The notes under the pieces were generated by a model. That model saw only the letters and a program-made list of their open reading frames with translations, was not told where the DNA came from and made no database searches. A stretch of DNA of 64,000 nucleotides. Origin: Sphingomonas sp. Its GTDB lineage: Bacteria > Pseudomonadota > Alphaproteobacteria > Sphingomonadales > Sphingomonadaceae. The stretch is taken from NCBI RefSeq assembly GCF_039594485.1, contig NZ_JBCNNI010000002.1:19715-83714 (forward strand). Reading direction: 5' to 3'. A program made the position numbers and the translations under genes. Numbering within the stretch: position 1 is the first letter of the stretch; every line of letters starts with the position of its first letter. Of this stretch, positions 1 to 64,000 are shown piece by piece.

Positions 1-2
1 GC

Positions 3-353
3 GATCCGCCGCTGTTCGGCATGAAGATGGAGGACGCCTGCACCCGCTTCGGGCGCGACGTCATGCTCGTGCGTACCGGGCTGTTCCCGGAGACGATGAA
101 CCCGGTCACGGTCGATGTCGCGCTGGTCGGGCCGGACGGGCCCCTCACGATGACCGACCTCGTCTTCATGCGACGGCGTGACGACAGCCTGTGGCTGGTC
201 CCGCAGCAGGTCGGCGCATTCGTCGAGATCCGGGGCGGCGGCTTGGCGCTCCAGACGACGCCGCCCTTCGTCACCTGGGACGAGCGCTGCGACGGGGTCT
301 GCCGCGCCGCCGCCGAGATCGTGCGGATCGTGACCTATTGGCGGGGACGCTGA
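3..353 (+). CDS. hypothetical protein; 5' end may lie outside the window
   Basis: The frame is open from the window edge, with the first ATG at 21. The stop at 351-353 is followed one base later by the ATG of the next ORF (355). GC-rich third codon positions. No family recognised. Confidence 0.4.
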   Translation, partial: DPPLFGMKMEDACTRFGRDVMLVRTGLFPETMNPVTVDVALVGPDGPLTMTDLVFMRRRDDSLWLVPQQVGAFVEIRGGGLALQTTPPFVTWDERCDGVCRAAAEIVRIVTYWRGR

Positions 354-354
354 C

Positions 355-996
355 ATGGCCGCGCGCAAGCCCCGCAAGCTGCCGGTCAAGCCGACGCCGA
401 CCGATGCCGATCCGCAGAGCTGGCTCTACCTCAACCCGTCCGGGCCGTCCCCGGCGGGGACGGTATTTGCTGTCCTGCGGCGGGCCTATGCCGGTCGCGT
501 CAACAGCGCGCTGGAGTTCGGCTATCGCAAGGCGCATCTCGGTCCCGTCGTCGCGGGCGCGGATCTCGCCGCCTGGTCGCCGAACGTCGAGCGGATCGAG
601 GTGCTTCTCCCCGCGGGTGCCGACGACAGCCTCGCCGATCCGGCGACGCTGCTGGGGCAGATGGACGCACATGCCGTTGACCGCGAGAAGGCGCTGCTCA
701 CCTATCTGACGCTGCCGCTCGGCGACGTCGAGCGGGTGCATGTCGGCTGGGAACGCGCCCGCGCCTTCCTGCGCGATCGGTTTGCCCGGGATCGCCAGCT
801 CGCGTCCGTCCTGATCCTGCATGCGCCGGGGACGATCAACGCCGCCTTCCCGCTCCATGCCCACGCCCTGATTGTGCCGAGGCGCCTCACGGGTCTCGGC
901 ATCCGCCAGGGTCTGTACGACGAGGACATGATCCACGATCGCGGACAGGCAATCGTCGAGGCAATGTGGGCCGATCATCTGGCGCACTTCCGGTGA
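355..996 (+). CDS. hypothetical protein with a weak MobA/MobL relaxase-domain-like His motif
   Basis: 213-aa ORF tightly coupled to both neighbours. The motif LILHAPGTINAAFPLHAHALIVPRR resembles the H-x-D...NPHxHxx histidine cluster of MobA/MobL relaxases and the HAPDHHNDHRNHHLHL motif of the ORF at 14440. Assigned by eye only. Confidence 0.45.
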   Translation: MAARKPRKLPVKPTPTDADPQSWLYLNPSGPSPAGTVFAVLRRAYAGRVNSALEFGYRKAHLGPVVAGADLAAWSPNVERIEVLLPAGADDSLADPATLLGQMDAHAVDREKALLTYLTLPLGDVERVHVGWERARAFLRDRFARDRQLASVLILHAPGTINAAFPLHAHALIVPRRLTGLGIRQGLYDEDMIHDRGQAIVEAMWADHLAHFR

Positions 997-1391
997 CAGG
1001 CACACAGGACGGGGGCGGCACGGCGCTGGTCGATCTCGCCGGTCGGATCATGCTGACCCATGGCATCAATCCCGGCCATGCCATGCGCCTGCTCGGTATC
1101 GATCGCGCCGAAGCCGAGGACATGGTTCATCTTGGTCGGCTGTGGTCGCCGGTGGACACCGCTCGCGTGGAGCGGCTGCGCCTGTTCATCAACATCCTGA
1201 TGCGGCTGGAATGGCGGCTCAATCACGACAGCCGCGCGATCCGCCATGCGCTCGACCTTCCGCTCGATGCGCTGGGCGGCGCTTCCCCTGCCGAACGGTT
1301 CGGCGGCAGCCTGGAGGATCTGCGCGAATTGCGCGGCGCGATCGACAGCGTCGCCGCGCCCACGATCAAGTGGTGGCGGGTCGGTCACTGA
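993..1391 (+). CDS. Xre/MbcA/ParS-like antitoxin (DUF2384-like) candidate
   Basis: A GTG at 993 overlaps the upstream TGA (GTGA); an alternative ATG lies at 966. The pattern LLGIDRAEAEDMV...RVERLRLFINILMRLEWRL...LDALGGASPAERF...LRELRGAI matches the layout of DUF2384 antitoxins (HTH-like segment, then a conserved LGG-x-SP segment). Confidence 0.5.
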   Translation: MTGTQDGGGTALVDLAGRIMLTHGINPGHAMRLLGIDRAEAEDMVHLGRLWSPVDTARVERLRLFINILMRLEWRLNHDSRAIRHALDLPLDALGGASPAERFGGSLEDLRELRGAIDSVAAPTIKWWRVGH

Positions 1392-1460
1392 CCGCCTGCC
1401 TTGATGGGAAGGAGATGCAGGCGATCCCGGATTGCGGGATGAAAACAGGAGTAAGCGACA

Positions 1461-1961
1461 ATGACCCAACACGACGACGCCATCCTCCGCGCCTACACCG
1501 TTGCGGCGACCCGGCTTCTGCTCGGCAACCGCAAGCTGAAAGACGGCGTCGTCGTCACGGGTGGTGAGGCGCTCGACCAGGAAGAGCGCGCCCAGATGGC
1601 GCGGACGGCGGCCCTGTCCGGCACCGACGTCGTCGCGCTGGAGTTCGGCACCACCGCGGATGGTCGGTTCGGGCGGACCGGGATCACGGTCTACCTACCG
1701 CGAGACGAGGGCTGCTATGTCCAGACCGACTGCCGCTTCTGGCTGAGCAAGGCGGGCAACCGCGCCGTGATCCTGCCTCGGTCGGAATCGCGTGGGCATT
1801 TCCGCCTGTCGCCGCGCGAACTGATCCACATCGACGGCAAGCCAGCGGAGGATATGGTCGACGGCATAGCGCGAGCGGATGCCTGGCTGGCGCGTCGGAT
1901 GGGGTCTAAGTTTGCCGAGCCCGCAAACACGAACTTCTTCAGCGTGCACGAACTCGCTTGA
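1461..1961 (+). CDS. hypothetical protein
   Basis: 166-aa ORF with an AGGAG 9 nt upstream of the ATG. Coding-like codon bias. No RES or other toxin motif recognised. Confidence 0.5.
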   Translation: MTQHDDAILRAYTVAATRLLLGNRKLKDGVVVTGGEALDQEERAQMARTAALSGTDVVALEFGTTADGRFGRTGITVYLPRDEGCYVQTDCRFWLSKAGNRAVILPRSESRGHFRLSPRELIHIDGKPAEDMVDGIARADAWLARRMGSKFAEPANTNFFSVHELA

Positions 1962-2228
1962 TCAGCTTATTGCCCAGAAGGCGTATTGGCCAATGGCAGG
2001 TGTGTTTCAGATGGAGGCAGCGCTGAGGTTGACGCCTGACGGTAACAGGCCTCAGTGAGGTGCGGATCGTACAGTCTGGTGACTAGCGGCTCGTCTGCTT
2101 TCGGGCGGCAATCGCCGTTAAGCCGCGTTTCAAAACAGGCAACAGCCCTTCGAAATTTACTCACGTACGGCAACGAATTCTGCTTTAGTGCATCGAGGTG
2201 ACAAACAGGGCTGAGCGAAGGCGCCAGA

Positions 2229-3419
2229 ATGAGCGGACACGACTTGAAGGATCTTACACCCGACGAGGACATCGATGGCCTGGACAGTAGCGAAGAAGCC
2301 AGCAGTCATTCCGGCTCCCTCAAGCCGTGGGATCCCAGCAAGATCCGGATCACAACCAAATCCTTCACGCTGCGGGAGATCGTTGGGCAAATCGAAGACG
2401 GCGACATTGACTTGTCGCCCGATTTTCAACGGGAATATGTCTGGAAGGAACGTCAGCGGACTCGCCTCATAGAATCGATCTTGCTCGGCATCCCGCTCCC
2501 GGCCTTCTACTTTAATCAGTCCGAGAGCGGTTCCTATCAAGTTGTCGATGGTGTCCAACGCCTTTCGACAATCGCCACTTTTATGAAGGACGACCATCGC
2601 TTAGCCGAGGTCGATCTCGAATATCTTTCGGACCTAGACGCTTTGACGTACAGCCAGCTCGATACGGCAGCGGTGCGCCGATTCCGGAGCACGCAGATCG
2701 TTGTTCATGTCATCGAGCCGCAAACGCCGGACGAAGTGAAGTACGACATCTTTAATCGTGTAAACACGCTCGGCAGCCCCCTTTCAGCTCAGGAGATTCG
2801 GCATGCAATGAGCGACGTGCGCTCTCGCTCGTTCCTCGGGAATTTGGTCGAAAGCGATGCTTTCGACGCCGCAACAGAGCAGCATTACTGGAAACGGACT
2901 GCAGAAGGCACGAAGGTGCGCGACAGCGGGCGCATGGCCAATCGCGAGCTCGCGCTAAGGTTCTGCGCCTTCCGGTATAGTACGATCGAACAGTATCGCC
3001 AGTTTCCTAGTCTCGATGCTTTCCTCATGAATTTCACCAAGCGCATAGACAAGACGGCTGAGCCTGTGCTGACGGATACCGAACTTAGAACGCTGGCATC
3101 TGCCTTCGATAAGGCAATGGTAGCGGCGAAAGAAATTCTCGGTCAGGCAGCCTTCCGCCGTTGGCCAATGGACGCCGATCGACGCGAGCCTCGACGCGGA
3201 CCGATCAATCGCGCCGTTTTCGAAGCACAAGCCAATGCGCTTGCCGATCTCAAGCTTGAAGACATGTTACCGCATCGTGATAAGATCGTCACAGCTTTCC
3301 GAAGAGCGTTTGACAATGGCGATTATCTTCGAGCAGTAACCGTCGGTACCGGCGACGCCAATCGAGTAGCATACCGCCTTGATCAAACTCGCAAAATTCT
3401 CGCGGATGCCATGAAGTGA
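2229..3419 (+). CDS. DUF262 (ParB/Srx-like, GmrSD N-terminal type) domain protein
   Basis: Contains SPDFQREYVW and VVDGVQRLSTI (DGQQR-type), the hallmarks of DUF262. 396 aa. First gene of a three-gene cassette. Confidence 0.85.
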   Translation: MSGHDLKDLTPDEDIDGLDSSEEASSHSGSLKPWDPSKIRITTKSFTLREIVGQIEDGDIDLSPDFQREYVWKERQRTRLIESILLGIPLPAFYFNQSESGSYQVVDGVQRLSTIATFMKDDHRLAEVDLEYLSDLDALTYSQLDTAAVRRFRSTQIVVHVIEPQTPDEVKYDIFNRVNTLGSPLSAQEIRHAMSDVRSRSFLGNLVESDAFDAATEQHYWKRTAEGTKVRDSGRMANRELALRFCAFRYSTIEQYRQFPSLDAFLMNFTKRIDKTAEPVLTDTELRTLASAFDKAMVAAKEILGQAAFRRWPMDADRREPRRGPINRAVFEAQANALADLKLEDMLPHRDKIVTAFRRAFDNGDYLRAVTVGTGDANRVAYRLDQTRKILADAMK

Positions 3420-4525
3420 TAACCGGTATCGCCGTCAGCGGTTTCAAGCGTTTTCAGCATGAGCCCTTCGAGTTCGCACCACTTACCGTGCTCACCGGAT
3501 TAAACGGAGCCGGCAAGACCTCGTTGCTGCAGGCTATTCTACTCGCAGCTCATGCTTCTACAAGCACCGCCCGCACCTTGAGCCTGAATGGGCCGTTCAA
3601 TCTCGAATTGGGAATGGCTGAGGACGTGCTCAACTGGATGTGGCCAGGCCCGATCGAGGTCAATGCCGCCGGGATCGGTGGCACGGCAGCAAGGTGGCGT
3701 TTTGCCGTTCCGAACGAGGAAGATCTTTATCTCGAGGTGGCTGAGCGGCCGAACAACCCTCCCAAGGCATTTACCGGCGCGCCCAGAACTTTCACGTATC
3801 TAAGCGCTGAACGCCTTGGACCCCGTGGCATTAGCCAAGTATCGCCACTTCCCGATACAGAACTGGAAGTTGGCGTTAAGGGTGAATACTGCGCTCATGT
3901 CCTTAGCGTCCTTGGTGACATGCTGATTGAAAACCCGGAGCGCTCCCATCCTTTGTATAATGCGCCTTCACAGCGGCTCCTCAAATATGAGGTCGAGCAA
4001 TGGCTCAGCGAGATCACGCGCCCGATCGAAGTGACCGGTGAACGGATGGCAGCCTCCACCGTCGCGGAATTGCGCTTTCGCAATCCTGGTTCTGATTGGG
4101 TCCGCGCGACCAATATGGGGTTTGGCATCTCCTACGCGCTGCCGATTATCCTTGCCGGGCTCATCGCCGAACCCGGCGGCCTCCTAATTGTCGAAAATCC
4201 AGAGGCGCATCTGCATCCCGCCGGGCAGTCTCGTATGGGCGTCTTCCTCGCATGGCTTGCGGAACGAGGTGTACAGGTTCTGGTCGAAACACACTCGGAC
4301 CATCTCGTGAACGGCATCCGCCGCGCAATCGCTGAACACGGTTATCTCGAGCCAACCAGTGCCGTCGTACACTGGTTCGGTGCGGGTGAAACTTTGGACC
4401 AGCCCTTCCATGAAACTCTCGCAATTGGCAGTGATGGTAGCCTGTCAAACTGGCCAAACGGCTTTTTCGATCAGTATCAAATTGACGTCTCGGCGCTAGG
4501 CCGCGTCAGGCGTGGGCGCCGCTGA
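3416..4525 (+). CDS. AAA/ABC-type ATPase, DUF3696 family
   Basis: The GTG start overlaps the upstream stop (GTGA, 3416-3419). Walker A is GLNGAGKTS. Walker B/D-loop is LLIVENPEAHLHP. H-loop is ETHSDH. The C-terminal WPNGFFDQY is typical of DUF3696 proteins. Confidence 0.85.
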   Translation: MITGIAVSGFKRFQHEPFEFAPLTVLTGLNGAGKTSLLQAILLAAHASTSTARTLSLNGPFNLELGMAEDVLNWMWPGPIEVNAAGIGGTAARWRFAVPNEEDLYLEVAERPNNPPKAFTGAPRTFTYLSAERLGPRGISQVSPLPDTELEVGVKGEYCAHVLSVLGDMLIENPERSHPLYNAPSQRLLKYEVEQWLSEITRPIEVTGERMAASTVAELRFRNPGSDWVRATNMGFGISYALPIILAGLIAEPGGLLIVENPEAHLHPAGQSRMGVFLAWLAERGVQVLVETHSDHLVNGIRRAIAEHGYLEPTSAVVHWFGAGETLDQPFHETLAIGSDGSLSNWPNGFFDQYQIDVSALGRVRRGRR

Positions 4526-4528
4526 GTA

Positions 4529-5521
4529 GTGGCGTTCATCGTCAACAGCGCAGAGTGGGACTTCAACGGCCTGACTTCGGCAAATGTACAGGAGCGAATC
4601 GAGCGAGCGCTGGAATTCATCGAGACGTCAATCGAGCGCGGCGAGGTGGTGGCAGTCGGCGATGATTTTCAGACACGGCCCATGCATGGAACCGAGACTC
4701 TCTGGGACCTATTTCACAAGGATTCTGCACTTGCCTTGCCACCAGAACTTTCGCGCGAACTCGAAGCATGGCTGATGCGTGCACCGGGATATTCGAGCGA
4801 GCCCTGGCCGTTGGGCTTTGCTAACGAAGGCGTTTCTATTGATGGCGCGCCTCAAACTTTAAATCCAGATGTTGAATGGGTGCATTGCGCGACATGTGAT
4901 GGCACCCCAATGGCATGTATCACGCTCGGCATTGGGCGCCTCGTACAGACCGAGACGGCAGTAGGGAAAGTACAAATTCACTTCGTTATCAACGAGGTCG
5001 ATCGAAAAGCATTTTGGAGGAGCGCTATCATCGTTTCTGGTGATACATTAACGAGCCTGGCGACCTATTTGACCAAAGCTTACCCGAATCTCCATTTCGT
5101 CGAAGGTGTAGTCAATGACGCTGGTAAGCTTGGAGGTGGATATCTCGCATCTCGTGATCGCGTGCAGACGTCCCTTGCAACGCTGGATGACTGGGGCAAG
5201 TGGGTATTCACCTGTCCGCCGCCAGTCCTGACGCCGCAGGAAGCCATGCCTGATAATACTGATGGCTTGCCGTCCAACCAGATCATCGAACATAGATTTA
5301 AAGGCTTTAACCTTGACGTCGTACCAGAAAAGCCTAACGTTTATGCCGATGCAGAAAGCCGCAAAGCACGGCAAACAAAGTTAGGAACACGCACGCTATA
5401 CTGCGAGTGGCATGTTAGGCTTGAGGGGCATCGCAACCGTATTCATCTACATCCGCCGGTAGCTGAAAGCGGAGGTAAGGTTGTAATCGGCATGATTCAC
5501 GAGCATTTGCCACTGCCCTGA
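4529..5521 (+). CDS. hypothetical protein, third component of the DUF262/DUF3696 cassette
   Basis: The GTG start lies 3 nt after the upstream stop. 330 aa with no family recognised. Has a Cys/His cluster (VHCATCDGTPMAC) and the C-terminal segment YCEWHVRLEGHRNRIHLHP...VVIGMIHEHLP. Confidence 0.7.
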   Translation: MAFIVNSAEWDFNGLTSANVQERIERALEFIETSIERGEVVAVGDDFQTRPMHGTETLWDLFHKDSALALPPELSRELEAWLMRAPGYSSEPWPLGFANEGVSIDGAPQTLNPDVEWVHCATCDGTPMACITLGIGRLVQTETAVGKVQIHFVINEVDRKAFWRSAIIVSGDTLTSLATYLTKAYPNLHFVEGVVNDAGKLGGGYLASRDRVQTSLATLDDWGKWVFTCPPPVLTPQEAMPDNTDGLPSNQIIEHRFKGFNLDVVPEKPNVYADAESRKARQTKLGTRTLYCEWHVRLEGHRNRIHLHPPVAESGGKVVIGMIHEHLPLP

Positions 5522-5812
5522 GCCTCGGCTTTTCCTGAGGAAATCACCAAAAATGCCGATCGCATATAGGAGATCAAATCGTAACGAGGTACAGTGGCGA
5601 CGTAAGCAACCGACGAGGAAGGTGCCGCAATTTCAGGCTGACGAAAGCTAATCCAGTTGTTGATGAACAGGTGACTGTCATCGGGTAGCTTGCAGATTTC
5701 CCGCCAACGTCGAAAAATTAATCAAAATGACATTCCGTTGATCATCGATCTACTGGCGCAGGCCGGCAAAATATCGAGATGCTCTTCTCGGCGGTTCGGA
5801 CCAGAGCAGCGT

Positions 5813-8800
5813 TCACCACCGTTCGGCGAGCAACTCCGCCTGCTGTATTACCGTCTGCACAGCCACATCCTGAAGGTCTGGTGGAAACCCGTATTTACGC
5901 AAGATTCGCTTTACGAGCACCCGCATGCGAGCGCGGGCACTTTCGCGATGCGACCAGTCGACCGTCGCGCTCGCCCTCAGGGTGTTCACCAACTCGGCGG
6001 CGATCACCTTCAGGCTGTCATTCCCCATGATGTCCACCGCACTTTCGTTGTCCGCAAGCGCGTCGTAAAAGGCGATCTCGTCGGGGGTCAGGCCTTCGGC
6101 TTCGCCACGGGCCTGCTCGGCGCGGATCTGCTTGGCCAATTCGATCAGCGTCTGCAACACCTCGACCGTGCTAACCGCGTTGGTGTGATAGCGGGCGATG
6201 GCGTCGGTCAGGCGTTCGGAATAGCGGCGGCTTTCTACCGCGTTGGTGCGGCTGCGAGAGCGGATCTGGTCGCCGAGCAGCTTCTTCAACGCCTCCAGCG
6301 CCAGGTTCGGCAGCTCCATCGCCTTCACCTCGGCCAGAAAGTCGTCGGACAGGATCGAAATGTCCGGCGTCGTGAGGCCCGCGGCACGCAATATGTCGAC
6401 GATCTCGGTCGATACGACCGACCTGTCGATAAGCTGCTGGACGGCGAAGTCGCGATCTTTCACCGTGCCACCGCCGCCGGTCTTGGCAAGCGCGGCACGG
6501 ATCGTCTGGTAGAAGGCGATGTCGTCGCGGATCGCACGCGCCTCGTCACTGGCGGCCGCCAGGGCAAAAGCCTTGGTCAGCGCAAGCACCGCGTCCTGGA
6601 AACGGCGATGCGCCGCCTTGCGGGCCTCGTCGCTCGTCTCCTTCGCCGCCGCCTCGTGCTGTCGAGCAAGAATGAATTCGATCGCTTCCGCCAAGCATTT
6701 CAGACGTGCGACCGGTGTGCCGGAAATGCCAGGCGTGCAGTCAAAGCCGTGGAACATCGCCCGCACCACGTCGAACTTCTCGAGCAGCACCGCGACGGCC
6801 TCCGCCTCGTCGATACCTGTCTCGGCGGCGTCGGAGGCGGAGTATTGGCCGAGCGCCTTCTTTAGATTCTGGGCGATGCCGATGTAATCGACCACCAGAC
6901 CGGCCGGCTTGTCGCGGAACACGCGGTTCACGCGCGCGATCGCCTGCATTAGGCCGTGACCGCGCATCGGCTTGTCGATGTACATGGTATGCATCGATGG
7001 CGCGTCGAAGCCGGTCAGCCACATGTCCCGCACGATGACCAGCCGCAGCGGATCGGCCGGGTCTTTCGCCCGCTTGGCCAGCAGGTCGCGGCGCGCCTTG
7101 TTGCCAATGTGCGGCTGCCAAGCGGGAATGTCGGCGGCGGAGCCGGTCATCACGACCTTTACCGCGCCCGTCTTGTCATCGTCGCTATGCCAGTCGGGCC
7201 GCAGTGCGACGATCACGTCGTAGAGCGCGACGCAGATCCGGCGGCTCATACAGACGACCATCGCCTTGCCGTCCATCGCCGCCAGCCGATCCTCGAGATG
7301 CGCGACCAGATCGGCGGCGATCATTTCCAGCCGCGCGCTTGATCCGACCAGCTTCTCCACGGCGGACCAGCGCTGCTTCAGCCGTTCCTGCTCGCTCAGC
7401 GCCTCGTCTTCGGTCAGGCCGTCGATCTCGGCGTCGATGACCGGCAGTTCCTCGGGCGGCAGCTCGATCCGGGCCAGTCGGCTTTCGTAATAGATCGGCA
7501 CCGTTGCGCCGTCCTCGACCGCGCGGGCAATATCGTACACGTCGACATAGTCGCCGAACACCGCGGGCGTATTGACGTCATCCTTCTCGATCGGCGTACC
7601 GGTAAAGCCGATGAACGAGGCATTGGGCAGTGCATCACGCAGATATTTTGCGAAGCCATAGGCCAGTTCACCGGTCTTGCGGTCGATCCGCGCGCGAAAG
7701 CCATATTGCGAACGGTGCGCTTCGTCCGCGATCACGATGACGTTGCGGCGGTCGCTGATCGCGGGATAGCCACTGGTCCCCGGCGGCGGCGCGAATTTCT
7801 GCATCGTGGTGAAGATCACCCCGCCGGACGCGCGGTCGAGCCGTTCGATCAGGTCCTCGCGGCTGTCGATCTGGATCGGCGTCTGGCGGATGAGGTCCGA
7901 ACACATCGAGAAGGTCGCGAACAGTTGATCGTCCAGGTCGTTGCGGTCGGTGATGACGACGATCGTCGGGTTCTCCAGCGCCGGTTCGCGCACCAGTAGC
8001 CCGGCGTAGAAGGCCATCAGGAAGCTCTTGCCCGACCCTTGCGTGTGCCAGATCACCCCGATCCGGCGGTCGCCGGCCGGATGCGCGGCGGCGTCAGGCA
8101 AGCCGTAGCGCAATGGGCTTTCCCGCATCGCCCCCACCGCCGACACACCCGGCACCGCGCGCAACGTCGCGGCGACGGCGCGCTGGGCGGCGTGGAACTG
8201 GTGATAGCCAGCGACGATCTTGACGATGCCGCGCCCGGTGTCGCCGAACACGGTGAAGTCGCGGATCAGCATCAGCAGGCGCTGGCGGTCGAGCACGCCC
8301 GCGATCATCACCTCCAGTTCGGGCACGCCCTTGGCGGCGATGTCCTCGCCATCGACGGTGCGCCAGGGCATGAAGCGTTCCTGGTCGGCGGTCAGCGATC
8401 CGATCCGCGCGGTCATGCCGTCCGAAGCAATCAGCAGCGCGTTGGTGCGGAACAGCGACCCGATCTCGCTCTTGTAGGTCTGGAGCTGATTGTAGGCGCC
8501 GGCGACGGTGGCGTTCTCGTCGCCCGGATTCTTCAGCTCTATGACCGCGATTGGCAGGCCGTTGAGGAACAGCACGATGTCGGGACGGCGGGTGTGGCCG
8601 CGCTCGATGACGGTGAACTGGTTGATCGCCACCCAATCGTTCATGTCGAGGCCACCGGCGGGAGTGGTGAAATCGACCAACCGCACCCGGTCGCCACGGA
8701 TCGTCCCGTCCGGCGCATGATATTCGACCGGCACCCCCTCCACGATCAGCCGGTGGAGCCGCCGATTTTCCTCGACCTGCCCCGGCATCTCGACCGCCAG

Positions 8801-9022
8801 CACCCGGCGAATCGCGTCGGCCCGGGCATCGGCGGGGATGTGCGGGTTGAGCCGATCGACCGCCGCGGTCAGGCGCGCGGTCAGGATCACGTCGCTGTTC
8901 GCCGTGCGCTCGGGTGCCTTGCCGTCGGGCGAGGCATCGATGCCATAGGCGACCTGCCAGCCCTGTTCGGCCAACCACGCGAGCGCGGCGTCCTCGACGA
9001 TGGATTCGGTCAGCTTCGCCAT
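5813..9022 (-). CDS. hsdR: type I restriction endonuclease subunit R
   Basis: 1069 aa. Helicase motifs [19 protein letters not shown] (DEAH) and GFTGTPI. N-terminal nuclease region and a long helical C-terminus typical of HsdR. Confidence 0.95.
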
Positions 9023-9047
9023 CAGGCGGGCGTGCCGGTGGTGTTGA

Positions 9048-10286
9048 TCATGCCGCCAGCGCCTTGGCGTCGCGGACGCGGAGTTCGCCGGACATCAGTT
9101 TAGGGAGCAACGCGTCGCGGGTGGCGGCGAGGGTAGCCGCTTGTGCAATATTTGCTTCGCGTTTCGCATACAATTCTCCAGCGATCTTATCGAAGGCGAG
9201 GATGGCTACCATCGGTGGCTTAACAACGGGCAGGTTGTGGATGTGATTTCGATTTAACGTCGGAACCGCAGAACCGGCATTGAACGAGCCAATGTCTATT
9301 TCGAGGAGGACATGAAATGCATGGAGCGGCGTAGAATTTGGATACTCCTTGATCCACAAGGACGTGTTCAAGGGCCAGAAATCTTCGGCGACGTAATAGA
9401 CACCCCCCAGCACGCCGGATCGCCCGGTACACACACCAGGGCCATCAACCCGCTTCTCATTGTGGGTGCCGCTGGGGCCACTGGCAGCGATAACGGGGAA
9501 AGCTCCATCGGTTCTATCGCCTTTGGGAAGATCGAATCCCCTCTGCAAAACCAGCACCTCGTTGAGCGTCCCCCATTCCCACCCCTCCGGCACGCCATTT
9601 TCACCGAGGCGGTCGGGGAAGAGTGACCAGAGATCAGGGGCGAGATAGGCGGGGCGGCCTTCTGCCTTGGCGCGGGTGGGGCCGAAATCGACGAACCAGT
9701 CCCGAAACAACGCCCGCGCGCTCGCCTCCAGCGTCTCGTTCATCCGCCGGTTGAGCTCGATCTTTTCGTCGAGGGCCGAAAGGACGGTTGCGATCGCGCG
9801 CTGTTGATGGCGGTCCGGCCATAACACCGGGGCATCACGAAGAATTCCGAGATTAATATGCGGAACGCCGGTCTGAATAGTCGATGTCTTAATATATTCG
9901 AGGAAAAATGATGAAGTGAGATAGTGGTATACAAAGTCGCGATCTGCGACTTTCTGATCGACAGACACGGCCATCTGACTCTGCGAAACTACATACTGCT
10001 TGTAGCTGCTATCGGGAACGATGGCGACCTGGCCAAGTGTTCCACGCTGCGTCACGATGATATCGCCGGGCCTAGCTGTATTGGTAGTTAAATCCTGCGC
10101 AAATTTCTCGTGCGAGACAAAGACGAAATCACCCGCGATCTCACGACCAAGATCCATGTTCCTGCCGCGAATAACCGGCACACCGTCTGCTACATAATGC
10201 GCTTGGGTTAGCTTCGAACCAAATGGCCCGCCGATGACGCGATGCTTTCCACCGACCGCGTCGGCGAAAGATTGCAACATCATCAC
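9048..10286 (-). CDS. hsdS: type I restriction-modification specificity subunit S
   Basis: 412 aa. Two target-recognition-like halves separated by conserved helical spacers (...[16 protein letters not shown]..., ...[14 protein letters not shown]). Lies between hsdR and fic/hsdM and is A/T-richer than its neighbours. Confidence 0.9.
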
Positions 10287-11383
10287 GCCGCCCCATCCAC
10301 AAACAAAGCCACCAATCGCTGGTTCATATAATAGTTATTCCGCCCAATCCGCTGTTTGTCCAGAAACCCCGCCGCCGCCAGGGTGTCGAGATATTTCGTC
10401 GCGGTCGGCCGGGAAATCCCCAGTTCCTGCTCGACATATTCGATCCGCGTGTAGGGGTGGCGGAACAGATTGTTGAGCAAGTCCTGCGAATAGACCTTGG
10501 GATGGTCAGTCCGGATACGCTGCTTGTACTCGGCCATCAGCATCCGCATCCCCTCGATCAGCGCGAGCGTGTCCTTCGCCGTCTGCGCGACGCCTTGGAT
10601 CATGTAGAGCAGCCATGCCTCCCAGGCTTCGGCGGACCCGCGCGTGTCACGCACGGCCTGCAACAGCCGGTAATAATCGCCCTTCCGGCCGGTGATCCAA
10701 CGGCTGAGATACAGCACCGGCACGTCGAGCAGCCCGGTGCGCGTCAGGTACAGCATGTTGATGATCCGTCCGACGCGGCCGTTGCCGTCGCTGAACGGGT
10801 GGATGCTTTCGAACTGGTGATGGATGATCGCCATCTTCACCAGCGGGTCGAGATCGCTGGCGTCATCCTCGTTGATGAACCGCTCCAGCGCGGCCATGTG
10901 TCCGCGCACCGCATCGCCCTCCTGCGGGGGGACGTACACCATCTCGCCGGTCTGGTCGTTCTTCAGCGCAGTGCCGGGGGTGTTGCGGAACGTCTCGTCG
11001 GTGCGCTTCAGCATCTGGAACATGGCGACGATCATGTTGTTCGTCAGCAGGCCGCCCAGTCGCCGCTGCTGTACGAAGCCCTCGCGCAGGGCTTCGGCAT
11101 AGCGCGCGACTTCCTTCGCATCAGCGGACGAGGGGTTTTCCGGAAAGACGCTGGCGCGGAACAGCTCGTCCTGCGTGGTGACGATGTTCTCGATTTCCGA
11201 GCTGGCTTTGGCTTCCTGCAACGCCAGCGTGTCAATCAGGATGCCCTGGTTGGGGATCGCGGCGGCGCGGCCCTTCAACTCCGCCAGATGCCGATGCGCC
11301 TGCGTCAGCGCGCGCAGCACTGCCGCCGTTTCCTGCACCCCCGGAGGGGGCAGGTCCGGGATGATGTAGCTCGCCTTGAGCAT
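10283..11383 (-). CDS. Fic family protein (AMPylase-type) with an N-terminal inhibitory motif
   Basis: Fic core is HPFSDGNGRVGR. The N-terminal SSEIEN matches the (S/T)xxxE(G/N) auto-inhibition motif. C-terminal wHTH-like tail. The stop overlaps the hsdS start by 4 bp. Start chosen at MLKASY (GAGG 8 nt upstream); the ORF could extend to 11422. Confidence 0.9.
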   Translation of the reverse strand: MLKASYIIPDLPPPGVQETAAVLRALTQAHRHLAELKGRAAAIPNQGILIDTLALQEAKASSEIENIVTTQDELFRASVFPENPSSADAKEVARYAEALREGFVQQRRLGGLLTNNMIVAMFQMLKRTDETFRNTPGTALKNDQTGEMVYVPPQEGDAVRGHMAALERFINEDDASDLDPLVKMAIIHHQFESIHPFSDGNGRVGRIINMLYLTRTGLLDVPVLYLSRWITGRKGDYYRLLQAVRDTRGSAEAWEAWLLYMIQGVAQTAKDTLALIEGMRMLMAEYKQRIRTDHPKVYSQDLLNNLFRHPYTRIEYVEQELGISRPTATKYLDTLAAAGFLDKQRIGRNNYYMNQRLVALFVDGAA

Positions 11384-11457
11384 CGGACAGCCTCGTGAAA
11401 GAAATGTGCGATTTTTTCGCACGTCGCTAGTGACGTGTAAAGGAAACCCGATTTTCT

Positions 11458-13047
11458 TTACACGTCCGCCGAACGTGTCAAATCCGTTGCTGCATCGTCG
11501 GGCACAATCACGCTGGCCAGCCTCTGACGGATGACGTCGGTCAGCCGCGCGCTTTCGGCGAACTGCTCTTCCAGCGTCGCCTGCAGCGTGGCGAAGCGTT
11601 CGGCGAAGGAAATTGTGTCCGCTTCAACGTCTTCGGCGCCGACATAGCGGCCGGGGGTGAGGACATAGCCATGGCTCGCAATGACGTCATGCCGCGCTGC
11701 GCAGGCGAAACCCGGGACATCCGCATAGCCTTCACCCTCGCGCCAAGCATGATAGGTGTCGGAGATCTTCGCGATGTCGGCATCGCTGAACTCGCGCCGT
11801 GTGCGGTCGACCATGTGGCCGAGCTTGCGCGCGTCGATGAACAGAATCTCACCGCGCCGGTCGCGCAGCTTCTTGTTACGGCCAATGCCGTTCGACTTAT
11901 CCTTCGCCAGGAACCAGATGCACACTGGAATCTGGGTCGAATAGAAGAGTTGACCCGGCATCGCGATCATGCAGTCGATCACGTCGCCATCCACCATCGC
12001 CCGGCGGATGTCACCTTCGCCATTCTGTGTCGAGGACATCGACCCGTTGGCCAGGATGACGCCCGCGGTGCCGGTGGGCGCCAGATGGTGCAGGATGTGC
12101 TGGAGCCAGGCGAAGTTGGCGTTGCTGGCGGGCGGCGGACCGAACTGCCACCGCGCATCCTGCTTGATCCGGTCGCCGCCCCAGTCGGAGATGTTAAACG
12201 GCGGATTTGCGAGCACGTAATCGGCGCGAAGGTCAGGCAACTCGTCCTTGTGGAAACTGCCCTCGCTGTTCCAGCGGATGTCGGCGTCGATGCCGCGCAC
12301 CGCCAGGTTCATCATCGCCAGCCGCCACGTCGTATGGTTGGATTCCTGGCCATAGATGGCGATGTCGCCGATCCGCCCGCCGTGGCTTTCGACGAACTTC
12401 TCCGACTGAACGAACATGCCGCCGCTGCCGCAGCACGGATCATACACGCGGCCCTTATACGGTTCGAGCATCTCGACCATCGTCCGCACAACCGAGCGCG
12501 GGGTGTAGAACTCACCGCCACGCTTGCCTTCGCTGCCCGCGAACTGGCCGAGGAAATATTCGTAGACCCGGCCCAGCAGGTCGCGGGACGCGTTGCTGGC
12601 GTCTTTGAAGCCTATGCCGGAGATCAGGTCGATCAGCTCGCCGAGCATCACCGCGTTCAGGCCGGGGCGGGCGTAATCCTTGGGCAGAACGCCCTTCAGC
12701 CCCGGATTGACCTTCTCGATTTCCAGCATGGCGTCGTCGATGATCTTGCCGATGCCGGGTTGCTTCGCGCTCGCCTGCAGGTGGGACCAGCGCGCCCCCT
12801 TCGGCACCCAGAAGATGTTGTCGGCACGATATTCGTCCTCGTCCTCGGCGCCTTCGGGATACTCGGCGAGGAGTTCGGCATGCTTCGCCTCGAACCCCTC
12901 GGATATGTGCTTCAGGAAAATCAGGCCGAGCACGACGTGCTTGTAGTCGGAGGGCTCCATGTTGCCGCGTAGCTTGTCGGCCGCGCGGAAGAGCTCCGCC
13001 TCAAAACCCAAAACTCCGCCCGCTATCTTCTTCGCTACCCGTGCCAT
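11458..13047 (-). CDS. hsdM: type I restriction-modification N6-adenine DNA methyltransferase subunit M
   Basis: 529 aa. Contains the HsdM N-terminal domain, the SAM motif [10 protein letters not shown] and the catalytic NPPF (LANPPFN). Confidence 0.95.
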
Positions 13048-13292
13048 GCCGATCCTGATCGATATCTTTCAGCCCTGATAGCCACCGTGCGTGGCGGCGG
13101 CTACCATCATGCCGCATCGCAATATGCCGGAAACAGCCGGGATCGGCATGACCAACGATAGAAACTGGAAAGCAGGCATGAGGCTGCGAATGACGGTTTG
13201 GGTGACGGATTATGGTAGCGCCGATCTGCCGGGCTTGCGCCATAAGGGATAGGCTCCGGCTAATTTGCAGAACCTCAACATCCCGCTAAGCC

Positions 13293-14201
13293 ATGCCTAT
13301 GGCGTTCGGCGTTTTCATCCACCGGTTTGACTCGATCTACGATGACACACCGGCGGAGCGCTATCAGTTCCCATCCCAGTACCTGAGCCGCGCTCAAGCA
13401 TGTCTCGGTGACTGGATCATCTATTATGAGCCCCGCAAGGTGCGAGACACCCGCGGCTATTTCGCCGTTGCTAAGGTCGAGCGGATCGCGCCGGACCCAA
13501 CTGCGCCCGGCATGTACCTCGCGCTGATCGAGCCGGGCAGCTATCTCGATTTCGCAACACCTGTCCCCTTCGCAGATGCGGACGGTCAGGTCATCGAGCG
13601 TGGCGTCCTGAACGATGCCGGCCGGATCTCCGGCCGTGCTCAGGCTGCCGTACGGTCGCTGTCCCCGGCGGACTTCAACCGCATCGTCTCAGCCGGGCTC
13701 GATGACACCAGCCCGCTGCTGCCCCGCACCGACGACGTTGATCCGCCAACCGCCGTCCGGGAGGATCGCACGCCTTTCGTCTTTGACGAAGCCCGCGAGC
13801 GGGTCACGACGCTGGTCTCGCGCGTGGTCCGGGATCGGGTGTTCCGTCGTATTGTGCTGCGCGCCTATGACGAGCGCTGCGCCGTCACCGGGCTGAAGCT
13901 GATCAACGGCGGCGGTCGTGCCGAGGTGGAGGCCGCCCATATCCGTCCCGTCGAGGCAAACGGTCCCGACATCATCAGCAACGGCATGGCGCTGTCGGGC
14001 ACGGCGCACTGGATGTTCGACCGGGGCCTGATCGGCTTCGACGACGACATGCGCATCCTGGTGTCACGCCAGGTCAACGATCCGGACAGCGTCCGCTCGA
14101 TCGTGAACCCGTCTGGCTGTGCGATCCTGCCCGCGCATCTGGCGAGCCGACCGCATCCCGACTTCGTGCGCTGGCATCGCGACCACCGCTTCAAGCAGTA
14201 A
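13293..14201 (+). CDS. HNH endonuclease with an uncharacterised N-terminal (possibly PUA/SRA-like) domain
   Basis: C-terminal HNH signature AAHIRPVEANGPDIISNGMALSGTAHWMFDRG. About 130 aa of N-terminal domain (DWIIYYEPRK...GYFAVAKVERI) has no assigned family. Divergent from hsdM. Confidence 0.8.
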   Translation: MPMAFGVFIHRFDSIYDDTPAERYQFPSQYLSRAQACLGDWIIYYEPRKVRDTRGYFAVAKVERIAPDPTAPGMYLALIEPGSYLDFATPVPFADADGQVIERGVLNDAGRISGRAQAAVRSLSPADFNRIVSAGLDDTSPLLPRTDDVDPPTAVREDRTPFVFDEARERVTTLVSRVVRDRVFRRIVLRAYDERCAVTGLKLINGGGRAEVEAAHIRPVEANGPDIISNGMALSGTAHWMFDRGLIGFDDDMRILVSRQVNDPDSVRSIVNPSGCAILPAHLASRPHPDFVRWHRDHRFKQ

Positions 14202-14439
14202 CTGGCACCGGTCCGAACGCTCCGTGGAAGCGGAGCGGTGAACAGCGTGATTCAGGGAGGCGCAATTCCGCAAAGATGAATCCTTCACCTTTGCGTGCGT
14301 CGCCATGCGGCGAGGCGAGGCCGGGACGCCGGGGTCGGCGTCCCCAAGGGCGCGCCGGAGGCGCGGCCCGTCGGTGGCTTGGGCCCCCTCGGGAAAAAGC
14401 GCCGGCGGGTGATTCTCACCGTGATTCGCGTCCTGTACC

Positions 14440-16791
14440 ATGGATGGCAACAGGAGTCCGGCTATGTCGATCCAGCGTCCCCTCGGTCCCATCGGTCATT
14501 GTTCTGCACGGTTGCGACGCCTGCTCGCGATCGAGGAGGAAGAGGCGCTCGGCCGCACGGTACGGGTCCGGCGGGATGTCCGTGACGCGGTCAGGGACCG
14601 GAAGCCGCACGGCAATCGCTGGTCGCGCTCTCCCAATTTCGCGGTACCGGGTGCCTTCCACCAGCGGTTCGTCTCGGCAGACGGAAAGGTCACCTTCAAC
14701 TTCACCTTCGAGCCGGTCAGCAAGACCAGCGATGGCGGCTGCCAGATCAAGACGTCGGAGGGAACCAGGCGATTGGAGGCCGGGGCACCGAAGGACCACG
14801 ATGCCTATATCGACCGTCCCGGGGCGGTGGAGGTCACGATCTCACCGGACGGATTCGACCGCTATGCGGTGAGACCGTCCGCGACGGAGGCAATCGATGG
14901 CGAGCGCGCCGTCTTTTCCAACATCTCGCCCGATCCACTGGAACGGCAAGCCTATTGGCAGGCCGTGCACGAGTGCGAACGCACGCCCGGCGTGGACCGG
15001 CTGACGCTGGTGCCGGAGAATGCGTCGCGCGGCGCCTGGCAGGCGCTGGCGGCCGCGCCCGATGTCCCTGAGGCGGTGCGCGACATTGCCGCCGTCTTCG
15101 CCACCGCCAGGGGCAAGCGCAAAGCCCGCGCCATCCCGCTCGATGATCTGGCAATCGACGGTGCCGCCGCGCGCGAATTGGCGGAGACGCTCGCCACGAT
15201 CCTGGGGACCGGCAAGAAGAAGTCGGCTGTCAGGGTCTCGAAGGGACGTGGCGGACGGACGCAATACCGGTTGACGGCGGAGTTTCCCGATGGGCTCGAT
15301 GCCGTGGGTCGGCGAGCGATCACCCAAGCCATCTGCGACCGGCTGGATTCGGCCGGCATCATGTACGTCGCCGCGATCCATGCGCCCGATCATCACAATG
15401 ACCACCGCAATCACCACCTGCATCTTGCCTGTCATGACCGACCCGCCAGGAAGATCGGGGACCGTTGGGACTTCACGATCGCCGAGGAGGTCGAGGGACA
15501 GCATCGCCGGGTCCGCTATCCGTACGCACAGAAGAAGGTGGCCGAATGGTCTCGCGATCCGGGCGGCGGGAACCATCGCTACTATGGCAGCACCTCGGTG
15601 GCTGAGATGCGGGCATTCTTCGCCGACCGGTGCAACGAGGAACTCGACCGGCTGGGCGCCACCCGCAAGTTCCATCCAGGCACGCTGCGCTCGCTGGGGT
15701 GCGAGCGCGACGGGCAGAAGCCACTCGGCACCCGTGCGGCGCCGCTGGAGGCCGTCGGCGTGCCGACCGCGAAGGGCATCGACAATGCCGAGCTCCTCTG
15801 GTCGGCCCTGCTGCGCGAAGCGTGGACCGCGGCTGAGGAGCGCACCAAGGCCCGCACCGCCCTCCGCCGCCGGCTGGCCGAGGCGGAGCGTCGGTTCACG
15901 GAGGGAGCGGTTGTCGATCAGGCCCACGTCGCCGCCATCCGTGATCTGACCGCCCGGCTCGATGTGGCCGACGCGGTGCTGCGCCAGCATGATGCCGAAT
16001 GCGCCGAGTACGACGTCACGCTGGCCATGGCACGCGCCCGCCCGGACAAGACGATCACCGTCTGCCGCCGCATCCTGAAGGCCATCGGCGAAGGCAAGGC
16101 GGACTCGGCCGAGCAGCGGGCGAACGCCGCGATCGCAGCCCGCGCTGACGCAGCCGAGGCGTTCCTCGCCGGCATCGCCGCCATCGAGCGCGATCATGCC
16201 CCGGTGCTGGCCGAGTACCGGACGGCGGTCACAACGGCCCAGGCGGAGGTCGAGGCGATCGCGGATGCGGCAACGCCGCTGATCGAACGCCCTGCACCTG
16301 CTCGCACCCTCGAGCCGGCCCGTCCGGACCTGCGGGCAACGCTCGAGGCGCTGTTCGACCGGATCATGACGGACGACATACCGATCCTGCCGCCGGGCGG
16401 CACGGTGACCGAATATCGTGTGCCCGGCGTGACGCGCGTAGAATTCGCCGCTCTGACCACGCCCGCCCTGGCCGAGATGGCGCAGAAGCGCCTTGCCGCG
16501 CTGGCTGACATTCAAGCCAAGCGGATGACCGCTGCCGCAAAGCATGTGGCATCAATCGGCACGGACGGCCTGACGCGTGCCACCGCCGATGGCGACCCGG
16601 GCGCGGCGCGGACGCTGAAGCACATCCGCGCCTATGGCACCCATCCCGTCTATCTGCATGCCGTGGCAACGGCGCAGAGGGCAGAACCGCAGGTCGCCAC
16701 CAGAGTCGACGAGAGCGGCAGCGCATGGCGCCGATTGGTCGGGGGGGCTATTCGGACGCAATACGCCAATTCAACCAACCACCCGCATTGA
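14440..16791 (+). CDS. MobA/MobL-family relaxase-like protein, possibly frame-disrupted at the 3' end
   Basis: Histidine cluster IHAPDHHNDHRNHHLHLACHDR and a long Ala/Arg-rich helical C-terminal half, as in mobilisation relaxases. The exact start is uncertain (14440 or 14464). The ORF ends 44 nt after a G7 tract. Confidence 0.7.
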   Translation: MDGNRSPAMSIQRPLGPIGHCSARLRRLLAIEEEEALGRTVRVRRDVRDAVRDRKPHGNRWSRSPNFAVPGAFHQRFVSADGKVTFNFTFEPVSKTSDGGCQIKTSEGTRRLEAGAPKDHDAYIDRPGAVEVTISPDGFDRYAVRPSATEAIDGERAVFSNISPDPLERQAYWQAVHECERTPGVDRLTLVPENASRGAWQALAAAPDVPEAVRDIAAVFATARGKRKARAIPLDDLAIDGAAARELAETLATILGTGKKKSAVRVSKGRGGRTQYRLTAEFPDGLDAVGRRAITQAICDRLDSAGIMYVAAIHAPDHHNDHRNHHLHLACHDRPARKIGDRWDFTIAEEVEGQHRRVRYPYAQKKVAEWSRDPGGGNHRYYGSTSVAEMRAFFADRCNEELDRLGATRKFHPGTLRSLGCERDGQKPLGTRAAPLEAVGVPTAKGIDNAELLWSALLREAWTAAEERTKARTALRRRLAEAERRFTEGAVVDQAHVAAIRDLTARLDVADAVLRQHDAECAEYDVTLAMARARPDKTITVCRRILKAIGEGKADSAEQRANAAIAARADAAEAFLAGIAAIERDHAPVLAEYRTAVTTAQAEVEAIADAATPLIERPAPARTLEPARPDLRATLEALFDRIMTDDIPILPPGGTVTEYRVPGVTRVEFAALTTPALAEMAQKRLAALADIQAKRMTAAAKHVASIGTDGLTRATADGDPGAARTLKHIRAYGTHPVYLHAVATAQRAEPQVATRVDESGSAWRRLVGGAIRTQYANSTNHPH

Positions 16792-17413
16792 ACCAATACC
16801 GCAGCCACACACGTCGGAACCGGCCAGGGATCCGGCACCATCCTCGCGCGACGAGGCCATCGCTGCGCTAGCCGCCGCGCTCCTCGCTGAACCCACCCTG
16901 CGGGTCGTCGAACGGGAGCATGGGCTCGTCATCGATACCGCCGACGCTCCCGAATGGCGGATGTCCGCCGACGCCTTTGCCGACGCGCCGGCGGTCCTTG
17001 ACGCGATGCGTCGACGTCACGCGGCGCCGTGGCTTGACCACAGCGTCGCTGAACGGAACCGCCTGCTGGCCGACCTCCGCGCCGCCCTGATGAGTGTCAC
17101 CCGGCCTCCCCTCCGGAAGATCGGGGAACAGTGGAACATCGACCTCCCCGACAAACGGCTCGCTGCCCTTGTCACCCGCTGGCGCGGGTACGACCGTCTC
17201 GACGCCCTTCTGGCTGACGTCGATCACCAGCGGCGGGGGACCGGCGTCGATCGATACGTCGTCGAGGGATCGACCAGCGTCGGGACCGGCGACGCGACCG
17301 TCAGCCGCGTCCCGGATCTCGGCACGGATCGTGGTGATGGGCTGCAGGACGACCGCGCCTTCGTCCCCATGGGCTGGGGGGACCGGGGTCGGGGGCAGGA
17401 CGGTGGACGCTAG
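16634..17413 (+). CDS. ORF in the +1 frame relative to the relaxase; a displaced relaxase C-terminus or a separate gene without a canonical start
   Basis: Protein-like sequence with GC-rich third positions runs from about 16790 (DEAIAALAAALLAEPTLRVVEREHGLVIDTADAPEW...). There is no ATG/GTG/TTG between 16791 and the ATG near 16960. The frame is reachable from the relaxase frame at the G7 run (16741-16747). Confidence 0.35.
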   Translation: MAPIPSICMPWQRRRGQNRRSPPESTRAAAHGADWSGGLFGRNTPIQPTTRIEPIPQPHTSEPARDPAPSSRDEAIAALAAALLAEPTLRVVEREHGLVIDTADAPEWRMSADAFADAPAVLDAMRRRHAAPWLDHSVAERNRLLADLRAALMSVTRPPLRKIGEQWNIDLPDKRLAALVTRWRGYDRLDALLADVDHQRRGTGVDRYVVEGSTSVGTGDATVSRVPDLGTDRGDGLQDDRAFVPMGWGDRGRGQDGGR

Positions 17414-17989
17414 GTAGCGCTTCACCGTCGCCCCGCTGATGCCGAACTGCCTGGCGGTGACGGACAGGCTCGCCCCGTTCGTGCTGCGCCAGGCGATGAC
17501 CTCGACGGGGTCCGCCTTGCGCGGTCGCCCGAGGCTCGCCTTGCCACGGTGCGTCCGGCCGGTGGCGGCGAGCGACTTCCTAGCGTGATCACGCCCGGCC
17601 TGGGTGCGCTCGCGGATGGCCTCACGCTCCATCTCCGCGATCTCTGCCAGCACCGCGACGATCAGCCGACCTGCGCTCGAGCTGATCGAGCCGAGTCCAC
17701 GGACGACGATCTCGACGCCCCTGTCGTTGAGCGCCCGCACCGTCGCGTGGATGTCGATGGCATTGCGGCCCAGCCGATCAATGGCGGTGACGTGCAGCCT
17801 GTCGCCCTCGCGGAGGTATCCGAGCATTGCAGCGAAGCCGGATCGATCCCGGGCCAGCACCGAGCCGCTGACGCCCTCATCGAAGAATTCCTTGTCGAAG
17901 GGCTGGTTCGTCGATCCGAGCAACGCGCTACGCTGCGCCTCGATCGTCTGACCGCTGGTCGACACACGGTAATAGGCAATCTCACTCAT
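16868..17989 (-). CDS. serine recombinase (resolvase/invertase family) with an unusual long C-terminal read-through
   Basis: N-terminal YYRVSTSGQ (catalytic Ser), DRLGRN, and an HTH (SVTARQFGISGATVKRYL) ending about aa 195 (near 17404). The frame then stays open for another ~175 codons, antisense to the + strand ORF. Confidence 0.85.
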   Translation of the reverse strand: MSEIAYYRVSTSGQTIEAQRSALLGSTNQPFDKEFFDEGVSGSVLARDRSGFAAMLGYLREGDRLHVTAIDRLGRNAIDIHATVRALNDRGVEIVVRGLGSISSSAGRLIVAVLAEIAEMEREAIRERTQAGRDHARKSLAATGRTHRGKASLGRPRKADPVEVIAWRSTNGASLSVTARQFGISGATVKRYLASTVLPPTPVPPAHGDEGAVVLQPITTIRAEIRDAADGRVAGPDAGRSLDDVSIDAGPPPLVIDVSQKGVETVVPAPAGDKGSEPFVGEVDVPLFPDLPEGRPGDTHQGGAEVGQQAVPFSDAVVKPRRRVTSTHRVKDRRRVGKGVGGHPPFGSVGGIDDEPMLPFDDPQGGFSEERGG

Positions 17990-18000
17990 TCTTTTTCATC

Positions 18001-18113
18001 CTGGGGTGAAAGTTACCCCAGCACTTCCGAACCTAGCTCAATTGCCTTTCTTCTATCTTCTGGGCCCGCGCTGACGCCCGTCGAGACCTTGGCGCGAAAG
18101 TTGGAACTTTCGC
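18001..18113. promoter_or_regulatory. GAAAGTT-containing palindromes between the resolvase gene and a small ORF (candidate res/operator sites)
   Basis: CTGGGGTGAAAGTTACCCCAG (18001-18021) and the perfect palindrome GCGAAAGTTGGAACTTTCGC (18094-18113) share the half-site GAAAGTT. Confidence 0.4.
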
Positions 18114-18157
18114 ACGGAGGAAGACGAGGGAGGACCGAGTGTGTGGAGGAGGATGAA

Positions 18158-18364
18158 ATGAGACCGCCGACGATGACGGACGAAGAGGCAGACGCCCTCT
18201 GGCTAGAAATGTGCCTCGAACTGGCCAAGCCGCCCATCGAAACCATCGCGGTAAACGACAATGCCGGCCACATCCCCGTCAGAAAGGACCAGGGACCGCG
18301 TCGGTACTGTTTCGTCTATACCGCTCAGACATTCATGATGGCCGAATGGCAGGATGTTCGCTGA
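18158..18364 (+). CDS. small hypothetical protein (68 aa)
   Basis: ATG preceded by GGAGGAGGA. The upstream part of the 271-aa track ORF is antisense to the resolvase gene and was discarded. Confidence 0.4.
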   Translation: MRPPTMTDEEADALWLEMCLELAKPPIETIAVNDNAGHIPVRKDQGPRRYCFVYTAQTFMMAEWQDVR

Positions 18365-18397
18365 TCGACGACAGAAACGCGAACGCTTGGCGTTAAG

Positions 18398-18463
18398 TGG
18401 GGGTAAGGGGGTGTAGTCGCTGTGCAGTTCCCACTGCTCATCGCCTCCACCCCCTTACCCCCA
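18398..18463. repeat. perfect 16-bp inverted repeat with a 34-nt spacer
   Basis: TGGGGGTAAGGGGGTG (18398-18413) pairs with CACCCCCTTACCCCCA (18448-18463). An A/T-rich stretch (ATAACTATTATACTGACC) follows. Lies upstream of the AAA ATPase gene. Confidence 0.8.
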
Positions 18464-18605
18464 TAACTATTATACTGACCAATCCCTGCGATCGGGTCAA
18501 CAGGTGCACGTCCTCGACAAAGCGATCGGGATCGCCGGTGGCTGCGCGTAAGCCTGACTTTAACGACCCGGCCGTATCCCAGCTGCCTATAGAGGGAACC
18601 GCCAG

Positions 18606-19919
18606 ATGACCGGAGAAAGTTGGACTGTCCGCGCCCGCCAAGGACACTATCAAGCTGTCGATGCGGCATCGGACCGACAGACGATGGACTATGCCGTCGA
18701 GGGCCTGATGCCTGCCACCGGGGCAACGATCTGGTTCGGCGCAGGATCGACCGGCAAGACGCAGCTGCTTCTCTGGCTCGCGGCGCATATTGCCGCCGCC
18801 GGCGATAAGACGCCGCGTCAGTGGCTAGGCGCGGATGTCAACGTCCGCGGCCATGTGCTGGTCCTGACCGCCGAGGATCTGCGCGAGCATGTGCTCCAGC
18901 GCATCGGCATGATCGCCCGCCGCATGATCGACCAGTCTGGCGGCTCCGACGAGGACGTCGCGGCGCTTTGCCGGCGTATCCATGTCATGGCCTTCCTGAG
19001 CATGGACACGACGGAGTTCACGGAGCCTAATCCCTGCCTGTTCAAACGGGGAGCAGGCGGATGGCAGCCAAGCGCTGTCCTCAAGGGCGTCGAATCCTTC
19101 CTCGACGACTGGAACGCCCGCGCCGAGGACAATGGTCGCCCCGAGGACCGGATCGTCGGGGTCATTCTCGACTCCGCCGTATCGATGGCGGGATTCGAAC
19201 TCGCCAATTCCGAGGCGACGACGAACTTCCTCTTCTACCTGAATCGCCTGTCACGGCGGCAGAAGATGTTCTGGGCGGTGATCGGCCACACGCCGAAGGA
19301 CGCGGCAAAGAAGGCCGACGACGCCGCGATCGAGCGGCTGCGTGGCTCGGCCATGTGGTCGACCACGCCCCGCACCGTCGTCGAAGTCCGGCTCGCCGGA
19401 CCGTCCGAGGACCTGGAATCCGTTCGCGCCGCCCATCCCGGCCTGACCGACCGCGACGTCGTCATCGTCGAGGTGGCCAAGGCAAACTCGCTCGGCGCCG
19501 ATCTGCGGCCTCGCGCGCTGCTCCGGGACAAGCGCGGCGCCTATGACGATATCACGTCGGACTTCCCCGGCATCTTCAGTGCGGCCCCTGCGCCGTCGCG
19601 GGGCAAGGCGACCCTGCATACACCCGAGCTCCGCCGCGCCGTTCTAGCCCTGCTCGCGACGTTCGACGGCGGTAAGCCAGGCACCGTCATCGAACGGGAC
19701 GCGATCCGTGGCGCGTTCAACGCGGCGAAGGCATCGTCCCCGGTCCTCGCCGCAATCTCCGACGAGATCGAAGGCAAGCGTGGGAAAACACCCGGAACGC
19801 TGGCCAAGGAACTGGCGGACATGAACAAGGCCGGTCTGATCGATACGCACCGGGGTAACATCCGCATCGTCGACCTCGCGGCCGACAATGACCAGCCGTT
19901 GGCTGAGGCCGCAGAATAG
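18606..19919 (+). CDS. RecA-fold AAA family ATPase (AAA_25 / RepA-like, mobile-element type)
   Basis: Walker A is GAGSTGKTQ. Walker B-like VGVILDS. 437 aa. Domain family assigned by eye. Confidence 0.75.
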   Translation: MTGESWTVRARQGHYQAVDAASDRQTMDYAVEGLMPATGATIWFGAGSTGKTQLLLWLAAHIAAAGDKTPRQWLGADVNVRGHVLVLTAEDLREHVLQRIGMIARRMIDQSGGSDEDVAALCRRIHVMAFLSMDTTEFTEPNPCLFKRGAGGWQPSAVLKGVESFLDDWNARAEDNGRPEDRIVGVILDSAVSMAGFELANSEATTNFLFYLNRLSRRQKMFWAVIGHTPKDAAKKADDAAIERLRGSAMWSTTPRTVVEVRLAGPSEDLESVRAAHPGLTDRDVVIVEVAKANSLGADLRPRALLRDKRGAYDDITSDFPGIFSAAPAPSRGKATLHTPELRRAVLALLATFDGGKPGTVIERDAIRGAFNAAKASSPVLAAISDEIEGKRGKTPGTLAKELADMNKAGLIDTHRGNIRIVDLAADNDQPLAEAAE

Positions 19920-19932
19920 CAAGAGCGTGCAT

Positions 19933-19991
19933 TCGTCCAAATATGGCCATCAATGTTGCGTGATCTCGCTTTACGGGCCATATTTGGACGA
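19933..19991. promoter_or_regulatory. perfect 16-bp inverted repeat at the hipB start (candidate operator)
   Basis: TCGTCCAAATATGGCC (19933-19948) pairs with GGCCATATTTGGACGA (19976-19991). The right arm ends on the A of the hipB ATG. Confidence 0.5.
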
Positions 19992-20314
19992 TGCTGCACA
20001 CGCCTAGCGAAATCGCGGCCGATCTCGGCCAGAAGGTCCAGCGCCGCCGACTGGCGATGAACCTGACGCAGGTCGATGCGGCGGCCCGTGCTGGCGTGTC
20101 CTACCGCACGTGGCGGCGGCTGGAGGCCGAGGGCAAGGCGTCGATCGACGACCTCGTCCGCGCGGCCGTGGCGCTGCGATGCGAACAGGATCTGTTCTCC
20201 CTGTTCCCGGAGCCGGTGGCCAGTTCGATGGATGCCCTGCTGGAGCAAAAACGGATGACCGAACGCACCGCGCCGAAGCGTCGCCGCCGGGCTGCGTCGA
20301 GGATTCCATCGTGA
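19991..20314 (+). CDS. hipB: XRE-family HTH antitoxin, HipB-like
   Basis: HTH segment RRLAMNLTQVDAAARAGVSYRTWRRLE. 107 aa. The stop overlaps the hipA GTG (GTGA). Confidence 0.8.
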   Translation: MLHTPSEIAADLGQKVQRRRLAMNLTQVDAAARAGVSYRTWRRLEAEGKASIDDLVRAAVALRCEQDLFSLFPEPVASSMDALLEQKRMTERTAPKRRRRAASRIPS

Positions 20315-21555
20315 AGCTGAGACCGGGGGCACCGCTGGGGCTCGCACTGGCGTTCGACGATTCCGCGCCCGCCGCGCAAGCGGGGCGGGTCGTGATGGCC
20401 GGTGGCGTCGCCCAGCTCGAATGGTCGCCCGACGTGATCCGCAGCGGCTTGCTCGTTGCCCCGCTGCTCTATCCGCCCGAGCCGGGCTTGCACGCCGCGC
20501 GGAGCCGGTCGTTCGGCGGGCTGCACGGCTTCCTGGCGGACAGCCTGCCCGATGCCTGGGGACGGCTGTTGCTGCGACGTCGCCTCGCCAGGATCGACGT
20601 CCAGTTCGACACGCTGAACCCGGTCGATCAGCTGGCCATCATCGGCGCTGGCGGGCGTGGCGCGCTGGTCTATCAGCCAGCCGCCACACCCGACGACGAG
20701 ATCGGGATGATCGACCTCGATGCCTTGGCCGAGGAATCGCGGCTGCTCCTCGCCGGGGACGAGGGCGCGCTGGTCGACACGCTGGCGGCGCTGGGCGGGG
20801 CATCGGGCGGCGCTCGCCCCAAGGTCCATGTCGGCTTCGCCCCCGACGGTGCGATCAGCGTCGGCGAGGCCGCGGACGGCCATGACGCCTGGATCGTCAA
20901 GTTCCGCGCGACCGGCGATCCCGTCGATATCGGCCCGGTCGAGGAAGCCTACGCCCGCATGGCCCGCGCGGCCGGCCTGACGATCGCGGAATCCCGCGTC
21001 CTGCCCGAGCGCGACGGACTTGGCTATTTCGCGACGCGCCGCTTCGACCGACCGGCCCCCGGACGCCGGCTGCACATGGTATCCCTCGCCGGGGCAGCCG
21101 AAGCCCCGTCCGAGATGCCCAGCCTCGACTATGACGGATTCCTGCGTGCGACCATGGCGATCACCCGCCATGCCGGCGACGTCGAACAAGCGTTCCGCCG
21201 CATGGTCTTCAACGTCCTGGCGCATAATCGCGACGACCATACCCGTCAGCATAGCTATCTGATGGGACCGAGCGGTGAGTGGCGCCTCGCCCCGGCCTAT
21301 GACCTGACCTTCTCGGTCGGCCTGGGCGGCGAACACTATCTCGCGGTCGAAGGCGAAGGCCGCACCCCGACCCGCGCCCACGTCCTCGCGCTGGGCCGCC
21401 GCCATGGCCTGTCGGATCGCGTCATCGCGCAGATCATCGACCGAACGCGCGGCGCGCTGGCCGAATGGCCGGTCATCGCCGCCGATGTCGGCGTCACTGT
21501 CTCGCGACGCGAGATCGCGGATCGCTTGAAGGGCACCGACGACCACTTCGGGTGA
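20311..21555 (+). CDS. hipA: HipA-family serine/threonine kinase toxin
   Basis: N-terminal coupling domain (LADSLPDAWGRLL). Kinase core with GGARPK and the catalytic loop HNRDDHTRQHS. 414 aa from the GTG at 20311. Confidence 0.85.
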   Translation: MKLRPGAPLGLALAFDDSAPAAQAGRVVMAGGVAQLEWSPDVIRSGLLVAPLLYPPEPGLHAARSRSFGGLHGFLADSLPDAWGRLLLRRRLARIDVQFDTLNPVDQLAIIGAGGRGALVYQPAATPDDEIGMIDLDALAEESRLLLAGDEGALVDTLAALGGASGGARPKVHVGFAPDGAISVGEAADGHDAWIVKFRATGDPVDIGPVEEAYARMARAAGLTIAESRVLPERDGLGYFATRRFDRPAPGRRLHMVSLAGAAEAPSEMPSLDYDGFLRATMAITRHAGDVEQAFRRMVFNVLAHNRDDHTRQHSYLMGPSGEWRLAPAYDLTFSVGLGGEHYLAVEGEGRTPTRAHVLALGRRHGLSDRVIAQIIDRTRGALAEWPVIAADVGVTVSRREIADRLKGTDDHFG

Positions 21556-21603
21556 GAAGAAGGCCCTGCACGTGGGGGTTACCCACGTCAGGAAGGAAAA
21601 GAC

Positions 21604-22017
21604 ATGATGAGCATCGACGCGGACGCCGGCGGCACCGTCGCGATGACGCCGGGGACCGGCCCGGTCCTCCCCCAGGACATGATCGACGCGGCAACCGCCG
21701 ACGCCATCCTGCGGCTCGACCGCAAGATCGCCCGTGCGATCCAGACGGACCGGGGCATCAACCTCAAGTCGGAGGATCTCGACCTCCTCACCCTGGTGGG
21801 TGCAGTGAACCTGCTCGGAAAGGCGCGAAGCGAAATCCTGAAGGAAAAAGCGCAGTGCCGGCACCGAAAGTTTTCTACCGCCGGGGTGAATTCCACCTCG
21901 ATCACCTCCGGGGCAAGGGCGGCGAGGTCGTCAGCCCGAACCTCTACATCTGCTGGTACGACCCGGTATCCGGCCGAATGCAGCGACGCAGCACGGGCAC
22001 GGCTGATCTTTGCGTAG
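21604..22017 (+). CDS. small hypothetical protein upstream of and overlapping the integrase gene
   Basis: The ORF looks protein-like only up to about 21855 (…LLGKARSEILKEKAQ). The remaining 160 nt overlap the integrase frame. Confidence 0.3.
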   Translation: MMSIDADAGGTVAMTPGTGPVLPQDMIDAATADAILRLDRKIARAIQTDRGINLKSEDLDLLTLVGAVNLLGKARSEILKEKAQCRHRKFSTAGVNSTSITSGARAARSSARTSTSAGTTRYPAECSDAARARLIFA

Positions 22018-23165
22018 CGACCGAGGTGCTCGACCGTCACTATCTGGCGTTCCACCAGCCTGCCGATGACGACAAGGCGTCCTACACGGTCCATCAGGCG
22101 ATGACGGACTATTGGATGCTGCACGGTGCCGACCAGGCCAGCGCCGACGCGATCTATGCCCGGCTGAAACTGGTGAATCGGTTCATCGACCATGAACTCA
22201 AGTTCGGTGTATTGCGTGAACCCGTGCTGCCGAAGGTGCTGGACGCCGAATGGCTGAAGCGATTTCGCCATTGGGGGACCGAGATCGATCCCGTGACCCA
22301 GCGGCGGCGTGACCCGGAGACCGGGGAATGGACCGTGTCGACCCGCAAACGGGCGAAGTCGACGGTCGAGGAGAGCATCATCCAGCTGAAGGCAGCCTTG
22401 CGGTTCAACGTCAAGCGCATGGAGGCGGTACCCGAACTGAAGCACCTGCCCCGCGCTGCCGTGACGCCGGAGCGCAACTTCCGCCTCTCGCTCGACCAAA
22501 TCGCCGAGATGCTCGACTATACGGCGGAAGGAGACCCGGAGCTCAGCCCGGCGCATCCGGCACGATTGATGCCACTGCGCCGCTACCTGATTGGTGCGAT
22601 CTGCACGCTAGCGCGGCCGGACGCGCTCTACGATATCTCGGTGCGGCCCGACCGGCAGCAATGGCACCGCGACGCCGGCGTGCTCGACCTCAACCCAGCG
22701 GGGCGGATCCAGACGCGCAAAAACCGACCGGCGCTCCCCGTCACATCGCTCCTGGCGAACTGGCTGGAGGCGACGGACGACCGGCTGGTCTGTCACGAGA
22801 GTGTGGCAGAGGAGGATGAGGACCGTTGGGTGGTTCAGCGGCCCGTGGCGGACGTCAAAAAGGCGTGGAGTGTCATGGCAAGGCGGTTCGGGGTGCCGGT
22901 CGGCTTCGGCCCCAAGCTGATGCGCCACAGCATGGCGACCCTGATCGCACAACGCGGCGTCTCGCAGCAGGAGATCCCGTTGGCGCTCGGACACGTGGTG
23001 CTGCCTCAGTCGACGCGGCGCTACGTGATCTTCAGTCCGGCTTATCTCTCCGAGACCCGACAGGGGCTGGAGGACATTGCGTCCGAGCTGACCCGGAAGA
23101 TGGCGACGCCGCTCCACGCAAAACCCACGCAAGTCGGTCCCGATGGACGGCGGCGACGGGTGTGA
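21855..23165 (+). CDS. tyrosine-type site-specific integrase
   Basis: C-terminal catalytic region LMRHSMATLIAQRG...ALGHVVLPQSTRRYV (R/H/R/Y-type residues). Adjacent to the tRNA 3' end. Start chosen at GTG 21855 (VPAPKVFYRRGEFHLD); the upstream part of the track ORF is Arg/Gly/Pro junk. Confidence 0.85.
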   Translation: MPAPKVFYRRGEFHLDHLRGKGGEVVSPNLYICWYDPVSGRMQRRSTGTADLCVATEVLDRHYLAFHQPADDDKASYTVHQAMTDYWMLHGADQASADAIYARLKLVNRFIDHELKFGVLREPVLPKVLDAEWLKRFRHWGTEIDPVTQRRRDPETGEWTVSTRKRAKSTVEESIIQLKAALRFNVKRMEAVPELKHLPRAAVTPERNFRLSLDQIAEMLDYTAEGDPELSPAHPARLMPLRRYLIGAICTLARPDALYDISVRPDRQQWHRDAGVLDLNPAGRIQTRKNRPALPVTSLLANWLEATDDRLVCHESVAEEDEDRWVVQRPVADVKKAWSVMARRFGVPVGFGPKLMRHSMATLIAQRGVSQQEIPLALGHVVLPQSTRRYVIFSPAYLSETRQGLEDIASELTRKMATPLHAKPTQVGPDGRRRRV

Positions 23166-23319
23166 TGGCCGATCGTTTTCACGCCATCACTGCCGGTCCC
23201 AATCCGCTGGCGCAGCCGCCCTAGCGCCTCCGAGGTCCCGTACGCCCGGATGTTCCACTCGGCATGACACGCAAAAGGCACGCAAAACCTTGACGCGCAA
23301 CTCGGGGACCTGAAAACCA

Positions 23320-23354
23320 AAAACCCCGCTAAGCCGTTGGCCTAGCGGGGTTTT
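23320..23354 (-). terminator. rho-independent terminator downstream of tRNA-Val
   Basis: Perfect 12-bp stem AAAACCCCGCTA / TAGCGGGGTTTT with an 11-nt loop. On the minus strand it is followed by TTTTTGGTTTT. Confidence 0.75.
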
Positions 23355-23357
23355 CGA

Positions 23358-23432
23358 TGGTGGGCGTGGCAAGGATTGAACTTGCGACCCCTGCGATGTC
23401 AACACAGTGCTCTACCACTGAGCTACACGCCC
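23358..23432 (-). tRNA. tRNA-Val (anticodon GAC)
   Basis: The reverse complement folds as a cloverleaf: acceptor GGGCGTG/CACGCCC, D arm GCTC-AGTGGTA-GAGC, anticodon arm CTGTG-TTGACAT-CGCAG, T arm GCAAG-TTCAATC-CTTGC, encoded CCA. Confidence 0.9.
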
Positions 23433-23476
23433 GCCGGAGGCCGGCCAATTAGCAGGTTGTTCGAGGCTGGCAAGCC

Positions 23477-23872
23477 CTAAATTGCTCCATCGGCCGATTC
23501 CGTTGCAAAAAGTCTGTCCACCTCCATCACCAGGTCCCGCAGATGGAACGGCTTGGACAGGACGCGGGCGTTGGGCATCGCCTGCCCCGCCTTCAACGTC
23601 ACCGCCGCAAAGCCGGTAATGAACATCACGCGCAGGTCGGGCACGATCGTCGCCGCGCGCTGGGCCAGTTCGATGCCGTCCATTTCGGGCATCACGATAT
23701 CGGTCAGCAACAGATCGAACCGCTCGTTCTCCAGATGGGGCAGCGCTGCGGTGCCGCAATGGACCGCAGTCACCCGGTATCCCGACCTGCTGAGCGCCCG
23801 CGTCAGATATTCACGCATGACGGTATCGTCTTCCGCCAGCAGGATGTGAAGCATCTTGGTATCCCGATTCAT
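23477..23872 (-). CDS. cpdR: single-domain response regulator CpdR
   Basis: Close by-eye match to Caulobacter CpdR: ILLAEDD, LLLTDIVMPEMDGIELA, VMFITGFAAV, SKPFHLRDLV. The start may be 23854 (MLHILL). Confidence 0.85.
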   Translation of the reverse strand: MNRDTKMLHILLAEDDTVMREYLTRALSRSGYRVTAVHCGTAALPHLENERFDLLLTDIVMPEMDGIELAQRAATIVPDLRVMFITGFAAVTLKAGQAMPNARVLSKPFHLRDLVMEVDRLFATESADGAI

Positions 23873-23953
23873 CTCGTAGGGGAGCTTAGCGGCGCGGCAG
23901 TTAAGATTTCCAGACCATTGCGGCCCGCCCGGCCGCGCCCTAGCATCCCGTCG

Positions 23954-24823
23954 ATGGATCTTCCGCCCCCCGGCCCGTCCTTCGCCAGCTTCGGCACCGT
24001 TCCGCCTACCGGGCCGGTGGTGATCTCCGTATCCCATGGCGGGCGGGACTATCCGCCCGAACTGGTCGCGGCGCTGCGGGTGCCCCTGCCCGCCATGATG
24101 GCGCTGGAGGACCGGCTGATCGATCGGGTCGCCCGGGCGGCGCATGACGACCAGCCGATGCTGGTGCAGCGACGCGCGCGCGCCTGGATCGACCTGAACC
24201 GCAGCGAGGAGGAGCGCGATCCCCTGATCGACATGGGCGCGCGCGGCACCGGACGCGGATCGGCCAAGCTGCGCAGCGGGCTAGGCCTCGTCCCCCGGCG
24301 GGTGGCGGGGTATGGCGACATCTGGTCCCGGCGGTTCGGCGATGCGGAGATGCTGGAGCGGATCGCGGCCGATCACCGCCCTTATCATCAGGCGCTGGCG
24401 GACCGATTGGCGGAGGTGCGCGCGCGGTTCGGGGTCGCGGTGCTGCTCGACCTGCATTCGATGCCGCCATTGGGCAGCCCGACCTCCTACCCCCGTGTCG
24501 TGATCGGCGACCGGCACGGCACCACCGCGGATGCGCGCTTCGTCCGGCGAATCGAAGCGGCGGTTCGGGCCAGCGGCGTCGCGGTGACGCGCAACGCCCC
24601 TTATGCGGGCGGGCATATCGTCGAGCGGCACGGCGCGCCACGACGCGCGATCCATGCGATCCAGCTCGAACTCGACCGCTCGCTATATCTCGACGCCGCG
24701 CTGGAGTCGCCGGGCGAGGGTTTCGATGCGACCGTGGCGCTGGTTCGGCAGGTGCTCGCCATGCTGGCCGACGAAGCGCTGAACGGAAACCCCTCTCAAA
24801 GCCTGCCGCTCGCCGCCGAATAA
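23954..24823 (+). CDS. N-formylglutamate amidohydrolase family protein
   Basis: Motifs VVISVSHGG, RAWIDLNR and VLLDLHSMP are typical of the FGase family. The part of the track ORF upstream of the ATG at 23954 is antisense to cpdR. Confidence 0.8.
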   Translation: MDLPPPGPSFASFGTVPPTGPVVISVSHGGRDYPPELVAALRVPLPAMMALEDRLIDRVARAAHDDQPMLVQRRARAWIDLNRSEEERDPLIDMGARGTGRGSAKLRSGLGLVPRRVAGYGDIWSRRFGDAEMLERIAADHRPYHQALADRLAEVRARFGVAVLLDLHSMPPLGSPTSYPRVVIGDRHGTTADARFVRRIEAAVRASGVAVTRNAPYAGGHIVERHGAPRRAIHAIQLELDRSLYLDAALESPGEGFDATVALVRQVLAMLADEALNGNPSQSLPLAAE

Positions 24824-24932
24824 AAAACCACCTCGCGCAAGGGGGAAGAGCGCGAGGTGGCCAAGGTTCAGGGAGGAGACACGCTGAAAGCGTGTCATAC
24901 GACACCGCGAAAGGGGGGACACGATGCCGTAC
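24821..24932 (-). ncRNA. candidate small RNA (about 110 nt)
   Basis: A/T-rich non-coding island. Minus-strand promoter-like TTGAAC (24966-24961), then a 17-nt spacer and ATTTAT/TATAT, with an A/T-rich upstream tract. Internal hairpin GACACGCT-TTC-AGCGTGTC. Single-stranded CUCCUCCC. Ends at the terminator 24860-24828 plus a U-tract. Confidence 0.35.
24828..24860 (-). terminator. rho-independent terminator read on the minus strand
   Basis: 11-bp stem CCACCTCGCGC / GCGCGAGGTGG with an 11-nt loop. The minus-strand transcript would end in UUUUUU (A6 at 24822-24827 on the + strand). It could also act bidirectionally for the FGase gene. Confidence 0.7.
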
Positions 24933-25196
24933 AGGATATAAATAAGAAGGGGCCTATTTGGTTCAACCCCGAATATCGCATTTCGTCATTTTTTCGTAAC
25001 GGGTCGTGGTGGCGGCCGCCCGAATCCCCGCGCAACTCGCCGATCGTCGCCCTGCGGACGCTTGGTGAATGAGCAGCGTTCCAGCATGGCCTGAATAGCA
25101 TTTCCCGCACGGGCCATCTGCGCGCTCCCGAGCGGGATCGCCTTTGACTGTGGGAGCGCGATGGCGCCCTCCCCTCAGGCCCGTCCGCGAAGACGC

Positions 25197-25736
25197 TCAG
25201 CGGCTACCGAGGCCCATCCGGGCGAGCAGACCGTCGCGTAGCAGATAATGGTGGCGCAGGGCCGCAGCCACATGGATCAGCACCAGCGCCAGCATCAGCC
25301 AGCCGAGGATCTCATGCGCCTCATGCCCGAAACCGGCGGCCCCCTTGCCGATCGGCAGGGGCGGCACGTCGAACAGACCGAACCAGCTCACGGGGCGCGG
25401 CACGTCGCGGCCCGATCCCATTGCCCAGCCGGTCATCGGCATGACGATCATCAGGAAATAGAGCAGGGCGTGAAGCGCATGGGCGCTGCCCCGCGCCCAG
25501 ACCGGAATCTCGGCGGGCAAGGGCGGCGGGCGGTGGCCCAGCCGCCAGACGATCCGCGCGGCGGTCAACGCCAGCACAGTCAACCCGATCGCCTTGTGCA
25601 GCGGGATGGTTCCCGGCAACAGGCTCTCATGGAGAAGGCCGATGGCCAGATTGGCCATCACCAGCGCCGCGATCGTCCAGTGAAAGACGATCGCGACCTG
25701 GCTGTAGCGCGGACTGGCGGCGACCGGCCCGCGCAT
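25197..25736 (-). CDS. cytochrome b561 family protein
   Basis: 179 aa with four predicted TM helices. Conserved His positions (FHWT, LHKAIG, HALLY, HVAAALRHH). Confidence 0.85.
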   Translation of the reverse strand: MRGPVAASPRYSQVAIVFHWTIAALVMANLAIGLLHESLLPGTIPLHKAIGLTVLALTAARIVWRLGHRPPPLPAEIPVWARGSAHALHALLYFLMIVMPMTGWAMGSGRDVPRPVSWFGLFDVPPLPIGKGAAGFGHEAHEILGWLMLALVLIHVAAALRHHYLLRDGLLARMGLGSR

Positions 25737-25740
25737 CGGA

Positions 25741-26526
25741 TCAGCCGACCGGCTGAAGCTGCGGCTGGGGCATCTTGCCCAGCTGCGCCTGGCGGGCGAA
25801 GATGTCGCGCATCAGCGACAGCGAGAAGAGATGGGCATAGAGCAGCGGGAGCATGCCCGACTGGCTCATCTTGCGGAGCTGATCGCCACGCAGGTCGACC
25901 AGCTTCTCTTCATTGACCATCTGGAAACCGCGATAGATGAAGGGCTGATCCGCGCCATCGGGCTGGATCGAGACTTCGCCGTCCATCAGCAGCCCCAGCT
26001 CGGCCAGTTCCTTCATGAAGTTCTGGGTGCGGGCGCCCGCCTGTTCGAAGGATTCGTTGAACGACAGGATGTTCTTGGTCAGCTCGCTCGGCTGGTTGCC
26101 GTCGAACAGCGCATCGCCATCGTCGAACGCACCGATCGTCGGCGAGGTCGGGTCGAAGCACAGCGACAGTTCGTCCGCCTCGGGACGCAGACGCGCCAGC
26201 ATGTACGGATAGCGACGGATATAGGCGGGCACATAGAAGTTCGTCTCGGTCAGACGGCCTTCGTCGTCGACGAAGACGTTGACGCCCTCGTTCAGCCCCA
26301 TCAGCGCCAGCGGGATGGGCTGGTCGCCGACCGAGAAGACGATCGGCATGAAACGCTGCACCAGCGGGAATTCATCGACGGTCACCGGGATCGCATGCTG
26401 GCCGACCAGGAAAGGCGCGGTTTCCTGCGGACGGACCTTGAAATTGGCATGGGTTTCGCTCGAAAGCGGTTCCAGGCCATTGTAGAAAAGCGGAAGCGAC
26501 GGCGCGCTGGCCATGATGATCTCCAA
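25741..26526 (-). CDS. SapC family protein
   Basis: PLFYNGLEPLSSETH, FPLVQRFMPIVF and YVPAYIRRYPY are typical of SapC. The start may be 26514. Confidence 0.8.
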   Translation of the reverse strand: MEIIMASAPSLPLFYNGLEPLSSETHANFKVRPQETAPFLVGQHAIPVTVDEFPLVQRFMPIVFSVGDQPIPLALMGLNEGVNVFVDDEGRLTETNFYVPAYIRRYPYMLARLRPEADELSLCFDPTSPTIGAFDDGDALFDGNQPSELTKNILSFNESFEQAGARTQNFMKELAELGLLMDGEVSIQPDGADQPFIYRGFQMVNEEKLVDLRGDQLRKMSQSGMLPLLYAHLFSLSLMRDIFARQAQLGKMPQPQLQPVG

Positions 26527-26590
26527 AAAACTCAGTCCACGCGAGCCCCCCGGCCGCGCGTCGTGGCCCCGTGTCTATGGGGCCTTGCCC

Positions 26591-28015
26591 TTATGCGCAA
26601 GCGACGAGCTTGCCCGGATTGAACAAGCCGTGCGGATCGAGCGCCGTCTTGATGGCGCGGATCGCCGCGACCCGCTCGGGCGAGAGGCGGACCAGTTCGT
26701 CGCGCTTCATCTGGCCGATGCCATGCTCGGCGGAGATGGTGCCGCCCGCCGCCATGACCAGGTCATGGACGAACCGCGTGATGGTGGCGGCGTCCTCGGC
26801 ATAGAAGCGCTCGCGGTCGGTGCCGGGGGCGGCGCGGACATGGAAATGGATATTGCCGTCGCCCAGATGCCCGAAGCCGGACGCGTGGGTGCCAGGGAAG
26901 CGCGCGTCGCAGGCGGCGGCGGCCTCGATCATGAAGCGCGGCATCGTCTCCACGGGCACCGCGATATCGTGCTGCACCGCCGGACCGAGCGCCCGCTCGG
27001 CATCGGAAAGCGAGTGGCGGAGCAACCAGAAGGCATGTGCCTGCGTGTCGGATGCGGCGATGATCGCATCCGACACCAGGCCCTCCTCCAGCGCCTCGGC
27101 GAGGCGTGCCTCCAGCATCCCGGCCGGGTCGGCGGTCGGATCGCCGGTCACCGCCTCGATCAGGACGTGCCAGGGATGGTGACCCGACAGCGGCGGACGG
27201 GCACCGGGCAGATGCGCGACGGCGGCGGCGAGGCTTTCGGCAGGCAGGATCTCGAAACTCTCGATCATGTCGCTTGCCGCCTGCAATCGGCGCAGCAGCG
27301 CCAGGCCTGCGGCGGGATCGGCCAGCCCGACCCAGGCCGTGGCATGCGCGACGATGGCCGGCGCCAGGCGAAGCGCGGCGGCGGTGACGATGCCCAGCGT
27401 CCCCTCCGCCCCGATCAGCAACTGGCCGAGGTCATAGCCGCGATTGTCCTTCTTCAGCGCCGACAGACCATCATACAGCGTCCCGTCCGGCAACACCGCC
27501 TCGACGCCCAGTGTCAGCCCGCGCATCGTGCCGAAGCGCAGCACCTGCGTACCGCCGGCATTGGTCGAGACAAGCCCGCCGACCGTCGCATTGCCCTTGG
27601 CGCCCAGGGTCAGGGGAAAGCGCCGCCCCTCGACCTCGGTCGCCGCGTGCAGATCGGCCAGGATCACCCCCGCCTCGACCACCGCCATCCCCGCGCCCGC
27701 GTCGATCCGGCGAATCCGGTTCATCCGGCGGGTGGAGAGAATCAGCGCCGAGCCGTCCTGCGGCGGCGTCGCCCCGCCGACCATCGAACTATTGCCCCCC
27801 TGCGGCACCAGCGGCACGCGGTGTTCGGCCGCCGCGCGCAGCACCGCCTGGACCTCGGCCGTGTCGGCGGGGGCGAGGATGGCCGGGGCGTGCCCCTGGA
27901 AACGCCGGCGCCAGTCAATTTCCCATGGCGCGATCAGCGCGGGATCGGTGACGATACCCTTGTCGCCAAGCCGGGGGCGGAGCGCAGCGATCAGCGCGGT
28001 CTGGGCCTTGTTCAT
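26591..28015 (-). CDS. FAD-binding oxidase (GlcD / D-2-hydroxyacid dehydrogenase family)
   Basis: 474 aa. FAD-binding PCMH-type N-terminus (VPQGGNSSMVGG) and a C-terminal FAD-oxidase domain (GTISAEHGIG). Confidence 0.9.
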   Translation of the reverse strand: MNKAQTALIAALRPRLGDKGIVTDPALIAPWEIDWRRRFQGHAPAILAPADTAEVQAVLRAAAEHRVPLVPQGGNSSMVGGATPPQDGSALILSTRRMNRIRRIDAGAGMAVVEAGVILADLHAATEVEGRRFPLTLGAKGNATVGGLVSTNAGGTQVLRFGTMRGLTLGVEAVLPDGTLYDGLSALKKDNRGYDLGQLLIGAEGTLGIVTAAALRLAPAIVAHATAWVGLADPAAGLALLRRLQAASDMIESFEILPAESLAAAVAHLPGARPPLSGHHPWHVLIEAVTGDPTADPAGMLEARLAEALEEGLVSDAIIAASDTQAHAFWLLRHSLSDAERALGPAVQHDIAVPVETMPRFMIEAAAACDARFPGTHASGFGHLGDGNIHFHVRAAPGTDRERFYAEDAATITRFVHDLVMAAGGTISAEHGIGQMKRDELVRLSPERVAAIRAIKTALDPHGLFNPGKLVACA

Positions 28016-28080
28016 GCCCTCCCGCTAAAACAGGTTCATGCAGCGTTCAATGTCCGGCCCTATCATCTCGCGCCGACATC

Positions 28081-28542
28081 ATGGTGTGCCGATTCCCGAA
28101 ACTCCCCGCCGCCTTCCTGGCGACGCTGGCGACGCCCGCCCTGCTGGGCGCGGCCGAATCGCCGAATCAGCTTCGCCTGGACCAGACCCAATATACGCAG
28201 ATGATTGTGCGCGAGCGGGTCATCGTCCGCGTACCGCGAACGCCCCCGCCGATGGTCACCCCCAGCCGGTGGAAGGAGCGCAAGGGCCCGCGCTGCATCC
28301 CCGCCCAGCAAATGGCGGGCGCGCTGCCCGGCGACCGGGGCACGGTCGACATCGTGCTGAACGGCGGCAAGCGGGTGCGCGCCCGATTGGCGCGGACCTG
28401 TCGCCAGATCGACTATTACTCTACCTTCTATATCCGCCCCGGACCCGACGGCCAGATTTGCGCCGGGCGCGATCCGATCCGCACGCGGGCGGGCGCAACC
28501 TGCGAGATCGATCGCTTCCGCGCGCTGGTTCCCGCCCGCTGA
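28081..28542 (+). CDS. exported hypothetical protein
   Basis: N-terminal signal-peptide-like segment (LPAAFLATLATPALLGAAE). 153 aa with coding-like bias. Confidence 0.55.
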   Translation: MVCRFPKLPAAFLATLATPALLGAAESPNQLRLDQTQYTQMIVRERVIVRVPRTPPPMVTPSRWKERKGPRCIPAQQMAGALPGDRGTVDIVLNGGKRVRARLARTCRQIDYYSTFYIRPGPDGQICAGRDPIRTRAGATCEIDRFRALVPAR

Positions 28543-28656
28543 TCGATCGGCGACACGCGCGAAAAACTTGACTTTCGCCCATAAATCCGCAAGCGGCGTA
28601 GGCTGCTGGGCGAGTGCGGGGCGATTCCCATCCCGCGCCAAATTCCGGAAAACTGC

Positions 28657-30090
28657 ATGAGCTTTGCCGATCTCGGCCTCTCCGACGAACTTCTGAAGGC
28701 GGTCAACGACGCCGGCTATACCGAGCCGACGCCGATTCAGGCCTCCGCCATCCCGTCCGTGCTGATGATGCGCGACATCATCGGCATCGCGCAGACGGGG
28801 ACGGGCAAGACGGCCTCCTTCGTGCTGCCGATGATCGACATCCTCGCCCATGGCCGGAGCCGCGCGCGGATGCCGCGCAGCCTGATCCTGGAGCCGACCC
28901 GCGAACTCGCCGCGCAGGTCGCCGAGAATTTCGAGAAATACGGGGCGAACCACAAGCTCTCCATGGCGCTGCTGATCGGCGGCGTGTCGATGGGCGACCA
29001 GATCAAGGCGCTGGAAAAGGGCGTCGATGTTCTGATCGCGACGCCGGGCCGGTTGATGGACCTGTTCCAGCGCGGCAACATCCTGCTGACCGGCTGTTCG
29101 ATGCTGGTCATCGACGAGGCGGACCGGATGCTCGACATGGGGTTCATCCCCGATATCGAGGAAATCTGCACCAAGCTGCCCAAGCAGCGCCAGACGCTGC
29201 TCTTCTCCGCGACGATGCCGCCGCCGATCAAGAAGCTGGCGGACAAGTTCCTGGACAACCCCAAGACGATCGAGGTCGCCCGCCCCGCCTCGACCAACAT
29301 CAACATCACCCAGTTCGTGGTGCCCGTCGCGGCCCAGTCGTTCGAGAAGCGCAAGCGGCTGCGCCAGTTGCTGTCGCAGGAGGAGGTTCGCACCGCGATC
29401 ATCTTCTGCAACCGCAAGACGACCGTGCGCGAGCTGAACAAGAGCCTGAGGACGCACGGCTTCCGGTCGGGCGAGATCCATGGCGACATGGAACAGGCGC
29501 AGCGCCTGGCCGAGCTGGACCTGTTCAAGCGCGGCGAAGTGAACATCCTGGTCGCCTCGGACGTCGCGGCGCGCGGGCTGGACGTCAAGGGCGTCAGCCA
29601 TGTGTTCAACTTCGACGCACCCTGGCATCCCGACGACTATGTCCATCGGATCGGTCGCACGGGTCGCGGCGGCGCGACGGGCGTCGCCTATACCTTCGTC
29701 ACGCCGGATGATGCCGAGAATCTGGAAAATATCGAAAAGCTGACCGGGCAGAAGATCGAGCGGCTGGAACTGCCGCCCGTCGCCGAAGAGGAGCGGCCCG
29801 CCCGCCGCCCGCGCCGCGATCGTACGGCACGCGGCGATACGGCGGAAGCCGATGTTCCCGCCCGCGAAGAGCCGCAGACCGAGGCTCCGCGCGCACGCGC
29901 ACCCCGCCCGCGCCGTGAAGAAGCTCGCCGCGAAGAACCGCGTTTCGAGGAACCCCGTGCGGCACGGCAGGAGGCACGCGACGACGATCGCCGCCGCGAC
30001 CGTCGCCGGTCGAACGCGGACGAGGCACCCGACGATGGTGGCTGGAACGGGCCGATCCCCGACTTCCTCAAGGTATCGTTCGGCGCCTGA
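28657..30090 (+). CDS. DEAD-box ATP-dependent RNA helicase (RhlE-like) with an Arg/Glu-rich tail
   Basis: Q motif, AQTGTGKT, DEAD (VIDEADRML), SAT, HRIGRTGR. C-terminal RRPRRDR-rich extension. Confidence 0.95.
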   Translation: MSFADLGLSDELLKAVNDAGYTEPTPIQASAIPSVLMMRDIIGIAQTGTGKTASFVLPMIDILAHGRSRARMPRSLILEPTRELAAQVAENFEKYGANHKLSMALLIGGVSMGDQIKALEKGVDVLIATPGRLMDLFQRGNILLTGCSMLVIDEADRMLDMGFIPDIEEICTKLPKQRQTLLFSATMPPPIKKLADKFLDNPKTIEVARPASTNINITQFVVPVAAQSFEKRKRLRQLLSQEEVRTAIIFCNRKTTVRELNKSLRTHGFRSGEIHGDMEQAQRLAELDLFKRGEVNILVASDVAARGLDVKGVSHVFNFDAPWHPDDYVHRIGRTGRGGATGVAYTFVTPDDAENLENIEKLTGQKIERLELPPVAEEERPARRPRRDRTARGDTAEADVPAREEPQTEAPRARAPRPRREEARREEPRFEEPRAARQEARDDDRRRDRRRSNADEAPDDGGWNGPIPDFLKVSFGA

Positions 30091-30110
30091 CCGCGCGGAA
30101 AGGCCAGCCC

Positions 30111-30332
30111 TTGTCGCTCGACATCATCAGCTTCGTCGATCCGCAGCCGCAGGGGATTGCCAGCCCCTGCGTCAATGTGTGCACGATGGACAAGGCCACC
30201 GGCTGGTGCCTGGGCTGTGCGCGCACGATCCGGGAAATCTCCAACTGGAGCGCCAAGCCGCCCGAGGAGCGCCGCACGATCCTGGCCGCGCTGCCCGCCC
30301 GCAAGGCGGAACTGGCGACGCGCACGCGCTGA
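30111..30332 (+). CDS. DUF1289 domain protein
   Basis: SPCVNVCTMDKATGWCLGCARTIREISNW matches the conserved Cys pattern of DUF1289. Confidence 0.75.
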   Translation: MSLDIISFVDPQPQGIASPCVNVCTMDKATGWCLGCARTIREISNWSAKPPEERRTILAALPARKAELATRTR

Positions 30333-30434
30333 ACGGGCGGAGCCTGGGGATCGCCGGGTCGCCGACTGGCCCGGCCCGGCCCATGTCCCCACGCCCCCTC
30401 CAACCTGACGGGAAGCGGGATAACGGTCCTTGCT

Positions 30435-31202
30435 CTACCGCCCGGTGAATCGCCCCGGCCGCCGCTCGGCCACGGCGCGTACCCCTTCCGCGAAATCCTC
30501 GGTCCGCATCAGTTTCGCCTGCTCGCCCAGTTCATGATCGGTCGCCGCCTCGACCAGCGCGCGCAGGTCACCGCGCAAGGTGCGCCGGGTGGACGCCACC
30601 GCCAGCGGGGCCGCCGCCGCGATCTCCTGCGCCAGCGCCATGGCCGCCGCCTGCAATTGGCCGGCAGGGACGAGATGGTCGACCAATCCCCAGCGTTCCG
30701 CTTCCTCGCCGCGGATACGTCGCCCGGTCAGCAGCATCATCGCCGCGCGCTGCCGCCCGATGACGCGTTCCAGCACCGCCGAGATGCCGAAGCCGGGGTG
30801 CAGCCCCAGCGCCACGAAATTCGCCACGAACCGGGCCTCGGGCGATGCCACCCGGAAATCGGCGACCAGCGCCAGGCCCAGTCCCGCACCGACCGCCGCC
30901 CCCTGCACCGCAGCGACCACCGGCTTCGCCACCCCGAACAGGCGTGTCGCCGCCATGTAGAAGGGATTGCGCTCCCCCGGCGGCGGCGGCTCCGCCACCG
31001 GATTGGCATTCACCAGATCCGCCCCCGCACAGAATACCCGACCCTCGGAACGCAGCAAAATGGCTCGGATATCGGGATCGACATCGGCCGCGTCGAACGC
31101 ACGACCCAATTCGGAAATGGTTCCTAGCCCCAGATGATTATTCGGAGGATTCCGTAGGGTCAGGATCGCCACGGCCCCGTCACGCGCAATTTCCATTGTC
31201 AT
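30435..31202 (-). CDS. enoyl-CoA hydratase/isomerase family protein
   Basis: Crotonase-fold motifs FCAGADL and GAAVGAGLGLAL. 255 aa. Confidence 0.9.
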   Translation of the reverse strand: MTMEIARDGAVAILTLRNPPNNHLGLGTISELGRAFDAADVDPDIRAILLRSEGRVFCAGADLVNANPVAEPPPPGERNPFYMAATRLFGVAKPVVAAVQGAAVGAGLGLALVADFRVASPEARFVANFVALGLHPGFGISAVLERVIGRQRAAMMLLTGRRIRGEEAERWGLVDHLVPAGQLQAAAMALAQEIAAAAPLAVASTRRTLRGDLRALVEAATDHELGEQAKLMRTEDFAEGVRAVAERRPGRFTGR

Positions 31203-31571
31203 AAACCCCTATTAGCGCGCTTTTCACGGAATCCGCCAGCACCATACCCGTTGCTCGAAAGACACACCGAACCGTTATCGGACCGTATCAGCGTCGCAAG
31301 AGCTTGAGCGCCCCCCGACAAGCGGCGTAGATGACATTGGTGTCAGAAATGACCCGCCGAAAACAGGCGGGCGTCAGGCATCGGGAGCCGGCGGGCTCCG
31401 TGTCGGGAGGGGATGCCGGGCGGCCCGATGGCGGGCCGCCCCTTCCTCCATCCTCACAGCCCCGCCCGTCGCGCGACCTTGCGCGGTGGGAGCCCATCAG
31501 GGTCCGGCACCGAAAGCAGGACCGGAGCGGGCGAGCGATCGCCTCCGCGACCGGCGTTTGGGGAACCGACG

Positions 31572-34565
31572 ATGAAGACGATCATGACCGCCGCGCTCCG
31601 CGCGACCCTGGCCACCTCCACCATCCTGGGCAGCGCCGCCATCACCCTCGCGCCCGCCGCCGCGCAGACCACCACCGCGCAGATACGCGGACAGGTGCGC
31701 GACGCGACCGGCGCGGGCAGCAGCGGCGCACAGGTGGTCGCGGTCAACACCGCGACCAACCAGACCTATCGCCAGACCGCCGATGCCGCGGGCAATTTCG
31801 TGCTCGGCGGCCTCCGCCCCAGCCAGTACCGCGTCACCGCGACCGCCGCCGACGGTACGACCGTCACGCAACTGGTGACCGTTTCGATCGGCCAGTCGGC
31901 GACGCTCGACCTGCGCGTCGGCGCGGCGGCTCCGGCGGGCGAAGGCGGCGCGGCCACCGGCGCCGAGGTGGCGGCGGGCGACACCGGCGAGGCAACGAGC
32001 CAGGACATCGTCGTCACCGGCAACCGGCTAGTCGAGACCCGCACCAGCGAGATCGCGACCAATGTCAGCCAGACGCAGATCCGCACCCTGCCCCAGACCG
32101 ATCGCAACTTCCTGACCTTCGCCGCACTCGCGCCGGGCGTCCGCTATAACGACAGCGAAACCGACAAGAGCTTCACCTCGGGCGCCTCGACCGCCAGCCA
32201 GGTCAATGTGTTCATCGACGGCGTATCGCTGAAGAACAAGCTTCGCGAGGGCGGCGTGGCGGGTCAGCAGAACAGCCGGGGCAATCCCTTCGGCCAGTTG
32301 GCGGTGCAGGAATTCCGCGTCCTGACCCAGAATTACAAGGCCGAGTATGAACAGGCTGGCTCCGCGATCATCACCGCCATCACCAAGTCGGGCACCAACG
32401 AGTTCCACGGCGAGATCTTCGGGCAATATACCAATCGCGGCCTGACCGAACGCAGCTATCTGGACATCATCAACGACCGGCCCAAGCCCGCCTTCACCCG
32501 CAAGCAATATGGCGCGTCGCTGGGCGGGCCGATCATCAAGGACAAGCTGTTCTTCTTCGGCGCCTATGAGGGCAATGACCAGGACCGCGCCTTCAACGTC
32601 CAGAGCACCGGCTCGGCCGCGGCGATCGCCGAGTTCGAACAGTTTTCGGGCCGCCGGCTCAGCGACTTCCAGGGCGCCTTCGTCAGCCCCTTCCGCGCCG
32701 ATTTCTTCTTCGGCAAGCTGACCTTCACCCCCGACGACCGCCAGGTCTTCGACCTGTCGTACAGCCGCCGGACCGAGAGCGACATTCAGGGGTTCGGCAA
32801 CGACGTCGCGTTCGAGGCGGCGGAGAACAAGCTGAACACCGTCGACACCTATCTCTACAAATGGACCTATAACGGCGACAATTTCATCAACGAATTCAAC
32901 GCCAATTATCTCAGCTACGTCTTCAATCCGACCTCGCTGAACCCCAATCTGCCAAGTTACGAATATGCCTCGGTCATCACCTTCGGCGGCAAGGATTCGA
33001 CCCGGCGCGAGGCGCAGAAGAATTACAGCTTCCGCGACGACTTCACCTATAGCGGGCTCGACAAGCACGTCTTCAAGATGGGTGCGCGGATCGAGGTCAC
33101 CGATATCACGTTCAACAACCAGGCCTATATCCAGCCGCGCTATACCTTCCGGCGCGAGCCGCAGAACAATCTGACCTTCTCCTTCCCCGCCGAGGCACGG
33201 CTGGGCCTGGGCAATGGCCGCATCTTCGGATCGAACACGCAACTCGGCCTGTACATCCAGGACGACTGGGACGCGACCGAGCGGTTGCAGTTCAATGTGG
33301 GCGTCCGCTGGGACTATGAGACCAACGGGTTCAACAACGACTATCGCACCCCCGCCGCCGCAGCAGCAGCACTCCGCGCGCTGCCCCGGACGCGCTATTT
33401 CGATCCCGAGAACTACATCACCGACGGCACCAGGCGGAAACCCTTTGCGGGTGCGATCGCGCCGCGCTTCGGCTTTTCCTGGGACATCAAGGACGACCAG
33501 ACGACGGTCATCTTCGGCGGCGCAGGCCGCTATTATGACCGCAACAATTTCAACAACACGGTCGACGAGCTCAGCCGCACGATCAACCCGATCGGCGTGT
33601 TCCGCTTCTCCGCCGATGGCCGCCCGCGCAACGGCTTGCCCACCGTTCAGTGGAACCCGTCCTATGCCACGCGCGACGGACTGCTGACCCTGATCAACAC
33701 CAACCCGGAGGTCGGCCTGCCCGAATTGTTCGCGGTCAAGAACAATGCCCGTCCGCCGGTCAACGATCAGGTGTCGCTGGGCGTCCGGCAGAAGATCGGC
33801 GTGTTCCAGGCCTCGCTGACCGGCTCCTATCAGCGCGGGCGCAACGGCTATACCAACCTGTTCGCCACCCGGACGCTGAACGGCGAAGGGGCATGCTGCA
33901 ACACCGCGCCGGTCATCCCCTTCGGCTATTCCAACGCGCTGATCGGGTTCGACGGGCTGGACACGCGCTACAAGGCGATCTTCTTCACCCTGGACAAGCC
34001 CTATAGCCAGGCCTCGGGCTGGGGCGTGAACATCGCCTATACCCTGTCCAAGGCCGAGCAGAATGGCGGCGACCTGTTCAGCCTGGATGCGGTGACGCCC
34101 GACGATTATGGCTGGCGCCCCAGCACGGGTGACGAACGCCACCGGATCGTCCTATCGGGGATCGTCGACCTGCCGCTGGGCTTCCAGTTCTCGACGCTGA
34201 CCACCTTGGGCAGCGGTTCGGCCTACCGGGTCACGGACGGCACCAATGGCGCCGATTCCGGCTTCAACCGATTCACCGCCGCCTATCCCGAGAAGAACTG
34301 CATCAAGGGTCTGTTCGCGTTCTGCGAGGTCAATCTGACCCTGGCCAAGAAATTCCGCGTATTCGGCCGCAGCGACCAGTTGGAGGCCGCGGTCGACCTG
34401 CTCAACGCCTTCGACAACAAGAATTTCTCGGGCTTCGACGACTTCTTCAACAACACCCCCGCCCCCGGTGGCGGGGTGACCGACCCGCTGGAGCCAGCAC
34501 GGATCGGCACCAATCTGCTCACCCTGCCGCGCCGGGTCCAGTTCCGGCTGGGCTATCGCTTCTGA
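31572..34565 (+). CDS. TonB-dependent receptor with an N-terminal carboxypeptidase-regulatory-like domain
   Basis: Signal peptide MKTIMTAALRATLATSTILG..AAAQ. CarbopepD_reg-like segment (IRGQVRDATG...VVAVNTATNQTYRQTADAAGNF). Plug and barrel, with the terminal ...FRLGYRF. Confidence 0.9.
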   Translation: MKTIMTAALRATLATSTILGSAAITLAPAAAQTTTAQIRGQVRDATGAGSSGAQVVAVNTATNQTYRQTADAAGNFVLGGLRPSQYRVTATAADGTTVTQLVTVSIGQSATLDLRVGAAAPAGEGGAATGAEVAAGDTGEATSQDIVVTGNRLVETRTSEIATNVSQTQIRTLPQTDRNFLTFAALAPGVRYNDSETDKSFTSGASTASQVNVFIDGVSLKNKLREGGVAGQQNSRGNPFGQLAVQEFRVLTQNYKAEYEQAGSAIITAITKSGTNEFHGEIFGQYTNRGLTERSYLDIINDRPKPAFTRKQYGASLGGPIIKDKLFFFGAYEGNDQDRAFNVQSTGSAAAIAEFEQFSGRRLSDFQGAFVSPFRADFFFGKLTFTPDDRQVFDLSYSRRTESDIQGFGNDVAFEAAENKLNTVDTYLYKWTYNGDNFINEFNANYLSYVFNPTSLNPNLPSYEYASVITFGGKDSTRREAQKNYSFRDDFTYSGLDKHVFKMGARIEVTDITFNNQAYIQPRYTFRREPQNNLTFSFPAEARLGLGNGRIFGSNTQLGLYIQDDWDATERLQFNVGVRWDYETNGFNNDYRTPAAAAAALRALPRTRYFDPENYITDGTRRKPFAGAIAPRFGFSWDIKDDQTTVIFGGAGRYYDRNNFNNTVDELSRTINPIGVFRFSADGRPRNGLPTVQWNPSYATRDGLLTLINTNPEVGLPELFAVKNNARPPVNDQVSLGVRQKIGVFQASLTGSYQRGRNGYTNLFATRTLNGEGACCNTAPVIPFGYSNALIGFDGLDTRYKAIFFTLDKPYSQASGWGVNIAYTLSKAEQNGGDLFSLDAVTPDDYGWRPSTGDERHRIVLSGIVDLPLGFQFSTLTTLGSGSAYRVTDGTNGADSGFNRFTAAYPEKNCIKGLFAFCEVNLTLAKKFRVFGRSDQLEAAVDLLNAFDNKNFSGFDDFFNNTPAPGGGVTDPLEPARIGTNLLTLPRRVQFRLGYRF

Positions 34566-34634
34566 TGACGGACGAGCCGGGGGCGATGCCGCGTCCCCGG
34601 CCCCGCGCACCGGGCACAGGACAAGGATATCGCC

Positions 34635-36056
34635 ATGTACGACCGCCGCCGCCTCCTGGGCCTGGGCGGCCTGAGCCTCGCCGCGCTCGCCACTGGTTGC
34701 ACGCGCGGCCCGGTGACGCCGCCCCGGATCATCCCAAGCGCACAGCCCGACCTGATCCGCGAGCTACAGGAACGCACCTTCCGCTTCTTCTGGGAGACGA
34801 CCGACGCGGCGACCGGCCTCGCCCCCGATCGGTGGCCCACGCCGTCCTTCGCCTCGGTCGCGGCGGTCGGATTCGCGCTGACCGCCTATCCGGTGGGGGT
34901 GGTCAATGGCTGGATCACGCGGGACGAGGCGCGGGCCCGGACGCTGACCACGCTGCAATTCCTCGCCGATGCTCCGCAGGGGCCGGGCGAGACCGGCTTC
35001 AGCGGCTATAAGGGCTTTTTCTATCATTTCCTGGGCGTTACCAAGGGGTTGCGCTTCGCCCGGTGCGAGCTGTCGACGGTAGACACCGCGCTGCTCCTGG
35101 GCGGTATCCTGTTCGCGCAGAGCTGGTTCGACACCGACCATCCCGACGAGGCGCGCATTCGGGCGCTCGCCGACCGGATCTATGCCGCGGTCGACTGGAC
35201 CTGGATCACGCCGCGCGCGCCGCTGCTGTCGATGGGCTGGCACCCGGAGACGGGGTTCATCAGGTCCGACTGGGATATCTATAACGAGGGGATGCTGCTC
35301 TATCTGCTGGCGCTGGGTTCCCCCACCCATCCGCTGCCCGAGGGGACATGGGCGGCGTGGTCCAGCCGGTTCGAGGCGAGCTGGACCGATCGCTGGGGCC
35401 TGCCGCATCTGCACTTCGCGCCGCTGTTCGGCCATCAATACAGCCATGTCTGGGTGGACTTCAAAGGCATTCGCGACCCCTATATCGCGTCCAAGGGCAT
35501 CGATTATTTCGAGAACAGCCGCCGCGCCGCCTATGCGCAGCAACGCTATGCCATTGACAATGCGGGACGCTGGCGGGGCTATGGCGCCGATGTCTGGGGG
35601 CTGACCGCCTGTGACGGGCCGGGCGACTTCACCCAGACGATCGACGGCCTCGAACGGCGCTTCTACAGCTATTCGGCGCGCGGGCCCGGCGAGCGCGACG
35701 ACGGGACGCTGGCTCCGACCGCAGCGGCGGCCTCGATCGCCTTTGCCCCCGACATCGCCATTCCGGCGGTGCGCGCGATGCACGACCGTTACGGTTCGGG
35801 GATCTATGGCCGATATGGCTTTCTCGACGCGTTCAACCCCACGCTGACCGATCCGCCCGCACCGTTGAAGCATGGACACATCGTCCCCGGCATCGGTTGG
35901 GTGGACAAGGACTATCTGGGCATCGATCAGGGACCCATCGTCGCGATGATCGAGAATCATCGCACCGGCCTGATCTGGAAGACCATGCGGCGGAACCCAC
36001 ATCTGCGGCGGGGATTGCAAAGGGCAGGATTCACCGGCGGATGGCTGAACGAATAG
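34635..36056 (+). CDS. glucoamylase-family / GH144-like (endo-beta-1,2-glucanase type) protein
   Basis: Tat/lipoprotein-like N-terminus (RRRLLGLGGLSLAALATGC). The FFWETTD...GLAPDRWP and GFFYHFL motifs are typical of this family as I recall it. Confidence 0.7.
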   Translation: MYDRRRLLGLGGLSLAALATGCTRGPVTPPRIIPSAQPDLIRELQERTFRFFWETTDAATGLAPDRWPTPSFASVAAVGFALTAYPVGVVNGWITRDEARARTLTTLQFLADAPQGPGETGFSGYKGFFYHFLGVTKGLRFARCELSTVDTALLLGGILFAQSWFDTDHPDEARIRALADRIYAAVDWTWITPRAPLLSMGWHPETGFIRSDWDIYNEGMLLYLLALGSPTHPLPEGTWAAWSSRFEASWTDRWGLPHLHFAPLFGHQYSHVWVDFKGIRDPYIASKGIDYFENSRRAAYAQQRYAIDNAGRWRGYGADVWGLTACDGPGDFTQTIDGLERRFYSYSARGPGERDDGTLAPTAAAASIAFAPDIAIPAVRAMHDRYGSGIYGRYGFLDAFNPTLTDPPAPLKHGHIVPGIGWVDKDYLGIDQGPIVAMIENHRTGLIWKTMRRNPHLRRGLQRAGFTGGWLNE

Positions 36057-36081
36057 CCGCCGCCCGTTCGCGGAGACCCTG

Positions 36082-36861
36082 ATGCCCGACACCATCCTGA
36101 TCACCGGCGCCTCGGCCGGGCTGGGCGCGGACTTTGCGCGGGCCTTGGCCCGAAAGCCCGTGACCTTGGTCCTGACCGCCCGGCGCACCGACCGGCTCGC
36201 CGCGCTGGCGCAGGAACTCGGCCAACGACCGGGGGTGGAGGTGCATGTCATCTCCGCCGATCTGGCGCGGGTGGACGGGGTGGAGACGCTGCTCACGGGG
36301 ATCGCCGATCGCGGCCTGTCGATCGACACGCTGATCAACAATGTCGGTTACGGTGCACTGGGCGATTTCGCCGACAGCGATCTGGCGACGCAGACCGGCA
36401 TGATCGACCTGAACTGCCGCGCGCTGGTCACGCTGACCCATGCCCTGTTGCCGCCGATGCTGGCGCGCGGGCGCGGCGCGGTGCTGAACGTCGCGTCGAC
36501 GGCCGCCTTCCAGCCGGGGCCCTATATGGCGGTCTATTATGCCAGCAAGGCGTTCGTGCTGCATTTCTCCGAGGCGCTGCACGAAGAGGTCCGAGCGCGC
36601 GGCGTGACCGTCACCGCATTATGCCCAGGGCCAACCAGGACCGAGTTCGCCGATGTCGCGGGCATGGCGGAAACGCCGCTGTTCACCCGCTTCGCCTCGG
36701 ACTCCGAACAGGTGGTGCGCGACGGACTCGCCGCGCTGGACCGGGGGCAGGCGGTGATGGTGTCGGGGCTGTTCAACCGGCTGACCGCCGTCAGCACGCG
36801 GATCGCGCCGCGCGGGCTGCTGCGGCGGGCCGTCGCGCAGTTGCAGAGCGGGCGGCGCTGA
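36082..36861 (+). CDS. SDR family oxidoreductase
   Basis: ITGASAGLG cofactor motif and YYASK catalytic motif. Confidence 0.9.
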   Translation: MPDTILITGASAGLGADFARALARKPVTLVLTARRTDRLAALAQELGQRPGVEVHVISADLARVDGVETLLTGIADRGLSIDTLINNVGYGALGDFADSDLATQTGMIDLNCRALVTLTHALLPPMLARGRGAVLNVASTAAFQPGPYMAVYYASKAFVLHFSEALHEEVRARGVTVTALCPGPTRTEFADVAGMAETPLFTRFASDSEQVVRDGLAALDRGQAVMVSGLFNRLTAVSTRIAPRGLLRRAVAQLQSGRR

Positions 36862-36882
36862 ACCTGTTCGCGCGACGCTGAG

Positions 36883-37776
36883 CTAATCCACCGTCACCAG
36901 CGTCCGGCTCCCCCGCACGCTGTCGAAGGCATAGAGCGCACACCCCGTCCAGATCAGCGCGAAGGTGACGATATGGACCGGCCGAAGCGGCTCCCCGAAC
37001 AGCAACACGGCCTGCGCGAATTGCAGCGTCGGCGCGAGATACTGGAGCAGCCCCAGCGTCGCATAGCGCAGCCGCCGCGCCGCCGCCGCGAACATCAGCA
37101 AGGGCACCGCCGTCACCGCGCCCGCCAGGATCAGCAACAGGTCCAGATGCCGGTCCACCCCGAAGACGGCCGTGCCGTCGGCATTCGCATGGATCAACAC
37201 CGCCAGCGCGGGTCCGGCGAGCAGTGCGGTCTCGACCGTCAGCCCGCCCAGCGCATCGATCGCCGCGATCTTGCGGACGAAGCCGTAGAATCCGAACGAC
37301 AGGGCCAGCGCCAACGAGATCCAGATCGCCCCGCCCCCGCTGATCGCGAGTACCAAGACACCAAGCGCGGCGATCCCCACCGCCACCGCCTGCCCCCGCC
37401 GAATCCGCTCGCCGAGCAGCGCGACGCCCAGGGCGACATTGATCAGCGGGTTGATGAAATAGCCGAGACTCGCCTCCAGGACATGATCATGCTGGACCGA
37501 CCAGATATAGATCAGCCAATTGACCGCGATCAGCGCGGCGCTGACGCACAGCAGGAGCAGGGTCCGTCCCCGCGCCGCCGCCAGGATCGCCCGGCCGCGC
37601 TTGGCGATGAGAACCACCACCGCCAGCAGCAGAAGCGACCAGAGGATGCGATGCGACAGCACCTGAAGCGCGGGCACGCCCTTCAGCAGCTTGAGGTACA
37701 GGGGCAGGATACCCCAGGAGACATAGGCCCCGATGCCGAGCCACAGGCCGGTGCGTGCATTGCGATCGGTCGTCAT
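36883..37776 (-). CDS. rarD: EamA-family transporter RarD
   Basis: Ten-TM EamA/RarD-type sequence (GLWLGIGAYVSWGILPLYLKLL). Start chosen at MTTDRNA (AGGGG upstream); the ORF could extend to 37812. Confidence 0.85.
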   Translation of the reverse strand: MTTDRNARTGLWLGIGAYVSWGILPLYLKLLKGVPALQVLSHRILWSLLLLAVVVLIAKRGRAILAAARGRTLLLLCVSAALIAVNWLIYIWSVQHDHVLEASLGYFINPLINVALGVALLGERIRRGQAVAVGIAALGVLVLAISGGGAIWISLALALSFGFYGFVRKIAAIDALGGLTVETALLAGPALAVLIHANADGTAVFGVDRHLDLLLILAGAVTAVPLLMFAAAARRLRYATLGLLQYLAPTLQFAQAVLLFGEPLRPVHIVTFALIWTGCALYAFDSVRGSRTLVTVD

Positions 37777-37936
37777 GCCGCCCCTGTTCCACGCGCGCAT
37801 GGCGAATGGCAAGCCCGGAGGGGCCGTCCGCGATCATGCCCCCGAGGGTCGATCGGAGCGCGGCGTCCATCCCATTCCCGCCTCCGTTCACGCCATGCGA
37901 TGTCGAAGCCTGCGCCCTATCTCGCCCAGGCCCCTC

Positions 37937-39235
37937 TCAATCCGCGAACAGCATCACCGGCGTTTCGAGCAATGTCTTCAACGCCTGGACATAGCTTGCC
38001 GCGTCATAGCCATCGACCACGCGGTGATCGCAACTGATCGACAGGTTCATCAACTTGGCGCGCGCGATCGTCTCGCCCCCGTGCCCGTCAGAGCGGAAGA
38101 CGGGGCGCTCGACGATGCGGTTGGGGCCGATGATCGCCACCTCCGGCCGGTTGATCACCGGCGTCGTCGCGATGCCGCCAAGCGGCCCCAGCGAGGTCAG
38201 TGTGATCGTACCGCCGCCCATGTCGGTGCCGGCGATGCTTCCCGCCCGCGCCGCATCGGCCAGCCGTGCGATCTCGGTCGCAAGCTGCCAGACATTGCGG
38301 CCCTCGGCATGGCGGATGACGGGGACCATCAGTCCGGCGGGGGTCTGCGTCGCCATGCCCATATGGACCGCGCCCGAGCGCGTCACCACGCCCGCCTCGT
38401 CATCATAGCGGGCGTTGAGCATCGGGAAGTCGGGCAGCGTCTTGCAGATCGCGACGATGAGTAGCGGCAACAGCGTCAGCTTGGGCCGGTTGCCGCGCCC
38501 GGCGTTCAGCTGCGCCCTGGTGTCCTCCAGCGCGGTGACGTCGATTTCCTCGACATAGGTGAAGTGCGGGATGGCGCGCTTGGAGGCGGCCATGTTCTCG
38601 GCGATGCGGCGGCGCATGCCGATGACGCGCACCGTCTCATCGGCGCGGGGCGCGCGGGCGGGGGTGTAGCCCTGCGCGGAGCCGTAGCGGAGGAAGGCGT
38701 CGAGGTCGGAATGGCGCACGCGGTCGCCCTCGGCAGGCTTCACGCTCGACAGGTCAATGCCCAAATCCCGCGCCCGCGCACGAACGGCGGGCGACGCCAG
38801 TACCTTCTTCTGCTCCCTCTCCCCTTGTGGAAGAGGGTCAGGGTGGGGGGGAGCCACGGAGGTTTCGGCTTGCGGCGCCGCCCCCTCACCCCGGCCCTCT
38901 CCCACAGGGGGAGAGGGAGATTGCACTTCTTCGACGCCGGGGTTTTCGGCTTCGAGCACCGCCTCTTCGGTCGCAGGCGACGCTTCCTCCACCGCATCCG
39001 TCTCGATCACCATCAGCGCCGAGCCGATCGGCACCTGATCGCCGACCTCGCCCGCCAGTTCGACGACCGTACCCGAGACGGGCGATTCCATCTCAACCGT
39101 CGCCTTGTCGGTCATCATGTCGGCGACCGACTGATCTTCCTCGACCCGGTCGCCCAGCTTCACATGCCAGGCGACGATCTCGGCCTCGGAAATGCCTTCG
39201 CCGATATCGGGCAGGCGGAAGGTGAAACGAGCCAT
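37937..39235 (-). CDS. dihydrolipoamide acyltransferase (E2) of a branched-chain-type 2-oxoacid dehydrogenase complex
   Basis: Lipoyl domain (MTDKATVEMESP), a PSBD (LASPAVRARARDLGIDL) and a catalytic domain with DHRVVDG. The linker carries a repeat-derived insertion. Confidence 0.9.
   Translation of the reverse strand: MARFTFRLPDIGEGISEAEIVAWHVKLGDRVEEDQSVADMMTDKATVEMESPVSGTVVELAGEVGDQVPIGSALMVIETDAVEEASPATEEAVLEAENPGVEEVQSPSPPVGEGRGEGAAPQAETSVAPPHPDPLPQGEREQKKVLASPAVRARARDLGIDLSSVKPAEGDRVRHSDLDAFLRYGSAQGYTPARAPRADETVRVIGMRRRIAENMAASKRAIPHFTYVEEIDVTALEDTRAQLNAGRGNRPKLTLLPLLIVAICKTLPDFPMLNARYDDEAGVVTRSGAVHMGMATQTPAGLMVPVIRHAEGRNVWQLATEIARLADAARAGSIAGTDMGGGTITLTSLGPLGGIATTPVINRPEVAIIGPNRIVERPVFRSDGHGGETIARAKLMNLSISCDHRVVDGYDAASYVQALKTLLETPVMLFAD
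38813..38919. repeat. palindromic G/C-tract repeat element inserted in frame in the E2 linker
   Basis: The left arm CTCCCTCTCCCCTTGTGGAAGAGGGTCAGGGTGGGGGGG and the right arm CCCCCTCACCCCGGCCCTCTCCCACAGGGGGAGAGGGAG form an imperfect ~39-nt inverted repeat around a ~30-nt centre. It is translated as SPSPPVGEGRGEG...PHPDPLPQGERE. Confidence 0.75.
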
Positions 39236-39236
39236 G

Positions 39237-40295
39237 TCAGGCGTCCTTCAACAGGGTCTTGAGCGCCTGGCCGATGCGGACCGGGCCGGGGAAATAGGCC
39301 CATTCCAGGCTGTGCGGATAGGGCGTGTCGAAGCCGGTCACGCGCGCGATCGGCGCTTCGAGATGATAGAAGCAGCGTTCCTGCACCAGCGCGGACAGCT
39401 CCGCGCCATAGCCGCCGGTGCGCGTCGCCTCGTGCACGATCATGCAGCGGCCGGTCTTCTTGACCGATTCCTCGATCGCCTCGATGTCGAGCGGCACCAG
39501 TGTGCGCAGGTCGAGGATCTCGGCATCGACCCCCATCTCCGCGACCACGGCGGCGCAGACATGGACCATGGTGCCGTAGCACAGGATCGTCACCGCCTCG
39601 CCCGCGCGCACCGTCGCGGCCTTGCCCAGCGGGATGCGGTAATAGCCGGTCGGCACCTCGCCGCCGGGGTGCTTCGACCAGTTCTCCGCCGGGCGATCCC
39701 AATGGCCGTTGAACGGGCCGTTATAGATTCGCTTGGGCTCGAAGAAGAGGACGGGGTCATTGTCCTCGATCGCGGCGACCAGCAGGCCCTTGGCGTCGTA
39801 AGGGGTCGCGGGGATCACCGTCTTGATGCCGGAGACATGGGTGAAGATGCCCTCCGGCGACTGGCTGTGCGTCTGCCCGCCGAAGATGCCGCCGCCAAAG
39901 GGCGAGCGCACGGTGATCGGCGCGGTGAACTCCCCCGCCGAGCGATAGCGCAGCCGCGCTGCCTCGCTGACCAACTGGTCGAGCGCGGGATAGATATAGT
40001 CGGCGAACTGGATTTCCGGCACCGGACGCAGGCCATAGGCCCCCATGCCGACCGCGACGCCGATGATGCCGCATTCGGTGATCGGCGTGTCGAACACGCG
40101 GGTCTTGCCATATTTTTTCTGAAGGCCGGCGGTGGCGCGGAAGACGCCGCCGAAATAGCCGACATCCTCGCCCATCACGACCACGTCCGGGTCGCGCGCC
40201 ATGACCACGTCCATGGCGGAATTGATCGCCTGGATCATGTTCATGCGAGTGGTTTCGCCCGTTCCGGGCGCGGTTTCGGTGGTTGGATCGCTCAT
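39237..40295 (-). CDS. 2-oxoacid dehydrogenase E1 component beta subunit
   Basis: Start at MSDPTTE (40295). MNMIQAINSAMD and VVMGEDVGYFGGVFR are typical of E1-beta. The stop lies 1 nt before the E2 start. Confidence 0.9.
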   Translation of the reverse strand: MSDPTTETAPGTGETTRMNMIQAINSAMDVVMARDPDVVVMGEDVGYFGGVFRATAGLQKKYGKTRVFDTPITECGIIGVAVGMGAYGLRPVPEIQFADYIYPALDQLVSEAARLRYRSAGEFTAPITVRSPFGGGIFGGQTHSQSPEGIFTHVSGIKTVIPATPYDAKGLLVAAIEDNDPVLFFEPKRIYNGPFNGHWDRPAENWSKHPGGEVPTGYYRIPLGKAATVRAGEAVTILCYGTMVHVCAAVVAEMGVDAEILDLRTLVPLDIEAIEESVKKTGRCMIVHEATRTGGYGAELSALVQERCFYHLEAPIARVTGFDTPYPHSLEWAYFPGPVRIGQALKTLLKDA

Positions 40296-40305
40296 TGATG
40301 ATCTT

Positions 40306-40409
40306 CCACCCCGGCGAAGGCCGGGGGCCAGGTGCGAGACGAAAGGAGGCGCGTGATGCCCTGCGGTCGCGGGGACGCGGCGACTGGACCCCGGTCTTCG
40401 CCGGGGTGG
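40306..40409. repeat. REP-like pair of hairpins bounded by a 14-bp perfect inverted repeat
   Basis: CCACCCCGGCGAAG (40306-40319) pairs with CTTCGCCGGGGTGG (40396-40409). Each end also folds locally (CCCCGGC-GAAG-GCCGGGG and ACCCCGG-TCTTCG-CCGGGGT). Lies in the E1alpha-E1beta spacer. Confidence 0.7.
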
Positions 40410-40422
40410 TGCCGAACGGCGA

Positions 40423-41718
40423 TCATTTCCGCGCCCATGGCCGTCCGCTCGCCTGTTCCTCGTCGAGCATCTGCTGGCGCTGCTCGCGAAGGTGCCAGGG
40501 CATCTCCTCGAACACCCCGTCGAACAGGCTGTCGAGCGGCTGGTGCAGGCCATGGCCGAGAATGCCGTTCGCCTCGGCGGCCTTTTGCGCGGCGCGCACC
40601 TCCTCCGCGACCTCACGGTCCTGGGTCGCGTGGCGTTCCTCGTCCCACTCGCCCAAGCCGATCAGGTGATCCTTCAACCGCCGGATCGGGTCGCCCAGCG
40701 GCCAGGCGGTCGGCTCGCCCGCCGAGCGATATTGGGTCGGATCGTCCGAGGTCGAATGGCCTTCGGTGCGATAGGTGAAATGCTCGATCAGCGTCGCGCC
40801 CTGGTTGGTCCGCGCGCGCTCGGCCGCCCATTGGGTAGCGGCATAGACCGCCAGCGCATCATTCCCATCGACCCGCAGGCCCGCAATGCCATAGCCGATC
40901 GCGCGCGCGGCAAAGGTCGTCGCCTCCGCGCCCGCGAAACCGGAAAAGCTGGAGATCGCCCATTGGTTGTTGACGACGTTCATGACGACGGGCGCGCGAT
41001 AGACCGCGGCGAAGGTGCAGGCCGAGTGGAAATCCCCCTCCGCCGTCGAGCCCTCGCCGCACCAGACCGCCGCGATCCGCGTATCGCCCTTGGCGGCCGA
41101 GGCCATCGCCCATCCCACCGCCTGCGGATATTGCGTGGTCAAATTGCCCGAGATCGAGAAGAACCCGGCCTCCCTCGCCGAATACATGATGGGCAACTGC
41201 TTGCCGCCCAGCCGATCCGCGCTGTTGGAATAGATCTGGTTCATCATGTCGACCAGCGGCCAGTCGCGCGCGATCAACAGCCCCTGCTGGCGATAGGAGG
41301 GGAAGCACATATCCTCATAGTCGAGCGCATGGGCGGCGGCGACGGCGACCGCCTCCTCGCCCAGCGCCTTCATATAGAAGCTGGTCTTGCCCTGCCGCTG
41401 TGCGCGGAACATCCGCTCGTCGAACGCGCGGAGCAGCACCATGTGGCGCAGCATCCGGCGCAGGGCATCGGGAGAGAGCCGGGGGTCCCAGGGACCGACC
41501 GCGCGGCCCTCGTCATCCAGCACGCGGACCAGGGTATAGGCGAGTTCGTGGAAGCTGTCGGCGGGCGCGGCCGTGTCCGGGCGGCGTTGCGCCCCGGCGG
41601 GAGGAACCTCGACACCGGCGAAGTCGACCGCATCGCCCGGCCGGAATTTCGGCTCGGGCACATGCAGCCGCAACGGGTCCAGGTTGGCACGCGAAATGCC
41701 TGATGGCGGCACGGCCAT
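40423..41718 (-). CDS. 2-oxoacid dehydrogenase E1 component alpha subunit (TPP-dependent)
   Basis: 431 aa. TPP-binding region CGEGSTAEGDFH...VVNNQWAIS. Confidence 0.9.
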   Translation of the reverse strand: MAVPPSGISRANLDPLRLHVPEPKFRPGDAVDFAGVEVPPAGAQRRPDTAAPADSFHELAYTLVRVLDDEGRAVGPWDPRLSPDALRRMLRHMVLLRAFDERMFRAQRQGKTSFYMKALGEEAVAVAAAHALDYEDMCFPSYRQQGLLIARDWPLVDMMNQIYSNSADRLGGKQLPIMYSAREAGFFSISGNLTTQYPQAVGWAMASAAKGDTRIAAVWCGEGSTAEGDFHSACTFAAVYRAPVVMNVVNNQWAISSFSGFAGAEATTFAARAIGYGIAGLRVDGNDALAVYAATQWAAERARTNQGATLIEHFTYRTEGHSTSDDPTQYRSAGEPTAWPLGDPIRRLKDHLIGLGEWDEERHATQDREVAEEVRAAQKAAEANGILGHGLHQPLDSLFDGVFEEMPWHLREQRQQMLDEEQASGRPWARK

Positions 41719-41856
41719 GCTCTCTCCTCAACGCTTCGCCCGATTCCGTTCGGGTCGTTGCTATCTTTCAACCCGATGGAATTTTATTTCAAGCACCTTT
41801 TGAAGGCGCCGATCGGCTGAACGCATCGCGTGATGGCTTTTCTCCCCGTGTCTCGC

Positions 41857-41947
41857 CCCACCCTCCACCCTCCACCCTCCCCCTTCCCTCTTCCCTCTTC
41901 CGGCGGGAGGGGGAGGGAGGCACGGAGCGCCGGAAGGGTGAGGGTGT
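41857..41947. repeat. CCCTCC/GGGAGG-tract palindromic intergenic element
   Basis: CACCCTCC repeats are followed by CTTCCGGCG...CGCCGGAAG (a 9-bp stem) and GGGTGAGGGTG. It shares the GGGTGAGGG/CCCTCACCC core with the element at 38813-38919. Confidence 0.6.
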
Positions 41948-41952
41948 AGAAA

Positions 41953-43923
41953 TCAATCCCCCGTGATCGCCGTCTCGAACGGCACCACCGGATGCGGGGC
42001 CTCATCATAGAAATTGACCACCGGCGCATCGGCCCAGGCATAGCGGACGCGGACGTCACCCGGCCTCGCATCGGCCAACCGCACCTCCGCCCCGTTCACC
42101 GTGGCATTGGCATAGCGGCAGGCGCTGGCATCGCACAGTTCGAAGCCGATCGGGGCGGCCGCACTCCAGGCGTGGAGCGCGCCCTGCACGCCGGTAAAGC
42201 GCAACACCACCGCGCCCTCGGTCCGCGTGGCCGAGGCGATCATCGGGCCCGACGCGTTTGCGCGGTCGCCCGCCATCAAATGCTGTTCAGCAAAGACCAG
42301 CCGCCTGGCCAGTTCGTTCTTGTCGGCCGGGTGAATGTCGTTGCGCACCCCGATATCGATCGTCGTGGCGAGCGCGGCATGGGGATCGCGCAGCACCGCC
42401 AGCCGCTGCGTCTCGCGCAGGGCCGCCCAGCCGCTATCCGCGACCTTGACCGGCGGCGCACCGAAATTCGCGAGCTGGACGATCAGGAAGGGCAGGTCGG
42501 GATTCTGGAACTGCCGCCGCCAGCCGGTCATCAGCGCGGCCAGCCGATCGCCATAATCGGCGCGGCCCACATCGGATTCCCCCTGATACCAGGCGACGCC
42601 CTTCAACCCGATCGGCCCCAGTGGCGCGATCATGCCATTGTAGAGCGTACCCAGCCCCGCATGGCTTTCCCAGGGGCTGCGCGGATAGCTCTGGTCGTCG
42701 CGCTTATAGACCGAATAGCGCCATCCGGTGCCGAGCGGGATCGGCGGTCCCCCGGCGGGGGTGAACTGGATCTTGTCGGCGGGGCCGAACATGCCGCCCG
42801 GACCATAGGTGTCGCCAAGGCCGACAACGATCTCGTTGCGGCCCTTCTTCAGCGCGGCGCGCGGAACGGTGTAGCGTCGCCAGTCGCCCCAGCCGAAGGT
42901 TGCGCCGACGACCACGCCGTTGATCCACACCGTGTCGAGTTCGTCGATCCCCGCCAGTTCGATCATCCCGTCGCCGCTCGGGGCGCTGGGCAGGTCGAAG
43001 CCCTGCCGGAACCAGACCAGGCCGTTATAGTCGGCGAGCGCGGGTACGCCCCACGCCTCCCAGGGGCCGAACTTCGGGACAGGCGCCCAGGTCAGGCGGT
43101 CGGGCGCGTTCCACGGCTCCTGCCCACGCCTGGTCCCGCTGGCCGTGCGCCACCATTCGCCCCAACGATCCCCAAAGCTGCGCAGCCCCGCCGCATGGTC
43201 GCGGGCGTAAAGCGCCAGCAGATCGGCATCGGCGGCGAGGCCGGGCAGCTTGCGCGCGTCGTCGCCCGCGATCCAGGGCAGGATCTTGGTCCCGCCCCAG
43301 CTCGAATCGATCGCGCCCATCGGCACCTTCGACCGAGCGGCAAGGTCCTTGACCATCAGATAGCAGGCGGCCGAGAAATTGGCGACGCTGGCCGGCGAAG
43401 CGGCGGCCCAGACCGGACGTTTTTCCAGCATCTCGTCGGCGGACAGGCCGACATGATGCGCCATGTCGAGCAGGCGGATATGATCATCGGCCGACATGGC
43501 GACCAGGCCTTCGCCGTTCAGCGCCTGCTTGGTCGGATATTCCATATTGGACTGACCCGAACACAACCAGACATCGCCGATCAGCAGATCGTCCATCCTG
43601 TCGACCGCGCCGTCCTTGCCGGTCGCGGTCAGGGTCAGCGCAGCGCCACCCGCCGCCATGGCGGGCAGGGTCGCGCGCCAGCGTCCCTGACGATCGGCGA
43701 CGGCATCGGCGCCTTGCTCGCCCAGCGTCACCGTCACGCGCTCGCCCGCATCCGCCACGCCCTCGACGATGATCGGCCTGTCGCGTTGCAGGACGGCATG
43801 GGCGCTCATCGGGGTCAGGATACGGGGCCGCGCCTCGGCCATCACGGGCCAGGCCGCAGCCCCAAAAGCGAGCGCCACGACCGCGCACCGGCCGACGCCC
43901 GACAGAAATTGCCCCTTCCGCAT
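41953..43923 (-). CDS. sialate O-acetylesterase family (SGNH-type) protein
   Basis: 656 aa with a signal peptide. The motif WLCSGQSNME is typical of 9-O-acetylesterases. Confidence 0.8.
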   Translation of the reverse strand: MRKGQFLSGVGRCAVVALAFGAAAWPVMAEARPRILTPMSAHAVLQRDRPIIVEGVADAGERVTVTLGEQGADAVADRQGRWRATLPAMAAGGAALTLTATGKDGAVDRMDDLLIGDVWLCSGQSNMEYPTKQALNGEGLVAMSADDHIRLLDMAHHVGLSADEMLEKRPVWAAASPASVANFSAACYLMVKDLAARSKVPMGAIDSSWGGTKILPWIAGDDARKLPGLAADADLLALYARDHAAGLRSFGDRWGEWWRTASGTRRGQEPWNAPDRLTWAPVPKFGPWEAWGVPALADYNGLVWFRQGFDLPSAPSGDGMIELAGIDELDTVWINGVVVGATFGWGDWRRYTVPRAALKKGRNEIVVGLGDTYGPGGMFGPADKIQFTPAGGPPIPLGTGWRYSVYKRDDQSYPRSPWESHAGLGTLYNGMIAPLGPIGLKGVAWYQGESDVGRADYGDRLAALMTGWRRQFQNPDLPFLIVQLANFGAPPVKVADSGWAALRETQRLAVLRDPHAALATTIDIGVRNDIHPADKNELARRLVFAEQHLMAGDRANASGPMIASATRTEGAVVLRFTGVQGALHAWSAAAPIGFELCDASACRYANATVNGAEVRLADARPGDVRVRYAWADAPVVNFYDEAPHPVVPFETAITGD

Positions 43924-44030
43924 CGTCTTCCCTCTCCTATCCGCGCTTTACGCGGTCATCGGTGTTCGCCGACCATAGGATCCCGAAAATGATAACGCTA
44001 CCGCAAAGGCATGGCGGTGTGTCCGCGCGT

Positions 44031-44876
44031 TCACGGCGCGAAGGACAGCGTGGCGTGGACCGGGAAATGATCCGAGGGATAGGTCTTGCCCCGGTGGAAG
44101 CGATCAGTCGTCACCTGATCGGCCTTGAACCCAAGCAGAAACAGATAGTCGATGCGCCGATCGGGCGTGCCGGTGAAGTCGTGGAAGGTCATGTCCGGCC
44201 CCTCGCGCCGCGTCGCACTGCGCCAGGCATCGGTCATGCTCGTCGCGAATATCCGATAGGCGGCGCTGTCCGGCCGGGCGTTCATGTCCCCCGCCAGGAT
44301 CACCGGCAACCCCTGCGCCAGCGCCGGAAGCCGCGACAGGATCAGCGTCGCCGCCCGCTCGCGCGCCGCGGCATCCTCGTCACGATGCGCCAGATGGGTG
44401 TCGACGAACAGGAAACGACGCGGCCTGGCGTCCTTCGTCTCGAACACCGCCCAGTTCGCCATGCGCGGCAGGTCGGTGCCCCAACTCATGCTCCCCACCC
44501 GATCGGACGTATCGGACAGCCAGAAGTCCCCCTGTCGGATCAGGGTCAGCCTGTCCGTGCGATAGACGATGCCCATATGCTCGTCGTCATGCCGCCCCTG
44601 CCGGTCGCGACCGAACCAGCGATAGCCGGGCAGTGCGTGCACCAGATCGTCGCCCTGCCGTTGCAGCAATTCCTGCGTACCGATCAGGTCGGGCGCGGCG
44701 CGGCGGATCAGTTCGACCATCACCGGCCGCCGCACCGCCCAGCGCTCCGCCCCCTCATCGGAGGCGTAGCGGACATTGAACGTCATGACCTTCAGCGTCT
44801 GCGCCATCGCCCCGCCCGAGGCGAGCATCAGGGCGACCGCCGCCATCTTCACGAACATCCGCCACAGCCGGGTCAT
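44031..44876 (-). CDS. endonuclease/exonuclease/phosphatase (EEP) family protein
   Basis: Start at MTRLWRMFVKMAAVALML (signal peptide, AAGGA upstream). MTFNVRY, GTQE and SDHFPV are EEP motifs. The ORF could extend to 44993. Confidence 0.8.
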   Translation of the reverse strand: MTRLWRMFVKMAAVALMLASGGAMAQTLKVMTFNVRYASDEGAERWAVRRPVMVELIRRAAPDLIGTQELLQRQGDDLVHALPGYRWFGRDRQGRHDDEHMGIVYRTDRLTLIRQGDFWLSDTSDRVGSMSWGTDLPRMANWAVFETKDARPRRFLFVDTHLAHRDEDAAARERAATLILSRLPALAQGLPVILAGDMNARPDSAAYRIFATSMTDAWRSATRREGPDMTFHDFTGTPDRRIDYLFLLGFKADQVTTDRFHRGKTYPSDHFPVHATLSFAP

Positions 44877-44994
44877 GGGATCATCCTTGCGCTTGCCTAC
44901 AGGCCCCGATCGATCCGGGGCGTACAGCCCCCTGGCGACGGAGCGTGGCAGGTCCGTGACAATCGACCTGCCGCAATCGTTTCGATTCATCATT

Positions 44995-45013
44995 GCGAAC
45001 CATTATCATTATC
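44995..45013. promoter_or_regulatory. Fur box
   Basis: The reverse complement GATAATGATAATGGTTCGC matches the first 12 nt of the 19-bp consensus GATAATGATAATCATTATC exactly. Lies in the divergent spacer upstream of the TBDR gene. Confidence 0.7.
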
Positions 45014-45055
45014 GATATTGGCCCGGCCGCCGATCGAGGAATATGGGGGACAGGG

Positions 45056-47152
45056 GTGGTGGTAAAGGTGCTGGGGGGTGCGGTGTTGCTGGCCGGGCTG
45101 GCGATGGGCCAGAATGTCGGCGCGCAGACGACGACGCCCTCTTCGGATGCGACGGATAGACCCGGCGATATCATCGTCACGGGCCTGCGCGATGCCAGCG
45201 CCAGCATCACCGGAGCCGACACCTCGCCGCTCCGCTATCCGCAGTCGTTGCGCATCATCGGCCGTCCGTTGATCGATCGACTGGGCGCGACGCGGCTGGA
45301 CGACACGATCGACCTGGCGGGCGGCGTGGCGCGGCAGAACGACTTTGGCGGCCTGTGGGACAAATATGCGATCCGCGGCTTTGCCGGGAACGAGAATAGC
45401 GGCCCGGACGTGCTCATCAACCGCTTCAGCAGCAATCTGGGCTTCAACGCGCCGATCGACACCGCCACGGTCGAACGCTTCGAATTTCTGAAGGGCGCGG
45501 CCGCCGCGCTGTCGGGGCTGGGCGAGCCGGGCGGTTCGCTCAACATCGTGACCAAGGCGCCGACCGCCACCCGCCAGGGCGAAACAACGCTCAGCTATGG
45601 CAGCTGGAACCGGGTGCGCGCGACGGGCGATATCAGCGGCCCCGTGACCGACACGCTCGCCGTGCGGATGATCGGCGTGACGGAGGAGGGCGACAGCTTC
45701 CGCGATCATGTCCATACCGACCGACTTCTGCTCGCGCCCTCGCTGGCCTTCACGCCCAGCCAGGACCTGCGCCTGCTGTACCAGGCCGAGTTCATGCGCA
45801 ACCGCGCGCCGATCGATCGCGGCGTGGCGGCGATCAAGGGCGATGCGCGGGCGATGGACCGCGACACCTTTCTCGGCGAGCCCGCCGATGGCCGGATGAC
45901 GCAGCGGATGGTCTGGCAGCAGGGCAGCCTGTTCGCCGCGCTCAACGACCGGATCTCGCTGGAGGCCGGGCTCTCCAGCCGCGACGGGTTCCTGCGCGGC
46001 TATGCGACGCAGGTCGATTTCGGCGCGCGCGGGGTGCAGGCGGACGGCCGGACCATCGGGCGATCGCGGCGCTATCATGATTTCCGCTGGCAGGATCTGA
46101 CCGGCCGGGTCGAGCTGACCGCCAAGACCGACTGGCTCGGCCTGTCGCACGAGCTTCGCATCGGGGTCGACCGGGTGCGCCATGGCCTGGATTTCCGCAT
46201 GGACCAGGCGCGCGGGCGGCCCGGTGCGCCGATCCTGACCATCGACGCCTTCAACCCCGTCTATGGCCAGCCGCTGCCGGTGCCCGCGCCGTTCCAGGAT
46301 CGCCACCACAGCTTCCGCAGCGAGAGCATCTATGCGCAGGACCTGATCCGCTTTGGCGACGTCACCGCGCTGATCGGTGCGCGCTGGAACAGCTTTCGCG
46401 AGACGATGGTGAACCATGTGCGCGGCGATCTGCGGCTCGACACGGTGGACCGTGGCATCACGCCCCGCGCCGGGCTGACCTGGGCGGCGACGCGGCATGT
46501 GTCGCTGTTCACCAGCTGGGGCCAGTCGCTGCGGCTCAATCCCTCCGACGGGATCAGCAGCTTCGACGCGGAAAAGAGCACGTCGACCGAGATCGGCGCG
46601 AAATATACGCTCTTCGGCGGCGCGCTGACCGGGCAGACCGCGCTGTTCACCATGACCAAGCGCAACGTGCTGAATCCCAATGCCACCGATCCGTTCGTCA
46701 AGACGCAGATCGGGCGTCAGCGGTCGCGCGGGATCGAGACGGTCGCCGACCTGACGCTGGCGAACGGGCTGACCGCGACCGGCACCTATACCTATACCAA
46801 CGCGACGGTGCGCAACGACAAGAACCCGGCGCTGATCGGCACGATGTTGTCCAACGTGCCCCGGCATCTCGCCGCGCTCGACCTGCATCAGCGGATCGGG
46901 GCGGTGACGATCGGCGGCGGGGCCAGCCATGTCGGCGCGCGCAACGGCGATCCCTTCGCCACCGGCTATCGCCTGCCCGCCTATACGATCGTGCGCGCCG
47001 ATGCGACCTGGGCAGTGACTCCGCGCTTCGACATCAGGCTCGACCTCGAGAATCTGTTCGACACCTATTATGTCGCCAGCAGCTATGCCGATGTGTGGAC
47101 GATGCCGGGCACGCCCCGCAATGTGCGGGTGACGTTGCGGGGACGCTTCTGA
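45056..47152 (+). CDS. TonB-dependent siderophore receptor
   Basis: Signal peptide VVVKVLGGAVLLAGLAMGQNVGAQ. TonB box-like DIIVTG. Plug and barrel, with the terminal ...VRVTLRGRF. The GTG start at 45056/45059 is uncertain. Confidence 0.9.
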   Translation: MVVKVLGGAVLLAGLAMGQNVGAQTTTPSSDATDRPGDIIVTGLRDASASITGADTSPLRYPQSLRIIGRPLIDRLGATRLDDTIDLAGGVARQNDFGGLWDKYAIRGFAGNENSGPDVLINRFSSNLGFNAPIDTATVERFEFLKGAAAALSGLGEPGGSLNIVTKAPTATRQGETTLSYGSWNRVRATGDISGPVTDTLAVRMIGVTEEGDSFRDHVHTDRLLLAPSLAFTPSQDLRLLYQAEFMRNRAPIDRGVAAIKGDARAMDRDTFLGEPADGRMTQRMVWQQGSLFAALNDRISLEAGLSSRDGFLRGYATQVDFGARGVQADGRTIGRSRRYHDFRWQDLTGRVELTAKTDWLGLSHELRIGVDRVRHGLDFRMDQARGRPGAPILTIDAFNPVYGQPLPVPAPFQDRHHSFRSESIYAQDLIRFGDVTALIGARWNSFRETMVNHVRGDLRLDTVDRGITPRAGLTWAATRHVSLFTSWGQSLRLNPSDGISSFDAEKSTSTEIGAKYTLFGGALTGQTALFTMTKRNVLNPNATDPFVKTQIGRQRSRGIETVADLTLANGLTATGTYTYTNATVRNDKNPALIGTMLSNVPRHLAALDLHQRIGAVTIGGGASHVGARNGDPFATGYRLPAYTIVRADATWAVTPRFDIRLDLENLFDTYYVASSYADVWTMPGTPRNVRVTLRGRF

Positions 47153-47158
47153 GCGGTA

Positions 47159-47842
47159 TCAGGCGTCCGCCCAGCGCCGCAGGAGATTGTGATAGACCCC
47201 GGTCAGTTCGACCACCGATCGATCGCCCTGGCCCTTCTCGGCCCCGATGCGCTGGATCGCGCGGTCTAGGTCGAACAGGATGCGGCGCTCGCCATCGTCG
47301 CGGACCATCGACTGGATCCACAGGAACGAGGCGACCCGCGTGCCGCGCGTCACCGGCTCGACCCGGTGGAGGCTGGAGGCGGGGTAAAGCACCGCATCGC
47401 CCGCGCCCAGCCTGACCCGCTGTTCGCCGAACAGATCCTCGACCACCAGTTCGCCGCCGTCATAGGCGGCAGGGTCTTCGAGGAAGAGCGTCAGCGACAG
47501 GTCGCTGCGCATGCGGAAGTCGCTGCCGCGCTTCAGCCGCACGGCATTGTCGACATGCACGTCGAACGCCTGCCCGCCCGCATAACGGTTGAACAGCGGC
47601 GGATAGACCTTCAGCGGCAGGGCCGCCGCCACGAACAGCGGCGAACGGCCCAGCGCGTCGAGGACCATCCGCCCCGCCTGGATGGCGGCGGCGGAGTCCT
47701 CGGGCAGTTGCTCGTTGCGCTTGGCAAGCGCGGCCTGCGGACCGGAGGTGGCGTTGCCGTCGGCCCATGCCCCCGCATCGATGACGGAGCGGATCGCCGC
47801 CACGCCGGCGGGATCGAGCACGTTGGGAATCGCGATCAGCAT
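47159..47842 (-). CDS. piuC: Fe(II)/2-oxoglutarate-dependent oxygenase PiuC (PKHD-type hydroxylase)
   Basis: HVDN (HxD) and the distal His in [14 protein letters not shown]. 227 aa. Lies directly downstream of the fiu-like receptor gene. Confidence 0.9.
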
Positions 47843-47861
47843 GACGGCAACGCTACCCTGC

Positions 47862-50252
47862 TCAGAAGTTGTAGAACAGGCTGAGCGTCGCCTGTCGCCG
47901 GTCGCCGGGCACCGCCCAGCCGCCGGTGACGATGCCGGTCGTCGCGTTCACATTGTTGCGGACGCCCGTCACATATTTCTCGTCGGTGAAGTTCTGGACG
48001 TTGAGCTGCAAGGTCCAGCGCTGCGCGAGGGTATAGGCCAGGAAGGCGCGGTGGATCAGATAGTCGTTCACCCGGAACTGCACCGGGTTCGCCAGCACCG
48101 GCGCATTGGTCACGAACGCGCCCTGATAGGTCAGGCCATATCCGACCTCCAGGCCGAAGGGCAGCTTGTAGCTGGTGAACAGGCTGCCCGAATGCTTGGG
48201 CGTCTGGAAGAGCTGGGTGCCCGCCTGCGGATCGACCACGCCCGCCGCCTTGTCGCGGTTCAAGATGCTCTGAAGCACCTTGCCGTCGAGATAGGTGTAG
48301 TTGGCGAAGATCGTCCACGCATGGGTGATCGCCCCCGACGCCCCCAGCGCGATGCCGTCCACCCGGCTGCGTCCGTCGAGCACCTGCAGATTGGCGGGCA
48401 GCGAAAGATCGTTGGACGGGACGCGGTAATTGGTCCGCTCATTGCGGAAGACGGCGGCGGTCAGTTCCAGATGGCGGTCGAACAGCCCGGCCTTGATCCC
48501 CGCCTCGTAATTCTTGGCGGTTTCGGGCGCGACGGCGCAGGGATCGGCCGCCGTCGCCGTCGCGGGCACGCCGCAACCCAGCCGGACGGTCGTGGACGAG
48601 GGCGACTTGGCATTGCCATAGCCCGCATAGAGGCTGACATTCTCGACCGGATGGAATACGGCCCCGATCCGCCAGGAGAACAGCCGTTCGCTGCTCACCT
48701 GCGGCCGGGCCTGGAGTGCGGTCAATTGGGTAGAACCCGGCGGCACGACGGTCAGCGGCAGGGCGCGGAAATTGGCGTCCTGCGTTTCCCAGCGCACGCC
48801 GCCGTTCAGTTCGAAGAAGCGGTTCAGCTCCAGCGTGTCGAAGGCATAGACCGCCAGGTTGCGCGTCTCGCTACGCGATTGCGCGGTGGTCGTGAAGTTG
48901 ACCGGCCCGGTATAGTTGGTGTTCGGGCTGGCGATCGAGATCAGGGGCAAGGGCGACACCGCGCTGCCATTCGCATTGCGCAGCAGCGATCCCTGGGTGA
49001 TCCGGTAATTCTCGATCATGCCCGACAGGCCGACATTCAGGACATTGTGCAGGCCGCCCTTGGCCCCCGCCTCATGCCGAAGATCGGTCTGGTTGTAGAG
49101 CATCTGGTTTTCCTGGTTCCGCACCAGGCCGCGCGGGCCGGAGGGCAGATAGAAACCAGCCGGGACGGTGGCGGGGCAAGCCTGACCGATCGTGCTCCCC
49201 GCCGCCGTCGTCACCGGCTGAAGCCCGGTCGAGGCCAGACAGAACGTCCCCTGCGGCGCGGAGGTGACGCTGTTCTGCTTCACCTGTTGCCAGCGGGTCA
49301 GGTTGCGCACGCTCAGGTGATCGTCGATCGCATGGCGGAAGGTCGCGGTCAGCCGGTCGACCGTGATGTCCTGGCGGTCGAGATTGGCGATCCCGAAATA
49401 GGCGCTGCGGCTCGCCCCCGGCACGAAGCCATGGACCATGCCATTGTCGAAATAGGGCACGCCATAGACGGGCGTGTTGCGATCCTCCTGATGGACATAG
49501 GCCAGCGTCAGGCTGGTCGGGCCGTCCATGCCGATCGTCACCGAAGGCGCGATGCCCCAGCGCTCCATCTTCTCGACATCGCGACCGGGCACGTCATTGT
49601 GGTGATAGGCCGCGTTCAGCCGCACCGCGACCAGGTCAGAGGCGCGCACATTGCTGTCGATCGCGCCGCGATAATAATTGTCGGTGCCGACCGAGCCCTG
49701 CATGATGGTCAGCGTCTCGGGCGTCGGCACCTTGGAGACCAGGTTGATCGTGCCGCCGACCGATCCCGATCCGTTGAAGACGCTGTTCGCGCCGTTATAG
49801 ACCTCGACCTGCTGCAGGTTGAACGGGTCGGTGCGGCTATATTGCGCGCTGTCGCGAACGCCGTCGATCGTGACGTCGTTGTTCGCCGAATAGCCGCGCA
49901 GATTGATCGAGTCGCCATAACCGCCGCCGCCTTCGCCCGCGCCGAAGGTGATGCCCGGAATCGTCTGGAGCACGTCGCGCAGCGTCTGGAGATTCTGCTT
50001 TCGGATGGTCTGTTCGCTGACCACGGTGATGGTCTGCGGCGTGTCGAGCAACGGTGATGTCGCCTTGGGGCTTTCCAGCGCTGCGGCGCCCGTGGCGCGC
50101 TGACCCGTGACGATGACGTCGCGCTGCCCGGCCGCGTCCTGCGCGCGGGTCTCGGCGGCCGGATCGACTGGGCGGGCATCCTCTGCCGCCGCGATACCGG
50201 GAGCGGTTGCCAGAAAGCCAACGCACGACAGGGCGATGAACGAATGTGACAT
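47862..50252 (-). CDS. TonB-dependent catecholate-siderophore receptor (Fiu-like)
   Basis: 796 aa. Signal peptide, DVIVTGQR TonB box, plug/barrel, terminal ...LSLFYNF. Paired with piuC. Confidence 0.9.
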
Positions 50253-50306
50253 GATATTTTCCCCTTAAGGGCGCGCTCGCTATTGAGAGACATTCGCACA
50301 GTCAAT

Positions 50307-50325
50307 GAAATTGATAATGCTTCTC
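50307..50325. promoter_or_regulatory. Fur box
   Basis: GAAATTGATAATGCTTCTC matches 13 of 19 positions of GATAATGATAATCATTATC. Lies 55 nt upstream of the fiu-like start in an A/T-rich spacer. Confidence 0.6.
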
Positions 50326-50477
50326 ATGAATATAGCGTCATGAACGACCCTGCTGTGACATGCAGGCTACACAATCCGACGCTAGGCGACCGCGCGGAGG
50401 CTCCGGGATGGAGCGGGTGGCGGGATGATCGGCGGGACGGACGGTGACGGAGGACGGCGCGCGAAGGAGCCGGGCAG

Positions 50478-53030
50478 ATGACGCTCGCCCTCGCGCTGCC
50501 GCTCGCCTCGGCCGGACAGGTCGATCCGCTGCTCGATATCGATCTGCCCGCCGGGACGGCGGCGGCGGGACTGGACCGGCTCGCTCGTCAGGCGGGGCAG
50601 GCGCTGGTCGTGCGGCCGGGCGATCTGGCGGGGCGGCGCATCCCCGCGCTGCGCGGCCGGATGCGATTGTCGCAGGCGCTGGGGCGATGGTGCAGCGCCG
50701 CCGGCCTGTCCTGCCGCCGGATGCCGGGCGGGATCGTCGTGCGCGCGAGCAAGCTCGGTGAGGAGATAAGCGACCGCCCCCTCGTCTCGCCCGCTCGCCA
50801 TGCCACTCCCCTGCCGCCGGTCATCGGCGCAGACGTCGTCGTCACCGGACGGCGCGGGGTCAGCGTGCAGGACGAACTGGACCGCAGCTATTCCGCATCG
50901 CATCTCGGCCCCGTCGAACTGGCCCGCCGCGCGCCGCAGAGCATGGCCGAGCTGCTCACCGGCCTGCCCGGACTGTGGGTCGATACTTCGGCCGGGGTGG
51001 CGGCCAACACCATCCGCGTGCGCGGCATTCCGCTCGACGGCTATCAGGCGATCGCGGTGCAGGAGGATGGTCTGCCGGTGCAGCATGATACCCTGCCCTG
51101 GACCGATATCGACCAGTTCGTCCGCCCCGACCTGATGATCGAGTCGGTGGACTATGTGCGTGGCGGGCCCTCGGCGATCTTCGCCAGCAATGCGCCGGGT
51201 GGCGTGCTCAACATGCGCACCCGCGCCCCCGCCGCAAACCCGGCGGCACGGCTGCGCGCCACCCTGACCGACTATGGCCTGATCCGCTGGGAAGGCTATG
51301 CCACCGGCCCGATCGCCCCCGGATGGCGGGTGATCGGCGGCGGCATGGTCGCCCGCGATCCGAGCGTGCGGCGGATCGCCTCCACCCTCGGCGGCGGGCA
51401 AATGCGGCTGCGGGTCGATCATGACATGGGTGGCGGCGGGCAAGTGACGCTGGCGCTGCATCTACTCGACGATGATACGCTCAACGTCTCGCCCGTTCCG
51501 ATGCGCTATGACCGGGGGCGGCTGAGCCCGCTGCCCGGCTTCGACCCCCGCCGGGGGAGTTTCTTCGGCCCCGATCTGAGAAAGCTGCGCTTCGCCGCGC
51601 TGGGTGACAGGCCGCTGGGGCGCAACAATCGCAACCGGCTGGTAACCCCGGCGCTGGCGATGATCCGTCCGCTGGCCGGGGGTACGCTGACCCTGCGGGC
51701 GCATTACCGCGCGTCGCGGACCGAACGTTATGCGCTGTCCTCCTCGGGCAATGCGGTGTCGGCGGGACAGGCCATGGCGGACGCGCTGCCGCGCCGCCGC
51801 CTTTCCGGGAACGGTCGCGGTCGCGGTCGCGCTGCGCCACGCCGGCGATGGCCGCGATGGCGGCGACCTTGCCGCGCTGCCGGGCATCGACCGGGTGATC
51901 CTGCTCAACCCCGTCGCCGCCGATATCCGGCTGAACGAAGCGGTCGCCGACCTGTCCTATGCCCGCATGGTGGAGGCGGCGGGGCATCACGAGCTGACCA
52001 TCGGGCTCTATGGCGTCGGCTATGACTGGCGCTTCCGCCGCGCCGTCGCCCGTGCGCTGGTCGAGGCGCGGGCGCAGGGGCGGCTGCTCGATCTGCTGGC
52101 GCTGGATGCGGGCGGCCGGGTGATCGGACGGGCGACCGATGGCGGGCTGGTCAGTCGCGGATCGACCTATGAGTCGCTGGACGGACGACAACGCATGATC
52201 GCGCTCTATGCCGCCGATGAATGGCGCTTCGCCGATCACTGGCGGCTGGACTGGGGACTGCGGCACGAGCGCGCGGTGCTGTCCGCCAGGGTCGAGCGTC
52301 CGGCGACCATCGATGGCGGCGCGGCCGAAACCCTCGCCGATGACCGGATCGCGGTGCCGTCCGGGATATGGGACACCCGCCATCGGCATCTCGCGCGCAC
52401 CGCCGCCACGCTGGCGCTGCACTGGCGCGCGGAGGATGGGCTTGGCGCCTTTGTCCGCGCGACGCGGGCGATGCGGCTGCCCGATCCCGGCGTCTTCCGC
52501 ATCGGCAACGGCGATCATCGACAGCTTCTCGCGGCCGGTGAACCTCGCCAAGACCGACCTGTTCGGCATCGAACTGTCGGGCCAGACCGATTTCAAGTTC
52601 CTGCCCGCCCCCTTCGACCGGCTGGGGACGGCGGTGAACGTCACCTATGTCGACTCGCGGCTGGATTATTCGAAAATCTATGCGGGCAGCATGCCGACGA
52701 CGCTGGAGGGGTTGAGCAAGTATAACGCCAACGCCACCCTCTATTATCAGGACAAGGCCTTCGACGCGCGGGTCTCGGCCAATTATCGCAGCGGCTATAT
52801 CTTCAGCGCGTCGCCAGTGCTGACGGCGCTCGGCCCCGATCAGGACGTGACCGGGTTCGAGGGCACCGTCTATGTCGACATGTCGGCGCATTATGCGGTC
52901 ACGAAGAACGTCCAGTTGACGCTGAACGGCACCAACCTGACCAACCAGCGCGAACGGCAATATTCGAACAGCACCAGGCGGCTCTATGTCGTCACCCGCT
53001 CCGGCACGAGGTGTCCGGGTCACCTTCTGA
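50478..53030 (+). pseudogene. FecA-type TonB-dependent transducer (STN domain), split over successive frames
   Basis: STN-like N-terminus (LDIDLPAGTAAAGLDRLARQAGQALVV), then plug and barrel. Protein-like sequence moves from the frame of 50478 to that of 51730 (near 51770-51800). It moves to the frame of 52208 (near 52480-52520), then back to the first frame (near 53000-53007). There it ends ...RGVRVTF-stop, a canonical TBDR C-terminus. Confidence 0.7.
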
Positions 53031-53076
53031 TCCACCTGCCACGCCCGGCCTTGATGTCCCGTACGCGCAGGGTCAC

Positions 53077-53131
53077 AAGGCCGGGACAGCAGGGCCGGGA
53101 CGCAGGGCCGGGACAGCAGGGCCGCAACGTC
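53077..53131. repeat. short tandem repeat, four copies of a 13-14-nt unit
   Basis: AAGGCCGGGACAGC / AGGGCCGGGACGC / AGGGCCGGGACAGC / AGGGCCGCAACGTC. Confidence 0.8.
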
Positions 53132-53233
53132 AGCCCAAGGCCGCGCCGGTCCCGTCCACGGGGTCGGCGCGGTTCTTTTCGATGAGGAATGTCCCCGGAT
53201 GCCTCGCCACCGGCTCTTCTTGGGCGGGACCGA

Positions 53234-53752
53234 ATGACCGAACCGGGCGCCTGGATGGCCGAGGGGCGGGAACGCCTGCTGACCTATGTCCGCCGACGGC
53301 TTCGCGACCCCGAACAGGCGGAGGATGTCGTGCAGGAAGCGATCATGCGCGTGATCGAACAGGAGCGCAAACAGGTGATCGAACAGCCGCTCGCCTATGC
53401 CTTCCGGGTCGCGGACTCGGTCATCCACAATCGCGGGCGAGAGCGGGGATGGGCCCGCGCCACCGATCATGCATCGGTCGATCCCGACATTGCCTGCGCG
53501 ATGCCGCTGGCCGACGAGGTGCTCGACTATCGCCAGCGTTTCGACCGGTTCCGCACCGCGCTGTCGCGCCTGCCCGCCCAGCGCCGCGCGGTCTTTGTCG
53601 AGCGGCATCTGGAGGGCAAGTCGCGACAGCAGATCGCCGAGGAGATGGAGATCAGCGTCGAGGCGGTGAAGAAGCATCTGGCCCGCGCCATGGTCGATCT
53701 GGCGGGGTGTATCGACGACCTGTCGCTGCGTCGGAGCGTCACGCATGACTGA
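53234..53752 (+). CDS. ECF (sigma-70 family) sigma factor, FecI-like
   Basis: Region 2 (EDVVQEAIMRV) and region 4 HTH (RRAVFVERHLEGKSRQQIAEEMEISVEAVKKHLARA). An alternative start lies at 53189. The stop overlaps the fecR-like ATG. Confidence 0.85.
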   Translation: MTEPGAWMAEGRERLLTYVRRRLRDPEQAEDVVQEAIMRVIEQERKQVIEQPLAYAFRVADSVIHNRGRERGWARATDHASVDPDIACAMPLADEVLDYRQRFDRFRTALSRLPAQRRAVFVERHLEGKSRQQIAEEMEISVEAVKKHLARAMVDLAGCIDDLSLRRSVTHD

Positions 53753-54760
53753 TCCCGCCGCCCTGACCCGGATGGAGGAGGCCGCCGACTGGGCCGACCG
53801 GCTCGACACCCTCTCCCCCGATGAGCGCATCGCGCTGGCCGACTGGTTGCGCGGTGATGCGGAGAACCGCGCGGCCCTGGGGCGGATGGTACGATTGCTC
53901 GGCGATCCCGCGCTGTTCGACATGGTGGAACAGGCGCAGCGCGACGTGCCCGCTGCTGCGTCTCCCCCACCCCGCGTCCGCGCCTTCGCCGCTGGGCGGC
54001 CGCCGCCCGACCGATCCGACGACGGCTGGGTGTGGGAATCGCCGCGGCACTGGCCGCCGCCATCGCCACGCCGTTGCTGTGGCGGGCGAGCCGTCCCGAC
54101 GACCGCATCGTCGCGCAAAGCTATGCCAGCGCCACCGGGCAGCAACGTCGTTTCGCCCTGCCCGACGGATCGGACATGGCGCTCGATGCCGCATCCGGCG
54201 TCGCCATCGCCTTTTCGGATACCGCCCGCGACCTGGCCCTGACCCGGGGGGCCGCGCGGTTCGAGGTGCGCCATGATGCCGCCCGCCCCTTCGCCGTCTC
54301 CACGCCCGATGGGCAGATGGTGGCGCTCGGTACCAATTTCAGCGTCGATCGCGGCGTGGGGCGCAGCGAACTCCGCGTATTCCGCGGGCGCGTCCGCCTG
54401 ACCGTGCCCGGCCAGCCCCCCGTCGTGGTGACCGCCGGACATTGGGCGGAGGCCGGTTCGGACCGCATCCTGCTGCACCGCTTCGATCCGGCCAGCTATG
54501 AGGGGTGGCAGGACCATTGGCTGTCGGGTGATCGCATCCGCCTGGGCGATGCCGTCGCCCGGCTGGGCCGCTACAGCCCGCATCCCGTGCAGCTGACCGA
54601 CCACGCCCTCGCGGACCTGCGGTTCGACGGGCGATTCCGGCTCGACACCCCGGTCCAGAGCCTGACGCTGATCGCCGCCCTGTTCGATCTGTCGGTCGAG
54701 GATGACGGCCGGTCGATTCGCCTGACGCGCCGACACCCGACCGGGCCAAAGAGACCATAA
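53745..54760 (+). pseudogene. FecR-like anti-sigma factor, apparently frameshifted
   Basis: The N-terminal anti-sigma domain (EEAADWADRLDTLSPDERIALADWLRGDAENRAAL) is in the frame of 53745. The TM helix (GIAAALAAAIATPLLW) and periplasmic FecR domain are in the frame of 54032. The switch must occur between about 53950 and 54030, near a C-rich run. Confidence 0.65.
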
Positions 54761-54786
54761 TGAGCATGTCGCGCAGAAAATTAAAT

Positions 54787-54844
54787 CGTCATGACAATGG
54801 CGTCATGATCAATTGAATCCGAAACTGCCCATTATGATCATGAC
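54787..54844. promoter_or_regulatory. three TCATGA-core palindromic sites in an A/T-rich spacer
   Basis: CGTCATGA (54787-54794), CGTCATGA (54801-54808) and GATCATGAC (54836-54844), upstream of the HD-GYP gene. Confidence 0.35.
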
Positions 54845-54922
54845 TTAGCATAGCCCACCCCTCTCCCGACACCATCGCGACCGCAACGAAGCCTTTACTG
54901 CATCTCGGCTACGGATGCTGGC

Positions 54923-56224
54923 ATGAGCGAGCGTGAGGACAAGGATCGGTACGTCCGTATCGAGGGCAGGCAGGCGGAGCTGGGCATGTATGTTCACGCC
55001 TTGCATTGTTCGTGGCTGATGAACCCCTTCTGGCGGAAGAGCTTCCTGCTGATCGACCCTGCGGATCGCGAAAAGATTCGCCGGGACGTGGCCCATATCA
55101 CCATCGATCTTGCCAAGGGGCGCGGCCTGACGCTGGTCGCCAAGCCCGACGTCCTGGAATCGGGCGAACCGCCCATTCCACAACCGCGCTCGGCTCCCGA
55201 GCCCGAGCCTCATGCGGCGGTCGTCACCTCGATCCGTCCGCGCCGCCGCAAGCCGCCGACCGAACTGGAATTGGCAAGCGCGACCGCCGCAAAGGCGACG
55301 GCCGCAGTGACCCGGCTTTTCGCCGAAGCGCGTCTTGGCCGGGTGATCCGCACGGCGGACCTGGTTTCGATGGTCGAGGATATCGCCCAGGCGACCCACA
55401 AGGGCACCGGCGCGATGATCGCGGTGACCCGCCTGAAGGACACGGACCAATATACCTATATCCATTCGGTCGCGGTCGGCACGCTGATGATGGGGCTGGC
55501 CCGCCAGTTGGGCATGAGCGATGAAGATGTGCATGTCGCCGGAATGGCGGGGCTGCTCCACGATATCGGCAAGATGCAGATTGCGCCGGAGATCGTCGAC
55601 AAGCCCGGTCGTCTGGACGCAGGCGAACTGGCGCAGATGCGTCTGCATCCCGGCCTGGGGCACCGCATCCTGCTCGACATCGACGACCTCGACCCTCGAA
55701 TCCTGGACGTCTGCCGCCATCATCACGAAAAGATGGACGGCACCGGCTATCCCGACGGCCTGAAGGGCGAGGAAGTCAGCCTCTTCGCGCGGCTGTCGGC
55801 GGTATGCGACGTCTATGATGCGGTGACGTCGATCCGGTCGTACAAGCGCGCCTGGTCGCCGCACGAAGCGCTGGCCCAGATGATCGAATGGGAAGGCCAT
55901 TTCGACCCGGAGATACTGCGCGCCTTCATCGCCAGCCTGGATATCCAGCCCTTCGGCGCGCTGGTCCGGTTGAATTCCAATCGGCTGGGGATCGTGGTGC
56001 GCGAGGGGGAAAGCCCCACCACGCCGATCGTTCGCGCCTTTTTCGACGTGCCGGACCAGCAAATGACAGCGATCGAGGATGTCGCGACCAGCCATGATGC
56101 GATCATCCGGGTCGAGCGTGGCGAATATTGGTTCGGCGTCCGCTGGGCGATGCTCCAGGCCGAGATCATGGCGCAGGCCGCCGTGCCCGAGATTCCGGTG
56201 CGTCGTCGCGCGGGCAGGATGTAG
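54923..56224 (+). CDS. HD-GYP domain protein (putative c-di-GMP phosphodiesterase) with a DUF3391-like N-terminus
   Basis: LLHDIGK and HHEKMDGTGYPDGL motifs. 433 aa. Confidence 0.9.
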   Translation: MSEREDKDRYVRIEGRQAELGMYVHALHCSWLMNPFWRKSFLLIDPADREKIRRDVAHITIDLAKGRGLTLVAKPDVLESGEPPIPQPRSAPEPEPHAAVVTSIRPRRRKPPTELELASATAAKATAAVTRLFAEARLGRVIRTADLVSMVEDIAQATHKGTGAMIAVTRLKDTDQYTYIHSVAVGTLMMGLARQLGMSDEDVHVAGMAGLLHDIGKMQIAPEIVDKPGRLDAGELAQMRLHPGLGHRILLDIDDLDPRILDVCRHHHEKMDGTGYPDGLKGEEVSLFARLSAVCDVYDAVTSIRSYKRAWSPHEALAQMIEWEGHFDPEILRAFIASLDIQPFGALVRLNSNRLGIVVREGESPTTPIVRAFFDVPDQQMTAIEDVATSHDAIIRVERGEYWFGVRWAMLQAEIMAQAAVPEIPVRRRAGRM

Positions 56225-56281
56225 CTCCCCGGTGGATCGTGATAGGCTGCGGCGCCACCGCCTGGAAAGGAGCAGCCCTGC

Positions 56282-56752
56282 GTGCACATCCGTCCCGCCG
56301 ACGACCGCGACGCGCCCGGCATGTCCGGTGTGCTTCTCGATATCATCGCGCTGACCGGTCGCATGCGCCCGCATGACGAAGCCTTTGTCCGATCGCATTA
56401 CATCACCAACCCCGACAGCATATGGTGCAGCATCGCGCTGGACGATGACGGAATGCTGGGCTTTCAGTCCCTGGTCCGCGCAACGCCTGGCAATCGATAC
56501 GGCGTGCCGCAGGGTTGGGGCATTATCGGCACGCATATCCGTCCCCGCGCGCACCGGCGGGGTGTGGGCACCGCCCTGTTCGCCGCCAGCCACCACGCCG
56601 CCGTCCAGGCCGGGCTGTCGTCGATCGACGCCTCTATCGGCGCGGACAATCCGATGGGACTGCGCTATTATGAGGCGATGGGCTTTCGCACCTATCGGGA
56701 GGGCGACGGTATCGTCCAGAAGATGCTGACGCTCCCCGCCCAAGCCCGCTGA
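56282..56752 (+). CDS. GNAT family N-acetyltransferase
   Basis: GTG start. The acetyl-CoA motif RRGVGTAL and the terminal YYEAMGF are typical of GNAT. Confidence 0.8.
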   Translation: MHIRPADDRDAPGMSGVLLDIIALTGRMRPHDEAFVRSHYITNPDSIWCSIALDDDGMLGFQSLVRATPGNRYGVPQGWGIIGTHIRPRAHRRGVGTALFAASHHAAVQAGLSSIDASIGADNPMGLRYYEAMGFRTYREGDGIVQKMLTLPAQAR

Positions 56753-56795
56753 CGCAGCCGCAAAGCCGGATTGGCGGCGAGGCCCGCAAGTCTGT

Positions 56796-58427
56796 ATGGC
56801 GCAGGACATGATCCGCCTGAGTGAATTGAAACTGCCTCTCCATCACGCGGACGAGGCACTGCCCGCCGCGATCTGTCGCCGGTTGCGGGTGACCCCGCGC
56901 GACATGATCCGCTTCACCGTGGCCCGGCGCGGGCATGATGCACGCGACAAGGGCAATATCCAGCTCGTCTATTCGGTCGACGTCACGCTGAAGAACGAAC
57001 CCGCCGTGCTGGAGCGGTTCCGCCGCGACCGCGACGTGCAGCGGACGCCCGACACCCGCTATCACCTCCCCTCCGCTCCGCCGCCCGGTGCCAGGCGCCC
57101 GGTGGTCATCGGCGCGGGGCCGTGCGGCCTGTTCGCCGCGCTGGTGCTCGCGCAAGCGGGACATCGCCCGATCATCCTGGAACGCGGCAAGGTGGTGCGC
57201 GAACGCACGCAGGACACATGGGGCCTGTGGCGGCGCAGCGTCCTCAACCCCGAATCCAACGTCCAATATGGCGAAGGGGGCGCCGGCACCTTCTCGGACG
57301 GCAAGCTCTACAGCCGGATCAAGGACCCGCGCCATCTGAACCGCAAGGTGCTGACCGAGTTCGTCAAGGCGGGGGCGCCACCGGAGATCCTGACCGAGGC
57401 GCATCCGCATATCGGCACCTTCCGCCTGGTCACCATGGTCGAGAGCATCCGCGCGACCATCGAGGAACTGGGCGGCGAATATCGTTTCTCCACCCGCGTC
57501 GACGGGCTGGACATCGAGATCGATGGCTCGGGCGCGCGGCGGGTGCGCGGCCTGCACCTGAATGGCGGCGGCTATCTGGAGGCCGATCACGTCGTCCTCG
57601 CCATCGGCCACAGCGCGCGCGACAGTTTCGCGATGCTCCAGGCCGCGGGCGTGCATGTCAAGGCCAAGCCCTTTTCGGTCGGCGTGCGCATCGAGCATCC
57701 GCAAGGGTGGATCGACCGGGCGCGGTTCGGCCATCAGGCGGGGCATCCGATCCTGGGCGCGGCGGAATATCACATCTCGCACCACTGCCGGAACGGGCGC
57801 ACGGTCTATAGCTTCTGCATGTGCCCGGGTGGCACCGTGGTCGCCGCGACCTCCGAAGAGGGCCGCGTCGCGACCAACGGCATGAGCCAATATTCGCGCA
57901 ACGAACGCAACGCCAATTCGGGCTTCGTCGTCGCGATCGATCCCGAACGCGACTATCCGGGCGATCCGCTGGCGGGGATCACGCTGCAACGCCAGTTGGA
58001 GGAGCAGGCCTTCATCGCGGGCGGATCGAACTACAAGGCCCCTGCACAGCGCGTCGGCGATTTCCTGGCGGGTCGCCCATCGACCGGGCTGGGAACGGTG
58101 ACGCCCTCCTATCGCCCCGGCGTCACCCCGACCGACCTGTCGCAATGCCTGCCCGATTTCGTGATCGAGGCGATGCGTGAGGCGATTCCCGTGTTCGGTC
58201 GCCAGATCGCCGGCTATGATCACCCGGACGTGGTGATGACGGGGGTCGAGACCCGTACCTCCTCACCCGTCCGCTTCACGCGCGGCGAGGATGGGCACAG
58301 CCTCAACACGCGCGGCCTGTTCCCGGCGGGCGAAGGCGCGGGCTATGCGGGCGGCATCCTGTCGGCGGCGGTCGACGGCATCAAGACGGCCGAGGCGGTC
58401 GCGCACAGCATCACGGCGGCGGCGTGA
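56796..58427 (+). CDS. NAD(P)/FAD-dependent oxidoreductase (COG2509-type)
   Basis: Dinucleotide motif VVIGAGPCGLFAAL and the C-terminal FPAGEGAGYAGGI. 543 aa. Confidence 0.85.
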   Translation: MAQDMIRLSELKLPLHHADEALPAAICRRLRVTPRDMIRFTVARRGHDARDKGNIQLVYSVDVTLKNEPAVLERFRRDRDVQRTPDTRYHLPSAPPPGARRPVVIGAGPCGLFAALVLAQAGHRPIILERGKVVRERTQDTWGLWRRSVLNPESNVQYGEGGAGTFSDGKLYSRIKDPRHLNRKVLTEFVKAGAPPEILTEAHPHIGTFRLVTMVESIRATIEELGGEYRFSTRVDGLDIEIDGSGARRVRGLHLNGGGYLEADHVVLAIGHSARDSFAMLQAAGVHVKAKPFSVGVRIEHPQGWIDRARFGHQAGHPILGAAEYHISHHCRNGRTVYSFCMCPGGTVVAATSEEGRVATNGMSQYSRNERNANSGFVVAIDPERDYPGDPLAGITLQRQLEEQAFIAGGSNYKAPAQRVGDFLAGRPSTGLGTVTPSYRPGVTPTDLSQCLPDFVIEAMREAIPVFGRQIAGYDHPDVVMTGVETRTSSPVRFTRGEDGHSLNTRGLFPAGEGAGYAGGILSAAVDGIKTAEAVAHSITAAA

Positions 58428-58810
58428 AGATCTTCTTCGACGGCGGGCTGCGCCCGACCGGCATGGAGTGGGCGGTGGTAGTCGGGGGGCAGGCCCATAT
58501 CGAACGGGGTCTCGGTGCGGGCGACAGCATGGATGCCGAGTGGCTGGCGCTGATCGCCGCGACCCGGCTGGCCCATGTGCATGGGCTGGTCGACGCGCTG
58601 CTGATGGGCGATTCGGCGGCGGTGATCGGGCAGGCGTCGGGCCGGGTGCGCGTGCCGCCCGCCTATCGCGGTCATTTCCGGCTCTGGTCGGACCTGCCGC
58701 GCCCGACGGGCCGGTTTCGCCTGCGCCACATCAGGCGGACGCAGAATCTGGCGGGCATCGCGCTAGAAAAACCCTGGGTGGCGCAGCGCATGGGCTCGCG
58801 GGAGGAATAG
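58424..58810 (+). CDS. RNase H-like (reverse-transcriptase-like RNase HI fold) protein
   Basis: The GTG overlaps the upstream TGA (GTGA). Candidate acidic catalytic residues lie in FFDGG, AEWLAL and GDS. 128 aa. Assigned by eye. Confidence 0.55.
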   Translation: MKIFFDGGLRPTGMEWAVVVGGQAHIERGLGAGDSMDAEWLALIAATRLAHVHGLVDALLMGDSAAVIGQASGRVRVPPAYRGHFRLWSDLPRPTGRFRLRHIRRTQNLAGIALEKPWVAQRMGSREE

Positions 58811-58816
58811 CCCCCC

Positions 58817-60133
58817 TCACCGCATCGCGAAGGTGCGCGACAGGCCGTGATACAGTTTTTCGCGGCACACATACTGGCTGACCCCGTCGGCGATGAAGGC
58901 GGCGGCGAACATGGGCAGCATCAGGCCACGGCTCGCGGTCGTCTCCGACAGGATGATCACGGCGGTCAGCGGCGCGCGGACGACGCCCGCGAAATAGGCG
59001 ACCATGCCCAGGATCACGATCGCCGACACCGGCGAGCCCGGATAGATGGCGCTCAGGAGGTTGCCGACCCCCGCCCCCACCGCCAGCGAGGGGGCGAAGA
59101 TACCGCCGGGCAGTCCCGCCACGGCGGTCGCGAGCGTGGCGAGGAACTTGGCGGGGCCGAACCACAAGGGCGCATCGACGCCGACGATCATCGCCCGCGC
59201 CGCACCGTAACCCGTACCCCAGGTCAGCCCGGTGCCGACGCCCAGCGCCGCCACGACCAGTCCGCACAGGGCGGCGAACAGGATCGGCCGCGCCTTGCTC
59301 CACCGGGTCAGCCGGTTGGTGCCCGTGGCCGCCATCAGCATCAGCCGCGCGAAACCGCCTCCCGCCAGTCCGCCCACGACCCCGGCGACCGGCACGACGA
59401 GCAGCGCGCTGACGATCGGCATATGCGCGCCGATCACGCCGAAATAGACATAATCGCCCTGTGCCGACTGCGCGACCATACCCGCGATCGCGATCGCCGC
59501 GATGACCAGCAGGGTCACCTTCTGCTCATAGGCGGAGGCCAGTTCCTCGATCGCGAAGAGCAGCCCGGCGAGCGGCGTGTTGAACGCCGCCGCAACCCCC
59601 GCCGCGCCGCCGGCGATCAGGACCGCCCCGCGCAGGGGTACGCCCAGTAATCGATGGGTCAGCCCCATGATCGCCGCGGCGATCTGCACCGTCGGCCCCT
59701 CGCGCCCGACCGACGCGCCGCCCAGCACCGCCGCCAGCGTCAGCGCGGCCTTGCCCATGACGGTCCGCATCGACACCAGTCCCTCGGTCGCGCGCTCGGG
59801 ATCGGCCTGCGCCGCCATCACCTGCGGAATGCCCGACCCGCGCGCCAGCGGCACGAACCGCCGGGTGATCCAGACCAGGCCCGCGAACAGCAAGGGCGTG
59901 ACAATCAACGGCGCCCAATGATAGCGCGCGGCGAAATGGCCGAACATCTCGCCCGCCAGGTCCGCCGCCTCGGCGAACAGGGTCGCGGCCAGACCGATCG
60001 CCACCGCACCGATCAGGATCGCCATCCGCGTGCGGAAGCGCACCGATCCCGGCCCCTGTGCACGCAACAGCGCACGATAGCGCGCGGGCGTCCATCGACG
60101 CGACCCGGAGCGGGGCGGATGAGTCTCTGCCAT
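58817..60133 (-). CDS. ClC-family voltage-gated chloride channel / H+-Cl- antiporter
   Basis: GSGIP, GREGP and GIFAPS selectivity motifs. Start chosen at MAETHPP; the ORF could extend to 60157. Confidence 0.9.
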   Translation of the reverse strand: MAETHPPRSGSRRWTPARYRALLRAQGPGSVRFRTRMAILIGAVAIGLAATLFAEAADLAGEMFGHFAARYHWAPLIVTPLLFAGLVWITRRFVPLARGSGIPQVMAAQADPERATEGLVSMRTVMGKAALTLAAVLGGASVGREGPTVQIAAAIMGLTHRLLGVPLRGAVLIAGGAAGVAAAFNTPLAGLLFAIEELASAYEQKVTLLVIAAIAIAGMVAQSAQGDYVYFGVIGAHMPIVSALLVVPVAGVVGGLAGGGFARLMLMAATGTNRLTRWSKARPILFAALCGLVVAALGVGTGLTWGTGYGAARAMIVGVDAPLWFGPAKFLATLATAVAGLPGGIFAPSLAVGAGVGNLLSAIYPGSPVSAIVILGMVAYFAGVVRAPLTAVIILSETTASRGLMLPMFAAAFIADGVSQYVCREKLYHGLSRTFAMR

Positions 60134-60345
60134 GTCCTCGCCTCTACACGCCAACACCCCGCAAAGGCCAGCGGGAGGTGCGGTGCAATCCGCCCGGAAA
60201 AGAGAAGGACAAGGGACGGGGCGCTGTCCCTGTCCTTCAGTATCGGGGCCCAGTCACCGCCCAAGCCCTCCCGTCCGCAACGGGGCTTGCCCGCCCCCCT
60301 TTCAGCCGACATCATGTCATCGATTTCATTCGAAAAACGGGGAAG

Positions 60346-62781
60346 ATGATGGTTCGGATCACGTTATGCTTGGCGGCGCTGCTGGCATCGAGCGCAGCCT
60401 GGGCGGCCGAACCGACGACGACCTATCATCGTGCGCCCGACGCCATCGCGCGCATCCTGGAAACCCCGCCTACCCCGGCCGTCGCGGTCAGTCCCGATCA
60501 CAGGACGCTGGCCATTCTGGGGCGCGAGAATCTGCCCCTGATCGCCAATCTCTCCAAGCCGATCCTGCGGTTGGCAGGCTATCGCATCGATCCGGCCACC
60601 AACGGCCCGGCCGAGGTCCGGGTGCAGTGGTTGAACGCCCTGTCGTTCAAGGACGTCGCGAGCGGACGCATCGTGGCCGTTCCCCTGCCCGCGGGCACCC
60701 GCTTCTCCACGCCCGACTGGTCGCCCGATGGCAGCCGGATGGCCTTTGTCGCGCAGGAGCCGAACGGGCTGGCGCTGTGGATCGCCGATCGTTCGGGTCA
60801 GGCGCGCCGCCTGGTGGGCGGGCTGAACGCCGCCTTCGGTCGCGCTTATGCGTGGATGCCCGATGGTCGTTCCCTGGTGGTACGGCTGGTTCCCACCGAT
60901 CGCGGCGCGGCGCCAAGTACCGACCCGACGCCGACCGGCCCGGTCGTGCAGGAAAGCAACGGCCGCCGATCGGCCGCGCGCACCTATGAGGATCTGCTGA
61001 AGAACGCGAATGACGAGGCGCTGTTCGACTATTATTTCACCAGTGTCCTGGGGGTGGTCGATGTCGCGGACGGCGCGATCCATGCCCTGAAACCCAAGGC
61101 CTTGTGGCGCAGCTTCAGCGTCTCGCCCGATGGCCAGTTCATCCTGACCGAACGGCTCAAACGCCCATATAGCTATCTACTGCCCGCCCCTTTCTTTCCC
61201 ACCGAGATCGCGGTCGAACAGATACGCGGCGGCCATCAGGGCCGGGTGCTGGTCGACCGCCCGCTGGCCGACGAACTGCCGGTCGATTTCGATGCGGTGG
61301 TCAAGGGCCCGCGCGAGGCGGAATGGCGCAGCGACGCCCCCGCCACCCTGGTCTGGGCCGAGGCGCTGGACGGCGGCGATCCCAAGGCGGACGTGCCGAA
61401 TCACGACCGGCTGATGATGCAGGCCGCGCCCTTCACTGCAGAACCGGTCGAACTGGCCCGAACGGTCAAGCGCTATGCCGGCACCATGTGGGGCGATGAC
61501 GGCTTCGCCCTGGTCGTCGATCGCGAGTGGAAGACGCGGTCCGAACGCCGCTATGCCGTCGCGCCCGCCCGACCGGGCCATGCGCGACTGCTCGCGACCC
61601 GCAACTATCAGGACCAATATGGCGACCCCGGCCTCCCCCTCACCGAGGAGAATGCCGCGGGCAAGCCGGTGATGCGCTTCACCCCCGATCACAAGGCCGT
61701 CTTCGTCACCGGCGAGGGCGCGACCAAGGCGGGAGCCTTCCCCTTCCTGGCGCTGATGCCGATCGCGGGTGGCGAGCAGACCCGGCTGTGGACCGCCAAG
61801 GCCCCCTATTATGAAGAGGTCGTTTCGCTGCTCGACGACAAGGGCGCGCGGATACTGACCCGACGGGAAAGCGCCAAGCTCGCCCCCAATTACATGATCC
61901 GCAGCGTCAGGGGCGGCACGGCCAGGGCGATCACCGACTTCGCCGACCCCGCGCCGGTCTTCGCCAATGTGACGCAGCGGACGATCACCTACAACCGCGC
62001 CGACGGCCTGCCGCTGTCGGGTACGCTCTATCTGCCCGCCGGATATGACGCGAAGCGTGACGGGCCGCTGCCGACCCTCCTCTGGGCCTATCCGTCCGAA
62101 TATACCGATGCCAAGGTGGCCGGGCAGACGGTGGACCAAGGCAATCGCTTCGTCCGACCGCGCGGGATCAGCCACCTGTTCCTGCTGACCCAGGGCTATG
62201 CGGTGCTCGACGATCCGGCGATGCCGATCATCGGCGAGAACGGCGCCGAGCCCAACGACACCTATGTCAAACAATTGCAGGCGGATGCGCAGGCGGCGGT
62301 CGATGCGGTCGTCAAGCTGGGCGTCGCCGATCGGAACCGGATCGCCGTGGGCGGCCACAGCTACGGCGCGTTCATGACCGCCAATCTGCTGGCGCACACC
62401 AACCTGTTCCGCGCCGGGATCGCGCGGTCGGGAGCCTATAATCGCACGCTTACCCCCTTCGGCTTCCAGGCGGAACAGCGCACCTATTGGCAGGCGACGC
62501 TGACCTATACCGAGATGTCGCCCTTCACCTATGCCGACCGGATCAAGTCGCCGATCCTGCTGATCCACGGCGCGGCGGACGACAATTCGGGTACCTTCCC
62601 GATCCAGTCGGAGCGGATGTACGCCGCGCTGAAGGGCAATGGCGCGACGGTCCGCTATGTCGTCCTGCCCAACGAGCCGCATGGCTATCGCGCGCTGGAA
62701 TCGACCGGTGAAACCCTGTGGCAGATGACCGATTGGCTTGACCGCTATGTAAAGCCGGTGCGCGATCCGCAGCCGCAATAG
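60346..62781 (+). CDS. S9 family (prolyl oligopeptidase-type) serine peptidase
   Basis: Signal peptide MMVRITLCLAALLASSAAWA. Beta-propeller N-terminal half. Catalytic GGHSYGAF, with a later Asp and His (EPHGY). The upstream part of the track ORF is antisense to the ClC gene. Confidence 0.9.
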   Translation: MMVRITLCLAALLASSAAWAAEPTTTYHRAPDAIARILETPPTPAVAVSPDHRTLAILGRENLPLIANLSKPILRLAGYRIDPATNGPAEVRVQWLNALSFKDVASGRIVAVPLPAGTRFSTPDWSPDGSRMAFVAQEPNGLALWIADRSGQARRLVGGLNAAFGRAYAWMPDGRSLVVRLVPTDRGAAPSTDPTPTGPVVQESNGRRSAARTYEDLLKNANDEALFDYYFTSVLGVVDVADGAIHALKPKALWRSFSVSPDGQFILTERLKRPYSYLLPAPFFPTEIAVEQIRGGHQGRVLVDRPLADELPVDFDAVVKGPREAEWRSDAPATLVWAEALDGGDPKADVPNHDRLMMQAAPFTAEPVELARTVKRYAGTMWGDDGFALVVDREWKTRSERRYAVAPARPGHARLLATRNYQDQYGDPGLPLTEENAAGKPVMRFTPDHKAVFVTGEGATKAGAFPFLALMPIAGGEQTRLWTAKAPYYEEVVSLLDDKGARILTRRESAKLAPNYMIRSVRGGTARAITDFADPAPVFANVTQRTITYNRADGLPLSGTLYLPAGYDAKRDGPLPTLLWAYPSEYTDAKVAGQTVDQGNRFVRPRGISHLFLLTQGYAVLDDPAMPIIGENGAEPNDTYVKQLQADAQAAVDAVVKLGVADRNRIAVGGHSYGAFMTANLLAHTNLFRAGIARSGAYNRTLTPFGFQAEQRTYWQATLTYTEMSPFTYADRIKSPILLIHGAADDNSGTFPIQSERMYAALKGNGATVRYVVLPNEPHGYRALESTGETLWQMTDWLDRYVKPVRDPQPQ

Positions 62782-62808
62782 GCGCCGCCGGGGGTGTCGC
62801 CGTCCCCG

Positions 62809-64000
62809 TCAGTCGCAGGACGGCTCGACATAGTGGAACCAGGCGAAATCGGCGGGCCGCCCGGTGCCCGCCATGTCCTGGCACGCCATGCCGACGAAGC
62901 TGCCGGTGAAATTGGGCAGGCCGGGCAAGGTCGCTTCGTCGGAGAGCAGGCTGGCGTCGAACGTCTCGGGCAGCCACTGCCAGTCCACCGCACCGCCGGC
63001 TCGGAAGGCGAAGCGCAGGCGTTCGTGATCGACCTCGGCACGCAGTTCGACCGGGCCTTCGGGCACGGCCACCGGCGGGGTGAGCAGGCTCCGTCCCTCG
63101 CCGATCGGCAGGACTGACAGGACCTGGATCACCCGCGCGCCCGCATCGTCGGCGGTCAGGTGCAGGAAGACATATTTGGTGCTGTTGTAATAACAGACCA
63201 GCCCCGCCGCCTGCTGGAAATGCGCGGGCGCGAAGTCGATCCGCGTGCGCGCGTCATAGCGGAACGCGGTCTGGCGGCGCGCGACCAGCGCCTGGGTGAA
63301 ATGGCTGCCGATGGTCTCGCGCCCGTAAAGCCGCAAATGGCCCGGCCGCTCGGTCAGGCTGAAGATATGCTCGGGATAGGGCGTGCGCAGCCATTGGAAG
63401 GCGGCGGGCAGTTCGGGGCCGTCGAACGTGTCGCGTGCCACCACCGGCGTCGCCCCCTCCGCCACCGGCGGCTCCTCGGCACAGCGCAACCACCCGTCCT
63501 CGCCCCAGACCATGCGCCGGATCGCCGTCTCGCGGCCCAGCACGCAGCGATCGCTTGTCGGCAGCGGGCGACCGCAAAGATAGGCCATCCAGGTTTCGCC
63601 CCCGGGCGTGTCGACCAGGTCGCCATGCCCGGTCCGCTGGAGCGGCGCCTGTGGCGTGTCGCGCGCGGTCAGGACCGGCCCATCGGGATGGGTTTCGTAA
63701 GGACCGAACAGCGCGCGCGACCGTGCCATGACCACGGCATGACCGCGCTCGGTCCCGCCCTCGGCGACGAGCAGATGATACCAGCCGTCGCGCTTGTAGA
63801 GATGCGGCCCCTCGGTGAAGCCGAGCGACGTCCCCTCGAAGATGACCCGCCGCTCGCCCAGCAGACGGCCGCTGGCCAGGTCCATCTCCTGCACGACGAT
63901 CCCTGCGAAACGCCGCCGGTCGGGGCGGTGGTCCCACAGCATGTTGAGCAGCCAGCTCCGCCCGTCATCGTCATGGAACAGCGCGGGGTCGAAACCGCTG
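62809..64000 (-). CDS. GH43 family glycoside hydrolase (beta-xylosidase-like), 5' end beyond the window
   Basis: GPHLYKRDGWYHLLVAEGGT and the C-terminal beta-sandwich domain are typical of GH43 XynB-like enzymes. The frame is still open at 64000. Confidence 0.85.
   Translation of the reverse strand, partial: SGFDPALFHDDDGRSWLLNMLWDHRPDRRRFAGIVVQEMDLASGRLLGERRVIFEGTSLGFTEGPHLYKRDGWYHLLVAEGGTERGHAVVMARSRALFGPYETHPDGPVLTARDTPQAPLQRTGHGDLVDTPGGETWMAYLCGRPLPTSDRCVLGRETAIRRMVWGEDGWLRCAEEPPVAEGATPVVARDTFDGPELPAAFQWLRTPYPEHIFSLTERPGHLRLYGRETIGSHFTQALVARRQTAFRYDARTRIDFAPAHFQQAAGLVCYYNSTKYVFLHLTADDAGARVIQVLSVLPIGEGRSLLTPPVAVPEGPVELRAEVDHERLRFAFRAGGAVDWQWLPETFDASLLSDEATLPGLPNFTGSFVGMACQDMAGTGRPADFAWFHYVEPSCD

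Follow-up and report, generated by a model that had tools for sequence, protein, structure and literature searches.

Beside a type I R-M operon on a Sphingomonas chromosome lie three genes that differ visibly in composition from their neighbours. What system do they form, and is it complete? The window (the whole stretch of 64,000 nucleotides analysed here) had been read from its letters alone. That initial annotation proposed a candidate anti-phage cassette, named the Menshen (NsnABC) system as a possible identity and held an undescribed architecture in reserve. We conclude, with a probability of about 0.9, that 2152-5610 is a complete and intact Type I Menshen system (nsnA-nsnB-nsnC). The operon would have arrived by horizontal transfer as a self-contained unit. 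Its present place would be a defence island on a chromosomal integrative mobilizable element, where its neighbour is a type I R-M operon in which a SoFic gene is embedded.

A compact operon of foreign composition

The open reading frames and the sequence bear out three co-directional, tightly packed genes (Table 1). The nsnA stop codon TGA overlaps the nsnB start GTG in a GTGA at 3416-3419. The nsnB stop TGA (4523-4525) is followed by GTA and then by the nsnC start GTG, leaving a gap of 3 nt. Both GTG starts are supported because homologues of NsnB and NsnC in other genomes align from residue 1.

Table 1. Positions of the nsn operon and of the genes downstream from it
Feature	Position	Strand	Description	Basis
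5' leader of the operon	2152..2228	+	small palindrome GCAAcgaattcTGC; AAGG ~9 nt before ATG	
nsnA	2229..3419	+	396 aa, ATG start	ORF list
nsnB	3416..4525	+	369 aa, GTG start	ORF list
nsnC	4529..5521	+	330 aa, GTG start	ORF list
3' trailer of the operon	5522..5610	+	motif GATCGCATATAGGAGATC at 5558-5575	
hsdR	5813-9022	-	HSDR_N, SWI2_SNF2, T1RH-like_C	Pfam; PADLOC REase_I E=0
hsdS	9048-10286	-	Methylase_S	Pfam; PADLOC Specificity_I 9e-91
SoFic-type Fic gene	10283-11422	-	Fic_N, Fic, SoFic-like_C	Pfam; PADLOC SoFic 4.5e-115
hsdM	11458-13047	-	HsdM_N, N6_Mtase	Pfam; PADLOC MTase_I 2.4e-195
HNH protein	13293-14201	+		PADLOC HNH 5.2e-18
MobA/MobL relaxase	14440-16791	+		Pfam
Serine recombinase	16868-17989	-		Pfam
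AAA_25 protein	18606-19919	+		Pfam
HipB-like HTH	19991-20314	+		Pfam
HipA	20110-21555	+		Pfam
Integrase-like ORF beside tRNA-Val	21465-23165	+		PHROGs phrog_1 3.8e-9
tRNA-Val	23358-23432	-	only tRNA found	ARAGORN

The nsn genes are, as first noted, richer in A/T at third codon positions than their flanks, with a GC3 of 0.54-0.62 (GC 0.53-0.58) versus 0.79-0.84 in the flanking genes; the GC of the whole window is 0.66. This low-GC block of foreign composition is sharply bounded: GC falls at ~1950 and rises again at ~5800. The spacers on both sides, described as A/T-rich, are so relative to the 66% GC genome but not in absolute terms (GC 0.55 for 1962-2228 and 0.50 for 5522-5812).

The conserved block is slightly longer than the coding region. 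Nucleotide homology to the closest relatives starts at 2152-2200 (84% for locus L027, 82% for L025 and L026), and the alignment of relatives is conserved from ~2150 to the nsnA ATG. The 5' leader presumably carries the promoter and the ribosome-binding site; a simple sigma-70 scan of the + strand of the leader found no promoter. At the other end, homology with L027 reaches 5582. The trailer motif is kept in 4/4 aligned sequences, and the relatives' version of it is a near-perfect palindrome, GATCGCATATCGGCGATC. It may be terminator-like or recombination-related; a consensus scan of the + strand of the trailer found no canonical intrinsic terminator.

The three proteins match the Menshen family end to end

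Menshen has been described in detail by Li et al. (Nucleic Acids Res 2025; PMC12065111), who set out its architecture, proposed a sensor-transducer-effector model and noted how often it is associated with type I R-M. The suggested identity proved right: the PADLOC NsnA, NsnB and NsnC models match all three proteins end to end, and the gene order, like the set of three components, is that of Type I Menshen (Millman et al. 2022; PMC12065111). These full-length matches and the 2025 description rule out an undescribed architecture, the fallback of the initial annotation. Even this NsnC subtype has a full-length PADLOC model, PDLC03914. No observation spoke against placing the three proteins in the family.

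NsnA matches its PADLOC model at 7.4e-110 over residues 21-395 of 396, C-terminal region included, and is identical in sequence to WP_343525343.1 (Sphingomonas sp.). The predicted DUF262 domain is present (Pfam GmrSD_N/DUF262, 8.1e-28, residues 49-193), with the motifs QREYVW at 67, DGVQR at 107 and FNRVN at 175. The protein thus has the Menshen feature set: a DUF262 with QRxxxW, DGxQR and FxxxN, and behind it a helical (ParBDB) domain at the C-terminus. Residues 1-48 form an acidic, Ser-rich tail, which alignments with distant homologues, starting at ~residue 31, do not cover. Ahead of DUF262 there is no extra globular N-terminal sensor domain; like Type I NsnA, it is built of ParB-DUF262 and a C-terminal helical domain, and the locus is therefore Type I. 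We propose that NsnA, as a ParB-like DUF262 NTPase with a C-terminal helical (ParBDB-type) region, serves as the DNA sensor.

NsnB, expected to be a DUF3696 AAA ATPase, is one. The PADLOC NsnB model matches residues 1-361 at 4.9e-97, and Pfam finds AAA_21 (1.8e-20), AAA_15 (3.2e-19) and DUF3696 (3.1e-9, residues 312-361). The published hallmarks of NsnB are Walker A, an unusual EN form of Walker B, a GxG signature and a DUF3696 C-terminal helix (PMC12065111). Every one is carried by the window protein: Walker A is GLNGAGKT at 28 (Lys34; the GLNGAGKTS noted earlier), GFG lies at 235 and the EN-form Walker B, LLIVEN, at 256. The catalytic motifs are intact, and the protein shares with Type I NsnB an ABC ATPase core and a DUF3696 tail. 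NsnB, an ABC/OLD-type ATPase whose C-terminal helix is DUF3696, is proposed to be the transducer that holds and controls NsnC.

NsnC has a variable N-terminal domain and a candidate RNase domain

The third protein, unassigned at first, belongs to an NsnC subtype with its own full-length PADLOC model (PDLC03914, 2.4e-76, residues 1-329). Four other PADLOC NsnC models match residues 256-329 only. The N-terminal domain belongs to a different sequence subfamily, and only the C-terminal ~75 residues match other NsnC models. An AlphaFold2 model shows two domains (pLDDT 93.4, pTM 0.90). The protein resembles Type I NsnC in its length of ~330 aa, in the variability of its N-terminal alpha/beta domain and in the invariant H-R-H of the C-terminal one.

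In the C-terminal domain, modelled as a helix plus beta strands, R281, H295, R304 and H326 are invariant across 114 diverse NsnC proteins. These residues fit the H-R-H triad published for the PB-BECR1 RNase, the commonest C-terminal domain of NsnC (PMC12065111). The detailed family analysis assigns most such domains to RNases (PMC12065111). A profile of the domain finds 419 representative proteins, in which it is nearly always C-terminal, in proteins of 276-347 aa; 10/10 sampled matches are PADLOC NsnC proteins. In Foldseek the only PDB match of appreciable probability is the BECR toxin YoeB (7bwf_A; probability 0.41, target TM 0.61, E 0.94), and against PDB and BFVD there is no match at E<=0.001. 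Pfam has no match for the window NsnC and finds no BECR or PIN family in the 114 NsnC proteins. A profile search of PDB sequences returned no match, and neither did hhalign against YafQ and YoeB. We propose that the C-terminal domain (~250-330) is a candidate RNase.

The N-terminal alpha/beta domain (~1-235) may correspond to the variable 'inactive PIN-like' module of the family. This clade carries Asn6 after strand 1, where distant relatives carry Asp, and has no invariant acidic residue. For the family the 'inactive PIN' reading is contested, because a 2026 preprint argues that the PIN domain of one Menshen subgroup may be catalytically active.

The operon is conserved and diverges as a unit

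We compared the window with 23 related loci. Two are cut by contig ends and were left out of the order count; in the other 21, which have upstream DNA, the A-B-C order and strand are the same (21/21). They come from alpha-, beta- and gammaproteobacteria and from Myxococcota. Across loci, the identities that the three proteins show to their window counterparts are correlated (rho 0.88 for A-B, 0.83 for A-C and 0.96 for B-C), so the triad is co-conserved and co-varies, as a true system was expected to do. Mean identity falls from 65% for NsnA to 60% for NsnB and 46% for NsnC, the pattern also reported in the literature for the polymorphic effector NsnC. Purifying selection acts on all three genes, with a dN/dS of 0.05-0.12 overall (nsnA 0.05-0.08, nsnB 0.07-0.08, nsnC 0.10-0.12); the N-terminal domain is the fastest-evolving part of NsnC.

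Nucleotide homology to the closest relatives is confined to 2152-5582. Those relatives adjoin tyrosine integrases or an AlpA gene, and the flanking genes of the related loci include no recurrent family. Because homology is so limited, no flanking family recurs and GC3 contrasts with the surroundings, the operon appears to move as a self-contained unit.

A defence island on a mobile element

The annotation had placed the cassette in a defence island, and PADLOC agrees: a type I R-M system, SoFic and an HNH protein lie nearby. The convergent type I R-M operon is real, with hsdR, hsdS and hsdM on the - strand. It runs from 5813 to 13047 with the SoFic gene embedded in it, faces nsnC across a gap of 291 bp and is not part of Menshen. 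Such an association with type I R-M has already been described for the family.

The claim of a tRNA-associated mobile element held in part. An integrase-like ORF does lie beside tRNA-Val; however, the tRNA is 18 kb from the cassette, and its end has no repeat in 1-21000. For this reason the borders of the element stay undefined within the window.

Likeness to other DUF262 and ATPase systems

NsnA shares with GmrSD, BrxU and SspE (DUF262-DUF1524) a ParB-like DUF262 NTPase sensor, the DGxQR nucleotide-binding motif and a helical DNA-binding region that follows it. However, the DUF1524 His-Me nuclease domain is absent from all three window proteins in Pfam, and output passes through a separate ATPase and effector. 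SspE models match short stretches of NsnA weakly (best E 7e-7, versus 7e-110 for the NsnA model). Membership in this group was thus rejected.

On the ATPase side, the AriA, GajA, Old and PtuA models match the NsnB core (E 1e-22 to 1e-10). Gabija (GajA), Septu (PtuAB), PARIS (AriAB) and OLD follow the logic predicted for Menshen, a nuclease effector held by an ATPase oligomer, but they lack the third, DUF262 sensor protein. NsnB has a DUF3696 tail instead of Toprim or HNH. With 369 aa, a DUF3696 end and no Toprim, and with GajA and Old models covering ATPase segments only, NsnB is not an OLD/GajA protein.

PD-T4-2 and the PADLOC candidates PDC-M55 and HEC-03 are other systems with DUF262 and/or a DUF3696-type ATPase. 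Their matches to NsnA (PD-T4-2_A 1.4e-28, PDC-M55C 7e-6) and NsnB (HEC-03B 1.5e-26, PDC-M55A 1.3e-22) are partial and far weaker than those of the Nsn models, and the third protein matches NsnC models only.

Alternative readings

Could the cassette target DNA? NsnA might recognise modified phage DNA as GmrS does, with NsnC as a DNase, giving direct restriction of a type IV kind in place of RNA cleavage or abortion of the infected cell. The GmrSD_N/DUF262 domain, the weak matches to PD-T4-2_A, SspE and REase_II models and an NsnC fold to which Foldseek gives no significant assignment are compatible with this. Moreover, the phages that the validated Menshen wards off include T2, T4 and T6, whose DNA carries glucosyl-hmC, and some reviews and one preprint class Menshen with OLD/Toprim nuclease systems. 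We nevertheless consider it unlikely. No DUF1524/HNH, Toprim or other DNase domain was detected in any of the three proteins, and NsnB ends in DUF3696, not Toprim. The invariant H/R/H on a helix and beta-sheet domain and the weak YoeB match better fit BECR RNases, and the family analysis places most NsnC C-terminal domains among RNases (PMC12065111).

A variant that we regard as distinctly improbable is that Menshen is non-autonomous and forms one layered module with the type I R-M and SoFic, for example with NsnA using HsdM methylation to tell self from non-self, or else that the NsnC of this alphaproteobacterial clade is not a BECR RNase and has a different substrate. Such divergent effector chemistry is conceivable because neither NsnC domain has a significant PDB, BFVD or Pfam match.

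Very little weight goes to the idea that the triad is mainly an addiction or stabilisation module of the mobile element, with the NsnC toxin restrained by NsnB and NsnA and phage defence incidental or absent in this host. The element also carries HipBA, close relatives adjoin integrases or an AlpA gene or sit on plasmids, and the effector domain resembles toxin-antitoxin RNases. Yet phage protection has been measured for the family prototype, the cassette also occurs in contexts without mobile-element genes, and the highly variable N-terminal domain of NsnC fits an arms race with phages.

Functional coupling to the adjacent R-M operon, in which NsnA would read methylation written by HsdM and both would act as one system, is most doubtful. 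The two operons are convergent and close, and 27.9% of Menshen loci adjoin BREX, R-M systems or methylases, for which the authors raised a possible methylase coupling (PMC12065111). However, homologues of the window hsdR, hsdM or hsdS occur within 8 kb in 0/23 related loci of this NsnC subtype, so the adjacency is not a conserved feature of the subtype. DNA methylases make up only 2/97 flanking ORFs at related loci, and only the nsn operon is common to the window and its closest relatives. GC3 also differs strongly between the blocks (0.54-0.62 for nsn versus 0.82-0.84 for hsd), and hence their acquisitions were separate. The missing hsd genes and the unlike composition argue against an obligatory coupling, and defence-island clustering accounts for the adjacency without it.

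That three genes without a common function became neighbours by chance has a negligible probability: nothing was found in its favour, and start and stop codons that overlap or nearly touch, an order kept in every locus counted, correlated protein divergence and nucleotide homology that stops at the operon ends all reject it.

A predicted mechanism for the Sphingomonas system

The reading of the cassette as sensor, motor and effector, put forward in the initial annotation, coincides with the model published for Menshen (PMC12065111). By that model, two parts of NsnA, the ParB-like DUF262 NTPase and the C-terminal helical DNA-binding domain, would bind invading DNA. DNA-bound NsnA would then stimulate the NsnB ABC ATPase, a predicted tetramer, in which pairs of DUF3696 tails would clamp NsnC by its inactive PIN-like domain at the N-terminus. 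ATP binding or hydrolysis by NsnB would release or activate NsnC, whose action would stop phage gene expression or abort the infected cell (PMC12065111). A search of the literature found no biochemical work, for any Menshen, on how NsnA senses, how NsnB and NsnC are coupled or on which substrate NsnC acts.

The validated prototype comes from a Firmicute, Solibacillus silvestris, whereas the host here is an alphaproteobacterium. The S. silvestris system protects against T2, T4, T6 and Fado (Millman et al. 2022, cited in PMC12065111), and mutation or deletion of its DUF262 gene abolishes defence (PMC10952713). Family membership predicts an anti-phage function for the Sphingomonas nsn locus as well. 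The locus is real but ordinary, and standard defence-annotation tools would identify it without manual work.

The cassette encodes a Type I Menshen system

The initial annotation had proposed that three packed genes at 2229-5521 form a defence cassette of a DUF262 protein, a DUF3696 ATPase and a third protein. Pfam searches confirmed both domains: protein 1 matched GmrSD_N/DUF262 (8.1e-28) and protein 2 matched AAA_21, AAA_15 and DUF3696. Protein 3 had no Pfam match. The Menshen (NsnABC) system, which had been named as a candidate, was the right one, since the PADLOC models for NsnA, NsnB and NsnC match the three proteins end to end (see table). The other possibility raised, an undescribed architecture, is rejected; PADLOC has a dedicated model, PDLC03914, even for this sequence subfamily (hereafter subtype) of NsnC. 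All other defence models, among them PD-T4-2_A, SspE, AriA, GajA, Old, PtuA, HEC-03B and PDC-M55, matched far more weakly and covered the proteins only in part. The cassette is a further member of the known and recently reviewed Menshen system.

The family hallmark motifs of NsnA and NsnB (PMC12065111) were all found in the window proteins. NsnA carries QREYVW at residue 67, DGVQR at 107 and FNRVN at 175. NsnB carries a Walker A motif (GLNGAGKT, Lys34), a Walker B motif with an unusual EN instead of DE (LLIVEN), a GFG signature and a DUF3696 tail at 312-361. The DUF262 domain of NsnA starts at residue 49 and is preceded by an acidic, Ser-rich tail that is absent from more distant homologues; by the published definition, this arrangement makes the locus Type I Menshen. 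Every testable defining feature of Type I is present, whereas the DUF1524 that defines GmrSD/SspE and the Toprim that defines OLD/Gabija are both absent. A type IV-like action, in which DNA itself would be restricted and which the GmrSD_N match might bring to mind, is less well supported.

The protein sequences exactly match WP_343525343.1, WP_343525344.1 and WP_343525345.1 of Sphingomonas sp., which NCBI labels only as DUF262-containing, DUF3696-containing and hypothetical, respectively. A GTGA read at 3416-3419 makes the nsnA stop and the nsnB start overlap, and GTA is all that lies between the nsnB stop (4523-4525) and the start of nsnC. The co-directional arrangement, the overlap and the 3-nt gap are thus as the initial annotation had placed them. 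Public gene calls differ on the nsnC start, giving a 330-aa product (WP_343525345.1) or a 279-aa product. In nsnC homologues from 20 genomes the alignment begins at residue 1 of the 330-aa form, which supports the GTG at 4529. A consensus scan for promoters and terminators gave nothing convincing in the two cassette spacers, and Rfam returned one chance snoRNA match and otherwise none on 1700-6100.

Features of the cassette and its neighbourhood, with the best-matching models
Feature	Position	Strand	Remarks
ORF	21-353	+	high GC; upstream of cassette
ORF	355-996	+	high GC; upstream of cassette
ORF	966-1391	+	high GC; upstream of cassette
ORF	1461-1961	+	high GC; upstream of cassette
nsnA	2229-3419	+	396 aa, ATG start; PADLOC NsnA 7.4e-110, residues 21-395
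nsnB	3416-4525	+	369 aa, GTG start; PADLOC NsnB 4.9e-97, residues 1-361
nsnC	4529-5521	+	330 aa, GTG start; PADLOC NsnC (PDLC03914) 2.4e-76, residues 1-329
hsdR	5813-9022	-	
hsdS	9048-10286	-	
SoFic-type Fic gene	10283-11422	-	inside hsd operon; PADLOC SoFic 4.5e-115; Pfam Fic_N, Fic, SoFic-like_C
hsdM	11458-13047	-	
HNH protein	13293-14201	+	302 aa; Pfam HNH_2 8.8e-10; PADLOC 'HNH' PDLC04132 5.2e-18
MobA/MobL relaxase	14440-16791	+	
Serine recombinase	16868-17989	-	
AAA_25 protein	18606-19919	+	
HipB-like HTH	19991-20314	+	
HipA kinase	20110-21555	+	toxin-antitoxin pair with HipB-like HTH, 19991-21555
Integrase-like ORF	21465-23165	+	566 aa; phrog_1 3.8e-9; no Pfam match
tRNA-Val(GAC)	23358-23432	-	190 nt from end of integrase-like ORF

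The three genes are conserved and co-vary

We scanned one genome per species for this NsnC subtype and found 23 loci that encode it, in alpha-, beta- and gammaproteobacteria, Myxococcota and a candidate Eisenbacteria MAG. Two are broken by contig ends and lie outside the order count. Wherever upstream DNA is available (21 of 21 loci), nsnA and nsnB immediately precede nsnC on the same strand, with stops and starts that overlap or nearly adjoin. Identities to the window proteins are correlated across loci (rho 0.88 for A-B, 0.83 for A-C and 0.96 for B-C). The tightest correlation is that of NsnB and NsnC, which are predicted binding partners (PMC12065111). The triad is therefore conserved and co-varies across genomes, as the initial annotation had expected of a true system; three genes adjacent by chance is a less well supported account of the packed arrangement.

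Mean identity to the window proteins falls from 65% for NsnA to 60% for NsnB and 46% for NsnC. In comparisons with the two closest relatives, nsnA has a dN/dS of 0.05-0.08, nsnB of 0.07-0.08 and nsnC of 0.10-0.12, and the fastest-evolving part of NsnC is its N-terminal domain (0.12-0.15). These low values indicate purifying selection on all three genes, which are presumably functional.

The operon moves independently of its surroundings

The cassette was said to be richer in A/T at third codon positions than its neighbours, and this is strongly borne out: GC3 is 0.54-0.62 in nsnA, nsnB and nsnC (GC 0.53-0.58) and 0.79-0.84 in neighbouring genes. A 300-nt sliding GC profile drops at ~1950 and recovers at ~5800. 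The flanking spacers, described as A/T-rich, have GC contents of 0.55 and 0.50, below the 66% of the window, and so are A/T-rich only relative to the host genome, not in absolute terms.

Nucleotide homology to the closest relatives (82-84% identity) is confined to 2152-5582, i.e., the operon with ~77 nt upstream and ~60 nt downstream; the upstream block is conserved as far as the nsnA ATG. A motif at 5558-5575, ~40 nt past the nsnC stop, is also conserved. In the relatives (~3783-3800 of locus L027; also L025 and L026) it reads GATCGCATATCGGCGATC, a palindrome with a 6-bp stem, and the window form, GATCGCATATAGGAGATC, is degenerate. The 5558-5575 motif has no T run and is thus not a canonical intrinsic terminator.

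The closest relatives adjoin tyrosine integrases or an AlpA gene, and the subtype carriers include four plasmids and zero phage records. We looked for a recurrent flanking gene and rejected it, as any one Pfam family recurs in at most 3 of the 97 flanking ORFs around the 23 loci. Judged by the GC3 break and by homology limited to the operon and its short flanks, Menshen is here a self-contained, horizontally moving operon.

One related locus, L001 (144-8993; Gemmobacter sp. MAG, JBQTJI010000039.1), has its nsnABC homologue (5717-8993) directly downstream of a 1758-aa ORF. This ORF has the Pfam domains vRNAP_dom and N4_RNAP_helical and can be aligned from end to end (34-35% identity) with the virion RNA polymerase of N4-like Rhizobium/Sinorhizobium phages. 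The other flank is a 1849-aa ORF that is helicase-like only and whose phage origin is not clear. If true, a Menshen carried by the remnant of an N4-like phage, or inserted beside one, would be out of the ordinary.

The operon lies in a probable defence island

None of the four co-directional ORFs upstream of the cassette has a Pfam or PHROG match. On the other side lies a type I R-M operon, in which the Fic gene is a defence gene nested within another system, between hsdM and hsdS. The GC3 of hsdS (0.63) is far below that of hsdR, hsdM and the Fic gene (0.82-0.84), which suggests that the specificity subunit was swapped separately. The HNH_2 gene, divergent from hsdM, may encode a further defence-related nuclease of the island. 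Dnd and Ssp models are absent from the 25 strongest PADLOC families listed window-wide (matches down to 1e-49).

The interval 14440-23432 is a mobile-element backbone, and a defence island on a mobile element is a reasonable reading of the neighbouring gene content. As for the proposed tRNA association, a tRNA-Val does lie beside the integrase-like ORF; the left border was not found, and the sole other contig with an identical gene reaches 1.3 kb further left. There is no copy or direct repeat of the tRNA-Val 3' end within the window, so the far border would lie left of position 1.

We wondered whether Menshen is functionally coupled to the adjacent R-M system. Menshen as a family is already reported to associate with type I R-M (PMC12065111). 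For this subtype, conserved linkage was rejected: homologues of the window hsd genes occur at none of the 23 related loci, so the adjacency is a local arrangement, and functional coupling is less well supported. The same grade applies to an addiction module serving the mobile element, on which a HipBA-type pair is also carried.

NsnC carries a putative RNase domain

A homologue search found 252 full-length NsnC relatives, all unnamed, free of Pfam domains and mostly from alphaproteobacteria. The AlphaFold2 model of NsnC (39-sequence alignment; pLDDT 93.4, pTM 0.90) has an alpha/beta N-terminal domain (~1-235), a short linker of lower confidence and a C-terminal domain (~250-330) in which a helix precedes beta strands. 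Residues 256-329 alone are covered by four more PADLOC NsnC models, showing that the C-terminal domain is common to NsnC subfamilies with differing N-terminal domains, an instance of the domain shuffling already described for the family (PMC12065111). A profile of the C-terminal domain gave 419 matches in 1.84 billion representative proteins, nearly all with the domain at the C-terminus of proteins of 276-347 aa, and 10/10 sampled matches were PADLOC NsnC proteins. Another homologue search, with an 88-aa domain profile, returned short fragments only.

In an alignment of 114 NsnC proteins, R281, H295, R304 and H326 are the only invariant residues, and conservation reaches at least 90% at R164, P186, D221, E267, W294, K297 and L327. 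The invariant set agrees with the H-R-H triad described for PB-BECR1, the effector domain that occurs most often in Menshen (PMC12065111). Foldseek with the full model gave no match at E<=0.001 in the PDB or in BFVD; the BECR toxin YoeB (7bwf_A, probability 0.41, target TM 0.61) was the sole PDB match of appreciable probability. Modelled alone, the C-terminal domain gave a poorer prediction (pLDDT 75), for which the PDB returned no useful match. Its HMM profile gave only chance matches to ribosomal protein S17 among PDB sequences, and hhalign probabilities were <2% against hand-entered sequences of E. coli YafQ and YoeB. Pfam detected no PIN or BECR family in the isolated domains or, at E<=1, in the 114 diverse NsnC proteins, where the sole repeated match was a weak EryCIII-like_N (9 members). 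With no significant fold match, a BECR RNase is taken as the most likely assignment, not as a demonstrated one.

The N-terminal domain is devoid of any invariant acidic residue, and the residue after strand 1 is Asn6 in the window clade and Asp in distant relatives. These features are compatible with an 'inactive PIN-like' domain, a reading that a 2026 preprint contests for another Menshen subgroup.

Discussion

The window locus itself shows what its parts are, that their motifs are intact and that the three genes are linked, under selection and of horizontal origin. The mechanism that we infer is carried over from the family literature. In the published model (PMC12065111), NsnA would use its ParB-like NTPase domain and its helical DNA-binding domain to bind invading DNA. 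NsnB would assemble, dependent on ATP, into a tetramer that clamps NsnC by its N-terminal domain with the DUF3696 tails. Activation would then free or switch on the C-terminal nuclease of NsnC, most likely an RNase, which would block phage expression or abort the cell. Menshen proteins form higher-order complexes by mass photometry. The S. silvestris Menshen protects against T2, T4, T6 and Fado (PMC12065111), and this protection requires the DUF262 gene (PMC10952713). Biochemical studies of the Menshen trigger or substrate were not found in the searchable literature.

The locus is an example of modular acquisition, the operon having apparently inserted into a defence island that an integrative mobilizable element carries, and has little significance beyond annotation. 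Its useful yield is a corrected annotation, in which WP_343525343.1, WP_343525344.1 and WP_343525345.1 can be renamed NsnA, NsnB and NsnC, and a short list of residues to guide mutagenesis of any Menshen of this subtype: R281, H295, R304 and H326 of NsnC, K34 and E260 of NsnB, and D107-R111 of NsnA. The interest lies in the mechanism of the Menshen family rather than in this locus.
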